A stretch of 63,273 bases of DNA, counting the filler, from Perkinsus chesapeaki ATCC PRA-425 (lineage: Eukaryota; Protista; Perkinsozoa): the NCBI GenBank assembly GCA_013115145.1. It is 8 parts of 8 records of this genome, joined end to end, with 100 filler letters (N's around TTAATTAATTAA, not from the genome) between each part and the next. Parts side by side here need not be neighbours in the genome. Positions count along the whole stretch, not along the records: positions 5,809 to 32,589 come from JAAPAO010000502.1; 7 more parts are not named here. The stretch is one strand, 5' to 3'. The translations under genes and the position numbers were made by a program. Of the stretch, positions 1 to 63,273 are shown in pieces (position 1 is the stretch's first letter; each line of letters starts with the position of its first letter). The notes beneath the pieces were generated by a model that did no database searches, had not been told where the DNA came from, and was given only the letters and a program-made list of their open reading frames with translations.

Positions 1-600
1 TTCGACGGTTTTTTACCTAACTGGTGTTACCCACACTATCATACCCTATGTTTGGTTCTACAGTTCCCCTACACCGACTTTGGTATGTGTCTGAGATATG
101 GATGCCGAGGACAAGATTGTTATCACCCTGCTTATTATGATGCTTTCTCCATATGCTCACATGGTAGCTTTCTTCTTTGTTAACCTTTGGATCTTTCACG
201 GGTTATTCATTTTTCTGGGAGAAACTTCTTTTGATGCGTCACGCTGGCGATCGGTAGATGTGCCCGAGCAGCGCTCTTTGGAGTTTGCGCCTCAATTGTA
301 TTTAGGCCTTGTACTTACAACAGTTTGTTGTACTTAAGCATATAGTGGAAGGCCCAAACTTTCCTAGATAGTGTTTTGTTTGTCACTGCCCAAGGATGCC
401 CTTAACGGCGCTGGAAAGGGTCAGGTACGGCATCTCGGAATGATTCATAGTTTCTGGCCCCGGGTGAGAGACGGGCTAATGGCCCGTCTGGACCTGCATC
501 GAGTGATTCTTGCTGATGAAACTTCAAACATGAAAGCCTCGTTAGAAGGGATTAGTCTTATACTGGGTCCTCAAATTGAAGTGGTGGTGGTGGTGGTGCA
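1..600 (-). pseudogene. Possible highly decayed non-LTR reverse transcriptase relic
   Basis: Broken minus-strand frames give DAGPDG (cf. RT xPGPDG), ICLSTTNCCK (cf. PISLTSxxCK) and LVLGIHISDTYQS (cf. xLDIxKAFD) in the expected order, with stops and frameshifts. Weak resemblance only. Confidence 0.25.
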
Positions 601-2986
601 CTAATAACACACAAGTCTCAGCATCCCATACATGGAGTATGATGCGGCATAGTACAGCGTTTACCGGTCATGTTCCCGACATGTGCACCGTTATTTATGC
701 TGTAGTATCATACGAAGGCATCGCTCTCCTGGAGGCCCTTGAATGCTTAACCATCGACACCCCCGATGAGTGTAAGTAGGGAGCGGAAGGAATGTATCGC
801 TTGTCTTGGTAAGGTCTTAAAGTATCCGATCCTCAGGTACACACGCAATTCTATATTCAGCGACTTTAACTATATAATCCAGTGAGATCAGAGTTGATGG
901 CCAATTTACTGAGCCGGTGGGCTCCGTGTGGTATGTAGTCCTTTTGTGATTCACTGACAGTGCCGCTCCGTGGTAACTCTCCGCGGTACACGCAGAGGCC
1001 TGAGAGGTCTTCGCAGTATCTTCAAGTTGTGCTTGACCTCGGCAAAGATATATAACAAATGCTCGGATGAGGGAAAGTCCTTTCCCACCAGAAGCAAGGT
1101 AAATGCGGCCTCTGCTCGAAATGCAGATAAAATGCACAACATTGTTCACTGCCCGAGGCTCTGCCGAATTCCACTACCCTAGACGTCTCCGAGTTGGGTT
1201 GTCCGGTTGTAAAATGCATGGTACCGTCATACTATTCTGCGTGTTGATCACCGAGGCCCGGAGTAAGGCTCTGGGATGGTTTAGACATCCGAAGTCTGAA
1301 ACGGTTGAAATGGATGAACTACTTACAGAAGGGTATAAACAACGATATGACTTAGAAGTCGAGGTGAGTGATGAGTACGGAGATTCCCGTCTTATGCGGA
1401 ATTATGGACATTTCTTCAGGATTCTAGTGTAACGGAGACAGATGTGTTTGGTACCACGTATTGTGAACTAACAACGCAGCCTAACATGGGGCTCTTCGGA
1501 CATCTCTATGAGGGCAAAATGGTTATTGATAAATTAACCTGTCCGCCAACTGAATACGGGCAACAAAATGCCGGTAAAGACTACTTCCCTGAGACATTGA
1601 AGTAATGCAGAAGGTCCAGAAACCTTTTCTTCTTCTTCATATTCCCTCTATCACACATTGGTTGTTCTATTGTGGATATTCTGTCAGCTCGAATCCTCAA
1701 GAATGCGAATTATTCTCGATTCGCACGCTCATGCTGAGTGTCCGCTCAACAAAGAACTGTACGAGCGCCTTTCTCGAGATGGCTAGAGTGCACAGCACCG
1801 ATTCTTCCCCCACATCGAGTGAGCTTATAGACGGGTTCTTCGATCACGAAAGAATACCAGGTGTCACCTCCCCAGCAGTCCCCACCGCATCGTTAAGCCG
1901 CCTAAATCGTGAGTTGTGCGCCGATATCGAGGAGAAGCATGAAATGAAAATAAAAATAGAAAAGTCCACGTATCTTGTTTATCCAGAGGTAAGACGGGCA
2001 ATCAGGGTGCTAAGTAACCTTGCAACTCAGAGCTGGAGATTCTCAGAAGTAATCGACAACTTCAATGAGAGACTCAGGTGTATCTTATCTCCCGTGGATC
2101 TCCGGCCAGTTAGATTCACACGGGGTTCACAAACAGCTGCGGCATCTCGGAAGCCAGCTGAAATGATACAGATTACGGGAGACAAGTATGAGATAAAGAT
2201 TAATGTGAAGAAGGGAGAATTATGGGAAGAGTAGGATAGTGCCCCTCGAGATATGATACCTCGAAAAGCAGTGAGCATTGAACTTTTTTTGGTATCTCAG
2301 GAAATCTAACACTATCGGGCTTGCTAAAATTAAGCAAGCTCTACAGGCGAAGCTACATGATGGGAGTCTGTGGCATGGTGGCCATTTATGTTCGAACCTC
2401 GTGATTTCGACATTCCAGAACATTGCCACAGACGATATGCGCAAACGAGTCTTGTCGGACTCTAAAAAGATCGATGAATTTTTCAATTCAGTTGTCGAGG
2501 CTTAACACATCTGCATAGATAGGAGTTTACTGCTGATTATGGTTATCATGTGTTCATGTGTGTGTTAAAGTATCTTGTTGTGTCCAGTAGGGAGTAGCAT
2601 GATTCAGGCAATGATACTGGGAGTGCGATCTCCTAGACGCCAGAACTACCGGTCTTCAAAAGCTGTATGTACTGCATGACAATGCGCTCCGTGGCGCAGT
2701 GTGGTCAGCAGATGCGAGAGTGGTGTTATAGAACTCTGTGGCTGGAAGCCACTCCTCGTCATATGCCACCGAGGGTTGGTAATAGAGAGAGGCAGTAATG
2801 CGTGAGAAGCGCATATGAACCATACGTATTGCGAAGTTTATTAACTTGGCACGCATGCGCACCATGAGTCACCACCGGGTCACAATTAATTGGGCGTGCG
2901 CTCAATCCACGCACTGTAAGCGGAACTCGTGAAGCGCTTCGCTCCGCTGAGTCCGACTTATATTCTTTGTGCCAGCTTGTCCCATT

Positions 2987-3086
2987 NNNNNNNNNNNNNN
3001 NNNNNNNNNNNNNNNNNNNNNNNNNNNNNNTTAATTAATTAANNNNNNNNNNNNNNNNNNNNNNNNNNNNNNNNNNNNNNNNNNNN
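2987..3086. other. Artificial contig linker (N44-TTAATTAATTAA-N44)
   Basis: Six-frame-stop linker flanked by Ns. The same linker recurs at 5709-5808, 32590-32689, 34067-34166, 39747-39846, 53225-53324 and 58125-58224. Confidence 0.98.
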
Positions 3087-4004
3087 TTGGCAGCGCCTCA
3101 AACTTGCAGAATTAGAAGTCTAGGTATTCATTCTGACGGTCTGTACCGCGCTTGGACCCAATGATTCGATACATTAATTACAGTTTTGGATACCTAACCT
3201 AGAGTCCCGAGCAAAGATGTAGTACAAGCAAGATTGGTAATTAGGCCAACAGAGGCTTGCACTTATGGTGAAAGATTGGCGGTGCGGAAAATCTATGAAT
3301 TTCGAAGTCCAGTGGATTATTCTTGACAAACTATATTATACTTTGAACCGATGCTTCAATACATTACTTACAATTCTGTGAGACAAGTTACGTGTTCCGA
3401 GCAAGCATATACTATGAGGCATATTGGATATCTGATTTACTCAATGTTACACTCATTGTCAGCGATTGGCAGCGCCTCAAACTTGCAAAATTAGAAGTCT
3501 ACGTATTCATTCTGACGGTCTGTACCGCGCTTGGACCCGATGATTCGATGCATTAATTACAGTTATAGATACCTACCCTGGTGTTCCGAGCGAGGATATA
3601 GTACAAGGAATATCGGTAATTAAGCCAACAGAGGCTTGCGCTTATGGCGAAAGATTGGCGGTGCGGAAAATTTATGAATTTCGAAGTCCAGCGGATTATT
3701 CTTGACAAACAATATTATACTTTGAACCGATGCTTCAATACATTACTTACAATTCTGTGAGACAAGTTAGGGGTTCCGAACAAGCATATACTATGAGGAA
3801 TGTTGGATATCTGATTTGCTCAATGTTAGACTCATTTTCAGCGATTGGCAGCGCCTCAAACTTGCAAAATTAGAGGTCTAGGTATTCATTCTGACGGTCT
3901 GTACCGCGCTTGGACCCGATGATTCCATGCATTAACTACAGTTCTGGATACCTAACCTGGTGTTCCGAGCAAGGCTATAGTAGAAGGAATATCGGTAACT
4001 AGGC
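3087..4004. repeat. Tandem repeat, 379-bp unit, about 2.4 copies (runs into the contig end)
   Basis: TTGGCAGCGCCTCAAACTTGCA restarts at 3087, 3466 and 3845. Copies differ by scattered substitutions. Confidence 0.95.
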
Positions 4005-4769
4005 AGGGATGCACGAGGAACTCTCGCCGGCCCGGATGGCCATAGCGAGTTGCACACGTGGCACGCTATTTCGATGTACGAGGTTACCGTTCAACTTGAA
4101 CGGGATGAAACTATACAGAGCAGCCGCTTTGAGATTGTCAACGTGTTATGATAGTCGACTTGAGTGTGACCATCATCATCGAGTCTGCCGCTGATTATCA
4201 GCGGCTGATATACATGAGAGTCTCATGATTAGACTCCCATGATGGCAGGCGACTAATTCATTGTGCACGACGTGCACTGCACGTGGTTCAAGTTTATGAA
4301 AGTAATGTAACGGGGGCTCCCTCAGGGAACTTGATCAGAGTTCGAGTGCGTTACTCATATGTGTCGATTACTCGAGCTTCTCAACTCGAGCCTCGAAGTT
4401 CGGGCAGAGTTTTGGCGGAACTGCCGCGGGCTGAGCCCGAGCGAGCGAACCCATCTGGGGAACTCGAGCTTTCACGCTCGACTCGACTCGACTCGTCCGA
4501 CTTAGAGCTCTGCCATACTCTGTGCCAGCTGCTACCATACGTTCCAGCACTTGTTCGGCGTGTTGGTTTGTTACGCCGACCGACATGGGCACCCATCAAC
4601 GGAAACTGAAGGGACTTGTAATACAAGTCTTGTATGCACGGTTTCAAATTTGACCGTTGGGCTGCCCAACTTGGGCATGCGTGCGAAAGTGCTTGCACAT
4701 GCGTACATTGACGTGCTTCACGATCTGCAATATCGGATATGGACCATATCATATGGTGATTATATCACC

Positions 4770-5080
4770 ACTCTGATGGGATTGTGCCCTGTAGGGACTC
4801 GAATGGGTGGCCCGATGTGGAAACATAGCATGGTACGCACTAAAATATGTACAGGAGCGACTTTGAGGGAAATATCGCGGCACGTGCTCTAATGTGTGCG
4901 AAGTGACACCGACCACAGAGAGGTGCATCGTAAGTTGATCGCAAGCGAAGACAAGAGCGACTTGAATACAACTCTCATGGGATTGTGCCCTGTACAGACT
5001 CGAATAGGGGGTCCGAAGTGGAAACATGCCACTGTACGTACTATAATTATTATAGCGCGGTCCGTGCTCTAATGTGTGCG
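4770..5080. repeat. Diverged direct repeat pair (4770-4900 and 4971-5080)
   Basis: Both copies begin ACTCT(G/C)ATGGGATTGTGCCCTGTA and end CGTGCTCTAATGTGTGCG; the second has an internal deletion. Confidence 0.85.
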
Positions 5081-5227
5081 TTTCATGAAATATCATGAAA
5101 TTTCGTGAAATTTCGTCTGAAATTTCATCTGAAATTCCGGCTCACGAAATTCCGTGAAATTTCGCTTGAAATTGAAATTTCATGAAATTTCATGATGAAA
5201 TTTCAACGCCTCCGATGAAATTTCATT
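5081..5227. repeat. Cluster of (T)GAAAT(T)TC(A) palindromic motifs
   Basis: About a dozen GAAATTTC-like copies packed into about 150 bp. Confidence 0.85.
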
Positions 5228-5808
5228 TCGGAACACCCTAGTTGAGCTCAAAGGCGCTGCACATAGGTAATCATCCTGATAACTGCCTCCCATCCTTGGG
5301 CCTAGGGCCTAGGCACTGGGCCTGTGCATTTCTATGCTTCCGCTTTAGTTGAGCTTAGTGGAACCATAGTAGAGCACTGCTTTCAAACCAGTACTACGTT
5401 TCTGCTGCCGGCGCCTGCCACGCGCCGCCTGCGGGCGGCAGGCTGCCGCAAAACTCCGCTTGATTACATGGAGCCGAATATTTTCGTACGCGAGTACGAT
5501 GAGGAAGTATCAAGCAGGCGATCCCTCCTCCAAGTGGACATACTAAGCTGTTAGAAGACCGTCTCTATCTTGGTTGTTTTATTGAAGGACATGTTATCGA
5601 TGTAACTGATAGCGGGAAGTGAGTTGCCTTGCGCTTGGAGCGGATGGGGAATAGAGATAGATACTCAACCCAACAGGATAGGCTCTGAGAGCAGCTTATC
5701 CAATGCTTNNNNNNNNNNNNNNNNNNNNNNNNNNNNNNNNNNNNNNNNNNNNTTAATTAATTAANNNNNNNNNNNNNNNNNNNNNNNNNNNNNNNNNNNN
5801 NNNNNNNN

Positions 5809-5880
5809 CCGAGTGGTTAAGGCGGCGGCCTGCTAAGCCGTTGGGCTCTGCCCGCGAGGGTTCGAATCCCCCAGGTGTCG
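5809..5880 (+). tRNA. tRNA-Ser(GCT), 5' end lost in the gap
   Basis: A-box remnant CCGAGTGGTTAAGGCG, anticodon arm GCGGC-CTGCTAA-GCCGT, long variable arm TGGGCTCTGCCCG, T-loop GGTTCGAATCC, 3' acceptor strand GGTGTCG, then TTTT at 5885-5888. Confidence 0.92.
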
Positions 5881-6349
5881 TGCATTTTGGATGCCTCTGA
5901 GGCCGATGACGCGCGCGCGTAGATGTCAGGAGAGGCATCACTCTACACCTGCGATTTTGGTGTAGTATTATGCGACTGTTGGTACACCGCTTGAGGTTTC
6001 CCGCGTAAACTACCCCTTGGCAGCAAATGAACAATACCCGATGCAGGATGGCTGGGGGGGGGCGGAAATCGAGAAAGAAGAGGGGGAAAAAGAAAAGGAG
6101 AGAAGAGGGGGAAAGGACAGAGAGAAGGGAGGAAGGAGAAAAAAGACCAACCTGAAAGCATCCAAGTTGAATAGAGCCCATGGAAATACTTCCCGACGAT
6201 AACCGTTCCCAACGCAACACCAACGGCTCAGCTTTAAACATCATTTCGTCATCATGAGCTTTGTTCCTGTTCTGCCGGGGCGCGGACCTGAATGCGGGAG
6301 GAAAAGATTCTCCCCGTCGTCGCACAGTGCTCATTCTTATATGAAGGTG

Positions 6350-8560
6350 TTAGCCTTCTATCCTCGCTTTCCTCTCAGCCAGCCTGACTCGTTGCTGCCT
6401 CCGATATTGCTCGCGTTTCCAGGCATTCTTCCTCTCTTGACGTTCCCGTTTTCGTCTTGTTTTCTCTGCTTTCAGCTGTCGATACCTCTCTAGTGGATGT
6501 GTCGGGACAACTGGGCAATACCACATTAGCTTGTCCCCTAGGTCATCGTCCTGGAACTTCTCGTGGAAAGGTACATACGTGCCATCCGCGGGGTCTTGTA
6601 TTATGCTTTCGGTAGAGAGTCCACAGTGCCCACAGCGCTGCTTCTTGTCCGAGCGGACGCCCACGACTGAGAGTGTGAGCAACCTCTCGCGTGCTTTTGA
6701 TTGAAGCTCTTCACGCGTGCGTGCGTTCGAGTTGGGACCTATGGGAGGTGACTTGCCTCAGCTGAGTCGGTCCACCTACCCATACGCATCCCTCCGGTGA
6801 AACCGGGACCCCTCCCGAACATAAAATCCTGTATGAACCACTGCTGAGCGCCAGTGGACACGAACGGACATCAGGAGGGGCCGATCCTTGACAACATGGC
6901 TGCTTCCTTAACCCATACCGAGTGTCGGTTTTCGTTCTTACTGCTCCCCGGGCATATTCGCGAGGCACCGTTAGCATCACGATGAACGACGCTGGCAACC
7001 CCGCCTTCATACTCATCGCTGAGGCAATCAGCGTGGCTCGGCACGCAGCGGAATACTGCGGCAGTATTACTGCCCAGAATTGCGGGCCGAGCGAAGGGTG
7101 CCCAATCGTACCTTCCTTGACGGAGCCGTCTTGGGTAACATCACTCACGTCGGCCAGGGTCGCACACTCTAGGTCCAGTTCCCAGAAGCTTCGAGCTAGC
7201 TCTAGGAGGCGTTCTCGTAGCACATCGCCAAAAGGTATGTATCTTCTGGCGTTTTTTCTCAGTATTTCTTTGCTGATCTCCCGATCCGTCTTCCCATCCT
7301 GTATTCGTTAGGCCTGCAGCCTTTCCAAATCTCCATTGTCGGAGATATACATCGCCTCCCCCAACTTACAGCAGAAGAGCCCGTAGCGGCAGTGGTTTTG
7401 ACTGACCGATCGCGTGAGCGTGAATTGTGCATGCAGACTGTCAAGCCGTAGTATAACCCGATCGCAACCAACGGAGTCACGAATCAGCTCTGCATTATTC
7501 TCTCCCTCTGCCTGACAGCATCCTCGATCTAGATAGCATATAAGGGTGGATGGCAATCGCCTTCTCAGCTCTCGAAGAGCTTCCCTCAGGTGCCGTACGG
7601 CATGCGGCACATGCTGGTATCAGGGACGAATATAACGTTTCATATGACGCCTTCATCTGCGGTGAGGCACACATTGTGTGCCACACAAGGTAAGTACTCT
7701 CATTACCAGCTAGGCGGGAGCCGATAGCTCGGTGGTGATCCAACGACAATGTACTGCTCACAGTATACGATGCCAACTCTCGGGACAATGCATCTTTACT
7801 GGCTTGGTAATCAGCTAGAAGTGCTTGCTTCGCAATGCGGTACGTAAGACAGGTCTCAGGCAGCGGTATGAGGCTCGTACTATGAGCACTTCAATATTCT
7901 CTTTCACGATGGCGATATCATCAGAATTTGCCATCGTCGCGGCATTGAGTAGAGTACCCTCACAGTATTTCTGTGTCACAGTCCCGAGACAAGCTCGCCG
8001 TCGTGACACATTGCTAATCATGAGGCCGTTATAAGTCTCGCACTCTCTGCCTATCATCGCCCCGTTACGGAGCGGATAGACAATGGTCTTCGCCACTACA
8101 GTATGGGTACTTACGACCACATACTGGTCCGTAAACTCACCGCAAACCGACTTTGGAAGACTCTAAGATACTCTACGCAAAGAGTGAATATTGTACCATC
8201 TCCCTCCAAAACCACCTTTGGCCCAACTAGATGGGACACTCTGCGCGTGGCAGAAGGGCATTTCCCGCCTACTGGCAGGAATGCCAGTAGACACCGACGA
8301 TTCGAATCGCCAACTAGCTTAGCCAGCTTATCGGTACGTTGCCAATCGCGAAACGCCTCGTCGGATGACTGAGCCCTTTTGCGATAAAGAGCCTTTTGCT
8401 GTATAGCTCCGCGACAGATCGGATGGGGCTGTCAATTCGCAACTTCCAGCCGGCCTTCAGAAGGCCGAAGAATCTTCAAACCCGAAGAGAATCTCTTCAA
8501 CGTCAGGTCCCGGCAAAAGGGAATCGGTGGAATTGGTTGCGGAGGGTAGGACCTGAGCAT
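6350..8560 (-). mobile_element. Decayed DDE transposase gene, Dada-like DNA transposon
   Basis: Stitching minus-strand frames gives YSKRLFI...GPKVVLEGDGTIFTLCVEYL, then LSLDHH (D, ~7740), YLDRGCCQ (D, ~7528), RLDSLH (DxxH), HCRYGLFCCKLGEAMYISDNGDLERL, RKNARRYIP, HADCLSD, GSSKNENRH (E, ~6932) and a C-terminal CGHCG...H...WYCP zinc finger. Several frameshifts and stops. Motif order matches my recollection of Dada transposases. Confidence 0.72.
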
Positions 8561-8632
8561 GTTGTTTTGATTCAAAACTTTTGAATCACTCGCCTATACA
8601 GCCTCACTACCCGGTAGTGACTACCGAGGAGG

Positions 8633-8772
8633 GCATTCCGCATTCTTGGGGCTGCATTTCACTTTCTTGGGGCTGCCTTTCGCTTTCTTGGGGCTACATT
8701 GCGCTTTCTTGGGGCTGAATTTTGCTTTCTTGGGGCTGCATTTCGCTTTATTGGGGCTGCATTTCGTTCTCT
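8633..8772. repeat. 21-bp minisatellite (GCATTTCGCTTTCTTGGGGCT, about 6.5 copies)
   Basis: Direct tandem copies; the minus strand reads (KCSPKKA)n. Confidence 0.93.
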
Positions 8773-9995
8773 TCCCCCGGGTTCCCACCATAACATTCTT
8801 CATTGGGTCCCTGAGGTACCTACGACTGGACTGATGCCGGCATAAAGGCGGCAGACCGTCTGCCGCAGCCGGAAAGAAGAGCCTACTTCCCCCCTTTGAG
8901 CCTGGGGGTCGAAGGCTCTAAGTCTTTTTCGTCTCTCGAGCTTGGTGTTCGGCAGACACAAAAATCAGTCTACATATGTTCAACCAGCAGACCTAATCGG
9001 GCAGGATGGGTATTTTAAAGATGACCACTTTCCTTTACTTGGCATGTCAGTGGAATTGAGAATTTCAGTCGGAGGTTAATAGAGCATTTGTAGAGTCGTC
9101 ATTGAAGGGTAGTGGCTATTGGTTTGTTTTTGGCAGTAAAGAAGTTTTCTAGTGGAATGGTGATGACATCACCGTGATGTACCCCTCCGGTCATGCCAGG
9201 AACACCACAGCTGATCTGAACGCCATTCTGCAGTTCAAGATGCTTGGTGGGCTCTCGGTTGTGGGTTTGATGGGAAAGATAGGCGATGAAGGAGGAGATA
9301 TAATAGGAGGAGAGGATAAAAGGAAACTACCAACTGCTACTGAAAAGTTATAAAGTTTCTGTTACTAGCGAAATAATAAATAATTCAAGTTAACGCATGT
9401 ATGTGTCATTGCATTGTCGCCACTGACTGAACGCAAGGCGGTTGAGGTTTGGAAGAACAGACTAATGAAATAGAGATAGGACCCTAACCGCGACTCTGCC
9501 TATCTATTCCGGGCCCCACTACAACACTTCGGACCATGAAAAAATCAAAGTGAGCGAAAACACGCGTGTGGCCCAGACGAGCAAGGGCGGACGAGCACTC
9601 CGATAAAACGCACTCACACAAAACGGGAGTACGATTATATCTGTTCCAAGCAACTTGTCTGAAACGAGATCGTCCGTAATCACAGCTGCTTACTCGGGAG
9701 GGCACCAACAGCATGCTTGCTTACTAAAAATTTAATGAATAAAAACCGGCGGGAATAACCCCGGCTCATATAAATCGATCCATAGAGCCAATGAGGCGAG
9801 CGGTAATAGAATACGCGCCCATGTAAGCCTCCGTATAATCGGAACTACCTGAATCGCCATGAAACATTGGGGAATAAAGATAATATAAATCGGTGCTGCC
9901 ATCATCATTGATGATTTGTTAATCATATGACATTCCACGTAAGCCTTCTGTTAGAAAGATTAGAGAGTTAATCATTAATGTGTTGCTCTCTTGGC

Positions 9996-11033
9996 TCAAT
10001 GATGTTTTGCCAACTCAATTGCTTGTTTAACAGCAAGATCAGGTCGAAGGACGCCATACAGCATTTCCACTCCCTTTACTGTTCTCACTTTACCCTCAGT
10101 AGCATTCAATAATATTTCCTTTATCACATCTGGTTTGAATTTCTTGATACTTTGTATTAAAGCTGCTATGCCACCAACAATCGCAGTAGCACAAGAGGAG
10201 CCTCTGTTTTTCTTATACTGCCACTGACCACCTCCATGCCTTAGAATTGCTGATATGACTTCTGTACCAGGCACACCAAAGCTAGCCAACAGAGAAGCTT
10301 CAGACAACAGCAACGTAGGATCTGATGTTAATGTCGCAGCAACGCACAACACACCAGGCATAGCGTTCGCCAATGAACAGGGTAACTCGATCTCAGAAGG
10401 CCCGGTTGCAGTATTGTTGTTTGAAGCGGCAACGACAACGAAGCTACCTTGATTGACGGCCTTCGTGATCACCCTCTTGAGCATCGTGGACCTCTCCGGT
10501 GTAAATGGAGTACTAAAAGCGAACACTATAACCTCAGAATCCTTGGACTCGCTCGCTATCTCCCATCCTCTTTCCGTTTGCCAGACGGCAGCGGGTCCGT
10601 CGGGGAGAGCAACTAACCTAATCGGTCTTATCTTAACTCTATCAGCTATTCCAGTGATACCAATACCATTGTTGATTACTCCAGCGATAATACTAGTCAC
10701 CATCGTACCATGTCCTTGCGTGTCTTCGACTGATGGCACTGAAGAACCAGAAGCGTCCCGCCCTTTCAATAGTTTGCCCACGAGGTCAGGTTGCTGAGTA
10801 GCGACACCCGTGTCGATAACAGTGACGATGACATCTCTACGGGATAACCCGGACTCTCGGACCGCCCTCCAAGTCTCTTGGATATGCAATGCCTTGAATA
10901 GGGCTCTCTGATCCGAAAAGTAGGGGTCGTTGGGCGGGTATGGTAGTTGACCAAAGACGACCCGAGGCCCTCTGAAGGACAAAACTAGACACCAGTGTAA
11001 TATATACTTCGATAGTCTCGGAAGTGTTATCAT
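9996..11033 (-). CDS. Subtilisin-like serine protease (peptidase S8), intronless, probably secreted
   Basis: Catalytic triad motifs VIDTG (D), HGTMVTSII (H) and GSSCAT (S); oxyanion AASN; PNDP mature-domain start after a hydrophobic N-terminus. The ORF is open back to 11090; ATG at 11033 preferred. Confidence 0.93.
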   Translation of the reverse strand: MITLPRLSKYILHWCLVLSFRGPRVVFGQLPYPPNDPYFSDQRALFKALHIQETWRAVRESGLSRRDVIVTVIDTGVATQQPDLVGKLLKGRDASGSSVPSVEDTQGHGTMVTSIIAGVINNGIGITGIADRVKIRPIRLVALPDGPAAVWQTERGWEIASESKDSEVIVFAFSTPFTPERSTMLKRVITKAVNQGSFVVVAASNNNTATGPSEIELPCSLANAMPGVLCVAATLTSDPTLLLSEASLLASFGVPGTEVISAILRHGGGQWQYKKNRGSSCATAIVGGIAALIQSIKKFKPDVIKEILLNATEGKVRTVKGVEMLYGVLRPDLAVKQAIELAKHH

Positions 11034-14000
11034 ATCAGCGAAGACAGTCATTGAAATTTTACGAATATTCGTTAAACCTGATGGAATCAATCATATCGAT
11101 CTCCAAGAAACCTCGCCAATAACCAATTTCAGAAGATTTAAAATACACGACAGACTGTTTCGGAAAAAGAATCAAGAAGACTGGTCATTAAACGGTGATA
11201 GGCCATATGCCATTACCGAGAGGTAGGAGGGTTAAGTTTTTACCGGTAAGACCCGCGCACGGGTGAGGCGATGGCGAGTGATTAAAGAGTGTTCTTCTAT
11301 CCGCAAGCACATCTCTTAAGTTAAGCGCCGGGCAACCGTGGCGCGGCGCATCGCGACCTTGAGCGGCTAGTTCACTTGTGAGAAAACCAGGCCTGCAGTG
11401 AACGAACCCACAACAAACCGACAACAAGTAGAAGAAAAACCTCCAACGGCAGAGCGTGTCAGTTAGAGTTCCTGAGACAAGACTCGCTATACCGATGTCT
11501 TCAACAAATTAAAGGGAAAGGGGTAGACATCAGGCGCAGGGCAGCACGCAGTCCGGCGCACAGGTGGCGCAACCGCCAGCTGCTGCCCCGGACACTGCAA
11601 CCTGCGAATCCGCAACGGGAGTGCGGCAATACTCACGGCTTGCACTCGGTGGCTTATGTGGCGTTTACTAGAAACTTTTCGCAGCGACCGAACGAGTCTC
11701 CGTACACCTCAGAAGTTGACGCTCTGTTATTGGCCGCTCGCCCCACATTGCCAGCCTGCTGCCCGCATTGATGTCCACACTAATGTAGCTACCCAGTTAT
11801 CTATAATTCCTTTTGATCAGACACGTCAAAAGTCCTGAGAACGACTGTGAGTGAGACTCGAAGCGGTTCCGAAATTTTGCACGCGTGGAGCGAAACGGGT
11901 CACGCCACGCTAAGAATGACGGAAACAACCATTTCTCTGTGCGCCCTATTCACTGATGCCACATCAGGACTCAACTGTTGCCCCTGGCAAGGATATGTAC
12001 TATTCAAGACACAAGACTTCTTTTGGAGGCTCCAAATTGGAACAACACGCTCTCATAACGATCACTAATCCCAGTCCTTGCCACGACATTGGAGTCAATC
12101 ACTGTGGCCCTTAAGAATCCAATGGGGATCGCGCGACGCGATTGGCGCCATGTACATAGCTATTGCAAGTTGCAACTGATCTGTTTACTGGATGTATTGA
12201 TACGTTTCGTGTTTCGTAGTTTCCGCAGCAGAAAGTGAAAAATTCGAAATATCATATTATATTTTGGCAGGCTGTATTGATGGGGAGGTCGGATGGGGTT
12301 TACTAATACCGCCAACCTTATCGCCGCCTCTCGCCGCACCTTATCGTACTAGTCGACCCTGTAGTCCGTGCCCTGACTGTGCTCCCGGTTACTTCAGTGG
12401 AGGTTTGGAGTCTTCCTCTCCCAGCTAAACATACAGTACCGCATAGTTCCTCCTTCGAGGCTCGAAGCTCGAGCCCAATGTTGCTCATTAAAATAGAATA
12501 TTCGTAGTCAAAGTGAATTTCCTATAGGCCGGAGGATGCACCGGCCTGAAGGGAGCGCCAATGTTTTTCGCGTGTTCTGGACCAGAACTTCTGGTAGTCC
12601 GCATCAGATACGTTTCTGTTTGCAAACAGATTCTGTTTCTGTTATTTGTCTGGACAGGGTCACCCCGTCCGGCTGACAGAGGGGCCCAGAAGAGCGTCAG
12701 GGTAGGGTCGTTTCCCTTAGAATGACGCGGAGGTTTTCGGTCGAAAACTGGTAGGAAATCCCCAGTTCCCAAGAATTCTTTGCGAAGTACCTGGTTCTCG
12801 AATTCCTACCCGGAAATTTCCTGGAAATGGCGTTGAGAAATTAACTGTGTAAACCCCGCGCATGCGCATCGATCCTGTTTAACAGTTCTTCGTAAATTCC
12901 CATGACGGTCTTCTCTGATATGATAGCACGTCCGAGACTGTTGCAGTATATAACTGTGTGAGGTACTCACACAATTCCTGTCTATCGCACAATTGTCGTA
13001 CCATGGCATTACTAGCTTTCTTTACTCCTGATATTCTACTCATTACTCACTCTGTTCACTACCCTATCTCGTTGAGTCAACGACGTTAACTATGAGCCCA
13101 ATCTATAATTGTTGTGTTACGACTACGCCATCTGAGATAGCGAGTGAGCGAGTGGAAACTTTTCACTCGTTCAGTGCCATTCCGTACAGTCGCAACTGGT
13201 TCAGTGTCGCATCGTGTAGCTCCTGTACAGAGAAATTTCGTACACGTCGCGTTTTGCGCGAACAGGTAGTAGCTGACCCACTAGTGCTCGATTGTGATTT
13301 GTAGGCTTTTACGTGCTTCCTCCGGGGATTGATCCGAAGTCGCCTGCATGGCAAATAAGAAATACAACCACTAAAGCACAACGGCTGGGTCACGACGGTG
13401 GTTACGTAACGCAACATGCCTAGCATTGTGTGTGCCACAACTGACACATGTTGGGTTTTATTGAAGCCTCGTAATGGCTGCAAGTTGCAGCCTGCAACAG
13501 TGTTGCGGTTCTGCAGCAACACCTCGCGAAGCCCTACTTGTATTTGAGATCGAGCATAATCCACCTAGCGCTAGCGAAGATGTGGTAATTACATGTCAGA
13601 GGATGGTCTGATGCTGGTGAAGGCATCGATTATGAAAGACCTCAAAAAAGGGGGTGGTGCTTGCTCATTGAAGACGCATTCGTTAGCTGTTTGCGTGGTA
13701 AAAAAGCTAGATGCAGGAGCCTCTGTCGTACCGACGAACTGTCAATGACTCGGCTCAACAATCGTGGCATACTCAGAACTCTGCCCGTTATAGTTCACTG
13801 AAACATTCCCATAACGAGCTTGAAACGAGACAATTCACATGATTCCACCCCATCCTCCGCATAGGGCACTCCATCGACTTCGAAGTTTCGCTACCGGAAT
13901 ACCAGTAACCTCCGACATCAGCTCGTATCGTTCATCCTCGAGATAACTGAACAAGAGCATAAGGTGTGATCAATCTCGCCAGTGTTCGAGATTAACGACA

Positions 14001-14254
14001 AGGAAGAACTCGCCGTGGCCTGTTCCAAATACGTGTTGGCCAAGTTTCCCTGAAATCTCCGTTCAGGATGTGAGGACTCGGTGCTGAAACATTGTGTTGA
14101 GTGTCCCATTTGTGTTGCTCTGTGAATCTTAGCTGACTATTTTTAGCTTAGCTATAAAGTGGGTGAGATGCCATTGTAGAATAAGATTAAGTTTAAGTTA
14201 ATTCCTTTTATTTGTGTTTATCAATATGACCCTTCCCAGTGCGAGCCAATGCGA

Positions 14255-17200
14255 TCATGAAAACGTACAAGCGTCGACTCTCATGTCCCTTAAAGATTCA
14301 AAAGCGTCGTTTGCATATAATAGAAAATCCCATTGGAGTGAAATACATCATCAACAATTCCGAGCTAATGGGGATGTTCTCACTTGTCGGACCATCTCTC
14401 AACCTCACGAGCCATCATCCGTGGATCGTGATCGAGCCCTGTTTTCGGATCGTAGTCAGGATGATAACTACCACAAACCACACTTGCATACCGAAAGTGA
14501 CGTTACAAAGCACTCACACTCTCAACAAAGGATGCGCTGATAGGGGCAGATCCGACCGCTCAGCTGGAGCGAAGTATCTAATCAAACAACTTTCATGTGC
14601 CTTGAAAGATGATGGATACTCGCTCTTGGTATCCGGCAACTTGAAGAACATCGAAGACCAAGATGAGTCTCTCACTGCCAGGACATCCTCGTGTTCAAAC
14701 CAATCTGGCATCTCTACATCATTTGCTCCTTCTGAGTTTGCATGTTGATCGAACACTGATTGTCAGTGACAGACTGTGAATCGCATAAACCTACTCTGCT
14801 TGAAATACAACCCACGCACCAGTTCAGGCCTCATCAAGAACCTCAATAACACCCTCCACTCCTCTTGCATTATCTCTATCATCGCCTAATAACAAAAACA
14901 TATCACCAGTGGTGATTCACCACACAACAACAAAAACAGACTTACGGGTCGAATAACGTATCGTTGATAGAGATCTGGGTCACTTAGCGCTTTCTCAACC
15001 TGAGCGGCTTTCTCGGCGTTCCCATGCGTGCCGGTTGCTCCAAACTGATAGTGCCTAGAAATCATTCAATTGCCCCAATGCTGCGTTATCAGCCTACACG
15101 GCGTTGGTGGCTCTCTCGATGTGTTTGCGTGCACGATTAATCAGTTGATGAGTGACGTGGGATGCTAATGGTGAGCCTCGACCAATGTTATCAATGGTCC
15201 TCGATGCGAAGTCGCGAACATCATCCGGCAGTGAAGCTGAGGAACAGCCAACGCTGTTTGGCAAAGAATAACACGGCAATATCCACAGGGCGTGTGGTGT
15301 AGTGGTATCACGTCTGCTTTGCATGCAGAAGGCCCCGGGTTCAAACCCCGGCACGTCCATTTTTCAGCCATCCGCTCAAGATACTTACGATCGTCTCTAT
15401 GAGTCACGAGACTCTCCACAACATCAAACAAGTGCGGCTGGGAGAAACACTTCTGAATGAGACCGATGTAGGGTGCCAGCGACCACCTGATCACATCCAG
15501 GAACACTTCCGGAAGGAACAACGTTTGATCTTTATTCTCGCTTTATCTCTTGTAGGAACCAACCTTGTTAAAATATTTCTGTCATATTCGTATTAATATT
15601 CGTTCACATTGAGAACACCGTATCTCGGCTGTAAATGCGGCTGTAATATGTAAATCTTCCCATTGCATTGGAGTGTGTAATGCAATGTAAGTATGCATGT
15701 GTATTTTACAATTTAATTTTGAAAAAAATGTTTCACTTGCGGAGCCACAACGTCATACCGATTTCTTCAACAACAAACGCCCTGACGTACCCTTCTGGCA
15801 AATCCAAAAAGTGTTCCGATATTAGGGCTTTACCATCACTCTCACTCACCTAACAATTACACATCACCACACAGCATCCAGCACCCGGCTGCTGCTCACC
15901 TCCAGCTGCTTCTCACTCGTCACTTCTAACAATCTGAATGCATCCGGAGATATCCAGTTTTTAGCCAAGCCTACTCACGCACGACTCGGCATTATTACTT
16001 CTTAATAACTCACCGCAATACACAATATCTTGGCCTTTCACAACCTCTCCGGTAAGAGCAAGATAGTTACCGATACAAAACGGCAACCGAGCAAGCAAAA
16101 ACGACGCTCCCGCTACCTAAATCGATCATCCCACACTAAAAGATACGCTTTTACGCACTGGAAAGAATCCGTAGCGAGTTTGGTCGAACCTCACGGCGCT
16201 GTGATGATACGCTCCACTATATTCGCTCGACAAGCCACACCAGGCTGCAGCTGCATTCGTCACTTCGCCGTTGTATAGAGTCACCAAAGGCTTATGATAT
16301 TCCGCAACCATCAGACTGAGATCGAATCTGAACAAGGTGAGGATGATATAGTTATGATGCCCAAGCAGGGCTCCCCATGAACTTAATAACATATAAATAT
16401 TTTGTACGATTGTAACTCCGTTTCTCATTGTTATAAAAAGCTCGATGAAGTTTGTTTGTGTTCCTCCACACTCTTCACTTCTATGCACAGGAGCCCCTAT
16501 TCCAAAGGCAATAGAAGGGAAACTTTCCAAGTACATATTGATCGACACCAGTCGCCGCCCGGACACGGAGAACAGTTCTCCTACGTAGGATTAGGTAGGG
16601 ATAGCTAATGATGCTTCAACGATTATGGCCGATCCTGTATAACCGTAAATGAGTAAATGTAAAAAAATACGACTTCGACGCACTGTGAAGATTTTCAAAA
16701 AATATTCACGTAGTTTTTCGAACTCCAAATGTCATAACTATTTAAAAATAGACAACTTGACAACAAATATTTATTTTTAATGTGATTTATTGTATTGATA
16801 ATGTAATGAGAATGATATACAATATACCGAATCCTGATGATACTCATATTGATAATAATATTACTATTATATATTCTACTACTTTTATTACCATCATTCT
16901 AATACTCATATTCAGATATAGCACCTATAAAGCCTTACGCCATTTTCTTTTATTTTTATAGCGCCGCCCCTTCGTTTACCCCTCCCTGTTTACGCGATAG
17001 ACACCCCTCTCTGTGGTATTACAGATTCTTAAAGTACTCCAGTGCATATCTAGGTATCTCATTCCGGTACTGTGACGCCTGAAATAGTAAAAAATCGTCA
17101 CGGAGAATATGCAAGGTTCATAAAGCCCAACGAAGGTGTGAAGATATGCTTATAGCTCTTAAAGCCATGACGATTGAAGGTTCAAGCGTGTCATAAAATA

Positions 17201-18719
17201 TCTTTCCATACGAAGAACGAGAATACATCCTTCCCGGGTGAATGTAAAGCTCCTCCGAGACTGGTTGAAGAGAAGTCATTAACAAACCACGACGATGTTG
17301 ATCCGAAAACCCGCCGTAGATCCTCGATACTTGCGCCAGAAGTAGAAGGTCTTGCAGATTGATATCTCCCGCGAAATTATCTCTGTGAGAGCTCGTAAGA
17401 CACACCAGCCTCTTAGTAGTGTTGACCTGGCGCGAGAATGATATACCACAGCAAATATCATCATTACTTCCAAATTTCTCAATCGACGATAAAGCGAGTT
17501 GATCATCGGCAGATCAATACTCTTTGAATTAGCAATCAGCATCCCCATGCCTGAGAGGCGGAAAGTCTTTTAATATTATTAATTCCCTTCGTCTGCTTAC
17601 CGACGTTGTTTCGCTCCAAAATAGGTGACTTTAAAGTGGGATCGTCCGCATATCTGACAGCCGGTATCAACAGGGGTATTGTCATTATTGATACAGCTGA
17701 TACGTTATCACGAAAAATGCTTACTGAAGATATATTGATTTATTAGTAATATATTGTGATAAAGCCACATACGACCCTACTAGTCATTCCTTCATATTAA
17801 TTAAATAATATATTATAATGAAGCCCAATACTTCATTTGCCGATCTAGTCACTCTATTGACAATTTCACAATGTCACACGAAATTCGTTGAACAACAGAT
17901 CCCCAAGACGCCTACTGTGAACTAGTGATTCGCCTTCTTCGATTAGCATGACATTATCAACTGATTCTGTCAATACGACTACTACCTGGTGAGTCGGATA
18001 CTACACTAAATATGATCATATAACATATTTTCTACAGCGTAACATCGTAAACATACACCCACTGCTTCAGTACATTGCATTATCGCATCACCATATGATC
18101 TATTCTATGCTTCATCATACAAAATTAATATTATGAATATATAAAAATCATTGCCGACTTCCGAGCTTTAGCTAAAATCAATACATTTTCCGACGTTCAA
18201 TCGCTGTTTGATAAACCCTCCTATAACTACTACCTCCATTCTGCATCTATATGTTCGGCAAACAGGACACTTTGAGGGTCTATAAATTGATACTGAGAAA
18301 ACGAACAAATTCAGCCACAATCTTCGATATACCAGTCTCACAAACGCATGAACAACTTCTCCAGACATACCAGTTCCTAGTATTTTACTACTAGAATCGC
18401 AGGAGCCGACTAATCGGCAATGAATTTATAGACTTCGTCCGAGAATCAGCGATAGGCACGATCTCGACGTTTAGCAAATTTAAGATATGAGCGAGGTCAC
18501 CATTTTATTATCGAAGATAAAGATATCGTTCCGTTTCACACTGCTCTTAATTATCAAACAACGATAATTTCGTGGCGAGTGACGCTAACCCGATAGTACA
18601 GGACTCCTTTTATCATCGTTATACTTCTCGTCCCCTCGGAAGAATCCTGTTCTGACATGTCGAACCTGCTGAAGACTAATCATGGCTGGCGCTGTCGTCC
18701 GAGCTGGCCTTATGATCAT
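14255..18719 (-). CDS. Multi-exon 3-hydroxyisobutyryl-CoA hydrolase-like (crotonase fold) protein with mitochondrial-type presequence; catalytic motifs degenerate
   Basis: Spliced exons read IDLPMINSLYRRLRNLE|VNTTKRLVCLTSSHRDNFAGDIN, MVAEYHKPLVTLYNGEV, YGFFP|VAGASFLLARLPFCIGNYLALTGEVVKGQDIVYC|GLAKNWI, WSLAPYIGLIQKCFS, FASRTIDNIGRGSPLASHVT and PDWFEHEDV, all collinear with HIBCH. First exon MIIRPARTTAPAMISLQQVRHVRTGFF. Gene ends and exons between 17550 and 18600 are approximate. Confidence 0.8.
15288..15359 (+). tRNA. tRNA-Ala(TGC), complete
   Basis: GGGCGTG/CACGTCC acceptor stem, D-loop TAGTGGTA, TCTGC-TTTGCAT-GCAGA anticodon arm, CCGGG-TTCAAAC-CCCGG T-arm, T5 terminator at 15360-15364. Confidence 0.97.
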
Positions 18720-19954
18720 TCCATTTAGCATTATAAAATAAACTGTCAATCGAGTGGTGACGCTAACTCAGCAAGGAAGAGGGACTCAAACGGCTGGGGG
18801 GGGCTTTATACTGTATAAAGCGTCCCATCCTTTGGATTATATAAATCATACAAAGTGGATCCAGCCAGCCGACCGTTTCACAAGTATCTTGACAGACGAC
18901 TTGGCAATAGATGAAGTATGCGCACTGTGAATATCAGCTTCATATCCACAACAAGAATAACACTTTAGACGGAATCTTGAGACGGCGGCGACCATCGAGG
19001 AAATGAGATATCAGATTTCAAAACCAACTTGTTAATCTGCGCCATCAAAAATACTTGAAATTTACTCTCCAATCTACTGTGTCGATGAGATATCCCGCAC
19101 TGTGTATGTTGCAACACGCATTTCATCAATACGTTAACCGTCGCTGTTAAATGGCTGCTTCTCTACCGATCACCAACGCCCTTAGTTTATAGGTTGCTTG
19201 AAAGATAATCGAAGACTGGTGTGACCATACTACCCTTATCAGTATTTATAGCACAACCTCATGAGAGAGATAACGGTGATGCCTCCATCGACTTCATCGC
19301 CTACCTGCCGGAGAGTCTGCTGTTAACGAGAGCTCCTTGTCCTTATATACATATAATGCAGCCCAGCAAGTAAAGATGACGCCTACAATTTCCAGCAATT
19401 TCTGTGGTAATTGATACTAGCACTACGGGAAGCGGCCCAAAAGTCTGAATCTTTCAAACACAGTGGTTGTTGACTTTCATAGTTATTCGATTTTTGCTCA
19501 GACTTAGGGCGAATGAATCGATTCTTGTTCTTAGTCCCCGCACCGATAGAATGTTTCTCAGTTTTAGATATCTGTCAAAATCGAACACACTGTAGATACT
19601 AATAAAACCAATCAACTACCGAATTCATGTCATCTCGTCTGACACTGTTATACCTCGACCACCGACATCTTCAATAGGAGAATGTTTTCGTACTTCGTCA
19701 CAGTGTCCAATATTGAATGAACTCAATAAGATACTAACTCATAACAGAAACTTGCCAGCACTAACATGCTCTCCATCTTCATAGAATACTCAGCGTCACG
19801 CGCCACGAAATTACTTGTCATTTTATGATACTATTTGATCTGTGTACACTTTCTAAGATAAACATTTGTATACGATTTTCATGTAAGAATAAAAAATGGC
19901 AATTAACCTGACGAAAAAGCCAATTCTCACGCGCCACAAAAATATTCTTCTTAC

Positions 19955-21015
19955 CAGACCAGCTATGGAGTCTTCAACCTTAGATTCGTCAACATCTCCC
20001 GAACACATTCCTCCCACTGAGGATGATTCCCCAACGACTCCTGCTACAGCACGTCTGACGAGAATGAAGATATTTTATGGTATAGGGCGGGCTTGAAAAT
20101 AATAACAAGTAGAATAATCAGATTCGTTTTGGTATAGTCTATGATGAAGTATGATATTTTGTCATGCCTATACTATAGACATGACAAAATACAATACGGA
20201 AAGGTGCGAACAAGTCAAAGAGTAGGATTCTTATAAAAGGAAAATAATAAAAGTGAATGTCAAATAAAAAGACTCGGCAAAATTCCAGTGCAAAAATGAT
20301 AACTGAATATCATACAGAAAGACTTTTGAAAAAGTTCTCGAGTGAGAGATGATAAAATATAAAAATTGAATGTATGAGCACAAGCTTACCGAACTTGCTC
20401 GGGGAATCCCGAGATCGGCGCTTCACCAACAATCCTCGGCAAGGAAACTGAGGACGCCATCGATCGGCTGAAATTGGCATTATACCTGAAAGATAGGGCA
20501 AAAGGACGAAAGAGCATTCAGGTATATTCCACACACTGAAGGATAAAGTAGGTCATTTAAGTACGTCTAAAAAGACTGCGAAGTGCTGTCGATGGAGTCC
20601 ACATGAAATTTAGAATCTATAATTTTCTTTCATCACCCTCATCTGCGGGAATGTCAACGGTATGCCACTAATCAAGGCTCAGAGGTTTGTGAGCATATGC
20701 CGCATACTGAAGCATAGAGATAACAAAGTAGATAGAGTAAACATTTCTTATATAAAAGGACAGCGAAGTCCTGTTGTAAAAGTATTATATAAATATATTT
20801 CATAAATCGCAATAATGGATACGACCGGATTCACTCAGAGATGAGGTTACATAATAACATACAAATTCAATACTCAATACAGACAGTGACCAACATCGAT
20901 AAGCATCTTCGGACATCTGCCGCACTCACGCCTTTGCCCAAGATGACGCCCCTCTTGCTTTAGCAAATCTAACTCCAGCTTGGAAGCCTTTGGATGCAAA
21001 CCGTCCAGTAGGCAT
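19955..21015 (-). CDS. Small-gene family copy F (unknown function)
   Basis: Exons 21015-20930, 20485-20390 and 20054-19955 splice to MPTGRFASKGFQAGVRFAKARGASSWAKAYNANFSRSMASSVSLPRIVGEAPISGFPEQVRRAVAGVVGESSSVGGMCSGDVDESKVEDSIAGL. Last exon not resolved. Confidence 0.8.
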
Positions 21016-21460
21016 AAATAAAACAACAACTAAACCTAGTGATGGAATAAATCAATATATAATCGACTTTTCTTTAGCAACTGAATACAAGCAGCAGACA
21101 ATCCTAAACGGACTGAAGTTGATATGCTTCCACAAAACCGACACAACTTCAACACCCCCAACGCGAACAAGTCAAGCGATCAGAAACATGTCATAATTCA
21201 CCTTATACCAAACCACAACTTGTTTGAATAGCTAGTTGACTTACTATGTTCAATAGAATACAATGGCATTCAACTAGTTATTATTGTTATCGATAGATAA
21301 GGATGTTGTTAATATTTTGGATGATAATTGAAATGCCTGAAGCGAATACACAGCAGACGTGACATAATATCAGATTATTCAACGATCTTTTTAATAAGCC
21401 CTAGTTTTAACTCATCTATAATATTAACTCAAAGTACAGGACAATCGACATAATTCTTAC

Positions 21461-22129
21461 TAAAGCAATCATTTCTTCCAGCTCATCTTCGGGAATGGTC
21501 TTCGCCGCACAACCCCCAGCAGACGTCATCTCGCTTGAAATACTCATAGATATCATAGGTCTAATTAGGCTCCAGAATCGATCACGTGATCGATTTGGGA
21601 ATCTTACGGTATTTGCTCTGCAAATCCCTGCAATGGAGCCTCCCCAACTATTCGAGGTAGGGTACCCAAAGTTGAGACCGATCGAGCGAAGTTAGCGTTA
21701 TACCTGACAAATGGTAAAATTGAACACACAGTATAATAACCAATAATAGAAAGAGGATACAGCTGCAAGTAGTAATGACGGGCTACGCAGAGAAAAGACG
21801 ATAAGATAATAATAAATAGGAGTGATATTCAAACAAGGCCAACGGGGTATCTATTATATCACAAGCAACCTGGATGATACATGAAAAAATAAATGATGGA
21901 AAATATAAAATAAAATGTACAGAAATATATAATGTTCAGGTGATATAGAATCCAGTATGCTTCCAAGAAGATCGAATAATACGAAATGAAGCTCAACTGT
22001 GACCCTCATCATGAGTCAACGACAGACATGAGAAGGATCTAATTCTACTTACGCTCGCGCGAACGATGATGTCCCTCTGGCACGGGCAAAGCGAGCTCCG
22101 GCCGACATACCTCTTGAACAGAAGGTCAT
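21461..22129 (-). CDS. Small-gene family copy E (unknown function)
   Basis: Exons 22129-22053, 21703-21608 and 21560-21461 give MTFCSRGMSAGARFARARGTSSFARAYNANFARSVSTLGTLPRIVGEAPLQGFAEQIPPMISMSISSEMTSAGGCAAKTIPEDELEEMIAL. Exon 2 (96 nt) and exon 3 (100 nt) match copy F in length. Confidence 0.8.
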
Positions 22130-22393
22130 CGGGAATAAAACAAAAGCGGAAACAGTTGAAGCGAAATAACACGATAGAGTAATAAATATACGGAAACAAA
22201 GTTCATGAGGATAGGCATCGAACTGACCTATTTTGTATCTTACTTGCCCAACCTAAAAGATATGCGTAGTTATTCTGTGTATTATTATTAACTTACTCTT
22301 TGCTCCATGAGCTAATACCACCACCCAAAAATGATATAATATTCCATGAAACCAACTGATATATAATAATAAATTATATATATTATTATTTAC

Positions 22394-22676
22394 CTGTTCT
22401 TCAGTTACATTATCAAGATCAATACCATCTATTGGACTTGAATCAGATCCAGTCATAGCTTGACCAACAATCAATTCACCACCTCGATGTTGTTCGGCAA
22501 ATCCTTCTCTTGGGCATTCACCAGTTTGTAATAGAATCTTTCTACTTGCCGATGAGAAGCATCGATTATATCTAGATAATAAATAATTAATAATTAATAT
22601 AAATAACTTACTCATCTGCCCATAATGATATCCCTCTAGCACGAGCGAACCTTACAATATGATTACTACGACGCAT
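22394..22676 (-). CDS. Small-gene family copy D (near-identical to copy B)
   Basis: Exons 22676-22612 and 22571-22394 give MRRSNHIVRFARARGISLWADEYNRCFSSASRKILLQTGECPREGFAEQHRGGELIVGQAMTGSDSSPIDGIDLDNVTEEQ. Confidence 0.75.
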
Positions 22677-23681
22677 TAACACTTCAACATCTATAAGAAT
22701 TAATTGAGAAAACTGAACCAAACAAAATCTGCAAAATAACCTCTGAAACCCATCATTAGTATTAACATTAGATATCTTCAAGCATTGAGATTTGACTGCG
22801 TGAGGCTCTTTCCATGCTATGAGCCTCACCAAGATCTGAAATGACATTATCAATGAACACACTTCAACGAGAAGTCGAGAAATGAAAGGTCTACAGGAAT
22901 ACGAAAAGATATCGAAAATGCGTATGGAGAAAGCTACTGAGTGCATATTAAAGGAGAGGTAAATCTCTATAACCAAGTCGTATTTCATATTATTAGAAAA
23001 AGTAAGATAGGAAAGTATGTCTAGAAAAATGATCCATTCCACTTCAACTTTAATTTTACAAACCAATGAAGGCTTTACGAAATCTCTGGCATATCTTCAA
23101 CGATTATTAAATGTAACAAGTAGTGGAGATGATGATGATGACTTACTCTGGTGGTACAGCGCCAACACCGGGACCAAAGCCAGTTATCATATTCCAACTC
23201 ACTATCTGACAGAATGATATATTCATAGATATGATAACATCGAGACAACGACAGAAAATGTAGAGTGGATGAAAAATTGGTAGGAATGAAAATCCGTAAT
23301 AATTATGAAGTTCATGTAAAAAAATTGAGAATAAAAATGCAATAAATGAAAAGAAGTAGGAATGTGACACAGTGGAAAGTAGACAGAAAAGCAGATGAAA
23401 TGGCATACAGTAGCAACGAACCAAAAGAATGAACAACGAATAAAAATGCGATGACATCTACGAAAATACCGATTCAACAATAGTAATCAAGCAGGAATAT
23501 GATAGAGTCGGAAGTGAACAGAAAAGCCAAAAGGATGGCATACAATACCAACAAACCATGATAGAGCGACCTCATAATAAACGAATGAAAATGCGATACC
23601 ATCTACGAAAATACCGATTAAACTATTCGTAATAGTTCAACCACACCATTTTGGAATACAAAACATGTTAAATCGTCCTAC

Positions 23682-24483
23682 TTGTTCATCAGTCAAATCC
23701 TCCATATCAACACCATCCATAATACTACTATCCGATCCGGATAAAGCTTGACCCATGATCAGTTCACCACCCCTAAAGGCAAAACTTTTATTTCATATCT
23801 ACCAGAAAAAAACCTTACAAAATAGAAAAATAACGCTATATTTCCTACGTCAGAATTAGCCCTAAAAAGCAAAATGTTTATAATAGCAATTGCAATTCTT
23901 CGGCGGATATCTCGTAGAGCACATACGAGCCGAGTCGATCGGTTGGATACGATATTGACGTGATTGATCGATAACAAAATTTATTAAGAACTTGTGATAG
24001 TCGGTGAGGTATGAATATTCACAATAAAATTCCACTGCAAGATTGAAAGCACGCAATGGTAGACTATAATTTCGAAATTGGATTGTATTCCGTATTTCAC
24101 CATGAAAAATACAATTCGATGTTCATACAAGTAAAACTATCACTTCTTAAGGTCCAAACTTCGTATAAAAATTTTCCTATGAAATCCATCACGGCAGCAT
24201 CTTTTGAACTTCCAATCAATAGCAAATCGGACATAAGACCAATAACATTTTTCAGGCGTAAATAGAGCGGGCTAACCATTGCTTACCTGCGTTGTTCAGC
24301 AAAGCCCTGAGCCGGACTTTCGCCCATCACAGCGACCACATTACGACTGACGACTGCGGTGAAGCAACGATTATATCTGGGTAAAAAATTCACGACATGA
24401 TACGGAGTAAATGCTCACTCTGTAGCCCAGGCAGATGTCCCTCTAGCACGAGCGAAACGAACAAATTGATTGCCGCGGCCCAT
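23682..24483 (-). CDS. Small-gene family copy C (unknown function)
   Basis: Three exons (third at 23772-23682) give MGRGNQFVRFARARGTSAWATEYNRCFTAVVSRNVVAVMGESPAQGFAEQRRGGELIMGQALSGSDSSIMDGVDMEDLTDEQ. Confidence 0.78.
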
Positions 24484-24756
24484 AGAAAATAAAAAGCTGA
24501 AATCGACAAAGCCGGGATGAAACCGAACAAATAAAGGATGTTTCTGAAACATTATGAACCATCTATGAACATGGAGGGTGCCAAGTTAACCTATTTTGTA
24601 TCTTACTTGCCCAACCTAAAAGATATGCGTAGTTATTCTGTGTATTATTATCAACTTACTCTTTGCTCCATGAGCTAATACCACCACCCAAAAATGATAT
24701 AATATTCCATGAAACCAACTGATATATAATAATAAATTATATATATTATTATTTAC

Positions 24757-25039
24757 CTGTTCTTCAGTTACATTATCAAGATCAATACCATCTATTGGAC
24801 TTGAATCAGATCCAGTCATAGCTTGAGCAACAATCAATTCACCACCTCGATGTTGCTCGGCAAATCCTTCTCTTGGGCATTCACCAGTTTGTAATAAAAT
24901 CTTTCTACTTGCCGATGAGAAACATCGATTATATCTAAATAATAAATAATCAATAATTAATATAAATAACTTACTCATCTGCCCATAATGATATCCCTCT
25001 AGCACGAGCGAACCTTACAATATGATTACTACGACGCAT
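24757..25039 (-). CDS. Small-gene family copy B (unknown function)
   Basis: Same two-exon structure and protein as copy D apart from a few substitutions. Confidence 0.75.
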
Positions 25040-25306
25040 TAACACTTCAACATCTATAAGAAAATAACAAAGCGAAAACAAACGCATACCAACACTTAAC
25101 CACGGAAACTGAGCAAATGCATATTCTCATGACAACCAATGGCTTTATAGCCTCACGATTAGAAGGAAATATGGTATTATTAATATCTTCTTTTATTATT
25201 GAATATTTCGTCAATATGTACCATATATGTAATTATTGCTTGATTGCTTGATTGATAAATAATCTAACCAAAATAAGTTCTACGTGCAGCAAGTCCCGAA
25301 TCTTAC

Positions 25307-25682
25307 TGTCTGAAGGAGCTCGGCGGTCTCCTCTAGAGCTTCAAGCGTCAATAGCGATACAGAACCTGCTGGGCCGAGCAGTTCTTGATTACCACCAGCT
25401 TGAATAAAAGATGCCGACCTGAAAAGATACGCTCAAGTTGACCTATAAAATATCTTTCTTTTTACCTCATTTGTTCCGCATAACCCTGTATTGGAGATTC
25501 CCCACATAAACGTGGAAGGGCTGCACAAGTGACCGATCTAGAAAAATTTGCATTGTACCTGACAAAGCGTATCTTTAGGTCGGATTGACATAAAGTGCAA
25601 CCTACGCCTTAGCCCAGACACTTGCCCCTCGAGCCTTGGCAAAGCGAGCACCTGCGTGGAGGCCTCGAGAAAAGGTCCCCAT
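25307..25682 (-). CDS. Small-gene family copy A (unknown function)
   Basis: Exons 25682-25606, 25558-25466 and 25418-25307 give MGTFSRGLHAGARFAKARGASVWAKAYNANFSRSVTCAALPRLCGESPIQGYAEQMRSASFIQAGGNQELLGPAGSVSLLTLEALEETAELLQT. Confidence 0.8.
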
Positions 25683-26042
25683 TCTACAACGATCGGAGAA
25701 GTTTAAACAACAACCTTCAGTGAACAACCCATAATAAATTCAAAGCGCGCCGCAAAATCAACAGCGGAGCGAAGCGTTGCATGTTTACCATTTTTGTTGT
25801 GCCAGCTGTACTCAGCCTCTTATATTTACTTATGATGTACTAATAAGGTATATGTTATCTATTAGGAATGATAAGCCTGCTAATGCACATATACGACTAT
25901 ACTTTATAAATCAATCAAATCAATTGAAAATACGTATCCCTTGCACGCGTGCGCAAAAGTCACAAACCAGAACGAATTGAGACTTGAATAGTTTGACAAT
26001 AGGCTTTTAGCAGCTTCATCGGAGTTTCAACCACAGGTCATC

Positions 26043-26933
26043 CTATACAGACGAAAAAACGGAATATATAATAAAAGCTGCAAAAAGGTCAGTATTACTA
26101 GACAGGCTGTATTTAAGGAAGACGGAAGAGTAGCTCCCAACGTGCTGCTGATCACAGGACACATCAGTTGGGGGCTTATCTAGCAGCCTCCCACTGCGGA
26201 GATACAGTAGGAAATATTCCATTCGGGGACCTTTCCGGAAAACAAACATGAAGTGCATTGCTTCCGAAAACACTCGGGTGTTCATCCATCACGCAATCAT
26301 CGATTTGTCCCATCTTCAATCGACCTCTTTTCTCCATGCGGACTTTCCAACACGACAACCTTTTCTTTATAGTGTACCATAGCACACCATCAGATAGTAC
26401 TCACTATCACACTGTAAGCAAGTGAATCAAAACCCGATGAAAGATCGGAATAGACATGATCAATAGATCTCAATCGATTCTCCATCTCAGCCTCATTAAA
26501 GGTCGAACAGATCACCATTAATTCTCCTAAACTGTCCTTCTGCTGCAACTCTTCAACCACCGGGGCAATCTCTCGGGTAGCATCTTGTAGCGCATGAGTG
26601 TTCCTCACGAGCCGGTCCAATGGTTTCATCAACTTGCGCAGTGCCCGATGAGCTTTCGGATCGCTGGAAAGAAGTTCAAGATACCTTCGAACATTCGTAA
26701 GGATTTCACGATCGTCTTTAAGATCTTCTCCAATCTGATCGTAGTCGTCGGCGAACTGGCGCACGCTTTCCGGCGACAGCTCTACTTTCTTGGATGAGCA
26801 AGATGGCTTTGATCTGACAGAGCAGAACTAGTAAAGTCGAAGAATGGGTTAGTTTCGAAACTGGGCTCGTTGTATGAGAAAAGTTTTCATAGGACATCTC
26901 ACCCAGAAAATTTTGCCCGTGCGAAAATTGCAA
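26043..26933 (-). CDS. Exons of a hypothetical helical/coiled-coil protein gene (probably extends upstream)
   Basis: The 124-aa ORF 26390-26764 has protein-like helical composition and neighbours further minus-strand exon-like segments with splice signals. No family recognised. Confidence 0.45.
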
Positions 26934-29900
26934 CGATCATGCTTCATTAGAAGATAAAATAAAATAGCTATTTCTCATCGACTCCCAAAAGAGTCAATCT
27001 TCGCTTGTTAGATCGAGAGATTTGACACCGACTAACCGCACTCACTTCACAGCGACAGCCAGGTCCTCGATAAACCTTATCAACTTGTCCCCCACACCCC
27101 GCTCCAGGTCGATATAATCAGCCACAAGAGAGATAACCTCATCAACATCCTCGACCACATTACTCGATCTAGAAGGGTAGTACCTCAGTGGGGCCTAACA
27201 GAACATGCTAATATCCAAACCACGCGGATCAATCACCGGGGAAGCCATTTTCGCGTCCCAAGTGGTTCATGGATGAACGAGTGCGCATAACAGGATCCCA
27301 TTTCAGTCGTCGAGATATTTACTGCCAAAGTTTGTGCGATCGTTCTATCCGAGGTGGCAATGCAGCGCACTTGTTCAATCACCGTACCAATTTTCCCAAC
27401 GATAAAATATATATTTTCCACTGAAGGAATTGACAGTGTAACTCTCTGCTCTCGAAAAAAATCTGCTGAGGAGACTTCTATAAAAATGCAGCTGAAACCG
27501 TTTTGAAGCTCGCCGAGAAAATTCCAGAAAAACAGGTTTGCGCCTTTTTCTCTGAATCAACACTTAGAAACGACGAGCTCAACTGGTGCTATTATAACAC
27601 TGACGGGATTGTTGCCTACCAACTGTCCTGAGCAACCAAACTTCACCTACATGTGTGATAAAGTCTGTATCCTCTCTTCTATGACTTCTTTTCCTCTTCA
27701 CGAGTATCGTTCGTGGCTGAGCCTATATAATCGGCCCACTACTCCAACCAGGACAACACAATCTTACATTATCTTCGGTTGAATACCCTCCGCTGTCCAA
27801 CTCGTGTTCAACCTGATAATAAGTCATATCCGCTTTAGAACATATTCACGCTTTTCTTAGTATTTCGATTATTTATTTTTTTCCTAATTTCACTTTTTTC
27901 TGTACCTTTTCCGCTCTACGATATTATCAAGTTCGATGGCCAACGGGATACAGGCATCCTCGCCGCTTCACATTTTCGAAATTTCCTGAACTATTGTCGA
28001 GCAAGGCCGTAAGGATTTTTTTCTTCACAGGTGCCGTACAGTCGGTTGGACTATGCTGAGACTCTACTTGATAAGTCTCAAGATACCACAGAAACGATGA
28101 CCGTAACTCAGTCTCCAATCTCATAGAAATAATAATATTTCGAATAATTTGCACCAGGAGGCGACTTCTCCGACTCAAGTGTTCCCGAACCTCTAGCCTC
28201 TGTGGAAGACTCACATTGCGAAGATGCAATCGCCGACAACCCCCCATCGAACCAACTCACTTGCTGAACTATACTTTGGTAATCTCCATTCCCAGAACCT
28301 TTCGACCCGCCACTGGAGGTAACCTGAGTCCACTGTAATGCTGCCTCGCTACGAGTCGTGTATTCATTTTTACATGCTTCATGCTCTCAGACACGCCCAG
28401 CTTGTCATTTCAAGAAGTGGCGAAAAATTGTCCAAAATGAACATTTGAAATCACAAAGGAAGAGCAGAATACATACCAACGAAGAGAACGAGCTTTAGCG
28501 GGCAAGCTGAAAATTGTGCCTGCAGTGAGCAGCTCCCCAGCTCACTCTGCCATCCTCAACTTCAAAATTAGTCACTGACGGTTGCTCATCGACGCGACTT
28601 TGCCGTCCAGTAGACTCGCCAAGAATTTTACTTATCTGAGGTTGTAATATATTCAAGACATACAAGGAAATGGCCTCACCATTGGACCCAGATATCCGTC
28701 GTCACTATCACTGCCGCCGCCCCAATTGTCACCCGAATACGTTTCGAAGTCAGCAGCTCTCCGACGCCTCCGGAGACCCTAAACGATAATTCTGTTACTA
28801 AAATACTGTAGACATTTCTATTTGGGGTGATGTGGTCGAAAACCTTTCATGTTCTTGCTGACAATTATAATGCGACAAATTGTCTCCAGAAGTGAGAAGA
28901 TGACTTCTGTTAGAAGTACTGGCTAACGAATGGTGTCGAATTGATGGATTCTTCATTTCCCAAAATTTTATAATTCCCCCAACAGAAATTATAATTATAA
29001 CAGACATTATAATTCCCCCCCCCAGAAACTCCGGTCATGTACGGAGGCACTGGTGGGAGCTCATTGCTGTCTTCCATCTACTTCGATCACTTAATCGATT
29101 CACATAATGAGTTAAATATCATCATCTACTATTATATCAACTCAATCAGTCAATATAATATTATTACACGTTCATCGTTGCGGTGTAGCGGTAAAATATT
29201 GTTTGGAGAAGAAGAATTTCGGAGAAGTCTATAGAAATATTTTTTTATCTGCAAGTTGCAGACTTTGGTCTCCACTGGAGACATACTACAGCACAGTTTA
29301 GCTCAAACTTACCATGCAGATATCTACAAGTAATATGAGGAATACTTTAAATGACAATATTGTCATTGAAATGTTTTGGTATCTTAGGTTGAAGCGTACA
29401 AGATTCAAATAAGGTCAACCTGCAGGCATCCCTAACACTCTAATTTACAACCAAAACACTCATCAGGATACGAAGCCTCACAGCATTATTCATGTCAGGC
29501 AACTAGTCTAAAATATTAACAACTCGAGGGCTTTCACCATCCTCAGTATCGCTCTCCTTTCCCACTTTTCTAAAGTTCGGACGATTGACTTTCGCCTCAT
29601 TTGCATCTCCCAAGCTCCAGCGTTTCTTAAACCTGATCAAAAACTGTATACTAGTTAAGTGACGCTTACTGTTCTGCAGCTGCCAATGCAAGTGACGATC
29701 TTCTTCGACGTCTCAGTCCGCTCCCGTCTGAGCCACGGACACATCAGCGTTCTCCCAGAAAAATCGTTGCTTTTCAAATATGCTCCTATCTAGTGACTCG
29801 TCAGCTACACGACTCTAGAGTAGACTCTTACACTAAGGATTAAACGATAAGTTGTTTAAAAGGAAATACTGCCTTCCATTGCGCTGTAGGAAGATCGCTC

Positions 29901-32416
29901 ATGCGCTTGCAATCGGCCGAAATGGTGACTCACATTTTAGCTTGATACTCACACGACCGATAGGAACCGGATAGTTGAACCAGACTTATCGCTACGTTAC
30001 GCCTGTTCGATTAACTTATCCAAATAATGCTCGATTGATCAGTCCGATCACCACTCGTCCAGCCTTTTCGACAACATACAGTGATGACAAATAATAACAG
30101 AGTTTGGAGACATCCTATTGGATACGCGAGCGAAAAATGAGAACAAATCCGAATAGTGGAGGATAATATCTCAGCCTCGAAAAGGTTCAAATTCTATCGT
30201 GGAGTCGAATTGTGTTATGTCCCGTTGATGTTGAGATTAATGATGACGGAGTAATCGTCAAAGGAGGGATTAAGGTTACCATTTTCATTATCATCTTCGT
30301 CAACGGTTATATTCATATTAGCCAATGACTTAAAGTATTCAACAGTTTTATCAATCTCATCCGCCTCGATTCGTTTCCTCATTTCAGCTTCATAACTCAT
30401 CCTCGAATACAATCGGCATCCGTTCTACACACAGTTAAACTCACGACGGTGGCGCTATCCACCACCATCATACACCAGATCTTAACTTTCGAGATGCCTC
30501 CATGAAATCGATGCGTGCTTGAATTGAGGACGAAGAAAGAAAAATTCACTAGTGATTCCGTTAGTTCTTCTCCGCCTGGCTCGTTCAACAATAATATATT
30601 TTCTCCGATAAATTTCTAAGTTCGAGGGCTCACGTGGCGCGCATACCTCGACACTGCCTTCGATACGCTTTAGTTGGTACAGGCAAACAAAGACAGGCTG
30701 GTTCGACGGCTTACCAGAAAAACTATTATAAAACATCCAAGTTGAATTAATGTAAGGAATAACCGAGCCTGATCACCAATGCTTCACAAATATAAAACTA
30801 CGGAGATATGCAATTGGTAACTCTTCTTGTTACCGAAGAGGAAATATTTCCCTAAAAAGTTTATTTCCCAATAATATTTTTCTCTGTAGCGCATCGGAAT
30901 GATGATAGATACCGTAAATGAGTGCTGTAAAGTCGAGCTGGTGTAGGAATAAATGATAAGCATGCTGATAGATTATCGCAAAACAATCTAATGTAAACTG
31001 TGATTTTTAAGGCATTGGACCACACCAGTGGAGCCGAGTGTGGTAGAGATAATGTTAATAAGTCAATCCCCAGTTGAATAGCCTTTTCTTATCCTTTGAT
31101 GAAATCCTCATTATCCTAGTTGAGTTGCACCATATTCCCTATTTACTGTGAGCCATGAGTTGTAGGTGGTTGTTATATTCGCTAACTCACATGCTTCATC
31201 ACAAGTAATTGATGGAATAACTCTGAGCAAGGTTCAACTACACCCACAGATGACAATACAAATGCTATCCGGGTTCTCGAAGTGAATTGGGAGAATTACT
31301 TACCGACTAGAAAGAGGTTTGATAGGAAGCGAATACAAATTTTGTGGCAGATATGACGGACAAAATCGATCAACCGTTTCATAGCTAACATGACGAGAGA
31401 AACGTCACCACAACACCCACAGTTGATACAAACAAATGATTGGGTAGCTAAGTTTTAAAGGGTAAATGCTAATGGCCAATGAAGGCACAGCCCTCAATAT
31501 AGTCAGATGAGTCAGAGTGATGACCACACCATTAAAAAGCTTGTCGATGATGACTTCTAGAAGAGGCCTCTTTAAGCAGGATGTTTCACATCATATTCAG
31601 TTATGATAAAGAGAGCTGCTCACCCTCACCTTGCAGGCATCCCCACTCGATCTGGATTATCGCATCTGTTACAAATAGATTGCGAGAAATCATCCAACCA
31701 AGGGTAAACCACCATAAAGGTGATAGTAGTTATAACTGCCCCACCTTGAAGAATAACAGTGTATAGTGCACTAATAAAAATGATATTAAACAACTATTGA
31801 TAAGCTTCCTTTACCATGCGCTAAACCACCAAAGTAGCTTTTGGCTTTTCAGTTTCATATACGTTATCCAAAGTATGCTACTAAGGCTCTCAATTCCACC
31901 GAGTGCGAGCCAATGGATGATACTGATGATGTTAAATTGGATATAATAGCACTATCGATCACCTTTGATATCCTAATGTAGCGTCAAGTATAGTAGAACC
32001 AATGAGTGCTAGTAAAGAGAAAAATATGCATATGGACGCGGCAAAAGTTGACCTGAAGGGAAACGACCCGAACTGTTGGGAACTCAGATTGAAGTTTTTC
32101 GGTTAACATGGGATGATAGGTATTAAAGTGTGGATAAGAAAGCAAGATATAAAATACTCGAGTGATATTGTCAATTTATTAACCTCTTGAGAATCTTGTT
32201 GACTTTACCCGAAACGTAACTTAGATATTTTCCACCAACTGTAGTTCCCACTGTTACCATATAGTCGATGACGAAACCTAAACGAGTTTAGTAAACTACA
32301 GATGATATTCTGATATCACCATTCTATCGGATCGTCCGTCGATTCGTCGAACTTTCCCATGGATGGCTTAAATCGACCTAAACGAGAATCTTGCGCACTT
32401 AAAAACACCAGAAAAA

Positions 32417-32457
32417 AGCCTGTCCCGGGGATCGAACCTGGACCTTTCATGGTTAGC
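32417..32457 (-). pseudogene. Orphan tRNA 3' half (isotype uncertain, Val-like)
   Basis: Minus strand CTAACCATGAAAGGTCCAGG-TTCGATC-CCCGGGACAGGC followed by oligo-T. No A-box or GCCTGTC 5' strand upstream within the contig. Confidence 0.55.
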
Positions 32458-32689
32458 GGAAGGAGAATTGGACTGTAGCGGTAGTGAAATATCGCGAATA
32501 GAGGGTTTGCGCACTAGTAAGGTTACTGTGCAACCCCACACAAAGTAGACATCCGACACAACCTGTGCGTGCAGCTGGGGGCACGCGTGNNNNNNNNNNN
32601 NNNNNNNNNNNNNNNNNNNNNNNNNNNNNNNNNTTAATTAATTAANNNNNNNNNNNNNNNNNNNNNNNNNNNNNNNNNNNNNNNNNNNN

Positions 32690-33640
32690 GTGGATGTTTC
32701 TTTGATAGATCAATATCTTCTACTCTTCCATCCAGCACACATGAATGGATCTCCTGGATGAGGTACTCCAACTCGAATTTGGCTCTGAGAGATCCATTGT
32801 AGCCATATCCTTGATCGCACAACCGGCCTATGGTATTTAAGACTGACAACTGCGAAACGAGTCCACAGTGAAGAAGCCGACCAATGAGAGCCTGCCCAGC
32901 CAATATTACGGCTGTGATTGACAGGTGTGGGGTTGTAGTTGAACGGTCTGACGACTTGATCTCTTTCATCCGGACGAACCCGGGACACCCGGGTTCGTAT
33001 ACCTCCCGGGCTGGGAGGTATATGGTCGTACCAGTTTTGGTCTAGCCAGCCGGAAAGCCAAGTCCTTCGGTGAGTGGTCGGTGATAGTAGATGGCCAGGG
33101 AAAGGCGGCGACCTCATTTCCACATTGTTCCATAGGAAGCATCTCCGTTGTTTGGTTGGAGCTGGGGCTTCCTCAGTTGCTTTCCTGCCCTTCCCCCATC
33201 ACCTCCTGGAGAAATCTCCGGGTTTGCTCGTCCATATCCTCCGTGTCGCCACTGAATAAAGAGCGGACAGACAGTGGCTGAGTGTGAGTGGTCTTGGGGA
33301 GAGTGGTCTTGTTTTCGGGACGGTCGGAGTAGGGAAGCTCTTGCTCCGAGGCCTCTTCTTGCTGCATCATCAGGGGCATCTGTCACCCCTGTTGCCTAGG
33401 GGGGCGCTTGATAGGATGACCTCAGCGGGTGCCTGGGTCTTCCGCTTGGATACCCGTGTAGACCGGCGGATGGGTTGCTTCTGCCGCAGAAGTTCTGCGG
33501 TGGGCGCTTCGGGGGCATGTTGATAACAACTGCTGAGAGTCGCTTCTCTTCCATACGTCCGTCCTTGTGTGAGGAGGGGCCCCTCCGAGGGTGGGGTTGT
33601 CGGCAAATTTATCCCTTCCGCTGCCCGGAGGTATTTCCAA
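32690..33640 (-). mobile_element. Degenerate gag-like ORF fragments, possibly from a retroelement
   Basis: Broken low-complexity P/S/T-rich frames followed by a helical block (LNTIGRLCDQGYGYNGSLRAKFELEYLIQEIH). Loose resemblance to YR-element gag only. Confidence 0.3.
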
Positions 33641-34659
33641 TAAAGCCTCGAGTGCTCGAGCGGGTGATCCGCATCAGAGCATCGAATTTGAGAATTCTAC
33701 GAGGGCATTAATGGAGCCCCCCCGACGTGGTCGAGGCGGTGGTGCCGAACTTAGGCCCTCTCAGAGCCTTGCCCAAATGTGTGGCCGTTTCACCTGGGCT
33801 GGGGTGTCGGCTTGGATGACTCTGCCCCTTCGGCTGCACTGTACGACCCCTCAGTTAGCCCTAATCTTTGCGGGCTCACTCCCCCGCGAGCTATTTGGGA
33901 AAAATTCCTTTACTGAGCTCACTTCCCCAGTTACTCAACACTAGATGGTCGCTTGGACTGATTTCCGCACCATGCGCATGCGTGCAGTTCCCTCTACACC
34001 ATTTCAAGAACTAGTTAGTAAAACCCAAGACCAAATTGGTAAAAGCCCAGAACAAATTAATATAGCNNNNNNNNNNNNNNNNNNNNNNNNNNNNNNNNNN
34101 NNNNNNNNNNTTAATTAATTAANNNNNNNNNNNNNNNNNNNNNNNNNNNNNNNNNNNNNNNNNNNNCACGCGGACTGACGCGTTACTTTTCTACTCGCGT
34201 TGACCTGGCTTCCTGAAGCCTCTCCGCGGTGGTCGGTGTGTTGCGGTGGCTGCACTTCCCTTTTTGGGGTGCTCTTGGACCTATTTTGCAGGGGCGGCAG
34301 TTGCACGAACCTCCTAGGTCTTTGCCATCACGATGCCCGCCTACTCCGGCTTGCATTCTCGGTGCAGTTGTTGTTGCGTCACTTATCTTCTCTCTGGTTT
34401 TGGCGCTCCCGAGCCCCCTCTCCCCGGTTCACCCTCCCCCTCAGAGGGCGACTCCCTCTGCAAATCACTCTCAGTGCTCCTTGCATGAGTCTCATTCGGT
34501 GGCACTAAACGCAACAGAACCGCTGATGCTACGCTTCCCCACCAGGGGTACCGGCAGCCCTGCGCCGCTACTACAGCGGTCTTACCGGACTGCTTGTGAT
34601 CGGGTTGTGCGGTTTACTAAGCCGGACTTAGTCGTCGTCGGATGCTACCCGACCCGCCC

Positions 34660-36855
34660 TCATGGATGCAAGAAGGTCGGTTGTTTCGGTGTCACCGTCT
34701 TCCATCCGGCTGCTCGCACAGGGGCTCCTCGAGATGGCCCATCCGCGGGGTTCGCCGACGTCTGCACGCGGCAGAAATACACGGCGATTCCTTGCCGAGC
34801 TATGTATTCCCACACTCGGGCCACCAGCATATTCAGATCACCGCTGCGACTGGATCCTCGTCGCAGTAAGTTCTCGACGACTGTCGCATCTGTGTACACG
34901 ATATAACACCGCTCCTTCATGCGACAGAAGCTGCTTAACGCTTGTGCCACGGCGTACAGCTCATAGGCTATTACTTGCGTTTCCCTCGCTACCAGCATCC
35001 CGTCATACCACCTTGGTACCGTTGTCCCATACCACCATACTACTTCCCCGTCTGCCGCGACGGCCACCCCTCCTACACCACCCTCTCCGGTTGCGTCCGC
35101 GTACACACTCACATGCTTGCGGCCACTCCTACCGCTTCGGCCCACCGTGACCTGCCTGCGCGACACGGTCCGTACCAGGTTGCTTCCGTCAGCCTCCCCC
35201 AGCAAATGAAACATTCCCATGAGCGCCTGTCTGACTTCCTCACTTCTATCTGCCCTTTCTTGCACAGCTTCTCGGATCAATACCCTCACCAGCCCCCGCC
35301 CACAGCGGCCTCGTAACACGCTACATGCGAAGCTCAGACGCCCGGCCAGTTTCCTCCCCTTCGCCCCTCGTGAGAGACCTTCTCTCACCGCCGCTGCCAC
35401 TGCGCTCATCAGACTGTCCTTCCGATCGTCATCCAACGAGCACCGCACCTCCCCAGCTTTAAGCGTGATCATGACACCAAGTACCTTCGCGGCGCTTTGC
35501 GGTCGGACGTCCTTGGTTTTCTTCACCACCCACCCAAGCACGTTGTTCAACTCGCCGAACACCTCAAACGAGCTTTCCGCCGTTTCGACGTATTCTATTG
35601 CATAATAGTCGTCTAAATACGACTGAATGGGGCAGGCGAACAAGACCCTCATAACGTGGCTCAGCATCATCCCTAGTCTCAAATACCCGCTTACCGACGC
35701 TACGGCCCCGAAAGGCATTACGCGATGCATGTAACCGACCCACTCTCCATCTGCATTTCGTATCAGCACCGTCCCCACACTCTGGTCGGTGGCCCGGACG
35801 GGTATCTGGCGGTAGGCGTCACGATGATCCCGCTTCCACAAGGCTAGTTCAGGGTCGTCACCCTCCCCATGTTGCCGCCAAATGGTCTTTACCACGTCTA
35901 TACTCGTATCTAGCTCCGGCAAGGTTACTTTATACGGCACATGTGTTCCCCGGTTGACCAGGCTCGTTCGGTAATCATCACAGGGCCGCAGTTTTCCCGG
36001 TTGTTCGACAACGTGCCGCAGCGTCGCTCCCACTCTCTCCTTCCTTCTGAGTTCTTCTATACTATACGGTCCTGCCAGCCGTCCCTGCCTCACTTCCTCT
36101 TCGGCCTGCTGGTATAGCCAACGTTCCTCCTCGGTTGGTTCCTTCACGTCACCTTGCAATCTGTCAAACCGTTTATGCGCGAACGTTCTTATGTCGTCGG
36201 TACTACAGAGCCGGTCCCTTTTTATCGTGTCACTCGTCCACAACGGCGCGAACACTGCACTTCCCGGAAGCTCCCCGTACAATGCTAATCCCCCGTTCTC
36301 TCTCAACTCCTTCACAAACTCCTTATCGGGATACTGCGTCTCCTCACATAGGTACTCCAATAGGGGCAAATTAACCTCTCTACAACATTCCGGCATTTGC
36401 GCCCCCCACTCTGCCCGTAGAGGCTCCAGTCTCTTCGCGGCCTCCAGTACGCGATCCATTATCGCACGTCTTCTTCTTGGGGCGGTATCTCTCTGTCGGG
36501 CTAACGCCTCTATTGCCGCCGTGAGGGTGGTCGGCAGCGGGGCGTCCATATCCTCCGGGGCTACGACTTTCTTCGCCAGGTCGATGTGTCCCTCGGGGGT
36601 CAAGGTCTCCTCCTCTGGCACCCCCTCGGCTCCTGGCCGGAATCGCCTACCCGATTTATAGTAATGGAAGTCTGCGTCGCCTGGCTGGTAGTGGACCATC
36701 GCTCTTATTGACGGCACTTCAATTCCTCCTACGAGCGTGACGTGCGGATGTGCTGCTGCTCCTTGTCCTCCTGTCCCCAGATGCCTTCTTTCGCTGATTC
36801 TAGCCTTCTTGCGGGCTCTTCGATGTGGCATTTTCTTTAAACTAACTAACTCCAT
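34660..36855 (-). CDS. Reverse transcriptase + RNase H (DIRS/Ngaro type), intact 731 aa
   Basis: RT motifs LRPCDDYR, KRDHRDAYRQIPV, MPFG and YLDD; RNase H motifs VYADA, IAYELYAV, VYTDA and ANPADGPSRG. No protease or integrase. Confidence 0.93.
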   Translation of the reverse strand: MELVSLKKMPHRRARKKARISERRHLGTGGQGAAAHPHVTLVGGIEVPSIRAMVHYQPGDADFHYYKSGRRFRPGAEGVPEEETLTPEGHIDLAKKVVAPEDMDAPLPTTLTAAIEALARQRDTAPRRRRAIMDRVLEAAKRLEPLRAEWGAQMPECCREVNLPLLEYLCEETQYPDKEFVKELRENGGLALYGELPGSAVFAPLWTSDTIKRDRLCSTDDIRTFAHKRFDRLQGDVKEPTEEERWLYQQAEEEVRQGRLAGPYSIEELRRKERVGATLRHVVEQPGKLRPCDDYRTSLVNRGTHVPYKVTLPELDTSIDVVKTIWRQHGEGDDPELALWKRDHRDAYRQIPVRATDQSVGTVLIRNADGEWVGYMHRVMPFGAVASVSGYLRLGMMLSHVMRVLFACPIQSYLDDYYAIEYVETAESSFEVFGELNNVLGWVVKKTKDVRPQSAAKVLGVMITLKAGEVRCSLDDDRKDSLMSAVAAAVREGLSRGAKGRKLAGRLSFACSVLRGRCGRGLVRVLIREAVQERADRSEEVRQALMGMFHLLGEADGSNLVRTVSRRQVTVGRSGRSGRKHVSVYADATGEGGVGGVAVAADGEVVWWYGTTVPRWYDGMLVARETQVIAYELYAVAQALSSFCRMKERCYIVYTDATVVENLLRRGSSRSGDLNMLVARVWEYIARQGIAVYFCRVQTSANPADGPSRGAPVRAAGWKTVTPKQPTFLHP

Positions 36856-37054
36856 CCAGTGTTCCGAGCCCGTGTCTCTTTCGCCACTCTTCTGCTTTGG
36901 AGACGCTCCCAGAGGGAGACCCCGCCGGTGTCACACCGGTAACAATCGCGCGCCGGTGACGCCGCCACTGCGCCCGCGTGACGCCCCCGGGCGTCGCCCC
37001 TGCTTCGCCCGTTCATCGCGCCACACCATTTCTTGCCTGGTGTAAGTTCCTTCC

Positions 37055-38285
37055 ATGTCCTCCCCTCCTGCTAGCTCCTCGGTTCCGCCTTCCTCCGGCG
37101 GCACTTCACCGCCTGCCCAACGGCGTTCCTCCCGCCGCCACTCTAGTTCTAGCTCGTCTGCTCTTCCACCCGCTCCGCCTGACTCTGTTCTCGGTGCTGA
37201 CCCTCCCGCCATCTTGCCGCTCGCACTCCTCGGCCACCTCACCGCGTTGCAGACCCCCCCTGCCTTGGTGGCTTCTATCTCCGAGGTTCTGCTCCAGCAC
37301 AACCTCGATGACCCCGACACTTTAGCCCAACTGTCACGCCCAGACGTGGATCTGCTATTCCCCGGTGAGGCGCTTTTGGCATCTCGCCTAAAGGTTCTTG
37401 CGCTGGCGTCTCGCTGTCGGACCGTTGAACCCGCTCCCCTACCGGATCCTCTTCCGCACCCCGACCCGGTCGTTACTCGTTTTGACCTGGCGGCGGCCTT
37501 CACGGCGCGTGGCCTCGTAGGCTTGGATAGTCGCTTGCTCCCTCCAGCCCACATATTCGACCACCTGACCAAGCCCGGAACTGATCCCCTTTCGGCGGTG
37601 CTGGACCTCCCCCTTCTCAAATTTCTTCCACCTCAGGAGTCTTCCGTCACCCCTNNNNNNNNNNNNNNNNNNNNNNNNNNNNNNNNNNNNNNNNNNNNNN
37701 NNNNNNNNNNNNNNNNNNNNNNNNNNNNNNNNNNNNNNNNNNNNNNNNNNNNNGGCTACCTCCTCCCCCTCTTCTGGATCCCGCGACCCCACTGTCGATC
37801 TCTTCCGTTCTAACCTCAAGCCCGGTGGTTTCAACCTCGCGTTATTATCTTGGGCATTGACGGCCCTTCTCACCTCTGAGATCAGCCTCGCCTCGGTGTT
37901 CGGGCATGTACAGGCGTGTAACCGCGTGCTTGAACACCATGGTATCCTTACTGCACGGCTTTATGATGAAGCCCGCCGCCGTGGGATGGCCCTAGACGTC
38001 AGGGCGGGCATCCATCCCGGGGCGGCGGGGCTAACCTGTTCGGACCCAGCTACGGTCGCGGACTGCAAACACCTCGTAGATCGAGCTCTGGCTTCCCGCT
38101 CGTCTTTCTCTTCCCGCGACAACCGACCTCCGCCTTTCCGGTCTCGGGGTCGACCAGTCTCTTCTCCGTACGAGTCCCGTCCGCGCGCATCACCGGCTTC
38201 CACCACTTCAACTGGGCGCCCTCCCTCCTCGTCCCCTCCCGACAAGCCCTCGTCTTCCTCTGGTTCACACTCCGTGCGGTCGTAG
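37055..38285 (+). CDS. Gag-like ORF of the YR retroelement (spans the 99-N gap 37655-37753)
   Basis: Low-complexity S/P termini and central HVQACNRVLEHHGILTARLYDEARRR, resembling the YD..FR gag motif. Reading frames are open on both sides of the gap. Confidence 0.65.
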
Positions 38286-38351
38286 CTTGCCCTTGGGGGC
38301 CACACGTCCTGGCTTCTACCCTTTTCCGGCGGTATCGTCTGCCCCTCTATT

Positions 38352-39545
38352 TTGTTTTTTTTTCCACCTCCTGGCGAGGTCCGTTCTCATTCGTTGGTTT
38401 TTTCCCGGTCTCCTAGTTGTTGTGTTTTCGTGTTTTATCTCCCCCCTCACGGCCTGATCACGTTGTACCTGTCCGGCGTCCCCCCCTGTCCGCCCATGCA
38501 GCCAGTCTCTCCTCCTCGGCCTGCTATGCAGCCTTCGTTCGGCGACCTCCTCCGGGAATTGCGGGCGTGGGGTGCATCTTCTCATTCTCCATCCCGCGTA
38601 ATTCCCCCTGCGACCTACCCCGGGCGCTGCCCCACGGCCACTCTGTTGGCCGAGTCATGGCGACTGGGCTTCCGTTCTATCTGCCCCGCTACGGCGCGCA
38701 GCTACGCGGCAGCTCTGTCTTCCTGGCACTCTTTTGTCGCTTGGTTCGCCCCCGCCTCGGTCGACGTATTCCCTGCGTCCCCGGTGCTGGTACGCTGCTG
38801 GCTGCTCACTTTGGGAAATGCTGGGACCGCTCGGTCATATCTGGCTGCTCTACGTAAGGCTCATGATCTTCTCGAACTCCCGTTTCTCGCTGACACTCCT
38901 CTGGTCCGAGCAGTCGTTCGCGGGCTCCGGTCGGTGGCTCCACTGCTTTCTGCGTCCCCTTCCCGGATCCAGTTCCCTCTGCTCCAGCAGCTTGTTACTG
39001 CGGCGGTACGTCGGACCGATCACGAGTTCGCATGTTTGTGCATTCTTGCCTACCATTTTCTAGCTCGGGTTCCTTCCGAGCTTCTTCCCCTCCTGAAGTC
39101 CGACGTAGCCCTTCTTCCCGATATGTCCCTCCGGGTCTGCTTTCCCCGCCGTAAGAACTGGCCTCAGGGGCATGTCATCCTGCGTCTCTGTACGTGCACT
39201 TCCTCTCCTGCCACCTGTCCACACCGCGCTCTCTTGCGTCTCGCTAGCTTGTCTCCGCCTGGCCAAGCTCGGCTGACTCTTATGGGTGCTTCCGCCTTCA
39301 CAACGCGCCTTCGTTCACAGCTACAGGCCCTGCACATTCCTCACGCAGCGTCCTTCTCCTCCCACGCTTTTCGTCGGGGTCACGCCGAAGACCTGGCACG
39401 CGCCGGCTGCAGTGTCTCTCTCATCATGGAGGCTGGCGGCTGGCGGTCCTCCGCGTTTGCTACCTACCTCGCTCACACGCCGCAGCTGAGCTCGACTCGT
39501 GTGGTCGAGATGCTCTACGACTTCGACGACGATCCTGCCACCTAG
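38352..39545 (+). CDS. Tyrosine recombinase with N-terminal SAM-like binding domain
   Basis: TARSYAAALSSW and TARSYLAALRKAH helices; catalytic R (FLARVPSELL), K (RRKN), HxxR (HAFRRG), W (GGWRS) and Y (ATYL). Real start is probably an internal ATG near 38496. Confidence 0.93.
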   Translation: MFFFPPPGEVRSHSLVFSRSPSCCVFVFYLPPHGLITLYLSGVPPCPPMQPVSPPRPAMQPSFGDLLRELRAWGASSHSPSRVIPPATYPGRCPTATLLAESWRLGFRSICPATARSYAAALSSWHSFVAWFAPASVDVFPASPVLVRCWLLTLGNAGTARSYLAALRKAHDLLELPFLADTPLVRAVVRGLRSVAPLLSASPSRIQFPLLQQLVTAAVRRTDHEFACLCILAYHFLARVPSELLPLLKSDVALLPDMSLRVCFPRRKNWPQGHVILRLCTCTSSPATCPHRALLRLASLSPPGQARLTLMGASAFTTRLRSQLQALHIPHAASFSSHAFRRGHAEDLARAGCSVSLIMEAGGWRSSAFATYLAHTPQLSSTRVVEMLYDFDDDPAT

Positions 39546-39938
39546 TACACTTCTTCTCACATCTGCTTCCTGCTGTGGGCGTCTCGTGTTTGTCACAATG
39601 GGGTACGTCGTCGCCGCCACAGTCGGGTCGCTGATGGAGTAAGACGGGCTCGCGCAAGGACGGACAATGGGACAGGGGACAGAGATCCCGACGCTCTCGG
39701 TCTCATCTGCCCAGCTGATCGTCCTGCTTGTGAGCTCATCTTCCTCNNNNNNNNNNNNNNNNNNNNNNNNNNNNNNNNNNNNNNNNNNNNTTAATTAATT
39801 AANNNNNNNNNNNNNNNNNNNNNNNNNNNNNNNNNNNNNNNNNNNNGCGTTCCCTTTTCCACGTTCTTCGACTTCTACTCTTCCAAGAGCTGGTATACTG
39901 GAGCTGCTACAAGACTTGGCAATGCCAAGAGACCCTTT

Positions 39939-40307
39939 CTAGACAGATGCCAAGTTGGCATCTGTCCGGAGAGGGTATATCTCTGGTTCTGGATACAATT
40001 CGTCATTTCCAAGGAGCTCTTCGCGAACTCTTCTATCTCGAAGCGCCAGGCGTACAAATTCGGCTTCAACATTTTCTGCATTGCGCAGCTTCCACTTGCA
40101 CCAGCGCAAGAATTTTCGTTGAGTCTTAGTCAAAGGACCATGGGTCGAGTCTTTCTTTCTCCCCAAGTACACAACGTACGACCTTACCTTTAGTGGGAAC
40201 TGACTGTAAAACTCTGCGTATGACATTTCTCGATACTGGGCCAGTATTACTGGCCGAAACCAACTTTCCACGCAGCACAACTGGCTGGATACCAACCCTT
40301 TCGGCAT
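39939..40307 (-). CDS. Hypothetical protein exon(s)
   Basis: 122-aa ORF with protein-like composition (SYAEFYSQFPLKVRSYVVYLGRKK...RKFLRWCKWKLR). No family recognised. Confidence 0.35.
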   Translation of the reverse strand: MPKGLVSSQLCCVESWFRPVILAQYREMSYAEFYSQFPLKVRSYVVYLGRKKDSTHGPLTKTQRKFLRWCKWKLRNAENVEAEFVRLALRDRRVREELLGNDELYPEPEIYPLRTDANLASV

Positions 40308-41170
40308 GTCTCTTTGGTCTGCCTTCCTTTCACGCCAGCAGGGCCGGGTCCCTATCGTCTGTGTTCAACGCGTTAACACGGGCAGGCACGGATGCTCTCG
40401 TGATGGTGAAACAGGACGCATGGATGGATCCCTCTGTCCACGCAGGGCCTCTTGAGCCTCCGCAGCTAACTTGGCGTTCGAAGGACATCCACGCGGCATT
40501 TGCTAACAATGCTACTTCATCTCATGCATCCGATGTACGGGAGTCCAAGTAACCCGTCTCTCTAAACCGTTATTCTCATTGCGCGGCCAAAAGATTCCTG
40601 GGCCCGCTCGAAATGCAAATGAGGCGCGCACCTCATGACGCGCCGTGAAGCGCGCCGCGTCACACAACTTGTACTTTAGAGTTTGCTCACAGTTCTATCA
40701 GTAAGAGCGGTCCAGAGATGAGTACGTCAATAGAGTTGTTTTTCCTCTTCTTTTTTCTCTAGATAGCAGTGTCGTATGCGATCGAATAACTAACAAGAAC
40801 CACGCCAACAGGCTAGGGCCTAGGCCGCTAGGCCGTGTGGTCTACCCTATCATCCAACTCTCGCTGCCCTGAATATCGCTTTATCATGAGGCTATCACTA
40901 ACCCGTTTTTAGAACTCTAGTAGAGCTTCGCTTTCTCTATTTCTTTCTCATAAAACAATCATCCGCTCATGAGTTCCTCGGATAAGTTTCTTTTGGAGTA
41001 GGCCACGTGGTCCACCCGTAGACCAAACAGGTTTTCCTCAAATATTTTCATAACAAGGAAGGGTTTTGAAGAAAAATAAAATAAAATAGCGCTTCGCGCT
41101 TTGTTTCTTTCTTTTCTAGTTCATTCCTGTGGACTTTTTCTGGCCTTTTTCCGGCTTTTCCCGGCCTTTT

Positions 41171-41215
41171 CGCGCTTGGGTGGCGAGAGTCCCCGAGTTC
41201 AATCCTCGGCACAGC
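41171..41215 (+). pseudogene. Orphan tRNA-Pro(TGG)-like 3' half
   Basis: CGC-TTGGGT-GGCGAG anticodon-arm remnant, perfect T-arm CCGAG-TTCAATC-CTCGG, then CACAGC. The 5' half is replaced by (GGCCTTTT)-like repeats. Confidence 0.6.
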
Positions 41216-41856
41216 AATGGCAGCTCTAAGATGCCTAAAGTACTAGATGATTAGTGAGCGCAAGAAAAAAAACCTACCTCGCTGAGCATTGTATTGTTTA
41301 CACAGTAGTGCGAAATGCACACTACTTACATATACGAGCAATCGTTTGGGGTAATGGCAGAAAATCAAGGATAAGCGGTGAAAACTAAGATCAATCTGGA
41401 GAACTTTGGAGCGATGTCATCAGTGATGAGTTGTGATATGTCGTCAGAGACTGCGTGAGCTCTTGACGTTATGAAACCCTCAGAAACCCGGAGCACGAGC
41501 ATCGATCGACATTCAGCGAGAAGCCCGTATCGGCAAGTTATCGTTAAGTATTCCAACACGGCGTAAGCGAAGAATGTGCGTAGAGATTTCTTAACTTTCT
41601 GTAATCATGCTTGAGAAAGAGAATTTGTTCGAAGGCCGCGCAGGGTAAGGTGAGGTAATGCTGCTTTAATGGCTGCGCGGGCCAGACCCGTATGTGCGTG
41701 ATGGTATCTGAAACGGTGCGCTTTGCATCAACGTTTCGGATACTCCTACATAGTGTGTATTCCATGATATGGTTCACATCATGTGATACACGTGATCTAT
41801 ATATTGAACAGCTTTTTAGATTACTTAGGTTCAGTTGACCTCTTCGTTTATCAGCA

Positions 41857-42853
41857 ATGCTATTCATTGTATTACCGAGCGTCCTTGGTCTCGCGACGGC
41901 TGCTATTCGACCCGGTTGCTATCTCGGTGACTTCATCTGCCAAGTGTTTATTGGATATGATGGTGCAGCTTGCGACCATGAGAATAATGTTTGCTTGACA
42001 AACTATGGTTCCTCTATGATTCCCTGCGCGTGTGAAGGGGATGTGTCTGATATTCCTAGCTTGGCAACTGCTACGGTTGGAACAGTTTCCTTGCCAACGA
42101 CCGAAACTCAAACTAGCCCACACAGCAGCGGTGTTTGGTCGTCTATTAACCCTGTGGATAGCACTTTCGTTTCCACCACTTCGCCAACTACTGGTATATC
42201 CAATGAGACTACAGATAATGCAACCGGATATAATACTGAGGCCAGTCCTGTTAGNNNNNNNNNNNNNNNNNNNNNNNNNNNNNNNNNNNNNNNNNNNNNN
42301 NNNNNNNNNNNNNNNNNNNNNNNNNNNNNNNNNNNNNNNNNNNNNNNNNNNTAGTACAACTGAGGCCAGTCCTGTTAGTACAACTGAGGCCAGTCCTGTT
42401 AGTACAACTGAGGCCAGTCCTGTTAGTACAACTGAGGCCAGTCCTGTTAAGACCAGTGCTGGAATTACAACCTCAACCGACGGAATGGCAAACTTCACCA
42501 CCACGGTTCCTCCGGTTGGCGGAGCCGATAGTATCGATGACGAAAATGCCGCTGACATGCCGTATTGTGACGACTTCTGTATCGGTTTGAACAGCGGCAA
42601 ATCTTATTGCAAGTCTTGGTTAATTGAACCTGTCTGTCACGGCGGCGACCAATCTTGTGGTCCCGCCAGCTGCATTCCTAATGACACACACGCTGTTGAA
42701 AGTGCGTCTTGTGATAACTACTGTATTAAGCAGAACCCGACTCTTGCCGAGGACGAGGTGTCCTACTGCAAGTGGTGGCTGAGCGCTCCTGTCTGTTTTA
42801 ATGGTGACCAGCCCTGTCCGCCGAGCGTTTGTGGTTCAGGCGAGTCTGACTAA
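41857..42853 (+). CDS. Secreted Cys-rich protein with mucin-like STTEASPV repeat stalk (spans the 97-N gap)
   Basis: Signal peptide MLFIVLPSVLGLATA, N-terminal Cys-rich domain, S/T-rich linker, and two C-terminal modules CDxxC...SYCKxW...PVCxxGDQxC. Confidence 0.85.
42231..42447 (+). repeat. Coding 24-bp tandem repeat (AGTACAACTGAGGCCAGTCCTGTT)
   Basis: One variant copy before and four exact copies after an unresolved gap. Confidence 0.95.
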
Positions 42854-43116
42854 CTAAAATTCAAACCAACGTTGAGCATTTTTTGAGCTCATCCATCGCA
42901 TATTCATTATTAGTTTTAGTGTAGCAGGATTGCGTGATATCCAGACGCGAGTGTTGAGCTAGTGTTAATGAAATTGTCTCGCTTTCTGCTTAATAAGCGG
43001 CTCGGAAGAAACCCTCAATTTGAAGGTAAAGAGAAAGGAATGGTGCTCCTGAATCTGCAATCCTATTTAAACTATTCATCCAATTTGGTGGTAAGTTTTA
43101 TTAGTAACGGTAAATC

Positions 43117-45342
43117 ATGATTTTCTACGATAATGATGTTGGCGTCTTTCGCCTCATTTTCCGAACGAGAGGCTCGAACTACGCATCAGTGGGTTACTCA
43201 CAAGTGAACATGCTCTGACTGTTTATTGCAGATGGCTCCCTATGCCGCAATTGCTCTTGGCATTGGATTGGTGGGTTCGCTACTACTATGGACAGCTTGA
43301 ATTGGTTTTTAGGCGTTTCTATTCGCCAGGGAAAACCTGGAACCGATAGCCAGCCAGTTGGAACATCCGTTCGCTCTTCAAATATATACCTACGTACAGC
43401 TGTGATCCCCGCGGAAGGTTGATGAGACCAGTCTCCTAGATATTCGGCTTCGTTGTGGTTTTTCGGACGAAGATGGCCTACGATCGCTATTGGGAAGCCA
43501 TGACAAATTTGTCCTTAATGGTATCCAAGTGGGGAGATGCTTTCATGCAAGTGAGACCTTCATCCTTATATCAAGGACCAACAGACGCTATATGTTTTTG
43601 AGTGCAGCTGGTGGCATTTTCGAATGCTACCATAGAAGGAGTGGACGATAACACTAAGCCCGTTGTCTCGGAAGACCTGCACAAGTTCCAAAGAGAGTGG
43701 GCCAGGTCTGGTCGCGGCACTCGTGAGAAGCGACGAGCTCAGTTTGATACACCTCTTTTCGTTGATGAGCGCACTAGCCATGAGGACGTTGTCTGACCCA
43801 TACAATGAGACAGCCAACGCTGGTTTGAAGAGGATTCTCAGGCAACTTCGGAGGGTGCTACTAGTCCGATGAAGATGTCAACAGGTTCATTCAGCCCGAA
43901 TCTGAAATGCCCGCTACTGAAGTGAAATCTTTGAAGAAAAGTATTTTCTGTCATTCGAATGTGGTTTGATAAATAGGTTATCGATTAGGTGAAAACAGGA
44001 AGGCGGAGGTTCAACGGTTACGCAATTCAATAAAAAGCGTTGCAGAGGCATTCTCGCCCGATGGCGTGATCACTAGGGTATTTGGCGAAGAGCAAAAGTT
44101 CTTTGTAAGCCGCTCGGGGCGATGCTAACGGGGTAATCTATCCGAGATGATTTGATTCGTTCTTGAGAGTCTTATCAAACCTTTACTGCCTTCTCGAATG
44201 TCGCAGCATCGACTGACATCCCTCATTTCATAGGTGAAATCTCCCTTCTTAATCGGCGCCAACTCATGGACGGTGCGCAAATGTGCGTCTTAAACTTTTG
44301 TAGAGTTCCTGTAGGAGAGCGAATACATATATAATATAGAGGGCAATATTCCGATATTTCCCTTCTCTTATCTACAGAACCGGAGCATCGTTAACTGTGT
44401 AGCTGAGGGGTTTGTTCAGGTAGTCGGTCAGTTAACAAAATGGGAAGAAGCGCGTCTTAATGGGAAGGATGATGTTCTGGTGGTTGCTCAGTGGATTGTC
44501 GAACTGATGCTATCCCAGCACGTTCACGGTCGTCTGGACGTCCATGCAGCTATACAAAGTCGGGTGTAAGTACATGGCTGGAGAGCTTTCTGACTGCGCC
44601 TTAGATACCAGGAAATATCAAATGGCATGCTCGGGTATAATCAAGCTCTGAAGATATCGAAGATACCATTTCCCTTCCCCTTTGCTCAAATTATCGCCCT
44701 TATGAGTCTAGGCTTCCTCATTATTTCACCAATAGCGATGACTACAACAACAAACTACTGGTGAGCTCTATACCAACTCCTGTAGATTAGCGAGTTTATC
44801 TTAATTTGCATCATCGATCAAAGTTCCGCTATATAAGCTTCCGTCGATTGAATCATCTGCCGATGAGTTGCTGTAGGTTCCTGGCCCCATTTTTGGCATG
44901 CGTTGGTGTTCTCGGGTAAGCCTCTGTTACTTCACAACTGCACAACTTTGACAGACACGATGGATTGAACGAGATATCTATAGAGCTGGAGGAGCCTTAT
45001 GGGACCGATGCCAACGATCTTCCGATGAAAGAAATGCAATTCACTTTTGTAAGCATCTCTTCAAGCCACCCGAGTCTGGGAGCGATTGGAGGCCGAATCC
45101 ATCAGAATGATAAATGAAGGATTCCAGGTTCACTCTTTGGAAGAACTACTCCGCTCAAGCGTACCAATTCACCCTAAACGGACTCACATGGATTTAAGAG
45201 AGAGTTAAAAATGCAACCGCTTTTCCGAGAAACTGCGATTCAAGGTTGTGATCTTGAAGACTGTGTACAGTTTGCCAAAGAAGAGATGATGTATCACAGG
45301 AGGGTGCCAAACAGGAGAGCTGTTGCAGCACTTAATATGTAG
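43117..45342 (+). CDS. Bestrophin-family (YneE/UPF0187-like) anion channel, multi-exon
   Basis: MIFYDNDVGVFRLIFRTRGS start, FGFVVVFRTKMAYDRYWEA, KIPFPFPFAQ and ELEEPYGTDANDLP signature motifs in order, separated by short introns. Confidence 0.88.
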
Positions 45343-45499
45343 GTTTCGATCACCTCCACGGTTGTATGCGCATTATTCGAAATCTACTGCCATCCTTATG
45401 AGGGGTGTTTTTGATGAGTTGCTGTGAGCAGTGATGGATCTGCACCAGATCTGACAAGTTCAGTGGTCCAAATGAAGTCTACTCAGGTTTCTGACTTCC

Positions 45500-46900
45500 C
45501 AAAGCTTCGTGGCTCCAAGCGAAACCTTCCCTGTCTGGTTTACCGACGACGACCTCGTCCATTTCGACTTGGATGATTTCCGTTATAAATTCAGAATGCA
45601 CCCGCGAAAGGATCTACCACTCCTTGCGTGAGTTCTAATACTATTGAGTCAATATTCTAAATCATACCAGCTGGCTCTTTTCGCCGGTTCAACTCAGCTG
45701 CTGTTACCCAGCTCCTACCCTATGAGCTTTCTCATCCAAATATACCCTTTCTCTTACATGCTCGAAGGTCCCGAACATCCAATTGGACCCCAGTGATAAA
45801 CTGTGACTTTCTAATTATTAGATATCGACGTGCTCGCCTCGAGTTGTGGTTAGCGTCCAAAGGATTGAATGTGTCTATAGCATGGCAGGCACCATCGGAA
45901 GGCATGTCAATTACTTAATGTGGTCAACTTTTGTGTTGAGTCTTGAAAGTACACATAACGCCAATGATCTATACTCGGTATACGTAACCTCCTGACTCCC
46001 TAACTCATACGCATTACGCAGCAACGGAAAGCGTAAGTGGACAATTGCCTTCGGCAAGTTGCGACAGTGACGAGAGCCGATCACTTCGTGCGATCCAGTT
46101 ACTGGGTTCCAGTATGGATCAGGCACCTATAATACCTTCTCATGCGCAAGGCTCCGCCATGCCTCGAAAATACTGTAAACGTTAGGTTGGACATGGCATG
46201 GGATCCTCGTACGGACATTGTTAACGTTCTTATGGCCCTTATTGTTGACGTCCTCGGAGGTCCTCCAGGCTCGAGGCTCCAGCGAGGTGACATAGTCATG
46301 ACATACGATGCTCCTGGTTGAACCCGAGAACATCGCGCAGAGTTTTTCATCACATTGTACTTGGGGGATGTTTGCAGCGTTTGCAACGTGTGACACTTCC
46401 CGCCGTTACTGCACAAGTAGGCTACTCTGAGTAGCTTTCGCTGAGGCCATAGTTTCTCTTTTGCGCATCGTGGTTGAGCAAGCGCGGCAAGTTCCCACTC
46501 CAATCGAGATGCGTATTACTCACAAGTGGCTAATTCCAGTAGCTTCACCCTAACATCACTACTGTAGGTGTAACGTATACTTGCAGTAGATTACCACGTT
46601 GAATCGCTCAACTCATTTACTTCGAACTCAATAACGTGATTTCCGTCGTATTATAACAGCATCAGCCATGGAGTTTGATAATTCCGTTATCAACCAAGCG
46701 CATCACTTTAATAGCTACACTAGGAGGTAGCTGCCTTGGATCGAGCTTGGCTTGAGGGTTGGATTGGAGATATCTGCAATCATTATTCTCTCATTGCTGA
46801 TGACCTGTGCTCGACTCACTGGAGCAATTTCTGTATTTGAGGGTCTTGCAATATAGCCTGAAAAGTCCGTAACTCATGCGAGGATCCTACCACGTAGGAT
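45500..46900 (-). CDS. Hypothetical multi-exon gene (boundaries approximate)
   Basis: Exon-like segments with splice sites, e.g. VPDPYWNPVTGSHEVIGSRHCRNLPKAIVHLRFPLLRNAYE. No family recognised. Confidence 0.35.
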
Positions 46901-47149
46901 TTTAATTGTTGCAATGAGCTTAACACAAGATTTCAAATCTTCTGCGAAGTTGTAGAGAATCTTGGCTTATGTATGTTCTTTGTCGGTGCACCCTCTAGAC
47001 TATGAAATCCAGTCAAGACATGCCAACTTCATCTCGCGGCCTCCCGAGTTACTTCCCGCCAAATCAGTACGATTATAGAACATTTCCCTTTTTCTAACAA
47101 TGTCTGTGCGTACTTGGACACCATTAAAACAGTACAGGTGGCACACCAA

Positions 47150-48700
47150 CTAGTTCGTTCACAAAATGAGATGTGCCTTACCGCTAACTTGATTTCTGTT
47201 TTGAAACTTCAGCACACTAGTCGGGCTCACTTGAACTTCCTCAGATACCATACTCTGGGGCTCGGTATTCTTCGCCTTGGGTACTTCACATTTCGAGGCA
47301 AGTTTATCGAAATGGCGTGACATCAGAGCGCTAAATGCCTTCAACCAATCAGCCAGCTCCTGAGAAATTATGACACCTAACCTGGAAGCCCGAGGGTGTT
47401 CAACAATTCCCATAGCCTATGCGTCTAATGATGAGAGCGTTAGAGAGCCTGGCGTTAAGGAGTGAATATTTCGGCCCTCTTTTCAGGGACGAAACCACAA
47501 CTCGAGCACTGACCTTATCGTTTGCTATTTCTTCTTTGGCTTGTTCGGGATCCTCCTGCATAGTCCTCAGAACTCTCTGATAACGTGGATCGGCGAATCC
47601 CTGAAGTTTATACCATCTCCTCCACCCCAGTAGTGGTGTCGTTTACCTTAGCCAGTGATGGGTTCGCCATCACTGCTCTCATCAGCTCGGGTGACAGCCA
47701 TGAGTTGGTGTCAGCACTCAGACGCTTTGCTGAGTCAATAAGAGGCGCTTGAACCTGCATACAAAGCAGGCTATCAATGTGCTTGGATAATTTGGGATAC
47801 ACATGACCTAACAAGACTAGAGCGACCTTTCCGGCAATCCCAGAATATCTCAATAATTTTTGTAATGCCGTCGAATAAGCGAGCCCATGATAAAGAACCT
47901 CTGGAATTTGGGAGTAAGTTCAAGATTCAACTGAGAAAGTCGAACAGTTATCCAAGCCCTGCCAAGTGTCGTTCCAGAGCTCACAGTTCTAATACGATGT
48001 GTCGTACTTGCGGGAGCTTCAGCGAGTCTGAGCTCTGCGCAATCTCCTGATAAGACTGTTGCTTCTGGCCAACATGGGTCAAATCAACGACGTCTTTCTT
48101 TACCTTCTTACTGCTGCTCTTTCCAAGCAAAAACCCCTGAGTAAGATACCCTGGCAAATCAACCAAAGCATAACTCTATCTTGCAGTTTGTAATGCTCGT
48201 ATAAAGTATTATGTATTTTATAATTTGTACAATATACTAGTCCAAATAATACTCCACCCAGGAGCTCAACTCACTTTCTTAATCGTTTTCTCTTGTTCTT
48301 TCTCATGGCGCCTCGATTTGTTCTCTTCAACAATTTTACTCTCAGTTTTATCAGGCTCTCCTATATCGACCTTTTGCGCTGAAGTGGCCTTCTTAAATGT
48401 TTCAATCCTAACGTGGAGGATGCCATCCATCCTCAGGATGACAGAGCACACTATACAGCTTGTGATGATCTCTGGGCACTAGTGTGTATAGTTCATTTTC
48501 TTCACAAAAAATTTGAGACTTGTGCTTCGTACATGCGTTCGAAATCTACGGAATGCGCCCAAATTCATTTGTTTGAAAATAATATTGCTCATTTGAATCT
48601 GTACTGTCGACATAAACGTATCACTAACCATGATAAATCGCAAATTGGAACTTCGAACGGCGAAATTTGGTGTTTCTGAGATCGAAGAAATTGTATACAG
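47150..48700 (-). CDS. STI1/DP-repeat-like protein, multi-exon (boundaries approximate)
   Basis: WLSPELMRAVMANPSLAK, QRVLRTMQEDPEQAKEE and WLKAFSALMSRHFDKLA segments resemble STI1 heat-shock chaperonin-binding motifs. Confidence 0.5.
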
Positions 48701-50236
48701 CAAGGAAGTATGTCCTCTCCATTTCAATGGCGTTTTACTATCCAACATCAGTAGATAGGTCACGCTTCATCATGTCACAGTCTACTTCAGATGATAGACA
48801 GAAGGCTACCGCCAAGATACTTTGAGAGCGTTCTGCTGTTTTAGTTCCTATTCCATCTATATTCGAAGGGTGAGAAATATCTGAGACTTGCAAACTAACT
48901 CTGGAATGTCGGTCAGTGTATATTCCACCGGCATTTCAATAAATAAAGTACTCATCTAGAATCGATGCAGCAGTCGTTAGACCATCGTTGCTGGGCACTT
49001 CCGATCTTGCTCACCGTTTTCTCAGAGAGGCGCATTGCTCCGAGTAGTCCTCAAGTGGCGGAGGGAGGTCCTCTGTCGAGTAACTCATTTGTAAGCAGTC
49101 ACACTCCTGCAATAAGGCTCGCTAAGGCTTGCTCTGGTCATAGCATGAGCCGGAGAACCAGGTCACATGCGTGCTAATGAGAAGATTCTACTCAGTAGGA
49201 TTAGTCGCCCCCTCCATAACGAGTAGCACGTTCAGTCTGAATTTCGGACTCCGAAACTCTGGAAAAGGCCCCTATCAGAGAAGGGATCACGCAGTATTGC
49301 GAGCTTTCTGTTTTGCCCATATTCTGAGCCGGATATTCACTTTACTTAGTTAGAGCCTCCGCAACGTAGCCATGTTTGTCTCGTCACAACCAGTTCAATC
49401 AGTCGTAATTTCTTGGCATCTGTGGCGTTGAAGAGGCGCACGCACCAGTACACCAGCGACAAGGGGCGACCTCGTGAATTCCGAGGCCTGCCCGTTATAC
49501 CGGTTCTCTTTCCCTCAATCCCGAAGCGCTGACATGATGTCAGTGACATCCTAGTTTTACTTTTCCACCGACAGTTGTTATCGCTGACCACGCACAATGA
49601 CATGCGTGCTGTCTCCTGCGAGCATGGGGCCATGCTACTGCTCACTGTCCGAACGTCATATACAGCCTTTCAGTTTAACATGGTGGATCGTACAGCCTAT
49701 TTGAAAGTACTAATCGATATGGGACAGCGAAATGCTCATTCGTCATGACAGAGGAGTGCCAACTTGTGCACTGAATAACACTTCACTCATTGCCATTGGC
49801 GAGTCGCCACAATGCAAGTCTAACATTCCTTTGGACTCAATCAGCAATCATAGTGGATAGCCTTCCATAACTATTGAATCTAGGGGACTTCCAAGCAAGA
49901 AAGAGGACGGTAAAGACCCAAAGTTTGGACCTCCCAGACTTGACAGTTCATCGCGCGGATCAGTTCGGGCGCGCGCACAGTAAAAGAATATCCGTCTGTC
50001 GACTCTCACCGAGGCTCGCGGTAGTCTGTTGTGCAAAAAGCTCCTAAGTTGGGTAGTAAAAACTGTGTTATAGAGGGCTACGTAGAGTTATAACTGGAAA
50101 ATGATAGTAATATGGATTGCCAGCCGGTCAAAGGTGCTTCGGCCCAGGTGTACGCATGGGTGCGCACGCGTGCACTCCAGTGAATAGCCAATTGGGTGCA
50201 TCAACACCAATCTTAATCACGCAACACCTTTTTGAC

Positions 50237-51604
50237 ATGTCGACACCCAAGGTGAATCGTTTAGCTGACTTTCATTCGGTACCTGCTATCCCTAAAGGTA
50301 ACGTCTTCACCGCTTGGACATGCTTAACGAACTGTATCATCGGTGCTGGTATGTTAAGCTATGCCAGGGCCCAAGCGATCTGCGGTTGGACCCTCGGTAT
50401 AATCCTTCTGCTAGTCTTTGCTATATTATCTTACTTCTCTCTACATCTGATAAGCAGATGTGCTATGGAGATGCCCGGTAAAAGGCTAAGCTACAGTACT
50501 ATGGCAGTGGCTGCTGGGTATCCAAGGATGCCATTATTCATTGACACTTTGATGTTTATCCATAATGCGGGTATCGACACTGCATATCTACAAGTATTCT
50601 CCAGCCTCGGTTTGGCCCTTCTTGAGAATTGGTCACCCGGCTCTACCGTGGAACATAGATTCTGGATCAGAGTTGGTCTCATTGGTCTTATCGTGGCTCT
50701 ACTTCTCCCCGTTTGCTTCTTGAAACGTATCACTAACACCGCTATAACCAACGCTATTGGCCTCTCCTGCTTCATGTATGCAATTATTGCTGGTGTAGTA
50801 TATTGCTTCAGCGTCGAGGAGCAAGTTGGTGAGCGCTATGCTGGTATACCACCAACCACTACAGTGTGGTCCATTCTCTCAGTGTTCCCGATATTCATAT
50901 TCGGCTACTCCTGTCATTTCACTATGCCGCTGGTTGCCGAGGATATGATAAACCGCAATATGAAGAGATTGGACACCGCCGCGATACTGGCCGTAGCATT
51001 TGTTGTGGTCATTTATCTGTCGGTTATGGTGGCGCCATATTATGCCTTTGGTGATCGCATTGAGTCTAACTTTTATCTCAACCTACCAGTATCGAACATA
51101 GCTATTCACATTGGTTATATAGCATTACCATTTGCCGTGTTGACGGCATTCCCCTTGTTATTATTCCCGGCGAGGCAATCGATCTCAAGCGTGGTAACCT
51201 ACTATCTGCCTACCCTCCAAGATACTCTTAAGCTGCATATCGGAACTACCATAGGTTTCCTAGTTATCTGTACAGTGTTGGCTGTCGCATTTGAGGACCT
51301 CGGTGTAACTATCCAGTTTATCGGTATCATTGGTACTAATTTTCTGGCATTCGTGATTCCATGTTTCGAATATCTTCATATTTGCTATTCGCCCTCCTCG
51401 AGTGTTGCCAATATGAACAGTCAAGATAAAGCAGAAGAGCTGGAGGTTAAAGAGGACTTAACTATCACGAATAAAGTCAGTGCTCTTTCAAAACTAAAGA
51501 ATCAGTCTTTAGAATGGTATGGAGCTCTGGCTTTATTCATAGGCGGTCTTATCTTTTTCCCTCTCTGTCTGACTGGCCTATTGTATGAACTCACTAATTC
51601 TTGA
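50237..51604 (+). CDS. Amino acid transporter, AAAP/SLC38-like (Aa_trans), intronless
   Basis: LTNCIIGAGMLSYARA in TM1, IFGYSCHF in TM6 and about 11 hydrophobic segments. First ATG at 50237 (ORF track starts at 50117). Confidence 0.93.
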   Translation: MSTPKVNRLADFHSVPAIPKGNVFTAWTCLTNCIIGAGMLSYARAQAICGWTLGIILLLVFAILSYFSLHLISRCAMEMPGKRLSYSTMAVAAGYPRMPLFIDTLMFIHNAGIDTAYLQVFSSLGLALLENWSPGSTVEHRFWIRVGLIGLIVALLLPVCFLKRITNTAITNAIGLSCFMYAIIAGVVYCFSVEEQVGERYAGIPPTTTVWSILSVFPIFIFGYSCHFTMPLVAEDMINRNMKRLDTAAILAVAFVVVIYLSVMVAPYYAFGDRIESNFYLNLPVSNIAIHIGYIALPFAVLTAFPLLLFPARQSISSVVTYYLPTLQDTLKLHIGTTIGFLVICTVLAVAFEDLGVTIQFIGIIGTNFLAFVIPCFEYLHICYSPSSSVANMNSQDKAEELEVKEDLTITNKVSALSKLKNQSLEWYGALALFIGGLIFFPLCLTGLLYELTNS

Positions 51605-53455
51605 AACATCTCAATGTAAACCTATTGAGCATTGGCCTCCCGTTAAAGGTTGATTCCCGGCTCTAAGTCGGGCAGTCAGCCCTGACTCGGACCCTCTGAG
51701 TCCGTTCTTGGTGATTAACACGATGCACGGGTAGCTCGCTCATTCTCTTTCGCAACATTTTTCTCTTATCATGTCGCTGTTAAAATCGCTTAGGGTCTTC
51801 GCAATAGCATTGAAGGCTATTTTGTACCAAGGTGATTTTTTTGTCATTGTCAGACTTAGTCTCGATTGTTACAAGTTTTCATTTGAAATGACGTCCTTTT
51901 GAGTTGCAGATAGTGGTCGGATCAGACCTTAGTTCAACATATGATAGTATCATAAGGATATTCATAACAGGCCTGCACTACTACCATAAATCAACGCACG
52001 CCTTCGCTGCTAGCTATTCGGCAGTGGCTGAGCAATCAAAAGTTGGAATCACAAAGAATATTCCCTCTTCGCTCAGCTTCCAAATCTCGGAAAACACGTA
52101 CGCGACTTGTTGCATCAAAGCATTTAGTTTCATCACAACGGTCAACAGCAAACGGCAAACGATAGCATGATTGGATAGTGCGTCTGGAATCGATCCAGGC
52201 CCTGGATTCAAGGGTCATCCGCATGGTTAGCAACTTGGTGGTACCCCCAGCCTGGTAGTAGCAAGCGTGATAACCACTGAGCGGTTTCCATATCGCACGC
52301 TACTCTGGCTAGAGCTTCGAAAATGTTTTTTACAGCCGTTTTGATAAGCCTCCAGTACGAAGTCTCCAGTTGAAACTATCGCTCTTGCCGTAACCTTTTC
52401 AGAAGATATGGTCTCATGGGGATGCGCCAACTTGAGAAACTGAAGTTAGCGTAAATGCCAACATAGAGATCAGCATTCTACGCGATTAGAAATTGTGTTA
52501 CAGATTTGATGAGTGTAGAATAAGTACAGAAGCACTGGTCTCAACGGTTACGAGGACACTTAAGTGTGGGGAAAGCACTGGTCCAAACAAGGGCAAAAAC
52601 CATGGACCAATTCGATCAGCATGTCAAAGCACAGTGCGAGCCCCGGATCCTGCCAGGATCATCTGGTAAGCATGATGTCGTACACCGCGGCGCATAATAC
52701 AACACTGCCTGGGGCCTAGTATGTGCTCCTCATTAGGGAAGTTCATCAAAACCATGTTTAAGAGACAGGCACTATCCGGAGAATCCCACCTGGGGCGTCG
52801 ATATTCCCACCGGAGCCAGCGGCGTCACAAAACGCGATGGCAGTATACTTCTGAGTATATAGCCCGTGAGACGAGGAGCGAGTAGAGCAAGGTGAAGACT
52901 CAGTCAAGGCATAGATGGCCATTAGGAACCTTGGTCGCTCTTATTAAGGCACTCTACGGGGCAGACATTCCCCCCAACTCAGGACTCACGAGCAGTACCT
53001 CGCCTGCTGAAGCGTGCATGCTTTTGGCCATAGCTACCGCCTTCAGCCGCAGTTCGCCAGGGCTTGTATTGGCTCTAAATCGAAGAAAACCCCCTACAAG
53101 TTATCCCTGGTAGCTTAGCGCAAGCTTGAATTGGTTTGCCACAGCGAAGGTATCATGATAAGCGGATTGAGCTTGCGAATGTAGCGGCTGTGAAATCTCC
53201 AGAGATTAAGGGAGTACCGCACGCNNNNNNNNNNNNNNNNNNNNNNNNNNNNNNNNNNNNNNNNNNNNTTAATTAATTAANNNNNNNNNNNNNNNNNNNN
53301 NNNNNNNNNNNNNNNNNNNNNNNNTCTTCTTCTTCTTCTAGTCCCCATGGTCGCGGCCCGGCCTTTGAGGCGCTAGGGGCCGCCAAACTTGGACTGAGTT
53401 GATCGGCTAGCACTGTCGAGGGTTCCGTGACCGCGCAACATTCAACTTTCCTCCT

Positions 53456-56400
53456 TCATGTCATCTCCGCGGGGTTCCCCTTCTCCAGCCGGCGAGTTGA
53501 AGATATGAACAGCTCCACAGCATTAGCCAAAGATCTATCTCTTATCAAGGCATCGCCATGCAGGACTGGCCAGCCCAGACCCCGCACCAGTACGGCTGCC
53601 TTCAGAGGTTGCCTTTGAACGCACCATCGGTGACATCGATACAGGAAGTGCATGATATCCTCCTGTTCGCCCGCGTCGCAAAATGGGCAGGCGTCTGAGC
53701 CTCCGTCGACGTGACAACGCGAGTACCGTAGGTTATTTCTGCCGCTGATCAAACGCCAAAGGTTCGACAGCCCTCCAAGTGTCCGGAGAGCACGCAAGGC
53801 CGATGCCGTGGGTACGAAATATTTGAAGGACCGCCCCAGACTACGAGCTTCCAACTCGTACTGCTGATCCGACCGAGCAGAGAGCCTGTTTGCGAGTATA
53901 CCGGAGAGAGCCTCTCGTGCAACGGGAACTGCCAACTCCGCATCGAGGCCGTGGACGGCCGCAGTTCTCGCGGCAGAATCAGCTCTCCGATTCCCTTCAG
54001 TTTGTTTAGAAGGGGTGTACTTTATAAAGATAGGCAGAGCCAGGTCCCTCAGTCGACGGAGGACATCCTGGACCAGGCTGTTGCCCTCCAGGCGGCATCC
54101 ATTCTTGCGTGTGAGGCAGTCGATTGCTCTCAGACAGTCCGAAAGAATCAAAATGCTACTCGCCCCGGCTTGACGGGCAGCAGTGACAGCAGCCAGCCAT
54201 ATTCCCATCACCTCCGCCTGAAATGGAGTTGTGTGGGTGGGAAGCCGCCATCCAGTGGTGGTCCAAGCTGCTTCTGCAGACATGGAGGCAGTGCCGCAGC
54301 CGGCCGACATCCCGCGACACACAGAGCCATCGGAGTAAATAACCACAGTACCGGGAGTGTCACAGGATCGTCTAGCAGGGCTTATGGCGTACGGCACTTG
54401 ATTTGCAGCCTCAACGAACCTTTCCACAGTATGAGGGTGGATCGTCTCCTGGGCGATCTGTCTCACTTGGTCAAGGGATAGGAAGTCAGGAGCAGAGAGG
54501 CGCCGTTTGGCACATTGTGAAACGCACAGTTCATCCCATGTGATACCATCTCGACCAGTGCGACTAGCAAAACTGGTGGGCGTCCGTGAATCCAGACGCC
54601 TAGCACGGCGGTTAAGCTTAGCTTGCAAAGACCGCAGCTGGAGGGCCACGCGCTGGCGTTTAGCTGCAACGCCCCAGCATCCGACACCATGTAGCAGAAC
54701 ACCTCTGGCGACTGAGTCGAAGAACTGTAAAGCCACTTCGGGAACCAAGCCCCACGTACTGCGCACATGTCTCCTAACGGTATGGTAAGATGCCTCAATC
54801 TTCCCAATCACGGCAGCCACGTGCCGGCTCCACTTGAATTTCCTGTCGAGATGCAGCCCGAGCCATACAACGCAGTCCTCCGCAATCGTCACGTCGCCCA
54901 CCTTGACACTCAATTTGGGCCCACCGTGGCATTTCCGAGCAGGAAAGCACATAAGCTTGGTTTTCGACCAAGAGAGGGAGCACTTGACCAAGCGGCACCA
55001 TCGCTGCAACTGGTTGGCGATGGCCTCAACGGTGATCTGGATCTCCGACTCGCTGGTATAGCGGAAGAGGATCACTCCGTCGTCTGCATATATCACAGTG
55101 ATCCACCGGCCCAGGGCCGCGTCAAAGGTGAGCATGAAAGCATTGAACACCCATGGAGAAGTGACACCTCCTTGTGCAATTCCCCTTGTAAGCTGGCGCT
55201 CGCATGAGTCCGAGCCATGGTGTACTGTGATGATTCTGTCGCTCAGGTAGTCCTTCAGAAGAGCGAGGTAGTCCGAGTTGACGCCTTGCTCAAGCAGCAC
55301 CTTCAGCGATGACCAAACGCTGCACCTGTCGAAGGCTCCTTCAATATCAACGAAGAGTGCTCCAACGCTGCAGCCCTGCTGCCACGCCTTCCTGACGACA
55401 TCTTCGAGCTGACCGACAGCAGTGTCACAGCTTCTCCCAGTTCTGTACGCGTGTAGGTTAGGCGGGAATGATAGTTCTGCACTGACGCGGCGATATAGAA
55501 CTCTATCAAAGACTCTAGCGAGGGCGCAGTTCACCGTGATCGGTCTCCACGCCTTGGGATCCCACGGTGGGCGACTACCTCCTTTTGGCAGTGTGACAAC
55601 GTAGCCACGCTTGAGTAAGGGGGGGATACGGCGGTGGAGAAGAAACGACGAGAAGAGCGCGCAGAAGAGGGCCGGCTCACGCTCAATAGCCAGCTTAATC
55701 GCAGGTACGGGAACAGAGTCCTCACCCGGGCATGAGTTACTGCGCACATCTCGTATCGCATTGAGCAGCTCACTGTTCTCGAGGGGAGGGATAGCTGGTG
55801 ACCCACGCGTACGGTCGCGAATCTTCTCATATAGATCCTCCCGGTCTCTGGCCTGCTGCGGGAGGTCAGCCTCCTCCTGCGGGAAGAGTGCACCCGCTAT
55901 GTCCGAGGCAGATTGATAGACCTGAGCATTCCCAGCACGCGCCCTCAGCCATTTCCTATGGAAGGCCAGTGCCGTCTGAGGATCAGCAATCTCAGAGACA
56001 AGCCTCTTCGCATGGGCGTTTGCGGCCTTCCTCTTGGCTCGCTTGAGCTCACGACTGACGGACCGAAGCTCCGCACGGACTGATGGTGTGTCACTAGTGC
56101 GCTTGATACGCCTACGGAGCCACTGGATCCTGTGCGTTATGCGGGTCAGCTCAGCAGTCCACCATACAGGCTTAGGATCTCGCTTCTTAGGGGGCCGACG
56201 GCATTCCTTGACCAGTAGTTTGAGTCCCTCACATATACCTTCAGTAGCTGCCGCAAGCTCCTCCCAGCGGAGAGATTGGAAATTGATGTCACGGTAGTTG
56301 GCTAGGCACTCGCTGACTTTCACTGCAAACCGCTCACCATCGAAGAAGCCTTGGTTGTGCCAAGGCGGTGCCTCGCGTCTCACTGGGAGCACGGATAAGG

Positions 56401-57190
56401 TAAGCTTTATTGCAGCATGATCTGATATCATTGACAACGGGTGATACCAGTCAACCAACCATTGCGAGGACCGCCGCAGAATGTATTCAGAGCAGAGAGA
56501 GACGTCAATATGAGAGGTTATGGGTTCGCCGAGGCTGGTCACTCTGTGACTCCTGAATGTCGGAGGCGATTCGGGCTCGTTCAGCAGGTATAGGTTGAGA
56601 TCGGTGTACCATTCCTCGAAGACATCACCCCGCTTCCTTTGATATGAGCCACCGTCGGGTGGAGTCCCCCACACGCTATTCCAGGCATTGGTATCACAGC
56701 AGAGCAGAGTGTGATGACCATGTACGTGCTCAGCTATACCTTGAAGGCAGCTCTCCATAGTGATATGCCCGTCGGACGGACAATATCCCGATAGGATTCT
56801 TATGGTAGCTTTGGGAGCAGACTCCGTACTGCAAATCACATCCACGCCCGACCAGTCACAGTGTTCGGATATCCCTGCAATGGCAGTGTGGCGGACGTGC
56901 GTGCGCAGAAGTATTGCACTACGTGATGGTGATTTGCCCATCACCAAAGACCAGTCACCATCAGGTCGTTCATTTAAAAGTTTCCTACATATATGAGCCC
57001 TAGGCGGCTCCTGAATAGCTAAAATATCTACATCAGTGCAAGCTAGAGCCTGCTGGAAGACAGCAGAGCTTTTGCCCATATTAATTTGAATGATACGAAT
57101 ATTACAGAGGATGTCCTCGTTGCCCTTGGCTAATAAAGCCGAGCCAGTGACCCCAGGTCCCTCTTGACGAGGGCACGAACTAGGGGGCAT
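53456..57190 (-). CDS. ORF2: AP endonuclease, reverse transcriptase, RNase H and C-terminal CCHC (1244 aa, intact)
   Basis: APE motifs QINMGK, IQEP, GYCP, DTNA and SDH; RT motifs PGED, RPITV, DIEGAFD, QGGVTSP, YADD and WLG; RNase H motifs SDGS, QAEV, SDC and GNRRADSAA; CPFC..H..C. Confidence 0.96.
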   Translation of the reverse strand: MPPSSCPRQEGPGVTGSALLAKGNEDILCNIRIIQINMGKSSAVFQQALACTDVDILAIQEPPRAHICRKLLNERPDGDWSLVMGKSPSRSAILLRTHVRHTAIAGISEHCDWSGVDVICSTESAPKATIRILSGYCPSDGHITMESCLQGIAEHVHGHHTLLCCDTNAWNSVWGTPPDGGSYQRKRGDVFEEWYTDLNLYLLNEPESPPTFRSHRVTSLGEPITSHIDVSLCSEYILRRSSQWLVDWYHPLSMISDHAAIKLTLSVLPVRREAPPWHNQGFFDGERFAVKVSECLANYRDINFQSLRWEELAAATEGICEGLKLLVKECRRPPKKRDPKPVWWTAELTRITHRIQWLRRRIKRTSDTPSVRAELRSVSRELKRAKRKAANAHAKRLVSEIADPQTALAFHRKWLRARAGNAQVYQSASDIAGALFPQEEADLPQQARDREDLYEKIRDRTRGSPAIPPLENSELLNAIRDVRSNSCPGEDSVPVPAIKLAIEREPALFCALFSSFLLHRRIPPLLKRGYVVTLPKGGSRPPWDPKAWRPITVNCALARVFDRVLYRRVSAELSFPPNLHAYRTGRSCDTAVGQLEDVVRKAWQQGCSVGALFVDIEGAFDRCSVWSSLKVLLEQGVNSDYLALLKDYLSDRIITVHHGSDSCERQLTRGIAQGGVTSPWVFNAFMLTFDAALGRWITVIYADDGVILFRYTSESEIQITVEAIANQLQRWCRLVKCSLSWSKTKLMCFPARKCHGGPKLSVKVGDVTIAEDCVVWLGLHLDRKFKWSRHVAAVIGKIEASYHTVRRHVRSTWGLVPEVALQFFDSVARGVLLHGVGCWGVAAKRQRVALQLRSLQAKLNRRARRLDSRTPTSFASRTGRDGITWDELCVSQCAKRRLSAPDFLSLDQVRQIAQETIHPHTVERFVEAANQVPYAISPARRSCDTPGTVVIYSDGSVCRGMSAGCGTASMSAEAAWTTTGWRLPTHTTPFQAEVMGIWLAAVTAARQAGASSILILSDCLRAIDCLTRKNGCRLEGNSLVQDVLRRLRDLALPIFIKYTPSKQTEGNRRADSAARTAAVHGLDAELAVPVAREALSGILANRLSARSDQQYELEARSLGRSFKYFVPTASALRALRTLGGLSNLWRLISGRNNLRYSRCHVDGGSDACPFCDAGEQEDIMHFLYRCHRWCVQRQPLKAAVLVRGLGWPVLHGDALIRDRSLANAVELFISSTRRLEKGNPAEMT

Positions 57191-58065
57191 TGACGATGGT
57201 CAGTGGCGTGATGATTGCCGTCACAATTAACACACCGTGGCGGACCACCAGGGCACGCCCTTCCCTCGTGACCTTTCTTCCCGCACTTATAGCAGGCTGG
57301 TGAGTTGGGGCAGTCCTTGGCGAGGTGGGCTGATTTCCCAACGGCACAGCACTTATAACACATTGTACGACGATGCCTGAGCTCAGGCCTAACTAGGCGC
57401 CATCCAAGCTTAATGCCAGTGTCGAGTATCTCTTGGACTGAGCTCTTCCGAACCTTCGCGAAGGCGTTGAGACCCTTCTTGTAGACAGAAGTACAGCCGT
57501 CTCCTATCGCTTGACGCAAGTCGTCTTCACTTGCGTTGCCCACATCCCTGATAAACAGTTCAGGCTCGTGCTCTCCTAGGATTTTGAATTCAAAACCGAG
57601 TCCCCTGACTGCGTCACCCACCGCCATGCGGTCCGTGTCGGAGACCCGCAGCCCTAGTCTCCCATCCCTAGCAAAGAAGCTATCAGTGACGATAACTCTC
57701 GCTTTTTCGCCAATTCTGTTGACAATGTTGATACGGTGCTCAGTGCTTTTGTCGTTGGAACCGATGTCGCCGCCAGTGACCCAGATCAGAGCACCGTCGC
57801 GCTCCACTCTCCCACGGGAGTGCTCAGCATCCACAATGGGGTCCGCGCTGGGGCTGCACGCCCCGTGATAGGTGCTGTCCTTAGCTTTGTACAGTTCATC
57901 CTTTAGAGTTGAGTGCTCCTCGAGGAGGCTGATCAACCTCTGCTGAGTGTTGACGAGCTTCTCTGTCGTCCCCGTGTACAGATTGTGCATATTCTCCAGA
58001 AGGCCACGAACCTCAGTTTTCTTTGCCGCCGACATAGTAGTAGTACCACAAACAGTCATAATCAT
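57130..58065 (-). CDS. ORF1: gag-like nucleic-acid chaperone with coiled coil and three zinc knuckles
   Basis: CYKCC..HLAKDC, CYKCGKKGHEGRAC and CVNCDGNHHATDHRQC. Overlaps ORF2 by 61 nt; the frame stays open upstream to the gap. Confidence 0.93.
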   Translation of the reverse strand: MIMTVCGTTTMSAAKKTEVRGLLENMHNLYTGTTEKLVNTQQRLISLLEEHSTLKDELYKAKDSTYHGACSPSADPIVDAEHSRGRVERDGALIWVTGGDIGSNDKSTEHRINIVNRIGEKARVIVTDSFFARDGRLGLRVSDTDRMAVGDAVRGLGFEFKILGEHEPELFIRDVGNASEDDLRQAIGDGCTSVYKKGLNAFAKVRKSSVQEILDTGIKLGWRLVRPELRHRRTMCYKCCAVGKSAHLAKDCPNSPACYKCGKKGHEGRACPGGPPRCVNCDGNHHATDHRQCPLVRALVKRDLGSLARLY

Positions 58066-58585
58066 CTCCTTGTACTCCGCGAAGCCGAGCCCCTCTCCTG
58101 GGCCTCCAGAAGCCTCAGCCGATGNNNNNNNNNNNNNNNNNNNNNNNNNNNNNNNNNNNNNNNNNNNNTTAATTAATTAANNNNNNNNNNNNNNNNNNNN
58201 NNNNNNNNNNNNNNNNNNNNNNNNTTTTAATATCAGTTTTTTTGGGGCGTGGCAAAAAAAAACCACACCAAAAACGCCGGGCAAAAAAACTGGCCGGGGG
58301 GGGTTTTTTATTTTTAACCGCCCCCCCCCCCCCCCCCCAAAAAAATCCCCCCCCCCCCCCCCCCCCTCGCGGACCAGCTCCCAGTGGGAGTCTCCCACCC
58401 GTAAATATGTTGGTTGCTGTTGAAAGGAAAAACGTTACAATCAATCAACAGTTTGGAAGAGGAAAAGCGGATGTATACGGTGCGGATGACACTGGCTCTG
58501 GGGTCACCAACGGAGCATCATATGGACCAGATAATTATTCGACACACGAAGTCTGCTGGCCTGACTGACCTGACCAATGTTTTCC

Positions 58586-59062
58586 CAGTGTCGTAACGAC
58601 ACTGTCGTTACACTCCCGCGAAGTAGACATTTTCGCGGTCACGTCACGTGATAGTGTCACCTGTGTTGTGGGTCCAGATTGATCCCCATCTTGCTATATT
58701 GCTGATTTCCCACAACCTCCGGATGTCCCGATTCGGGACATAATAGGTTGTGGGCTTCGGGACTCCCGAAGGACACTACTATTTCCCGGAGGGCCCTCTG
58801 ATGTATTAAACCTTCGCCATTCCCTTTATAGCTGTCGAGCCCAATATCAATTAATTGCGCAGAGTAATTGTGTTTGCGTACATATAGATTGGTGCAGAAC
58901 TTAAGTGCAGGTAGTGCGCTTATATCTACTGTTCCAGGGTCGTAGTATTGGTATTCTGGCTCAAGCTCCTCTGTTGTGTTATTCTTCAGAGTTCATCAAC
59001 TAATACCGCGACACTTGCTGGGGTTCGTGTCACGAATGAAGTCACGAACTTCGTGACTTCAT
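58586..59062. repeat. Palindrome-rich element (five one-base-centre palindromes plus a nested inverted repeat)
   Basis: Palindromes at 58586-58604, 58724-58740, 58755-58771, 59024-59036 and 59036-59062; CCCACAACCT/AGGTTGTGGG at 58709-58718 and 58745-58754. Confidence 0.8.
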
Positions 59063-60960
59063 GCCTATAAGAAGAACCTAGTTTTCACCCTCTCAGGAGT
59101 TTTTTAGTCTCCTCTTTCCTCGCTGCGTTGGTTAATTGCCATATCTTAGATCGGGATCTCAGTCATCATGGCCGACTATACACCACAACTTGTGGTTCTC
59201 CACTAAACCCAGTGGGTTTAACCCACTATGAGGTTCTCATCATCCACCGAGAGGAGCGCACAGGGTTCGTCTCTTGTCTCCTGAAGAAAACCCACCGAGA
59301 TCTTATTGCCGACGATCTCGCATATCAAACTGACGACTACAATTCTTGTTTGTTTGGGTGGCCTTGCCGATCGCCATGATGGCAGTATTCTGCCTTTGCG
59401 CCACACGGGACTAGCTCCGTAGTTGGTCCGCTGCGTCCTGTCTGGCTCAGCACTCCAACGTCACGTCATCCTTCCGCTCGACATCGTCCATAGTGCACAA
59501 AAGAAAATATTTGCATGTTCTACTAGTAGTGATACAGATATGGGGCATCCGACAATGGTGCAGTGAGGTGAAATAGTAAACAATAATGATACACATTTTT
59601 CCATTTTTTTATTCTTTTTTTATTTTATTTTTTCATTTCTTTTTTTAACACCGACATACCAAGTACTAGGCTGCCCTCTCTAGCCAAAACCGTGCTAACA
59701 ACCATACCAGCCCTCTCAGATGCTTCACGTTGCGTAGGAAGTCGTATTGCCCCTCAGGGAAGACATCCATGCCCATCTTCTACATATTTCCCGTGTTAAT
59801 CTCCGTTTTGGGCAGTCGAAGATAATATGCTTTCCATTCCCACAGGATGACCACGCCCCCTGCAAACTTCAGGGGAAATCCTATCGATCTTAGCCCAGTG
59901 ATCTCTCAGACACGAATGACCGCTAATAGCTTCGATCAGTCTCCCGCGGTCGTTAGTGTCCAGCTTTGCCCCCTCCAGTAGTCTCCTGTGTGCTGCTCCT
60001 AAATCCAGTCTCGCCCATGCAACGACTACAATGTACTCGCCTGACTCGTCCGGGAGGATGTAGTCACTACATCCTCCCAGACGAGTCAGGTGAAAGTTAT
60101 GCTAACCCTGAGCGGCAATATGCGGGTATCTGTAATCCAGATTCTGGATAGTCCCAGCTCAATAGCCCGTCAACAAGGACACGCGCTGTCTCAGGTGCAA
60201 TCGCTCTATTTTTTCTCCGAAAATATAGGCACTCCGAAGACAAGAGGCATAGCACGTAGGAAGGCTCTCGCAAATATCGCAATACGTTTATAATGCTCAG
60301 CCAGAATCTACTTTCCTTTTTCTCTATTTTTGTCTATTTCTCCTTACTTTTCGGATACCTTACTTTATGTGTCGGAAAAGAAAATAGGACGGAAGAAAGA
60401 ATCGCTATTTTTCTTTCCACCGGTCGACGATCCCTACAATCTGATAACTGATTATCACGACGTGATAATTAGAATTGTAGCAGAGAAATTGATAATATCG
60501 GTTCGATACGGATGCGCTGCGTTATCACAGTTTAAATTCCTCAGGGAAACCTTCAGCGGCTTGACAGATATTTTACTTGCCGGTGGCTGGCCGACAGCCA
60601 GGCTGAGGCACTGCCGTTCCGTGACAACTGCCTGCCGCTGCGGCAGCTCGCTGTTCACTTGCTCGCTGTTATCTCCGTGTTGTGCCATTGATTATTTGAT
60701 ACATACAGTATATGGCTCTACCAGCCTAGTGTTGTCAACACTGTGTTTAACCCCACGAACTTCACGGACATGACTAAGATACCTCAAACAAGCCTCAACT
60801 TGATAGTGGCCCACTATTAGTGGGCATATTGTCATTCAGTTTACAAGAATGACAGGGGAATCTTCGGATGTAAATGGGTTTGGTCTCTCATCGACTACTC
60901 TACGATCATTATAACGCATGAAGTACGAGGGGCAACCCCTGTTCAATAGGAGGCAATACC

Positions 60961-63273
60961 TTCTTCTTCTTCTTATTCCTCGGACGCGGCACGGCCTATA
61001 AGGCCCTACAGCCGCCCTTACGATCTCTGGGAGTAGCGACGCTATGTTCAGTAGCTGAACTTCAGCTGATAATTTCAACAGAGTTGATCACTGCTCCCTT
61101 AGTCTTCCAGTGGACTTGATGAAGTTTTCTATCATCCTTGCTAGCCTGCCGTCGCGCATGAGAATATCGCCCTGCTCCGGTGGCCATGGAATGCCCCTGA
61201 TCTTCACTGCAGCTTCCAGAGCAACCCGATGCCGAGACCAGCGGGCGCAGTGAAAGAGGAAATGATGGAAATCCTCCTCTTCACCTGAGTTGCAGAATGG
61301 ACAGATCTTGCTTCCATTGTCTATCTTGGCCCTTGAGTATCTCAGTGAATTACGCCCACAGACAACCTGTAGCAGCCCACCGCACGAAGGAAGATTGCGG
61401 AGCGCATTCAGGGCGGTTGACGTGGGGACAAAGTACCGAAAAGATCGCCCAAGTGCACGCACATCTCTTTCATACGAGTTGTTCGACATGTTCACCAGCC
61501 ACTTCGATACTGCCTGCGATAGAGCTATGCGCGTAAATGGAACGCTAAGGGTTGAGTCAAGACCGTGATAGGCTGCTGCGCGAGCCGCTGAATCAGCTTT
61601 TAAGTTCCCAGTACTGCATTTCGAGGGAGTATATCGCAGCTCTAGCTGAATATCCAGTCCTCGCAGTTGCCCGGCTACGGCTCGACTGAGACTGCACTTG
61701 CTGTTTTTCCCCATCAGAGCCCCTTCAATGCTCTCTATCGCTCGTAGGCAGTCGGAGTAGACACAGATCGCGCGCTTCCCAAGCATAAGCGCTCCCACCT
61801 GGGCCGCATGCAGAATACCCACTTCCTCGGCTTGAAGGGGAGTGGTATGCACCGGCAGTTTGCGTCCACTGGTTCTCCATGTGCCAGACGGTGTGCACCA
61901 GGCTGCACCGCATCCCGCGGAAATGCCTGGCTTGACGGAGCCATCAGAGTACAGCTCAGCTATATCTTCCGGGCGGGAACTCAGTGCTACAGGTCCCATA
62001 CCTGAGGGTGTACCCTGGCTTCGGGAATCCACCAGCCGTTCGACCGGGTGACACCCGACAATTTCACTGGCGATATGCTCAACCGCGCCGAGTCGAAAGA
62101 ATTCAGGCCACTGCACCCTGCGTTTCGCACACTGCACACTGCACAGATCATCCCAGGCGATGCCTCCTGGACCAAGGCGGCACGAGAACGCTGTCGGAGC
62201 ACGAGCGCTAATGCGCCAGGCACGCTTATACATTTTCGCCTGCAGAGACCGGATCTGGTTAGCAATTCGGCCCCTGAGGGCTGCAACTCCCCAGCAGCCA
62301 ACGCCGTGTAACAGGTAGCCGCGCGCAATGATGTCGAACAGTCTGACCGCTACGTCAGGAAGGAGACCCCATGTACTCCTTACATGCCTCTTAACCGAGT
62401 GGTAAGCTCCTTCTATCTTTGCCAAGGTACATGCTACATGTCCACCCCATTTGAACTTCCGGTCAAGCTGGAGGCCAAGCCACTTAACAGAGCCCTCCTT
62501 CACCAGGTGTCCCCCGATACTGATTTCTATCTCGGGCCCGCCGTGACATCTGTGAGCCGGGAAGCACATAAGCTTTGTTTTGTGCCACGATAAGCGACAC
62601 TTGACTGAAAGGCACCACTGCTCAAGCCGGTTGAAAATCTCGTTCACAGATGCCTGGATTCCAGCCTCGTCCCTGTATCGGAACAGAATCACACCATCGT
62701 CGGCATAGATCACTGTAACCCATGGCGCGACCGCACTCTTAAAGGTGAGCATGAAGGCGTTGAAGATCCATGGTGAAGTGACCCCACCCTGTGGAGTGCC
62801 TCTGGTGAGTCGCCAAGAGCATCGATCAGTACCGTGCTGTAGAACGATCTCGCGGGAGTCGAGATAGCTTTGCAATAACAGGAGGTAGTCTGATTTCACT
62901 CCCCGATCCAGCAGTACCTTGAGTGCTGACCACGTGCTACACTTATCAAACGCTCCTTCAATGTCAACGAACAAAGCTCCGACGCTGTAGCCCTCCGACC
63001 AAGCTTGACGTACTCCGGACTCCAGTTCCCCAACCGCGGTGTCACATCCCTTGCCCGGTCGGTATGCATGCAGCGAGTCAGGAAATGACATCTCCGCGCT
63101 GATCCGACGGAACAGGATCCGATCGAAAAGACGAGCAATAGCAGTGTTAATCGTGATCGGCCTCCACGACTTTGGGTCCGATGGCAGTTTATCAGATTTC
63201 TTCGGGATGGTCACAACATAGCCCTTCTTCAGCCTCGCAGGAACAAGACGATGTGCTACGAAGGCTGAGAATA
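60961..63273 (-). mobile_element. Second, diverged I-group non-LTR retrotransposon (3' part; continues beyond the window)
   Basis: RT-RNase H-CCHC collinear with the 53-58 kb element but clearly diverged; tail reads AATAAGAAGAAGAAGAAG on the sense strand at 60961-60977. Confidence 0.95.
61088..63214 (-). CDS. ORF2 C-terminal part: reverse transcriptase, RNase H and CCHC
   Basis: WRPITIN, DIEGAFD, PQGGVTSP, YADD, SDGS, QAEE, SDC, GNLKADSAA and CPFC..HH..C; no stops in the 708 aa shown. Confidence 0.95.
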   Translation of the reverse strand: MTIPKKSDKLPSDPKSWRPITINTAIARLFDRILFRRISAEMSFPDSLHAYRPGKGCDTAVGELESGVRQAWSEGYSVGALFVDIEGAFDKCSTWSALKVLLDRGVKSDYLLLLQSYLDSREIVLQHGTDRCSWRLTRGTPQGGVTSPWIFNAFMLTFKSAVAPWVTVIYADDGVILFRYRDEAGIQASVNEIFNRLEQWCLSVKCRLSWHKTKLMCFPAHRCHGGPEIEISIGGHLVKEGSVKWLGLQLDRKFKWGGHVACTLAKIEGAYHSVKRHVRSTWGLLPDVAVRLFDIIARGYLLHGVGCWGVAALRGRIANQIRSLQAKMYKRAWRISARAPTAFSCRLGPGGIAWDDLCSVQCAKRRVQWPEFFRLGAVEHIASEIVGCHPVERLVDSRSQGTPSGMGPVALSSRPEDIAELYSDGSVKPGISAGCGAAWCTPSGTWRTSGRKLPVHTTPLQAEEVGILHAAQVGALMLGKRAICVYSDCLRAIESIEGALMGKNSKCSLSRAVAGQLRGLDIQLELRYTPSKCSTGNLKADSAARAAAYHGLDSTLSVPFTRIALSQAVSKWLVNMSNNSYERDVRALGRSFRYFVPTSTALNALRNLPSCGGLLQVVCGRNSLRYSRAKIDNGSKICPFCNSGEEEDFHHFLFHCARWSRHRVALEAAVKIRGIPWPPEQGDILMRDGRLARMIENFIKSTGRLREQ

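Follow-up and report, generated by a model that had tools for sequence, protein, structure and literature searches.

What are the six short, similar coding units that lie head to tail on the minus strand of this DNA: genes, fragments, or pieces of one larger gene? The initial annotation of the window (the whole stretch of Perkinsus chesapeaki DNA that was analysed, 63,273 nucleotides, filler included) placed six copies here, with ATGs at 25682, 25039, 24483, 22676, 22129 and 21015, and all six were found, each carrying both motif blocks. The order A-B-C-D-E-F and the two subtypes, YNANF in A, E and F and YNRCF in B, C and D, are also as it described. The copies had been put at about 80-100 aa each, but they are longer, with 4-5 exons and 104-123 aa, and the array runs from 25682 to 19818 (Table 1), since the last exon of gene F falls beyond the range first considered (19955-25682). 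We consider that the region carries six cis-spliced genes, each translated on its own, which belong to a family so far known from Perkinsus alone, and would give this reading a probability of about 0.75.

Are these sequences genes at all? GT-AG borders are present at 19 of the 19 introns, and each of the six genes has the phase-2 intron immediately 5' of YN that had been pointed out. Intron sizes of 38-514 bp fit the published Perkinsus introns, which are 39-1622 bp and mostly <100 bp (PMC3101222); the intergenic spacers are 110-258 bp. Gene A has a complete frame ending in TAA, with all introns GT-AG. Gene B closes with a mini-exon that encodes LGK and the stop, gene D has the same exon structure, and the fifth exon of gene C is a mini-exon as well (SW and the stop). 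An array of chance ORF fragments or decayed repeats would explain why single exons are too short for an ORF list with a 60-aa minimum, but that there are no genes here is scarcely credible: the two motif patterns occur six times each in the piece vs a mean of 0 in 300 triplet shuffles, the spliced frames are complete in all six cases, pN/pS is about 0.1, and transcript ORFs exist. The array thus consists of genuine, conserved genes, of which at least some are transcribed.

Table 1. Genes of the array, with their exons, and the tract common to genes B and D (positions in the window)
Feature	Position	Strand	Length	Subtype	Exons
Gene A	25180..25682	(-)	121 aa	YNANF	25682-25606, 25558-25466, 25418-25307, 25263-25180
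Gene B	24603..25039	(-)	104 aa	YNRCF	25039-24975, 24934-24757, 24718-24660, 24615-24603
Gene C	22826..24483	(-)	104 aa	YNRCF	24483-24419, 24376-24287, 23772-23682, 23205-23147, 22835-22826
Gene D	22240..22676	(-)	104 aa	YNRCF	22676-22612, 22571-22394, 22355-22297, 22252-22240
Gene E	21274..22129	(-)	111 aa	YNANF	22129-22053, 21703-21608, 21560-21461, 21336-21274
Gene F	19818..21015	(-)	123 aa	YNANF	21015-20930, 20485-20390, 20054-19955, 19907-19818
B/D tract, B copy	24589..25062	(-)	474 bp		
B/D tract, D copy	22226-22699	(-)	474 bp		

What do the encoded proteins have in common? All members share an N-terminal module of about 55 residues, basic and aromatic-rich, which is encoded by exons 1-2. 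The family is defined by the invariant R-F-x-[KR]-A-R-G-x-S in exon 1, followed by the phase-2 intron and then by the invariant Y-N ... G-E-x-P-x-x-G-x-x-E-Q in exon 2. This combination is found in the six window genes, in at least one paralogue outside the array, a seventh copy (G) on contig C2951 of the same assembly, and in five P. marinus and four P. olseni copies. After the module comes an acidic, Ser/Gly-rich linker with a net charge of -4 to -8, and then a short hydrophobic or amphipathic C-terminal segment that is paralogue-specific but between orthologues is the best-conserved part. There is no transmembrane segment (maximum KD15 = 1.46) and no signal peptide. N-myristoylation was discarded, as a Met-Gly start is not conserved among members. 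Exons 1 and 2 were also considered as an internal repeat, and MAFFT repeatedly aligned RFARAR with GFAEQHR, but the idea was dropped at an hhalign probability of 0.24%. Two smaller resemblances can be recorded. A comparison of the WSKE exon of B and D with exon 1, as a possible captured copy, gave a weak similarity for B (z ~4, p ~0.002) and none for C; and an LC3-interacting-type motif, an acidic stretch followed by W-x-x-I, fits only B, C and D, not the whole family.

Might these be small organellar proteins, probably mitochondrial, in which the basic N-terminus is a targeting peptide removed by cleavage and the mature protein is the acidic C-terminal half? Exon 1 carries a net charge of +3 to +6 (acidic residues are absent from it in A, E and F) and its helical hydrophobic moment is high, at 0.5-0.77, all of which would suit a presequence, as would the lack of a signal peptide and of a transmembrane segment. 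Presequences, however, are normally free to vary. Here seven exon 1 residues and eight exon 2 residues are invariant over the 13 sequences compared, in proteins whose paralogue tails are unalignable, and exons 1-2, with pS saturated, show a pN of only 0.13-0.14. We consider an organellar role of this type rather unlikely.

Does the family extend beyond the genus? The initial annotation recognised no domain and proposed a profile search. No family match was obtained from Pfam at E up to 10 (with the single exons of the window, full-length P0001, P0013, P0011 and P0004:1-121, and parts of P0003 as queries) or from NCBIfam at E up to 10; queries were single window exons or database proteins, and a profile match that reached or came close to the curated cut-off would have counted as membership in Pfam-A or NCBIfam. 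The best match in a PDB sequence-profile search, at an E-value of 0.23, was to unrelated enzymes and transporters. When 1.84 billion representative proteins were searched with an HMM profile, family relatives came from Perkinsus only; two long repetitive proteins that it also returned (P0006 and P0007) were set aside as low-complexity matches to the Ser/Asp/Gly linker. Because the shared module is short, 'Perkinsus-only' is to be read as 'none detectable': with 1.8 billion proteins in the library, other perkinsozoan or dinoflagellate relatives at about 30% identity would not reach E = 0.001. In the ESM Atlas feature search P0001 scored 0.82, which is noise level, and the A type had no usable match. 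AlphaFold2 arrived at no confident fold, with a pLDDT of 39.6 for P0001 from 15 alignment rows, an alignment so shallow that the value shows neither order nor disorder, and 36.0 for the fused C+D model P0009, a stand-in for a heterodimer, which is uninformative for the same reason. B, C and D begin with M-x-R-G-N-Q/H, which resembles the start of SERF. Members of both families are small and SERF / 4F5 (PF04419) proteins are basic, but no member matched PF04419 in the Pfam scan at E up to 10, and A, E, F and G do not have this N-terminus; the likeness is probably due to chance. This is a genuine uncharacterised, genus-restricted family.

How old is the array? By tblastx, window positions 27164-13835 are colinear with P. 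marinus L001 7843-18054, where the array has the same order: A, B, C, a decayed D, E and F. Orthologues of A, E and F are at L001:9344-9900, L001:11846-12357 (annotated as a 116-aa gene) and L001:12659-13778 (no annotation there), respectively. In P. olseni, A-D were seen, in synteny, and the D position holds a distinct D; P. marinus has only a decayed relic. Gene B is 83% identical to P. marinus P0001 (Pmar_PMAR019899, UniProt C5KBY5, 104 aa). Together with Pmar_PMAR019898 (P0010, UniProt C5KBY4) and P. olseni FOZ60_006582, FOZ63_003782 and FOZ63_003783, this entry belongs to the direct orthologues of genes B, C and A, which have the same exon plan and array order as the window genes; residues 1-~118 of the P. 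olseni model P0004, for example, comprise the same four exons as gene A, and the E part of P0003 agrees with exons 2-3 of gene E. The P. marinus and P. olseni entries are all unnamed 'hypothetical' proteins without a Pfam domain, and a full-text literature search by the accession numbers of these orthologues found no paper. The six-position array is shown to have been in place before the window's species diverged from P. marinus and P. olseni. It had also been suggested that annotation pipelines may miss the family. Annotation in the sister genomes is indeed incomplete or wrong, but the family is not missed altogether: in P. marinus, B, C and E are modelled (C two residues short) but A and F are not, and P. 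olseni has models in which neighbours are fused.

Comparison of each gene with its P. marinus counterpart gives a pS of 0.63-0.81, which is saturated, and a pN of 0.05-0.15; pooled by exon class, pN is 0.14, 0.13, 0.11 and 0.06. With pS saturated while pN is low, the array genes are under purifying selection, and the earlier proposal that kept motifs amid divergence indicate selection is borne out between species. It does not extend to B and D, which have not diverged. Self-blastn finds a 474-bp tract common to both that is 98.5% identical, introns included, and in B begins 23 bp ahead of the ATG and ends 14 bp beyond the stop. Identity of this order that takes in the introns points to gene conversion, and that conversion keeps B and D alike is shown in part by this pairwise alignment. 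Window gene B has no intron after AEQHR; that intron is present in both P. marinus B and P. olseni B. Loss of this intron 2 was probably spread between B and D by gene conversion in the window's species.

The evolutionary pattern also bears on a role at the host interface. Are these effectors of the parasite, tandemly expanded? Many effector families expand in tandem, and small, genus-restricted proteins from a tandem array in a mollusc parasite would fit such a role. The proteins have no signal peptide, however, and strict 1:1 orthology, strong purifying selection among species with different hosts and an almost constant copy number argue against it, so that an effector function appears quite improbable.

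Do the six units encode six proteins or one? The initial annotation offered one spliced repeat polyprotein as a possibility. On such a model the whole array would form a single transcript, and omission of every terminal exon, together with the first exon that follows it, would fuse successive units in frame. Features of the locus lend themselves to this: the spacers are very short, the WSKE and PPE exons end in phase-2 donors, which suit the phase-2 acceptors that precede YN, and the P. olseni gene models join neighbours (P0004 is A+B, P0009 is C+D and P0003 is D+E+F). Yet every unit keeps its own ATG and in-frame stop in both species compared, and the fused models, which look like prediction artefacts, leave out conserved parts of exon 1 on which purifying selection acts. 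Terminal mini-exons are conserved across species and would be pointless if always skipped. MMETSP transcript ORFs, which cover the B and C types, match the spliced models, and P. marinus B and C are each represented by a complete ORF of 104 aa. The sequence of P0001 (P. marinus B) is also an MMETSP transcript ORF, and P0013 (P. marinus C) is one of 104 aa, marked complete, that ends in ECW. A third, P0012, covers exons 2-5 of window gene C: residues 9-87 are identical to exons 2-4 and it ends in ESW at the gene C stop, as exon 5 predicts, although its first eight residues do not match exon 1. All three are single units, with terminal mini-exons (LGK, ECW, ESW) and stops, and the units are therefore separate genes; a polyprotein is highly improbable.

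What might six separate but related proteins do? The N-terminal module common to all would, on a tentative view drawn from sequence features, dock the members onto one shared partner. This partner may be a protein common to all or a polyanionic surface, for instance nucleic acid or acidic phospholipid, and the invariant [KR]-x-R-x-x-S is a candidate basophilic-kinase site that may regulate docking. The paralogue-specific tails would give each member a distinct output or neighbour and, with the tails distinct in each member, the set would act together. Our confidence in this mechanism as a whole, regulated docking on a shared partner with distinct tails, is low.

That the genes are closely spaced and all face the same way suggests co-transcription, which would be resolved by spliced-leader trans-splicing, a process known in Perkinsus (PMC3101222, PMC9399869). 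Dinoflagellate tandem arrays, e.g. those of Amphidinium carterae (PMC2488372), have a similar head-to-tail layout with a single orientation and very short spacers. They usually consist of many near-identical copies of one gene, whereas the six paralogues of the Perkinsus array are old and diverged, have an orthologue apiece and are rich in cis-introns, and trans-splicing of this array is putative. The initial annotation had also raised a heteromeric or co-polymerising system. A more specific possibility, and a rather doubtful one, is that the seven paralogues are subunits of a Perkinsus-specific heteromeric assembly, formed via the basic N-terminal module, with distinct C-terminal helices and co-ordinate polycistronic expression.

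The corrected gene models apply to a locus that is incompletely annotated in P. marinus and wrongly annotated in P. olseni. The array is a clean, small example of the long-term retention of ordered paralogues, and it exemplifies gene conversion between two non-adjacent members, together with intron loss, and the disappearance of a member from one of the species. Protist genomes commonly contain orphan 'hypothetical' families, and with function only inferred the wider significance is modest for now. Perkinsus is nevertheless a genus of oyster and clam parasites that causes major shellfish losses, and a compact orphan family conserved across it is a candidate for Perkinsus-specific biology. If the paralogues do form a heteromeric assembly, it would constitute a lineage-specific cellular structure or regulatory complex that other alveolates lack, and it might offer a specific marker of, or target in, dermo disease.

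The array of genes A to F consists of six copies of one unit. Exon 1 encodes a basic peptide with the motif R-F-A-[KR]-A-R-G-x-S-x-[WF]-A, and exon 2 starts with Y-N-x-x-F and finishes with G-E-x-P-x-x-G-[FY]-[AP]-E-Q. Each of these two motif patterns occurs six times in the 26.8-kb piece and never in 300 triplet shuffles. In all six copies exon 1 breaks off at a GT after the second base of a codon, and the YN exon resumes the frame after an AG. The initial annotation had the coordinates, the order and the two subtypes right (YNANF in A, E and F; YNRCF in B, C and D). The copies it delimited stand, but the part it resolved is shorter than the whole genes: the frames extend to complete genes, with phases, split codons and stops verified exon by exon, and the final exon of F lies beyond its range. 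All 19 introns are GT-AG and measure 38-514 bp; Perkinsus introns in the literature are 39-1622 bp, most <100 bp (PMC3101222). Terminal mini-exons are found in B and D (13 bp; LGK, stop) and in C (10 bp; SW, stop), and the spacers from stop to next ATG are only 110-258 bp.

Coordinates and properties of the array and of neighbouring or related features (window positions unless a locus is named)
Feature	Position	Strand	Details
Array	25682-19818	-	six copies
Gene A			121 aa, 4 exons
Gene B			104 aa, 4 exons
Gene C			104 aa, 5 exons
Gene D			104 aa, 4 exons
Gene E			111 aa, 4 exons
Gene F			123 aa, 4 exons
Last large exons	25263-25180, 24718-24660, 23205-23147, 21336-21274, 19907-19818 (F, final)	-
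Gene B exon 1	25039-24975	-	ends GISLWADE
Gene B exon 3	24718-24660	-	ends GISSWSKE
Gene C exon 1	24483-24419	-
Gene C intron repeat	23626-23489, 23481-23354		~135 bp, 74% identity
B/D common tract	25062-24589, 22699-22226		474 bp, 98.5% identity
Upstream coding region	27164-26384	-	<=77% aa identity to P. marinus L001:7843-8938
tRNA-Ala (TGC)	15288-15359	+	Rfam 68 bits
Partial tRNA match	5809-5880		edge of piece
Subtilase-like ORF	9996-11090	-	364 aa, no introns; Pfam Peptidase_S8, E = 1e-26
Seventh member	L010:4801-5600	+	contig C2951, same assembly
B/D-like remnant	L001:11530-11710		P. marinus, between C and E

Are the units separate genes, or one polyprotein, the alternative raised initially? 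Annotations of P. olseni do merge neighbours in frame (A+B in P0004, C+D in P0009, D+E+F in P0003), which is possible because donors and acceptors are both phase 2; these fused models leave out first exons. The ORFs derived from MMETSP transcripts, however, are single units. P0013 equals P. marinus C, including its ECW end (104 aa, flagged complete), and P0012 equals exons 2-5 of window C, with ESW at the end; P0001, the P. marinus B protein, ends in LGK. Every unit also retains an ATG and a stop of its own in the two species compared, and the terminal mini-exons are conserved. The units are therefore separate genes, with transcript ORFs covering the B and C types, and the fused P. olseni models are prediction artefacts; a polyprotein is not supported. 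The statements on the gene family and on the separateness of its genes can be given a probability of about 0.9. Residues 1-8 of P0012 mismatch exon 1 of gene C: it starts MRLAWATE, with no match upstream of AWATE. A chimeric assembly, an allelic difference or an alternative 5' end could account for this aberrant start.

How widely is the family distributed? A full profile search (HMMER, 1.84 billion representatives), together with word-based searches, returned Perkinsus proteins only, plus two spurious repetitive proteins. The family is genus-restricted in the sense that none is detectable elsewhere; distant relatives would not reach significance because the shared module has only ~55 residues. 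Pfam, NCBIfam, PDB and Atlas, queried with single exons or database orthologues, gave no lead. Databases already contain the family, as hypothetical proteins without a name. Searching with the second exon of B (59 residues) retrieves one protein, P. marinus Pmar_PMAR019899 (P0001; 104 aa, 83% identical). When the window's assembly (41.7 Mb, 3544 contigs) was searched with a profile, all array members were recovered, along with a seventh member outside the array. It follows the same four-exon plan: YNANF is preceded by a phase-2 intron, the second intron is long, exon 3 is acidic and the last exon is A-like. A tRNA-like 3' half (GGTTCGATCCCGGG) lies ~250 bp downstream of its stop.

The P. marinus locus carries A, B, C, E and F in the window's order, and a decayed B/D-like remnant (86% over 36 nt to the DGIDLD..TEEQ exon) at the site of D in the window and in P. 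olseni. In P. olseni, one contig (L011) carries A to C together with a distinct D, and a second runs on into E and F (P0003). Given this shared order, the six-position array is ancestral to the three species, with D having decayed in P. marinus. The window's assembly belongs to neither P. marinus nor P. olseni; P. chesapeaki is a candidate, since P0012, identical to window C in exons 2-5, comes from MMETSP, whose Perkinsus samples are P. marinus and P. chesapeaki. In the P. marinus annotation A and F have no models, and that of C (P0010) is two residues shorter than the transcript ORF P0013. The flanks are also colinear with P. marinus by tblastx, with an unnamed gene on the upstream side and a gene of the ECH_2 type (enoyl-CoA hydratase family) downstream. 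The conserved coding region directly upstream of A has no Pfam domain, and in the P. marinus record no gene is called at its counterpart. The tRNA-Ala lies inside the span of the ECH_2-like gene, on the opposite strand; the piece also holds the partial tRNA match and the subtilase-like ORF.

B and D have a history of their own. Their common tract, introns included, starts 23 bp ahead of the ATG and reaches 14 bp beyond the stop. An intron that follows AEQHR in P. marinus B and in P. olseni B and D is missing from both window genes. Between P. olseni B and D, exon 1 is 62% identical and exons 2-4 are 85-95% identical. From these alignments, B and D, which are not adjacent, appear to evolve in concert through gene conversion, and the converted tract in the window's species appears to have carried an intron loss. 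The end of the B/D third exon also resembles the end of exon 1, with the same phase-2 donor, GTAAGT (z ~4, p ~0.002 against shuffles); the same comparison in gene C gave no such signal. Old exon capture, or chance? It may be either. The 476-bp intron of gene C, between exons 3 and 4, contains a direct repeat.

An unrecognised family under selection, as first proposed, is borne out. Compared with P. marinus, the window's genes have a saturated pS (0.63-0.81 per gene) and a pN of 0.05-0.15; when exons are pooled by class, pN is 0.14, 0.13, 0.11 and 0.06 and pS 0.74, 0.84, 0.76 and 0.55. Every part is therefore under constraint at the protein level. Among paralogues the last large exon is entirely different (identity 0.10-0.37, vs 0.38-0.69 for exons 1-2), yet it is the best-conserved part between orthologues. 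Pooled pS in the last large exons (0.55) is below that of exons 1-3 (0.74-0.84); extra nucleotide-level constraint or AT-rich codon usage may be responsible.

What might such proteins do? Across 13 sequences, M, R, F, A, R, G and S of exon 1 and Y, N, G, E, P, G, E and Q of exon 2 are invariant. The serine falls within [KR]-x-R-x-x-S, which we read as a putative basophilic-kinase consensus. The exon 1 product carries a net charge of +3 to +6, and its helical hydrophobic moment is high; the exon 2 product is aromatic and contains invariant Gly and Pro. An acidic, Ser/Gly/Asp-rich part follows (net charge -4 to -8), then a short segment of hydrophobic or amphipathic character. Neither a signal peptide nor a transmembrane stretch was found in the family proteins. 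No confident model came from AlphaFold2 (pLDDT 39.6 for P0001 and 36.0 for the fused P0009). Organellar proteins with a cleaved presequence, or secreted effectors, are rival readings. The likeliest mechanism, though still of low probability, is a shared docking module with paralogue-specific tails, in which the family would work together on a single partner or inside one assembly. The array would probably be co-transcribed, then resolved by spliced-leader trans-splicing, a process established in Perkinsus (PMC3101222, PMC9399869). The initial observation is confirmed and extended. Functionally blank and of moderate interest, the family is real and lineage-restricted.

Follow-up and report, generated by a model that had tools for sequence, protein, structure and literature searches.

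A short contig from the clam parasite Perkinsus chesapeaki carries a reverse transcriptase (RT)-RNase H gene on one strand and, on the other, a gag-like gene followed by a tyrosine recombinase (YR), raising the question of whether these genes form one mobile element or owe their layout to inversion, chance abutment or misassembly. The window, i.e., the whole stretch of DNA analysed, comprises 63,273 nucleotides, filler included; the element piece is cut at both ends and takes up the whole of a 5580-bp contig (34167-39746). A first-pass annotation had described it as a YR retroelement of an alveolate, and RT, RNase H and YR do lie in one unit in this Perkinsus DNA. The order is head-to-head, namely Pol (-), a 199-bp spacer, ORF1 (+) and YR (+), with these features:

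34167-34659, minus strand: non-coding stretch downstream of Pol (3' of its stop), truncated where the contig ends; homologous ORF and Pfam match absent
34660-36855, minus strand: Pol ORF, 731 aa, intact
35419-36012, minus strand: RT core, Pol aa 282-479
34729-35103, minus strand: RNase H, Pol aa 585-709
36856-37054, unstranded: Pol-ORF1 spacer, 199 bp between the divergent start codons; candidate control region
37055-37654, plus strand: 5' part of ORF1 ('gag-like' by position), from ATG 37055 up to the assembly gap
37655-37753: assembly gap in ORF1, nominally 99 N
37755-38285, plus strand: 3' part of ORF1, with TAG at 38283-38285
38286-38495, unstranded: ORF1-YR spacer
38496-39545, plus strand: tyrosine recombinase, intact; alternative ATG at 38526
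39546-39746, unstranded: region 3' of YR; possible YR-side element end near 39620-39650

The P. chesapeaki protein FOL47_000737 is a 100% match on this contig. The minus-strand RT-RNase H frame is intact, as first proposed, being stop-free over 731 aa from ATG 36855 to the TGA at 34660-34662, a stop whose position is homologous in the alignment of all full copies. From N- to C-terminus, Pol consists of a basic N-terminus, a conserved N-terminal domain of unknown function, the RT, a connection and RNase H. The RT has motifs A (WKRDHRDAYRQIP, Pol aa 340-352), B (PFGAVAS, aa 381-387) and C (SYLDDYY, aa 412-418, nt 35622-35602), with D343, D415 and D416 invariant in Pol alignment A2. The RT core (aa 282-479) matched the canonical element L007 with an E-value of 2e-9 (tblastn), whereas Pfam RVT_1 scored only 0.12 in this Pol versus 1e-27 in L007; this RT has diverged beyond the reach of Pfam, as the RTs of Symbiodinium DIRS elements reportedly have. 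The top Foldseek matches of a poor RT model were nonetheless all reverse transcriptases (MMLV, 1e-7; CaMV; Ty3; foamy virus; HIV). Candidate DEDD residues of RNase H lie in YADATGEGG, AYELYA, YTDATV and NPADGPSR, motifs kept in the alignment with the L001, L003 and L004 loci described below; the Pfam matches were weak (RVT_3, 0.033; hepadnaviral RNase H region, 0.075).

No methyltransferase had been seen at first reading, and Pfam matched none in Pol or any other ORF, Pol stopping at its conserved site right after RNase H; as a positive control, Dam (PF05869) was detected in L007 at an E-value of 2e-4. The Dam-like methyltransferase that follows RNase H in DIRS1-like and PAT elements (DIRS sensu stricto) is thus lacking from the Pfam results. 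Protease and DDE integrase matches were likewise absent from every ORF: across all ORFs and all family members Pfam found RT, RNase H and Phage_integrase only, and YR retroelements are characterized by the absence of a DDE integrase and an aspartic protease.

The recombinase downstream of ORF1 proved as intact as claimed. Its open frame spans 38352-39545 with ATGs at 38496 and 38526, and the catalytic residues are kept (numbering from the TTG at 38352): R in ARVPSEL (aa 238-244), H-x-x-R in HAFRRGH (aa 338-344), W in GGWRS (aa 362-366) and the Y nucleophile in ATYL (aa 370-373, nt 39459-39470). A family profile matched Cre recombinase (E 4e-21) over both the core-binding and catalytic domains, and Pfam Phage_integrase scored 1.3e-4 in this YR and matched 6/7 aligned members. 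Cre, an enzyme of phage P1 whose loxP sites are defined, has the R, H-x-x-R, W and Y residues in common with the Perkinsus YR.

The gag-like ORF begins at ATG 37055, where it had been placed, and its supposed separation of about 200 bp from Pol measured 199 bp; both start codons are backed by conserved N-termini in other copies, that of ORF1 being MS..PP.SSV in this piece, L001 and L003. Its location thus held; a function as gag is putative: Pfam found no family in ORF1, the structure model was poor and all-helical, and similarity to any gag was not detectable, so that 'gag' is a presumed label given by position only. ORF1 (37055-38285) is interrupted by the N gap only. Its pre-gap part (frame of 37055; 41% identical to L001 ORF1) and post-gap part (frame of 37755, open from its first full codon to TAG 38283-38285) align to consecutive parts of ORF1 in L001, where it has 406 aa, and L003, the 3' part aligning to the C-terminal half in L001, L003 and L002. 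These alignments make the two sides of the gap parts of one gene with unchanged order and orientation, though they do not prove that the reading frame runs on without a break. The 23 residues visible around the gap already fit the length in homologues (22-29 aa), which leaves room for few missing codons, if any; the nominal 99 N puts the halves one frame apart, and they would be in frame if the true gap length were 2 mod 3. The ORF1-YR spacer is in frame with both ORFs and has no further stop, an open frame that is not conserved, since L001 has three stops there and L003 uses another frame.

The check proposed at the outset, retrieval of other genomic copies, gave the following loci, copies and collinear relatives alike:

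L001, P. chesapeaki: YR 175-1203 (-), ORF1 1480-2700 (-), Pol 2883-5126 (+); full copy, head-to-head
L003, P. marinus: YR ~7163-8120 (-), ORF1 8315-9512 (-), Pol 9644-11902 (+); full copy, head-to-head
L002: ORF1 (-) and Pol (+), head-to-head; degenerate fourth copy
L004: zinc-finger gag, RT/RNase H and YR, all plus strand; collinear relative, outgroup
L005: gag then RT on one strand; collinear relative
L008: RT/RNase H then YR on one strand; collinear relative

The RT/RNase H gene thus lies on the strand opposite ORF1 and YR in the window, L001 and L003, and one-strand Perkinsus copies, which would have told against the layout, are not what turned up. Because diverged copies from two Perkinsus species share it, the head-to-head layout is confirmed as real and as a property of the Perkinsus family. 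RT, RNase H and YR occur in one unit at four loci, the composition of YR retroelements (DIRS order sensu lato), and the 731-codon open frame, the conservation of catalytic motifs in RT, RNase H and YR and the repetition of the layout at three other loci are together beyond chance. The Pol-ORF1 spacer measures 199 bp in the window, 182 bp in L001 and 131 bp in L003; no conserved motif could be aligned among these spacers, and Rfam found no family in that of the window. The bidirectional promoter first suggested for this spacer is putative, and dsRNA formation a conjecture.

Base composition ties the two strands together. Over its full length the element has 60-70% purine on the Pol-sense strand, and this holds for the spacers as well as for synonymous sites in each of the three genes. 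At four-fold degenerate sites the purine fraction is 0.69-0.71 in Pol and 0.28-0.36 in ORF1 and YR, each read in its own sense, compared to 0.42-0.43 in host genes and 0.38-0.48 in the collinear relatives. The skew runs unbroken through the Pol-ORF1 spacer, the spacers siding with the Pol-sense strand, and the most purine-rich stretch on that strand is the ORF1-YR spacer (0.72 over 38286-38525, to the second ATG). The skew therefore tracks the element and not gene direction, which suggests that the whole unit is replicated through one single-stranded intermediate. The region 34167-34659 is still purine-rich on the Pol-sense strand (55-70%), and for this reason lies inside the element.

The termini had been reported as not visible, and no terminal repeats occur inside the piece; terminal or split repeats were not found in L001 or L002 either, nor inverted repeats in the piece (cut at both ends), L001 or L003 5700-13500, where the YR side lies in an N gap. 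The sole repeat pair, in L003 (8736-9155 and 5928-6347; 420 bp, 99.5% identical), copies an internal ORF1 segment, its second copy lying on a small contig between two scaffold gaps. A weak lead to the YR-side end is that the purine excess ends 75-105 bp past the YR stop in the window and 75-115 bp past it in L001, with a similar 15-18-nt motif at the switch (window 39605-39622; L001 63-77), so that this end may lie near 39620-39650. The same switch near the YR-side contig ends could instead speak for another permutation, in which ORF1 and YR converge on Pol, the ends lie in the 'spacer', and the contigs are a tandem-copy junction or a circular form, although it could equally mark another kind of boundary. 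A circular DNA stage has been proposed for YR retroelements, and each of the two P. chesapeaki contigs has the size of one unit and is truncated on either side. Even so, we consider this permutation improbable: in P. marinus the head-to-head pair is internal to a 270-kb scaffold, where the skew gives way abruptly, ~330 bp beyond the stop of Pol, to DNA of ordinary composition; the skew is continuous over the spacer; and the contig ends do not overlap each other.

The histories of the genes were also compared. Identity among the window, L001 and L003 copies is 45-50% for Pol, 44-48% for YR and 32-41% for ORF1 (window Pol: 49% to L001, 45% to L003, 40% to L002 (P0003), 28% to L004). Pairwise identity ranks alike for the three proteins, with L002 the most distant in all three and L004 the outgroup; Pol, ORF1 and YR thus co-diverge as one unit. 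In a nine-sequence RT tree the four Perkinsus copies fell outside a group of L004, L005 and L006 (support 97/97), and their own clade had weak bootstrap support (51/94). Because the nearest relatives are collinear, the Perkinsus layout is derived; L004, L005 and L008 are metagenome and read-assembly contigs. Homologous RT and YR adjoin on one strand in L004 and L008, which makes their association older than the rearrangement. These observations weigh against a composite of two habitually adjoining elements, a Crypton-like DNA transposon (ORF1 and YR) and an RT/RNase H element that lacks an integrase of its own, as do the spacer length held to 131-199 bp and the single compositional skew over both blocks and their spacers. 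We accordingly give a composite little credence, even though the blocks lie on opposite strands with separate starts, share no terminal repeats that we found and include a Cre-like YR, as Cryptons do, and insertion of one DIRS-type element into another is on record (PMC7192593).

It is similarly hard to credit that these are domesticated host genes or dead relics. Each copy is the sole member of its 90% protein cluster among 5.8 billion clusters, L003 has its ORF1 split between two frames, and the degenerate L002 carries a YR fragment in the other orientation. Word-based protein searches matched nothing beyond Perkinsus proteins and a single unnamed contig protein. On the other hand, one genome holds several diverged paralogous families, some of them on repeat-like contigs the size of one unit, three genes have kept their catalytic motifs together, host genes do not share the skew, and the ESM Atlas has clusters of 50-90 similar unnamed proteins, Perkinsozoa included, for both Pol and ORF1. 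Least plausible is that an inversion at this locus, an assembly error or the abutment of two unrelated elements produced the layout in one contig, which the short (5580-bp), doubly cut and internally gapped contig and its clearly wrong NCBI gene model might suggest. Gene order and orientation are repeated, at similar distances, at three other loci in two species; these differ by 50-60% in protein and hence represent independent assemblies of different families, and the mirror-image synonymous-site composition of the two gene blocks shows that the orientation is old.

The piece is therefore very probably a copy of a Perkinsus YR-retrotransposon family (methyltransferase-less and of the DIRS order, broadly understood) with a fixed order of Pol head-to-head with ORF1, then a Cre-like YR. 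In the mechanism that we propose, separate and oppositely directed mRNAs for Pol and for ORF1/YR would start in or near the 130-200-bp spacer, and Pol would reverse-transcribe a unit-length RNA of one polarity. By analogy with other retroelements, whose sense strands are purine-rich, we lean towards the Pol-sense strand as template, with ORF1 and YR carried antisense. The cDNA would then be completed and circularised, and YR would insert the circle through site-specific recombination, a route already put forward for DIRS, PAT and Ngaro elements. A bolder version, which we advance only tentatively and think somewhat doubtful, is an 'ambisense' retrotransposon: the 5.5-kb unit would be copied via one Pol-sense single-stranded intermediate, the replicative RNA would carry ORF1 and the recombinase in antisense, leaving a divergent promoter on the DNA form as the sole source of their expression, and the layout would be a rearrangement specific to Perkinsus within a clade of myzozoan YR retroelements that is otherwise collinear.

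To our knowledge, YR retroelements are the least understood retrotransposon order. The DIRS-1 replication cycle was tested only recently (PMC7192593). Having Pol on one strand and gag and YR on the other raises the questions of which RNA is the template and how antisense-encoded proteins arise, and the opposite gene orientations provide a natural experiment for separating mutation bias of a replication intermediate from coding-sense bias. Relatedly, Perkinsus genomes mis-annotate these elements as long 'hypothetical proteins' that string together antisense ORFs, and modelling them correctly would give these shellfish parasites better repeat and gene annotation.

In the YR elements known to us, the recombinase is at most inverted. 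Here the gag-like gene is inverted along with it, making this a new structural variant of YR retroelements, compared below with the named superfamilies by their descriptions. The parallel first drawn, with kangaroo-type elements, holds in part. Kangaroo of Volvox carteri and a 'novel' PAT element of Daphnia pulex also have YR and RT on opposite strands, and such inversions reportedly arose more than once (PMC4157794; PMC3266345). In both, however, YR alone is inverted, gag stays on the RT/RNase H/methyltransferase strand (PMC4157794), and there are a methyltransferase and split direct repeats, whereas in Perkinsus ORF1 goes with YR, Pol stands alone head-to-head with ORF1, and the methyltransferase is absent. 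Ngaro elements, compared by description, likewise have RT/RNase H and YR without a methyltransferase or ORF overlaps (PMC3266345), and their order of RT/RNase H then YR is that of the collinear L004 and L008; Ngaro elements differ in their split direct repeats and in having all ORFs on one strand, an arrangement present in L004, L005 and L008 and absent from the window, L001, L003 and L002. The gene order of VIPER/TATE (kinetoplastids) and DIRS1, gag-YR-RT/RNase H (PMC3266345; PMC6681497), matches that of Perkinsus once Pol is flipped, and VIPER too lacks a methyltransferase, but it is collinear and known from kinetoplastids only. SymbioDIRS elements, as described in the excerpted account, come from a related host lineage (Myzozoa), have an RT that has diverged too far for alignment to the Pfam RT model, an integrase/Pol ORF order shuffled between families, A-coding-B-A-B repeats and, in some, Dnmt3; that excerpt does not mention an opposite-strand Pol (PMC5890265). 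The Perkinsus family also adds the Perkinsozoa to the hosts of methyltransferase-less YR retroelements with a Pfam-escaping RT, as noted for Symbiodinium.

Positions 34167-39746 of the window are a complete 5580-bp contig of Perkinsus chesapeaki, in which the first-pass annotation had recognized a tyrosine-recombinase (YR) retroelement with its RT/RNase H transcribed divergently from gag and YR. The start codons given there for the RT/RNase H ORF (Pol) and the gag-like ORF (ORF1) agree with those in the ORF list, from which the following features are taken.

ATG 36855 to TGA at 34660, minus strand: Pol, 731 aa
ATG 37055, plus strand: ORF1
Between these two start codons: Pol-ORF1 spacer, 199 bp
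38352-39545, plus strand: YR ORF, with ATGs at 38496 and 38526

The Pol ORF matches the last 731 residues of NCBI protein FOL47_000737, which is encoded on a contig of the same 5580-bp length, at 100% identity. That model is 1229 aa long, Pol being lengthened upstream by ~498 residues (window 36931-39657, minus) through spliced Arg/Gly/Glu-rich ORFs antisense to ORF1 and YR; the extension appears to be an error of gene calling on the purine-rich strand. As in this model, a called gene (372-1368, plus) is antisense to YR in L001, a second P. chesapeaki locus.

The Pfam matches of Pol were all sub-threshold (RVT_1, 0.12; RVT_3, 0.033; a hepadnaviral RNase H region, 0.075), and a PDB sequence search with the Pol family profile gave nothing at E ≤ 1. 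Alignment of five family members showed RT motifs with the invariant aspartates (motif A WKRDHRDAYRQIP, motif B PFG..S, motif C SYLDD) and four conserved acidic RNase H motifs. Residues 282-479 of the window Pol match the canonical element L007 by tblastn at 2e-9; L007, which has RVT_1 at 1e-27 and a Dam-like methyltransferase (MT), served as the positive control for RT and MT detection. The AlphaFold model of Pol is poor (pLDDT 51), and only the family of its Foldseek matches was used: these were exclusively reverse transcriptases, MMLV at 1e-7 being followed by CaMV, Ty3, foamy virus and HIV. The N-terminal region of Pol (aa 40-240; nt 36136-36738 on the minus strand) shows conservation across the Perkinsus copies and, in part, in L004, a marine metagenome contig; it carries the motifs HYY.SGR, LPTTL, LEPLR.EW and LPLL.YL...T.YPD and matched no Pfam family.

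The YR family profile matches Cre at 4e-21 with both domains covered, and the complete set of residues R, H-x-x-R, W and Y was found; across the family, the YR sequences vary too much to yield a search pattern. ORF1 gave no family in the Pfam scan and a poor all-helical AlphaFold model (pLDDT 46), so that 'gag' is a label by position only. Its ESM Atlas structural neighbours (SAM or HhH-like) were set aside as too weak, with TM < 0.35 by query. Pfam scans of the element's ORFs detected no MT, protease or DDE integrase.

In the window, ORF1 is interrupted by an assembly gap. Before the gap the frame is that of 37055; after it the reading frame stays open from 37755 onward and joins the ORF at 37857-38285. 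The two parts align to consecutive segments of the intact 406-aa ORF1 of L001 and of its homologues in L003 (P. marinus) and L002 (P. chesapeaki), which argues that they belong to one gene in the same order and orientation. Around the gap 23 residues are visible, as against 22-29 in the homologues, so at most a few codons are absent. With the gap at its nominal length (99 N) the two frames are off by one, and any actual length of 2 mod 3 would bring them together. Both sides are the same gene, exact continuity and frame being beyond proof from this sequence.

Three further Perkinsus loci carry Pol and ORF1 head to head.

Head-to-head copies at other Perkinsus loci
L001, second P. chesapeaki contig: YR 175-1203 (minus); ORF1 1480-2700 (minus); Pol 2883-5126 (plus)
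L003, 270-kb P. marinus scaffold: YR ~7163-8120 (minus); ORF1 8315-9512 (minus); Pol 9644-11902 (plus)
L002, P. chesapeaki: YR C-terminal fragment only, on the Pol strand; ORF1 8738-9715 (minus); Pol 10001-11674 (plus)

In none of them do all ORFs lie on one strand, and the divergent layout proposed from the window alone thus recurs. Their Pol proteins are 40-50% identical to the window Pol, and DNA similarity to the window is restricted to parts of RT, which indicates that these are different families and not one locus re-assembled. Pol, YR and ORF1 give the same ranking of pairwise identities, which is what joint evolution of the three genes as a single unit would produce. The Pol-ORF1 spacers measure 199 bp in the window, 182 in L001 and 131 in L003; neither these spacers nor the 3' flanks proved convincingly conserved when aligned, and an Rfam scan gave no match. 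The observation is real, and the head-to-head layout is a family trait.

At L002 the C-terminal 140-156 aa of YR stand alone at 7718-8188 (plus), inverted relative to the other copies and adjoined by a host Ufd2/U-box gene. Along its coding strand the fragment has a purine excess (0.60 at four-fold sites), which implies that its orientation is also old; this points to either a second arrangement or some tail-to-tail remnant. The L003 copy sits between tandem paralogous aspartyl-protease genes (4443-5755 and 18084-19384, 86% identical), with a LINE-like gene (Exo_endo_phos_2, RVT_1, RNase_H) nearby at 20806-21412. An IMG/VR scan revealed no relatives and a metagenome scan three loci only; looking up the exact Pol proteins of the window and of L003 yielded no further contigs, and cluster look-ups no extra copies. 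Rarity is judged here by word searches of proteins only.

The plus strand of the window element is pyrimidine-rich from end to end, despite genes in both directions.

Purine fraction at four-fold degenerate sites
Pol of the window, L001 and L003: 0.69-0.71
ORF1 and YR, each on its coding strand: 0.28-0.36
Host aspartyl-protease genes flanking L003 (two): 0.42-0.43
Both RT and YR of the collinear relatives: 0.38-0.48

Non-coding spacers agree with the Pol-sense strand, at 0.60-0.72 purine. Together with the four-fold-site values, this means that the bias tracks the element, not coding sense or amino-acid content, and it must have needed time to accumulate in the present orientation. In our reading, the skew is the mark left on the whole unit by a strand-asymmetric mutation process, which would be expected of a unit that replicates via one single-stranded intermediate. 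Retroviruses and LINE-1 have sense strands rich in purine or A, which favours the Pol-sense strand as template polarity; by this analogy we hold that polarity with a little better than even confidence. The A-richness of L1 has been noted previously (PMC9099904).

The L003 block, rich in purine and in GC, extends from the N gap (7163) as far as about 12230, where it stops sharply, ~330 bp past the Pol stop. The window block reaches the left contig end and terminates on the right 75-105 bp past the YR stop, and that of L001 ends 75-115 bp past its YR stop. A similar 15-18-nt motif (ACGTCGTC.CCACAG-like) occurs in these last two copies (window 39605-39622, plus; L001 63-77, minus), 60-100 nt past the YR stop and exactly where the skew stops. 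L003 showed no such motif; the sequence is a candidate for an end of the element or a site of recombination and may be due to chance.

No inverted or direct repeats were found in the window element, L001 or L002. L003 has a direct repeat of 420 bp (8736-9155 and 5928-6347, 99.5% identical) that is an internal ORF1 segment; the window's assembly gap falls in the homologous part of ORF1. The 5928-6347 copy is part of a small contig flanked by the scaffold gaps 5828-5927 and 7063-7162 and abuts ~700 bp of DNA of ordinary composition. It may represent one half of a split direct repeat, derive from another copy as a fragment, or have arisen by faulty scaffolding. Placing this ORF1 fragment 600 bp beyond the YR stop was rejected because the YR C-terminus falls within the N gap 7063-7162, and because 5928-7062 was scaffolded as a contig of its own and is of ordinary composition next to the fragment.

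Expression of ORF1 and YR as a fusion by stop-codon readthrough was likewise considered. In the window (38283-38526) the two are in frame with a single TAG between them and no other stop before the YR ATGs, but the 210-280-nt ORF1-YR spacer holds three stops in L001 and is in a different frame in L003. Readthrough was rejected since the single in-frame TAG is conserved in neither copy, and the window arrangement is probably a coincidence. Spliced-leader trans-splicing occurs in Perkinsus, and could process a long precursor. Alongside the directly observed gene content, catalytic residues, conserved head-to-head order, co-divergence and unit-wide skew, a mechanism can be proposed in which the Pol-ORF1 spacer region would give divergent mRNAs, one for Pol and one for ORF1/YR, and a unit-length RNA would be reverse transcribed. 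The cDNA would then be completed and circularized, and YR would integrate it without target duplication, these steps following the model of Cappello for DIRS-1 and the variants of it for PAT and Ngaro (PMC7192593; PMC4157794).

Relatives on metagenome or read-assembly contigs are collinear. L004, reached via the YR search, has a zinc-finger gag-like ORF, a 933-aa RT/RH and YR all on one strand; L005 has gag then RT, and L008 RT/RH then a homologous YR. A small RT tree unites L004, L005 and L006 in a supported clade (97/97) and, weakly (51/94), the four Perkinsus copies with one another; L007 and P0007 are long-branch outgroups. The head-to-head order is thus derived in the Perkinsus group. The gag-like ORFs of L004 (35-673) and L005 (71-562) carry a CCCH zinc finger (Pfam zf_CCCH_4, 5e-5 in L005). 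The Perkinsus ORF1 showed no similarity to them, and hence the upstream ORF has apparently been exchanged for another or has diverged past recognition. L007 (metagenome Ga0335075, 211-4460) has gag, RT, RNase H, Dam-like MT and YR on one strand in a PAT-like order, with a frameshift between RT and RH.

P. marinus has been listed, from GenBank annotation, as a host of DIRS1-like sequences (PMC3266345); in the literature on Perkinsus DIRS or tyrosine-recombinase retrotransposons and on opposite-orientation RT/YR, no account of this layout was found. Kangaroo (Volvox) and a PAT element of Daphnia have been described as having inverted YR domains, and the literature stresses that features of this kind emerged repeatedly (PMC4157794; PMC3266345). 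In kangaroo and Daphnia PAT, however, gag lies on the strand of RT/RH/MT; Ngaro and VIPER are without MT, but collinear. The DIRS-like elements of Symbiodinium have an RT unseen by Pfam and a shuffled integrase/Pol ORF order (PMC5890265), and they are the most likely kin. The Perkinsus element is thus a new structural variant within known YR retroelements, from a host group in which these are all but undescribed.
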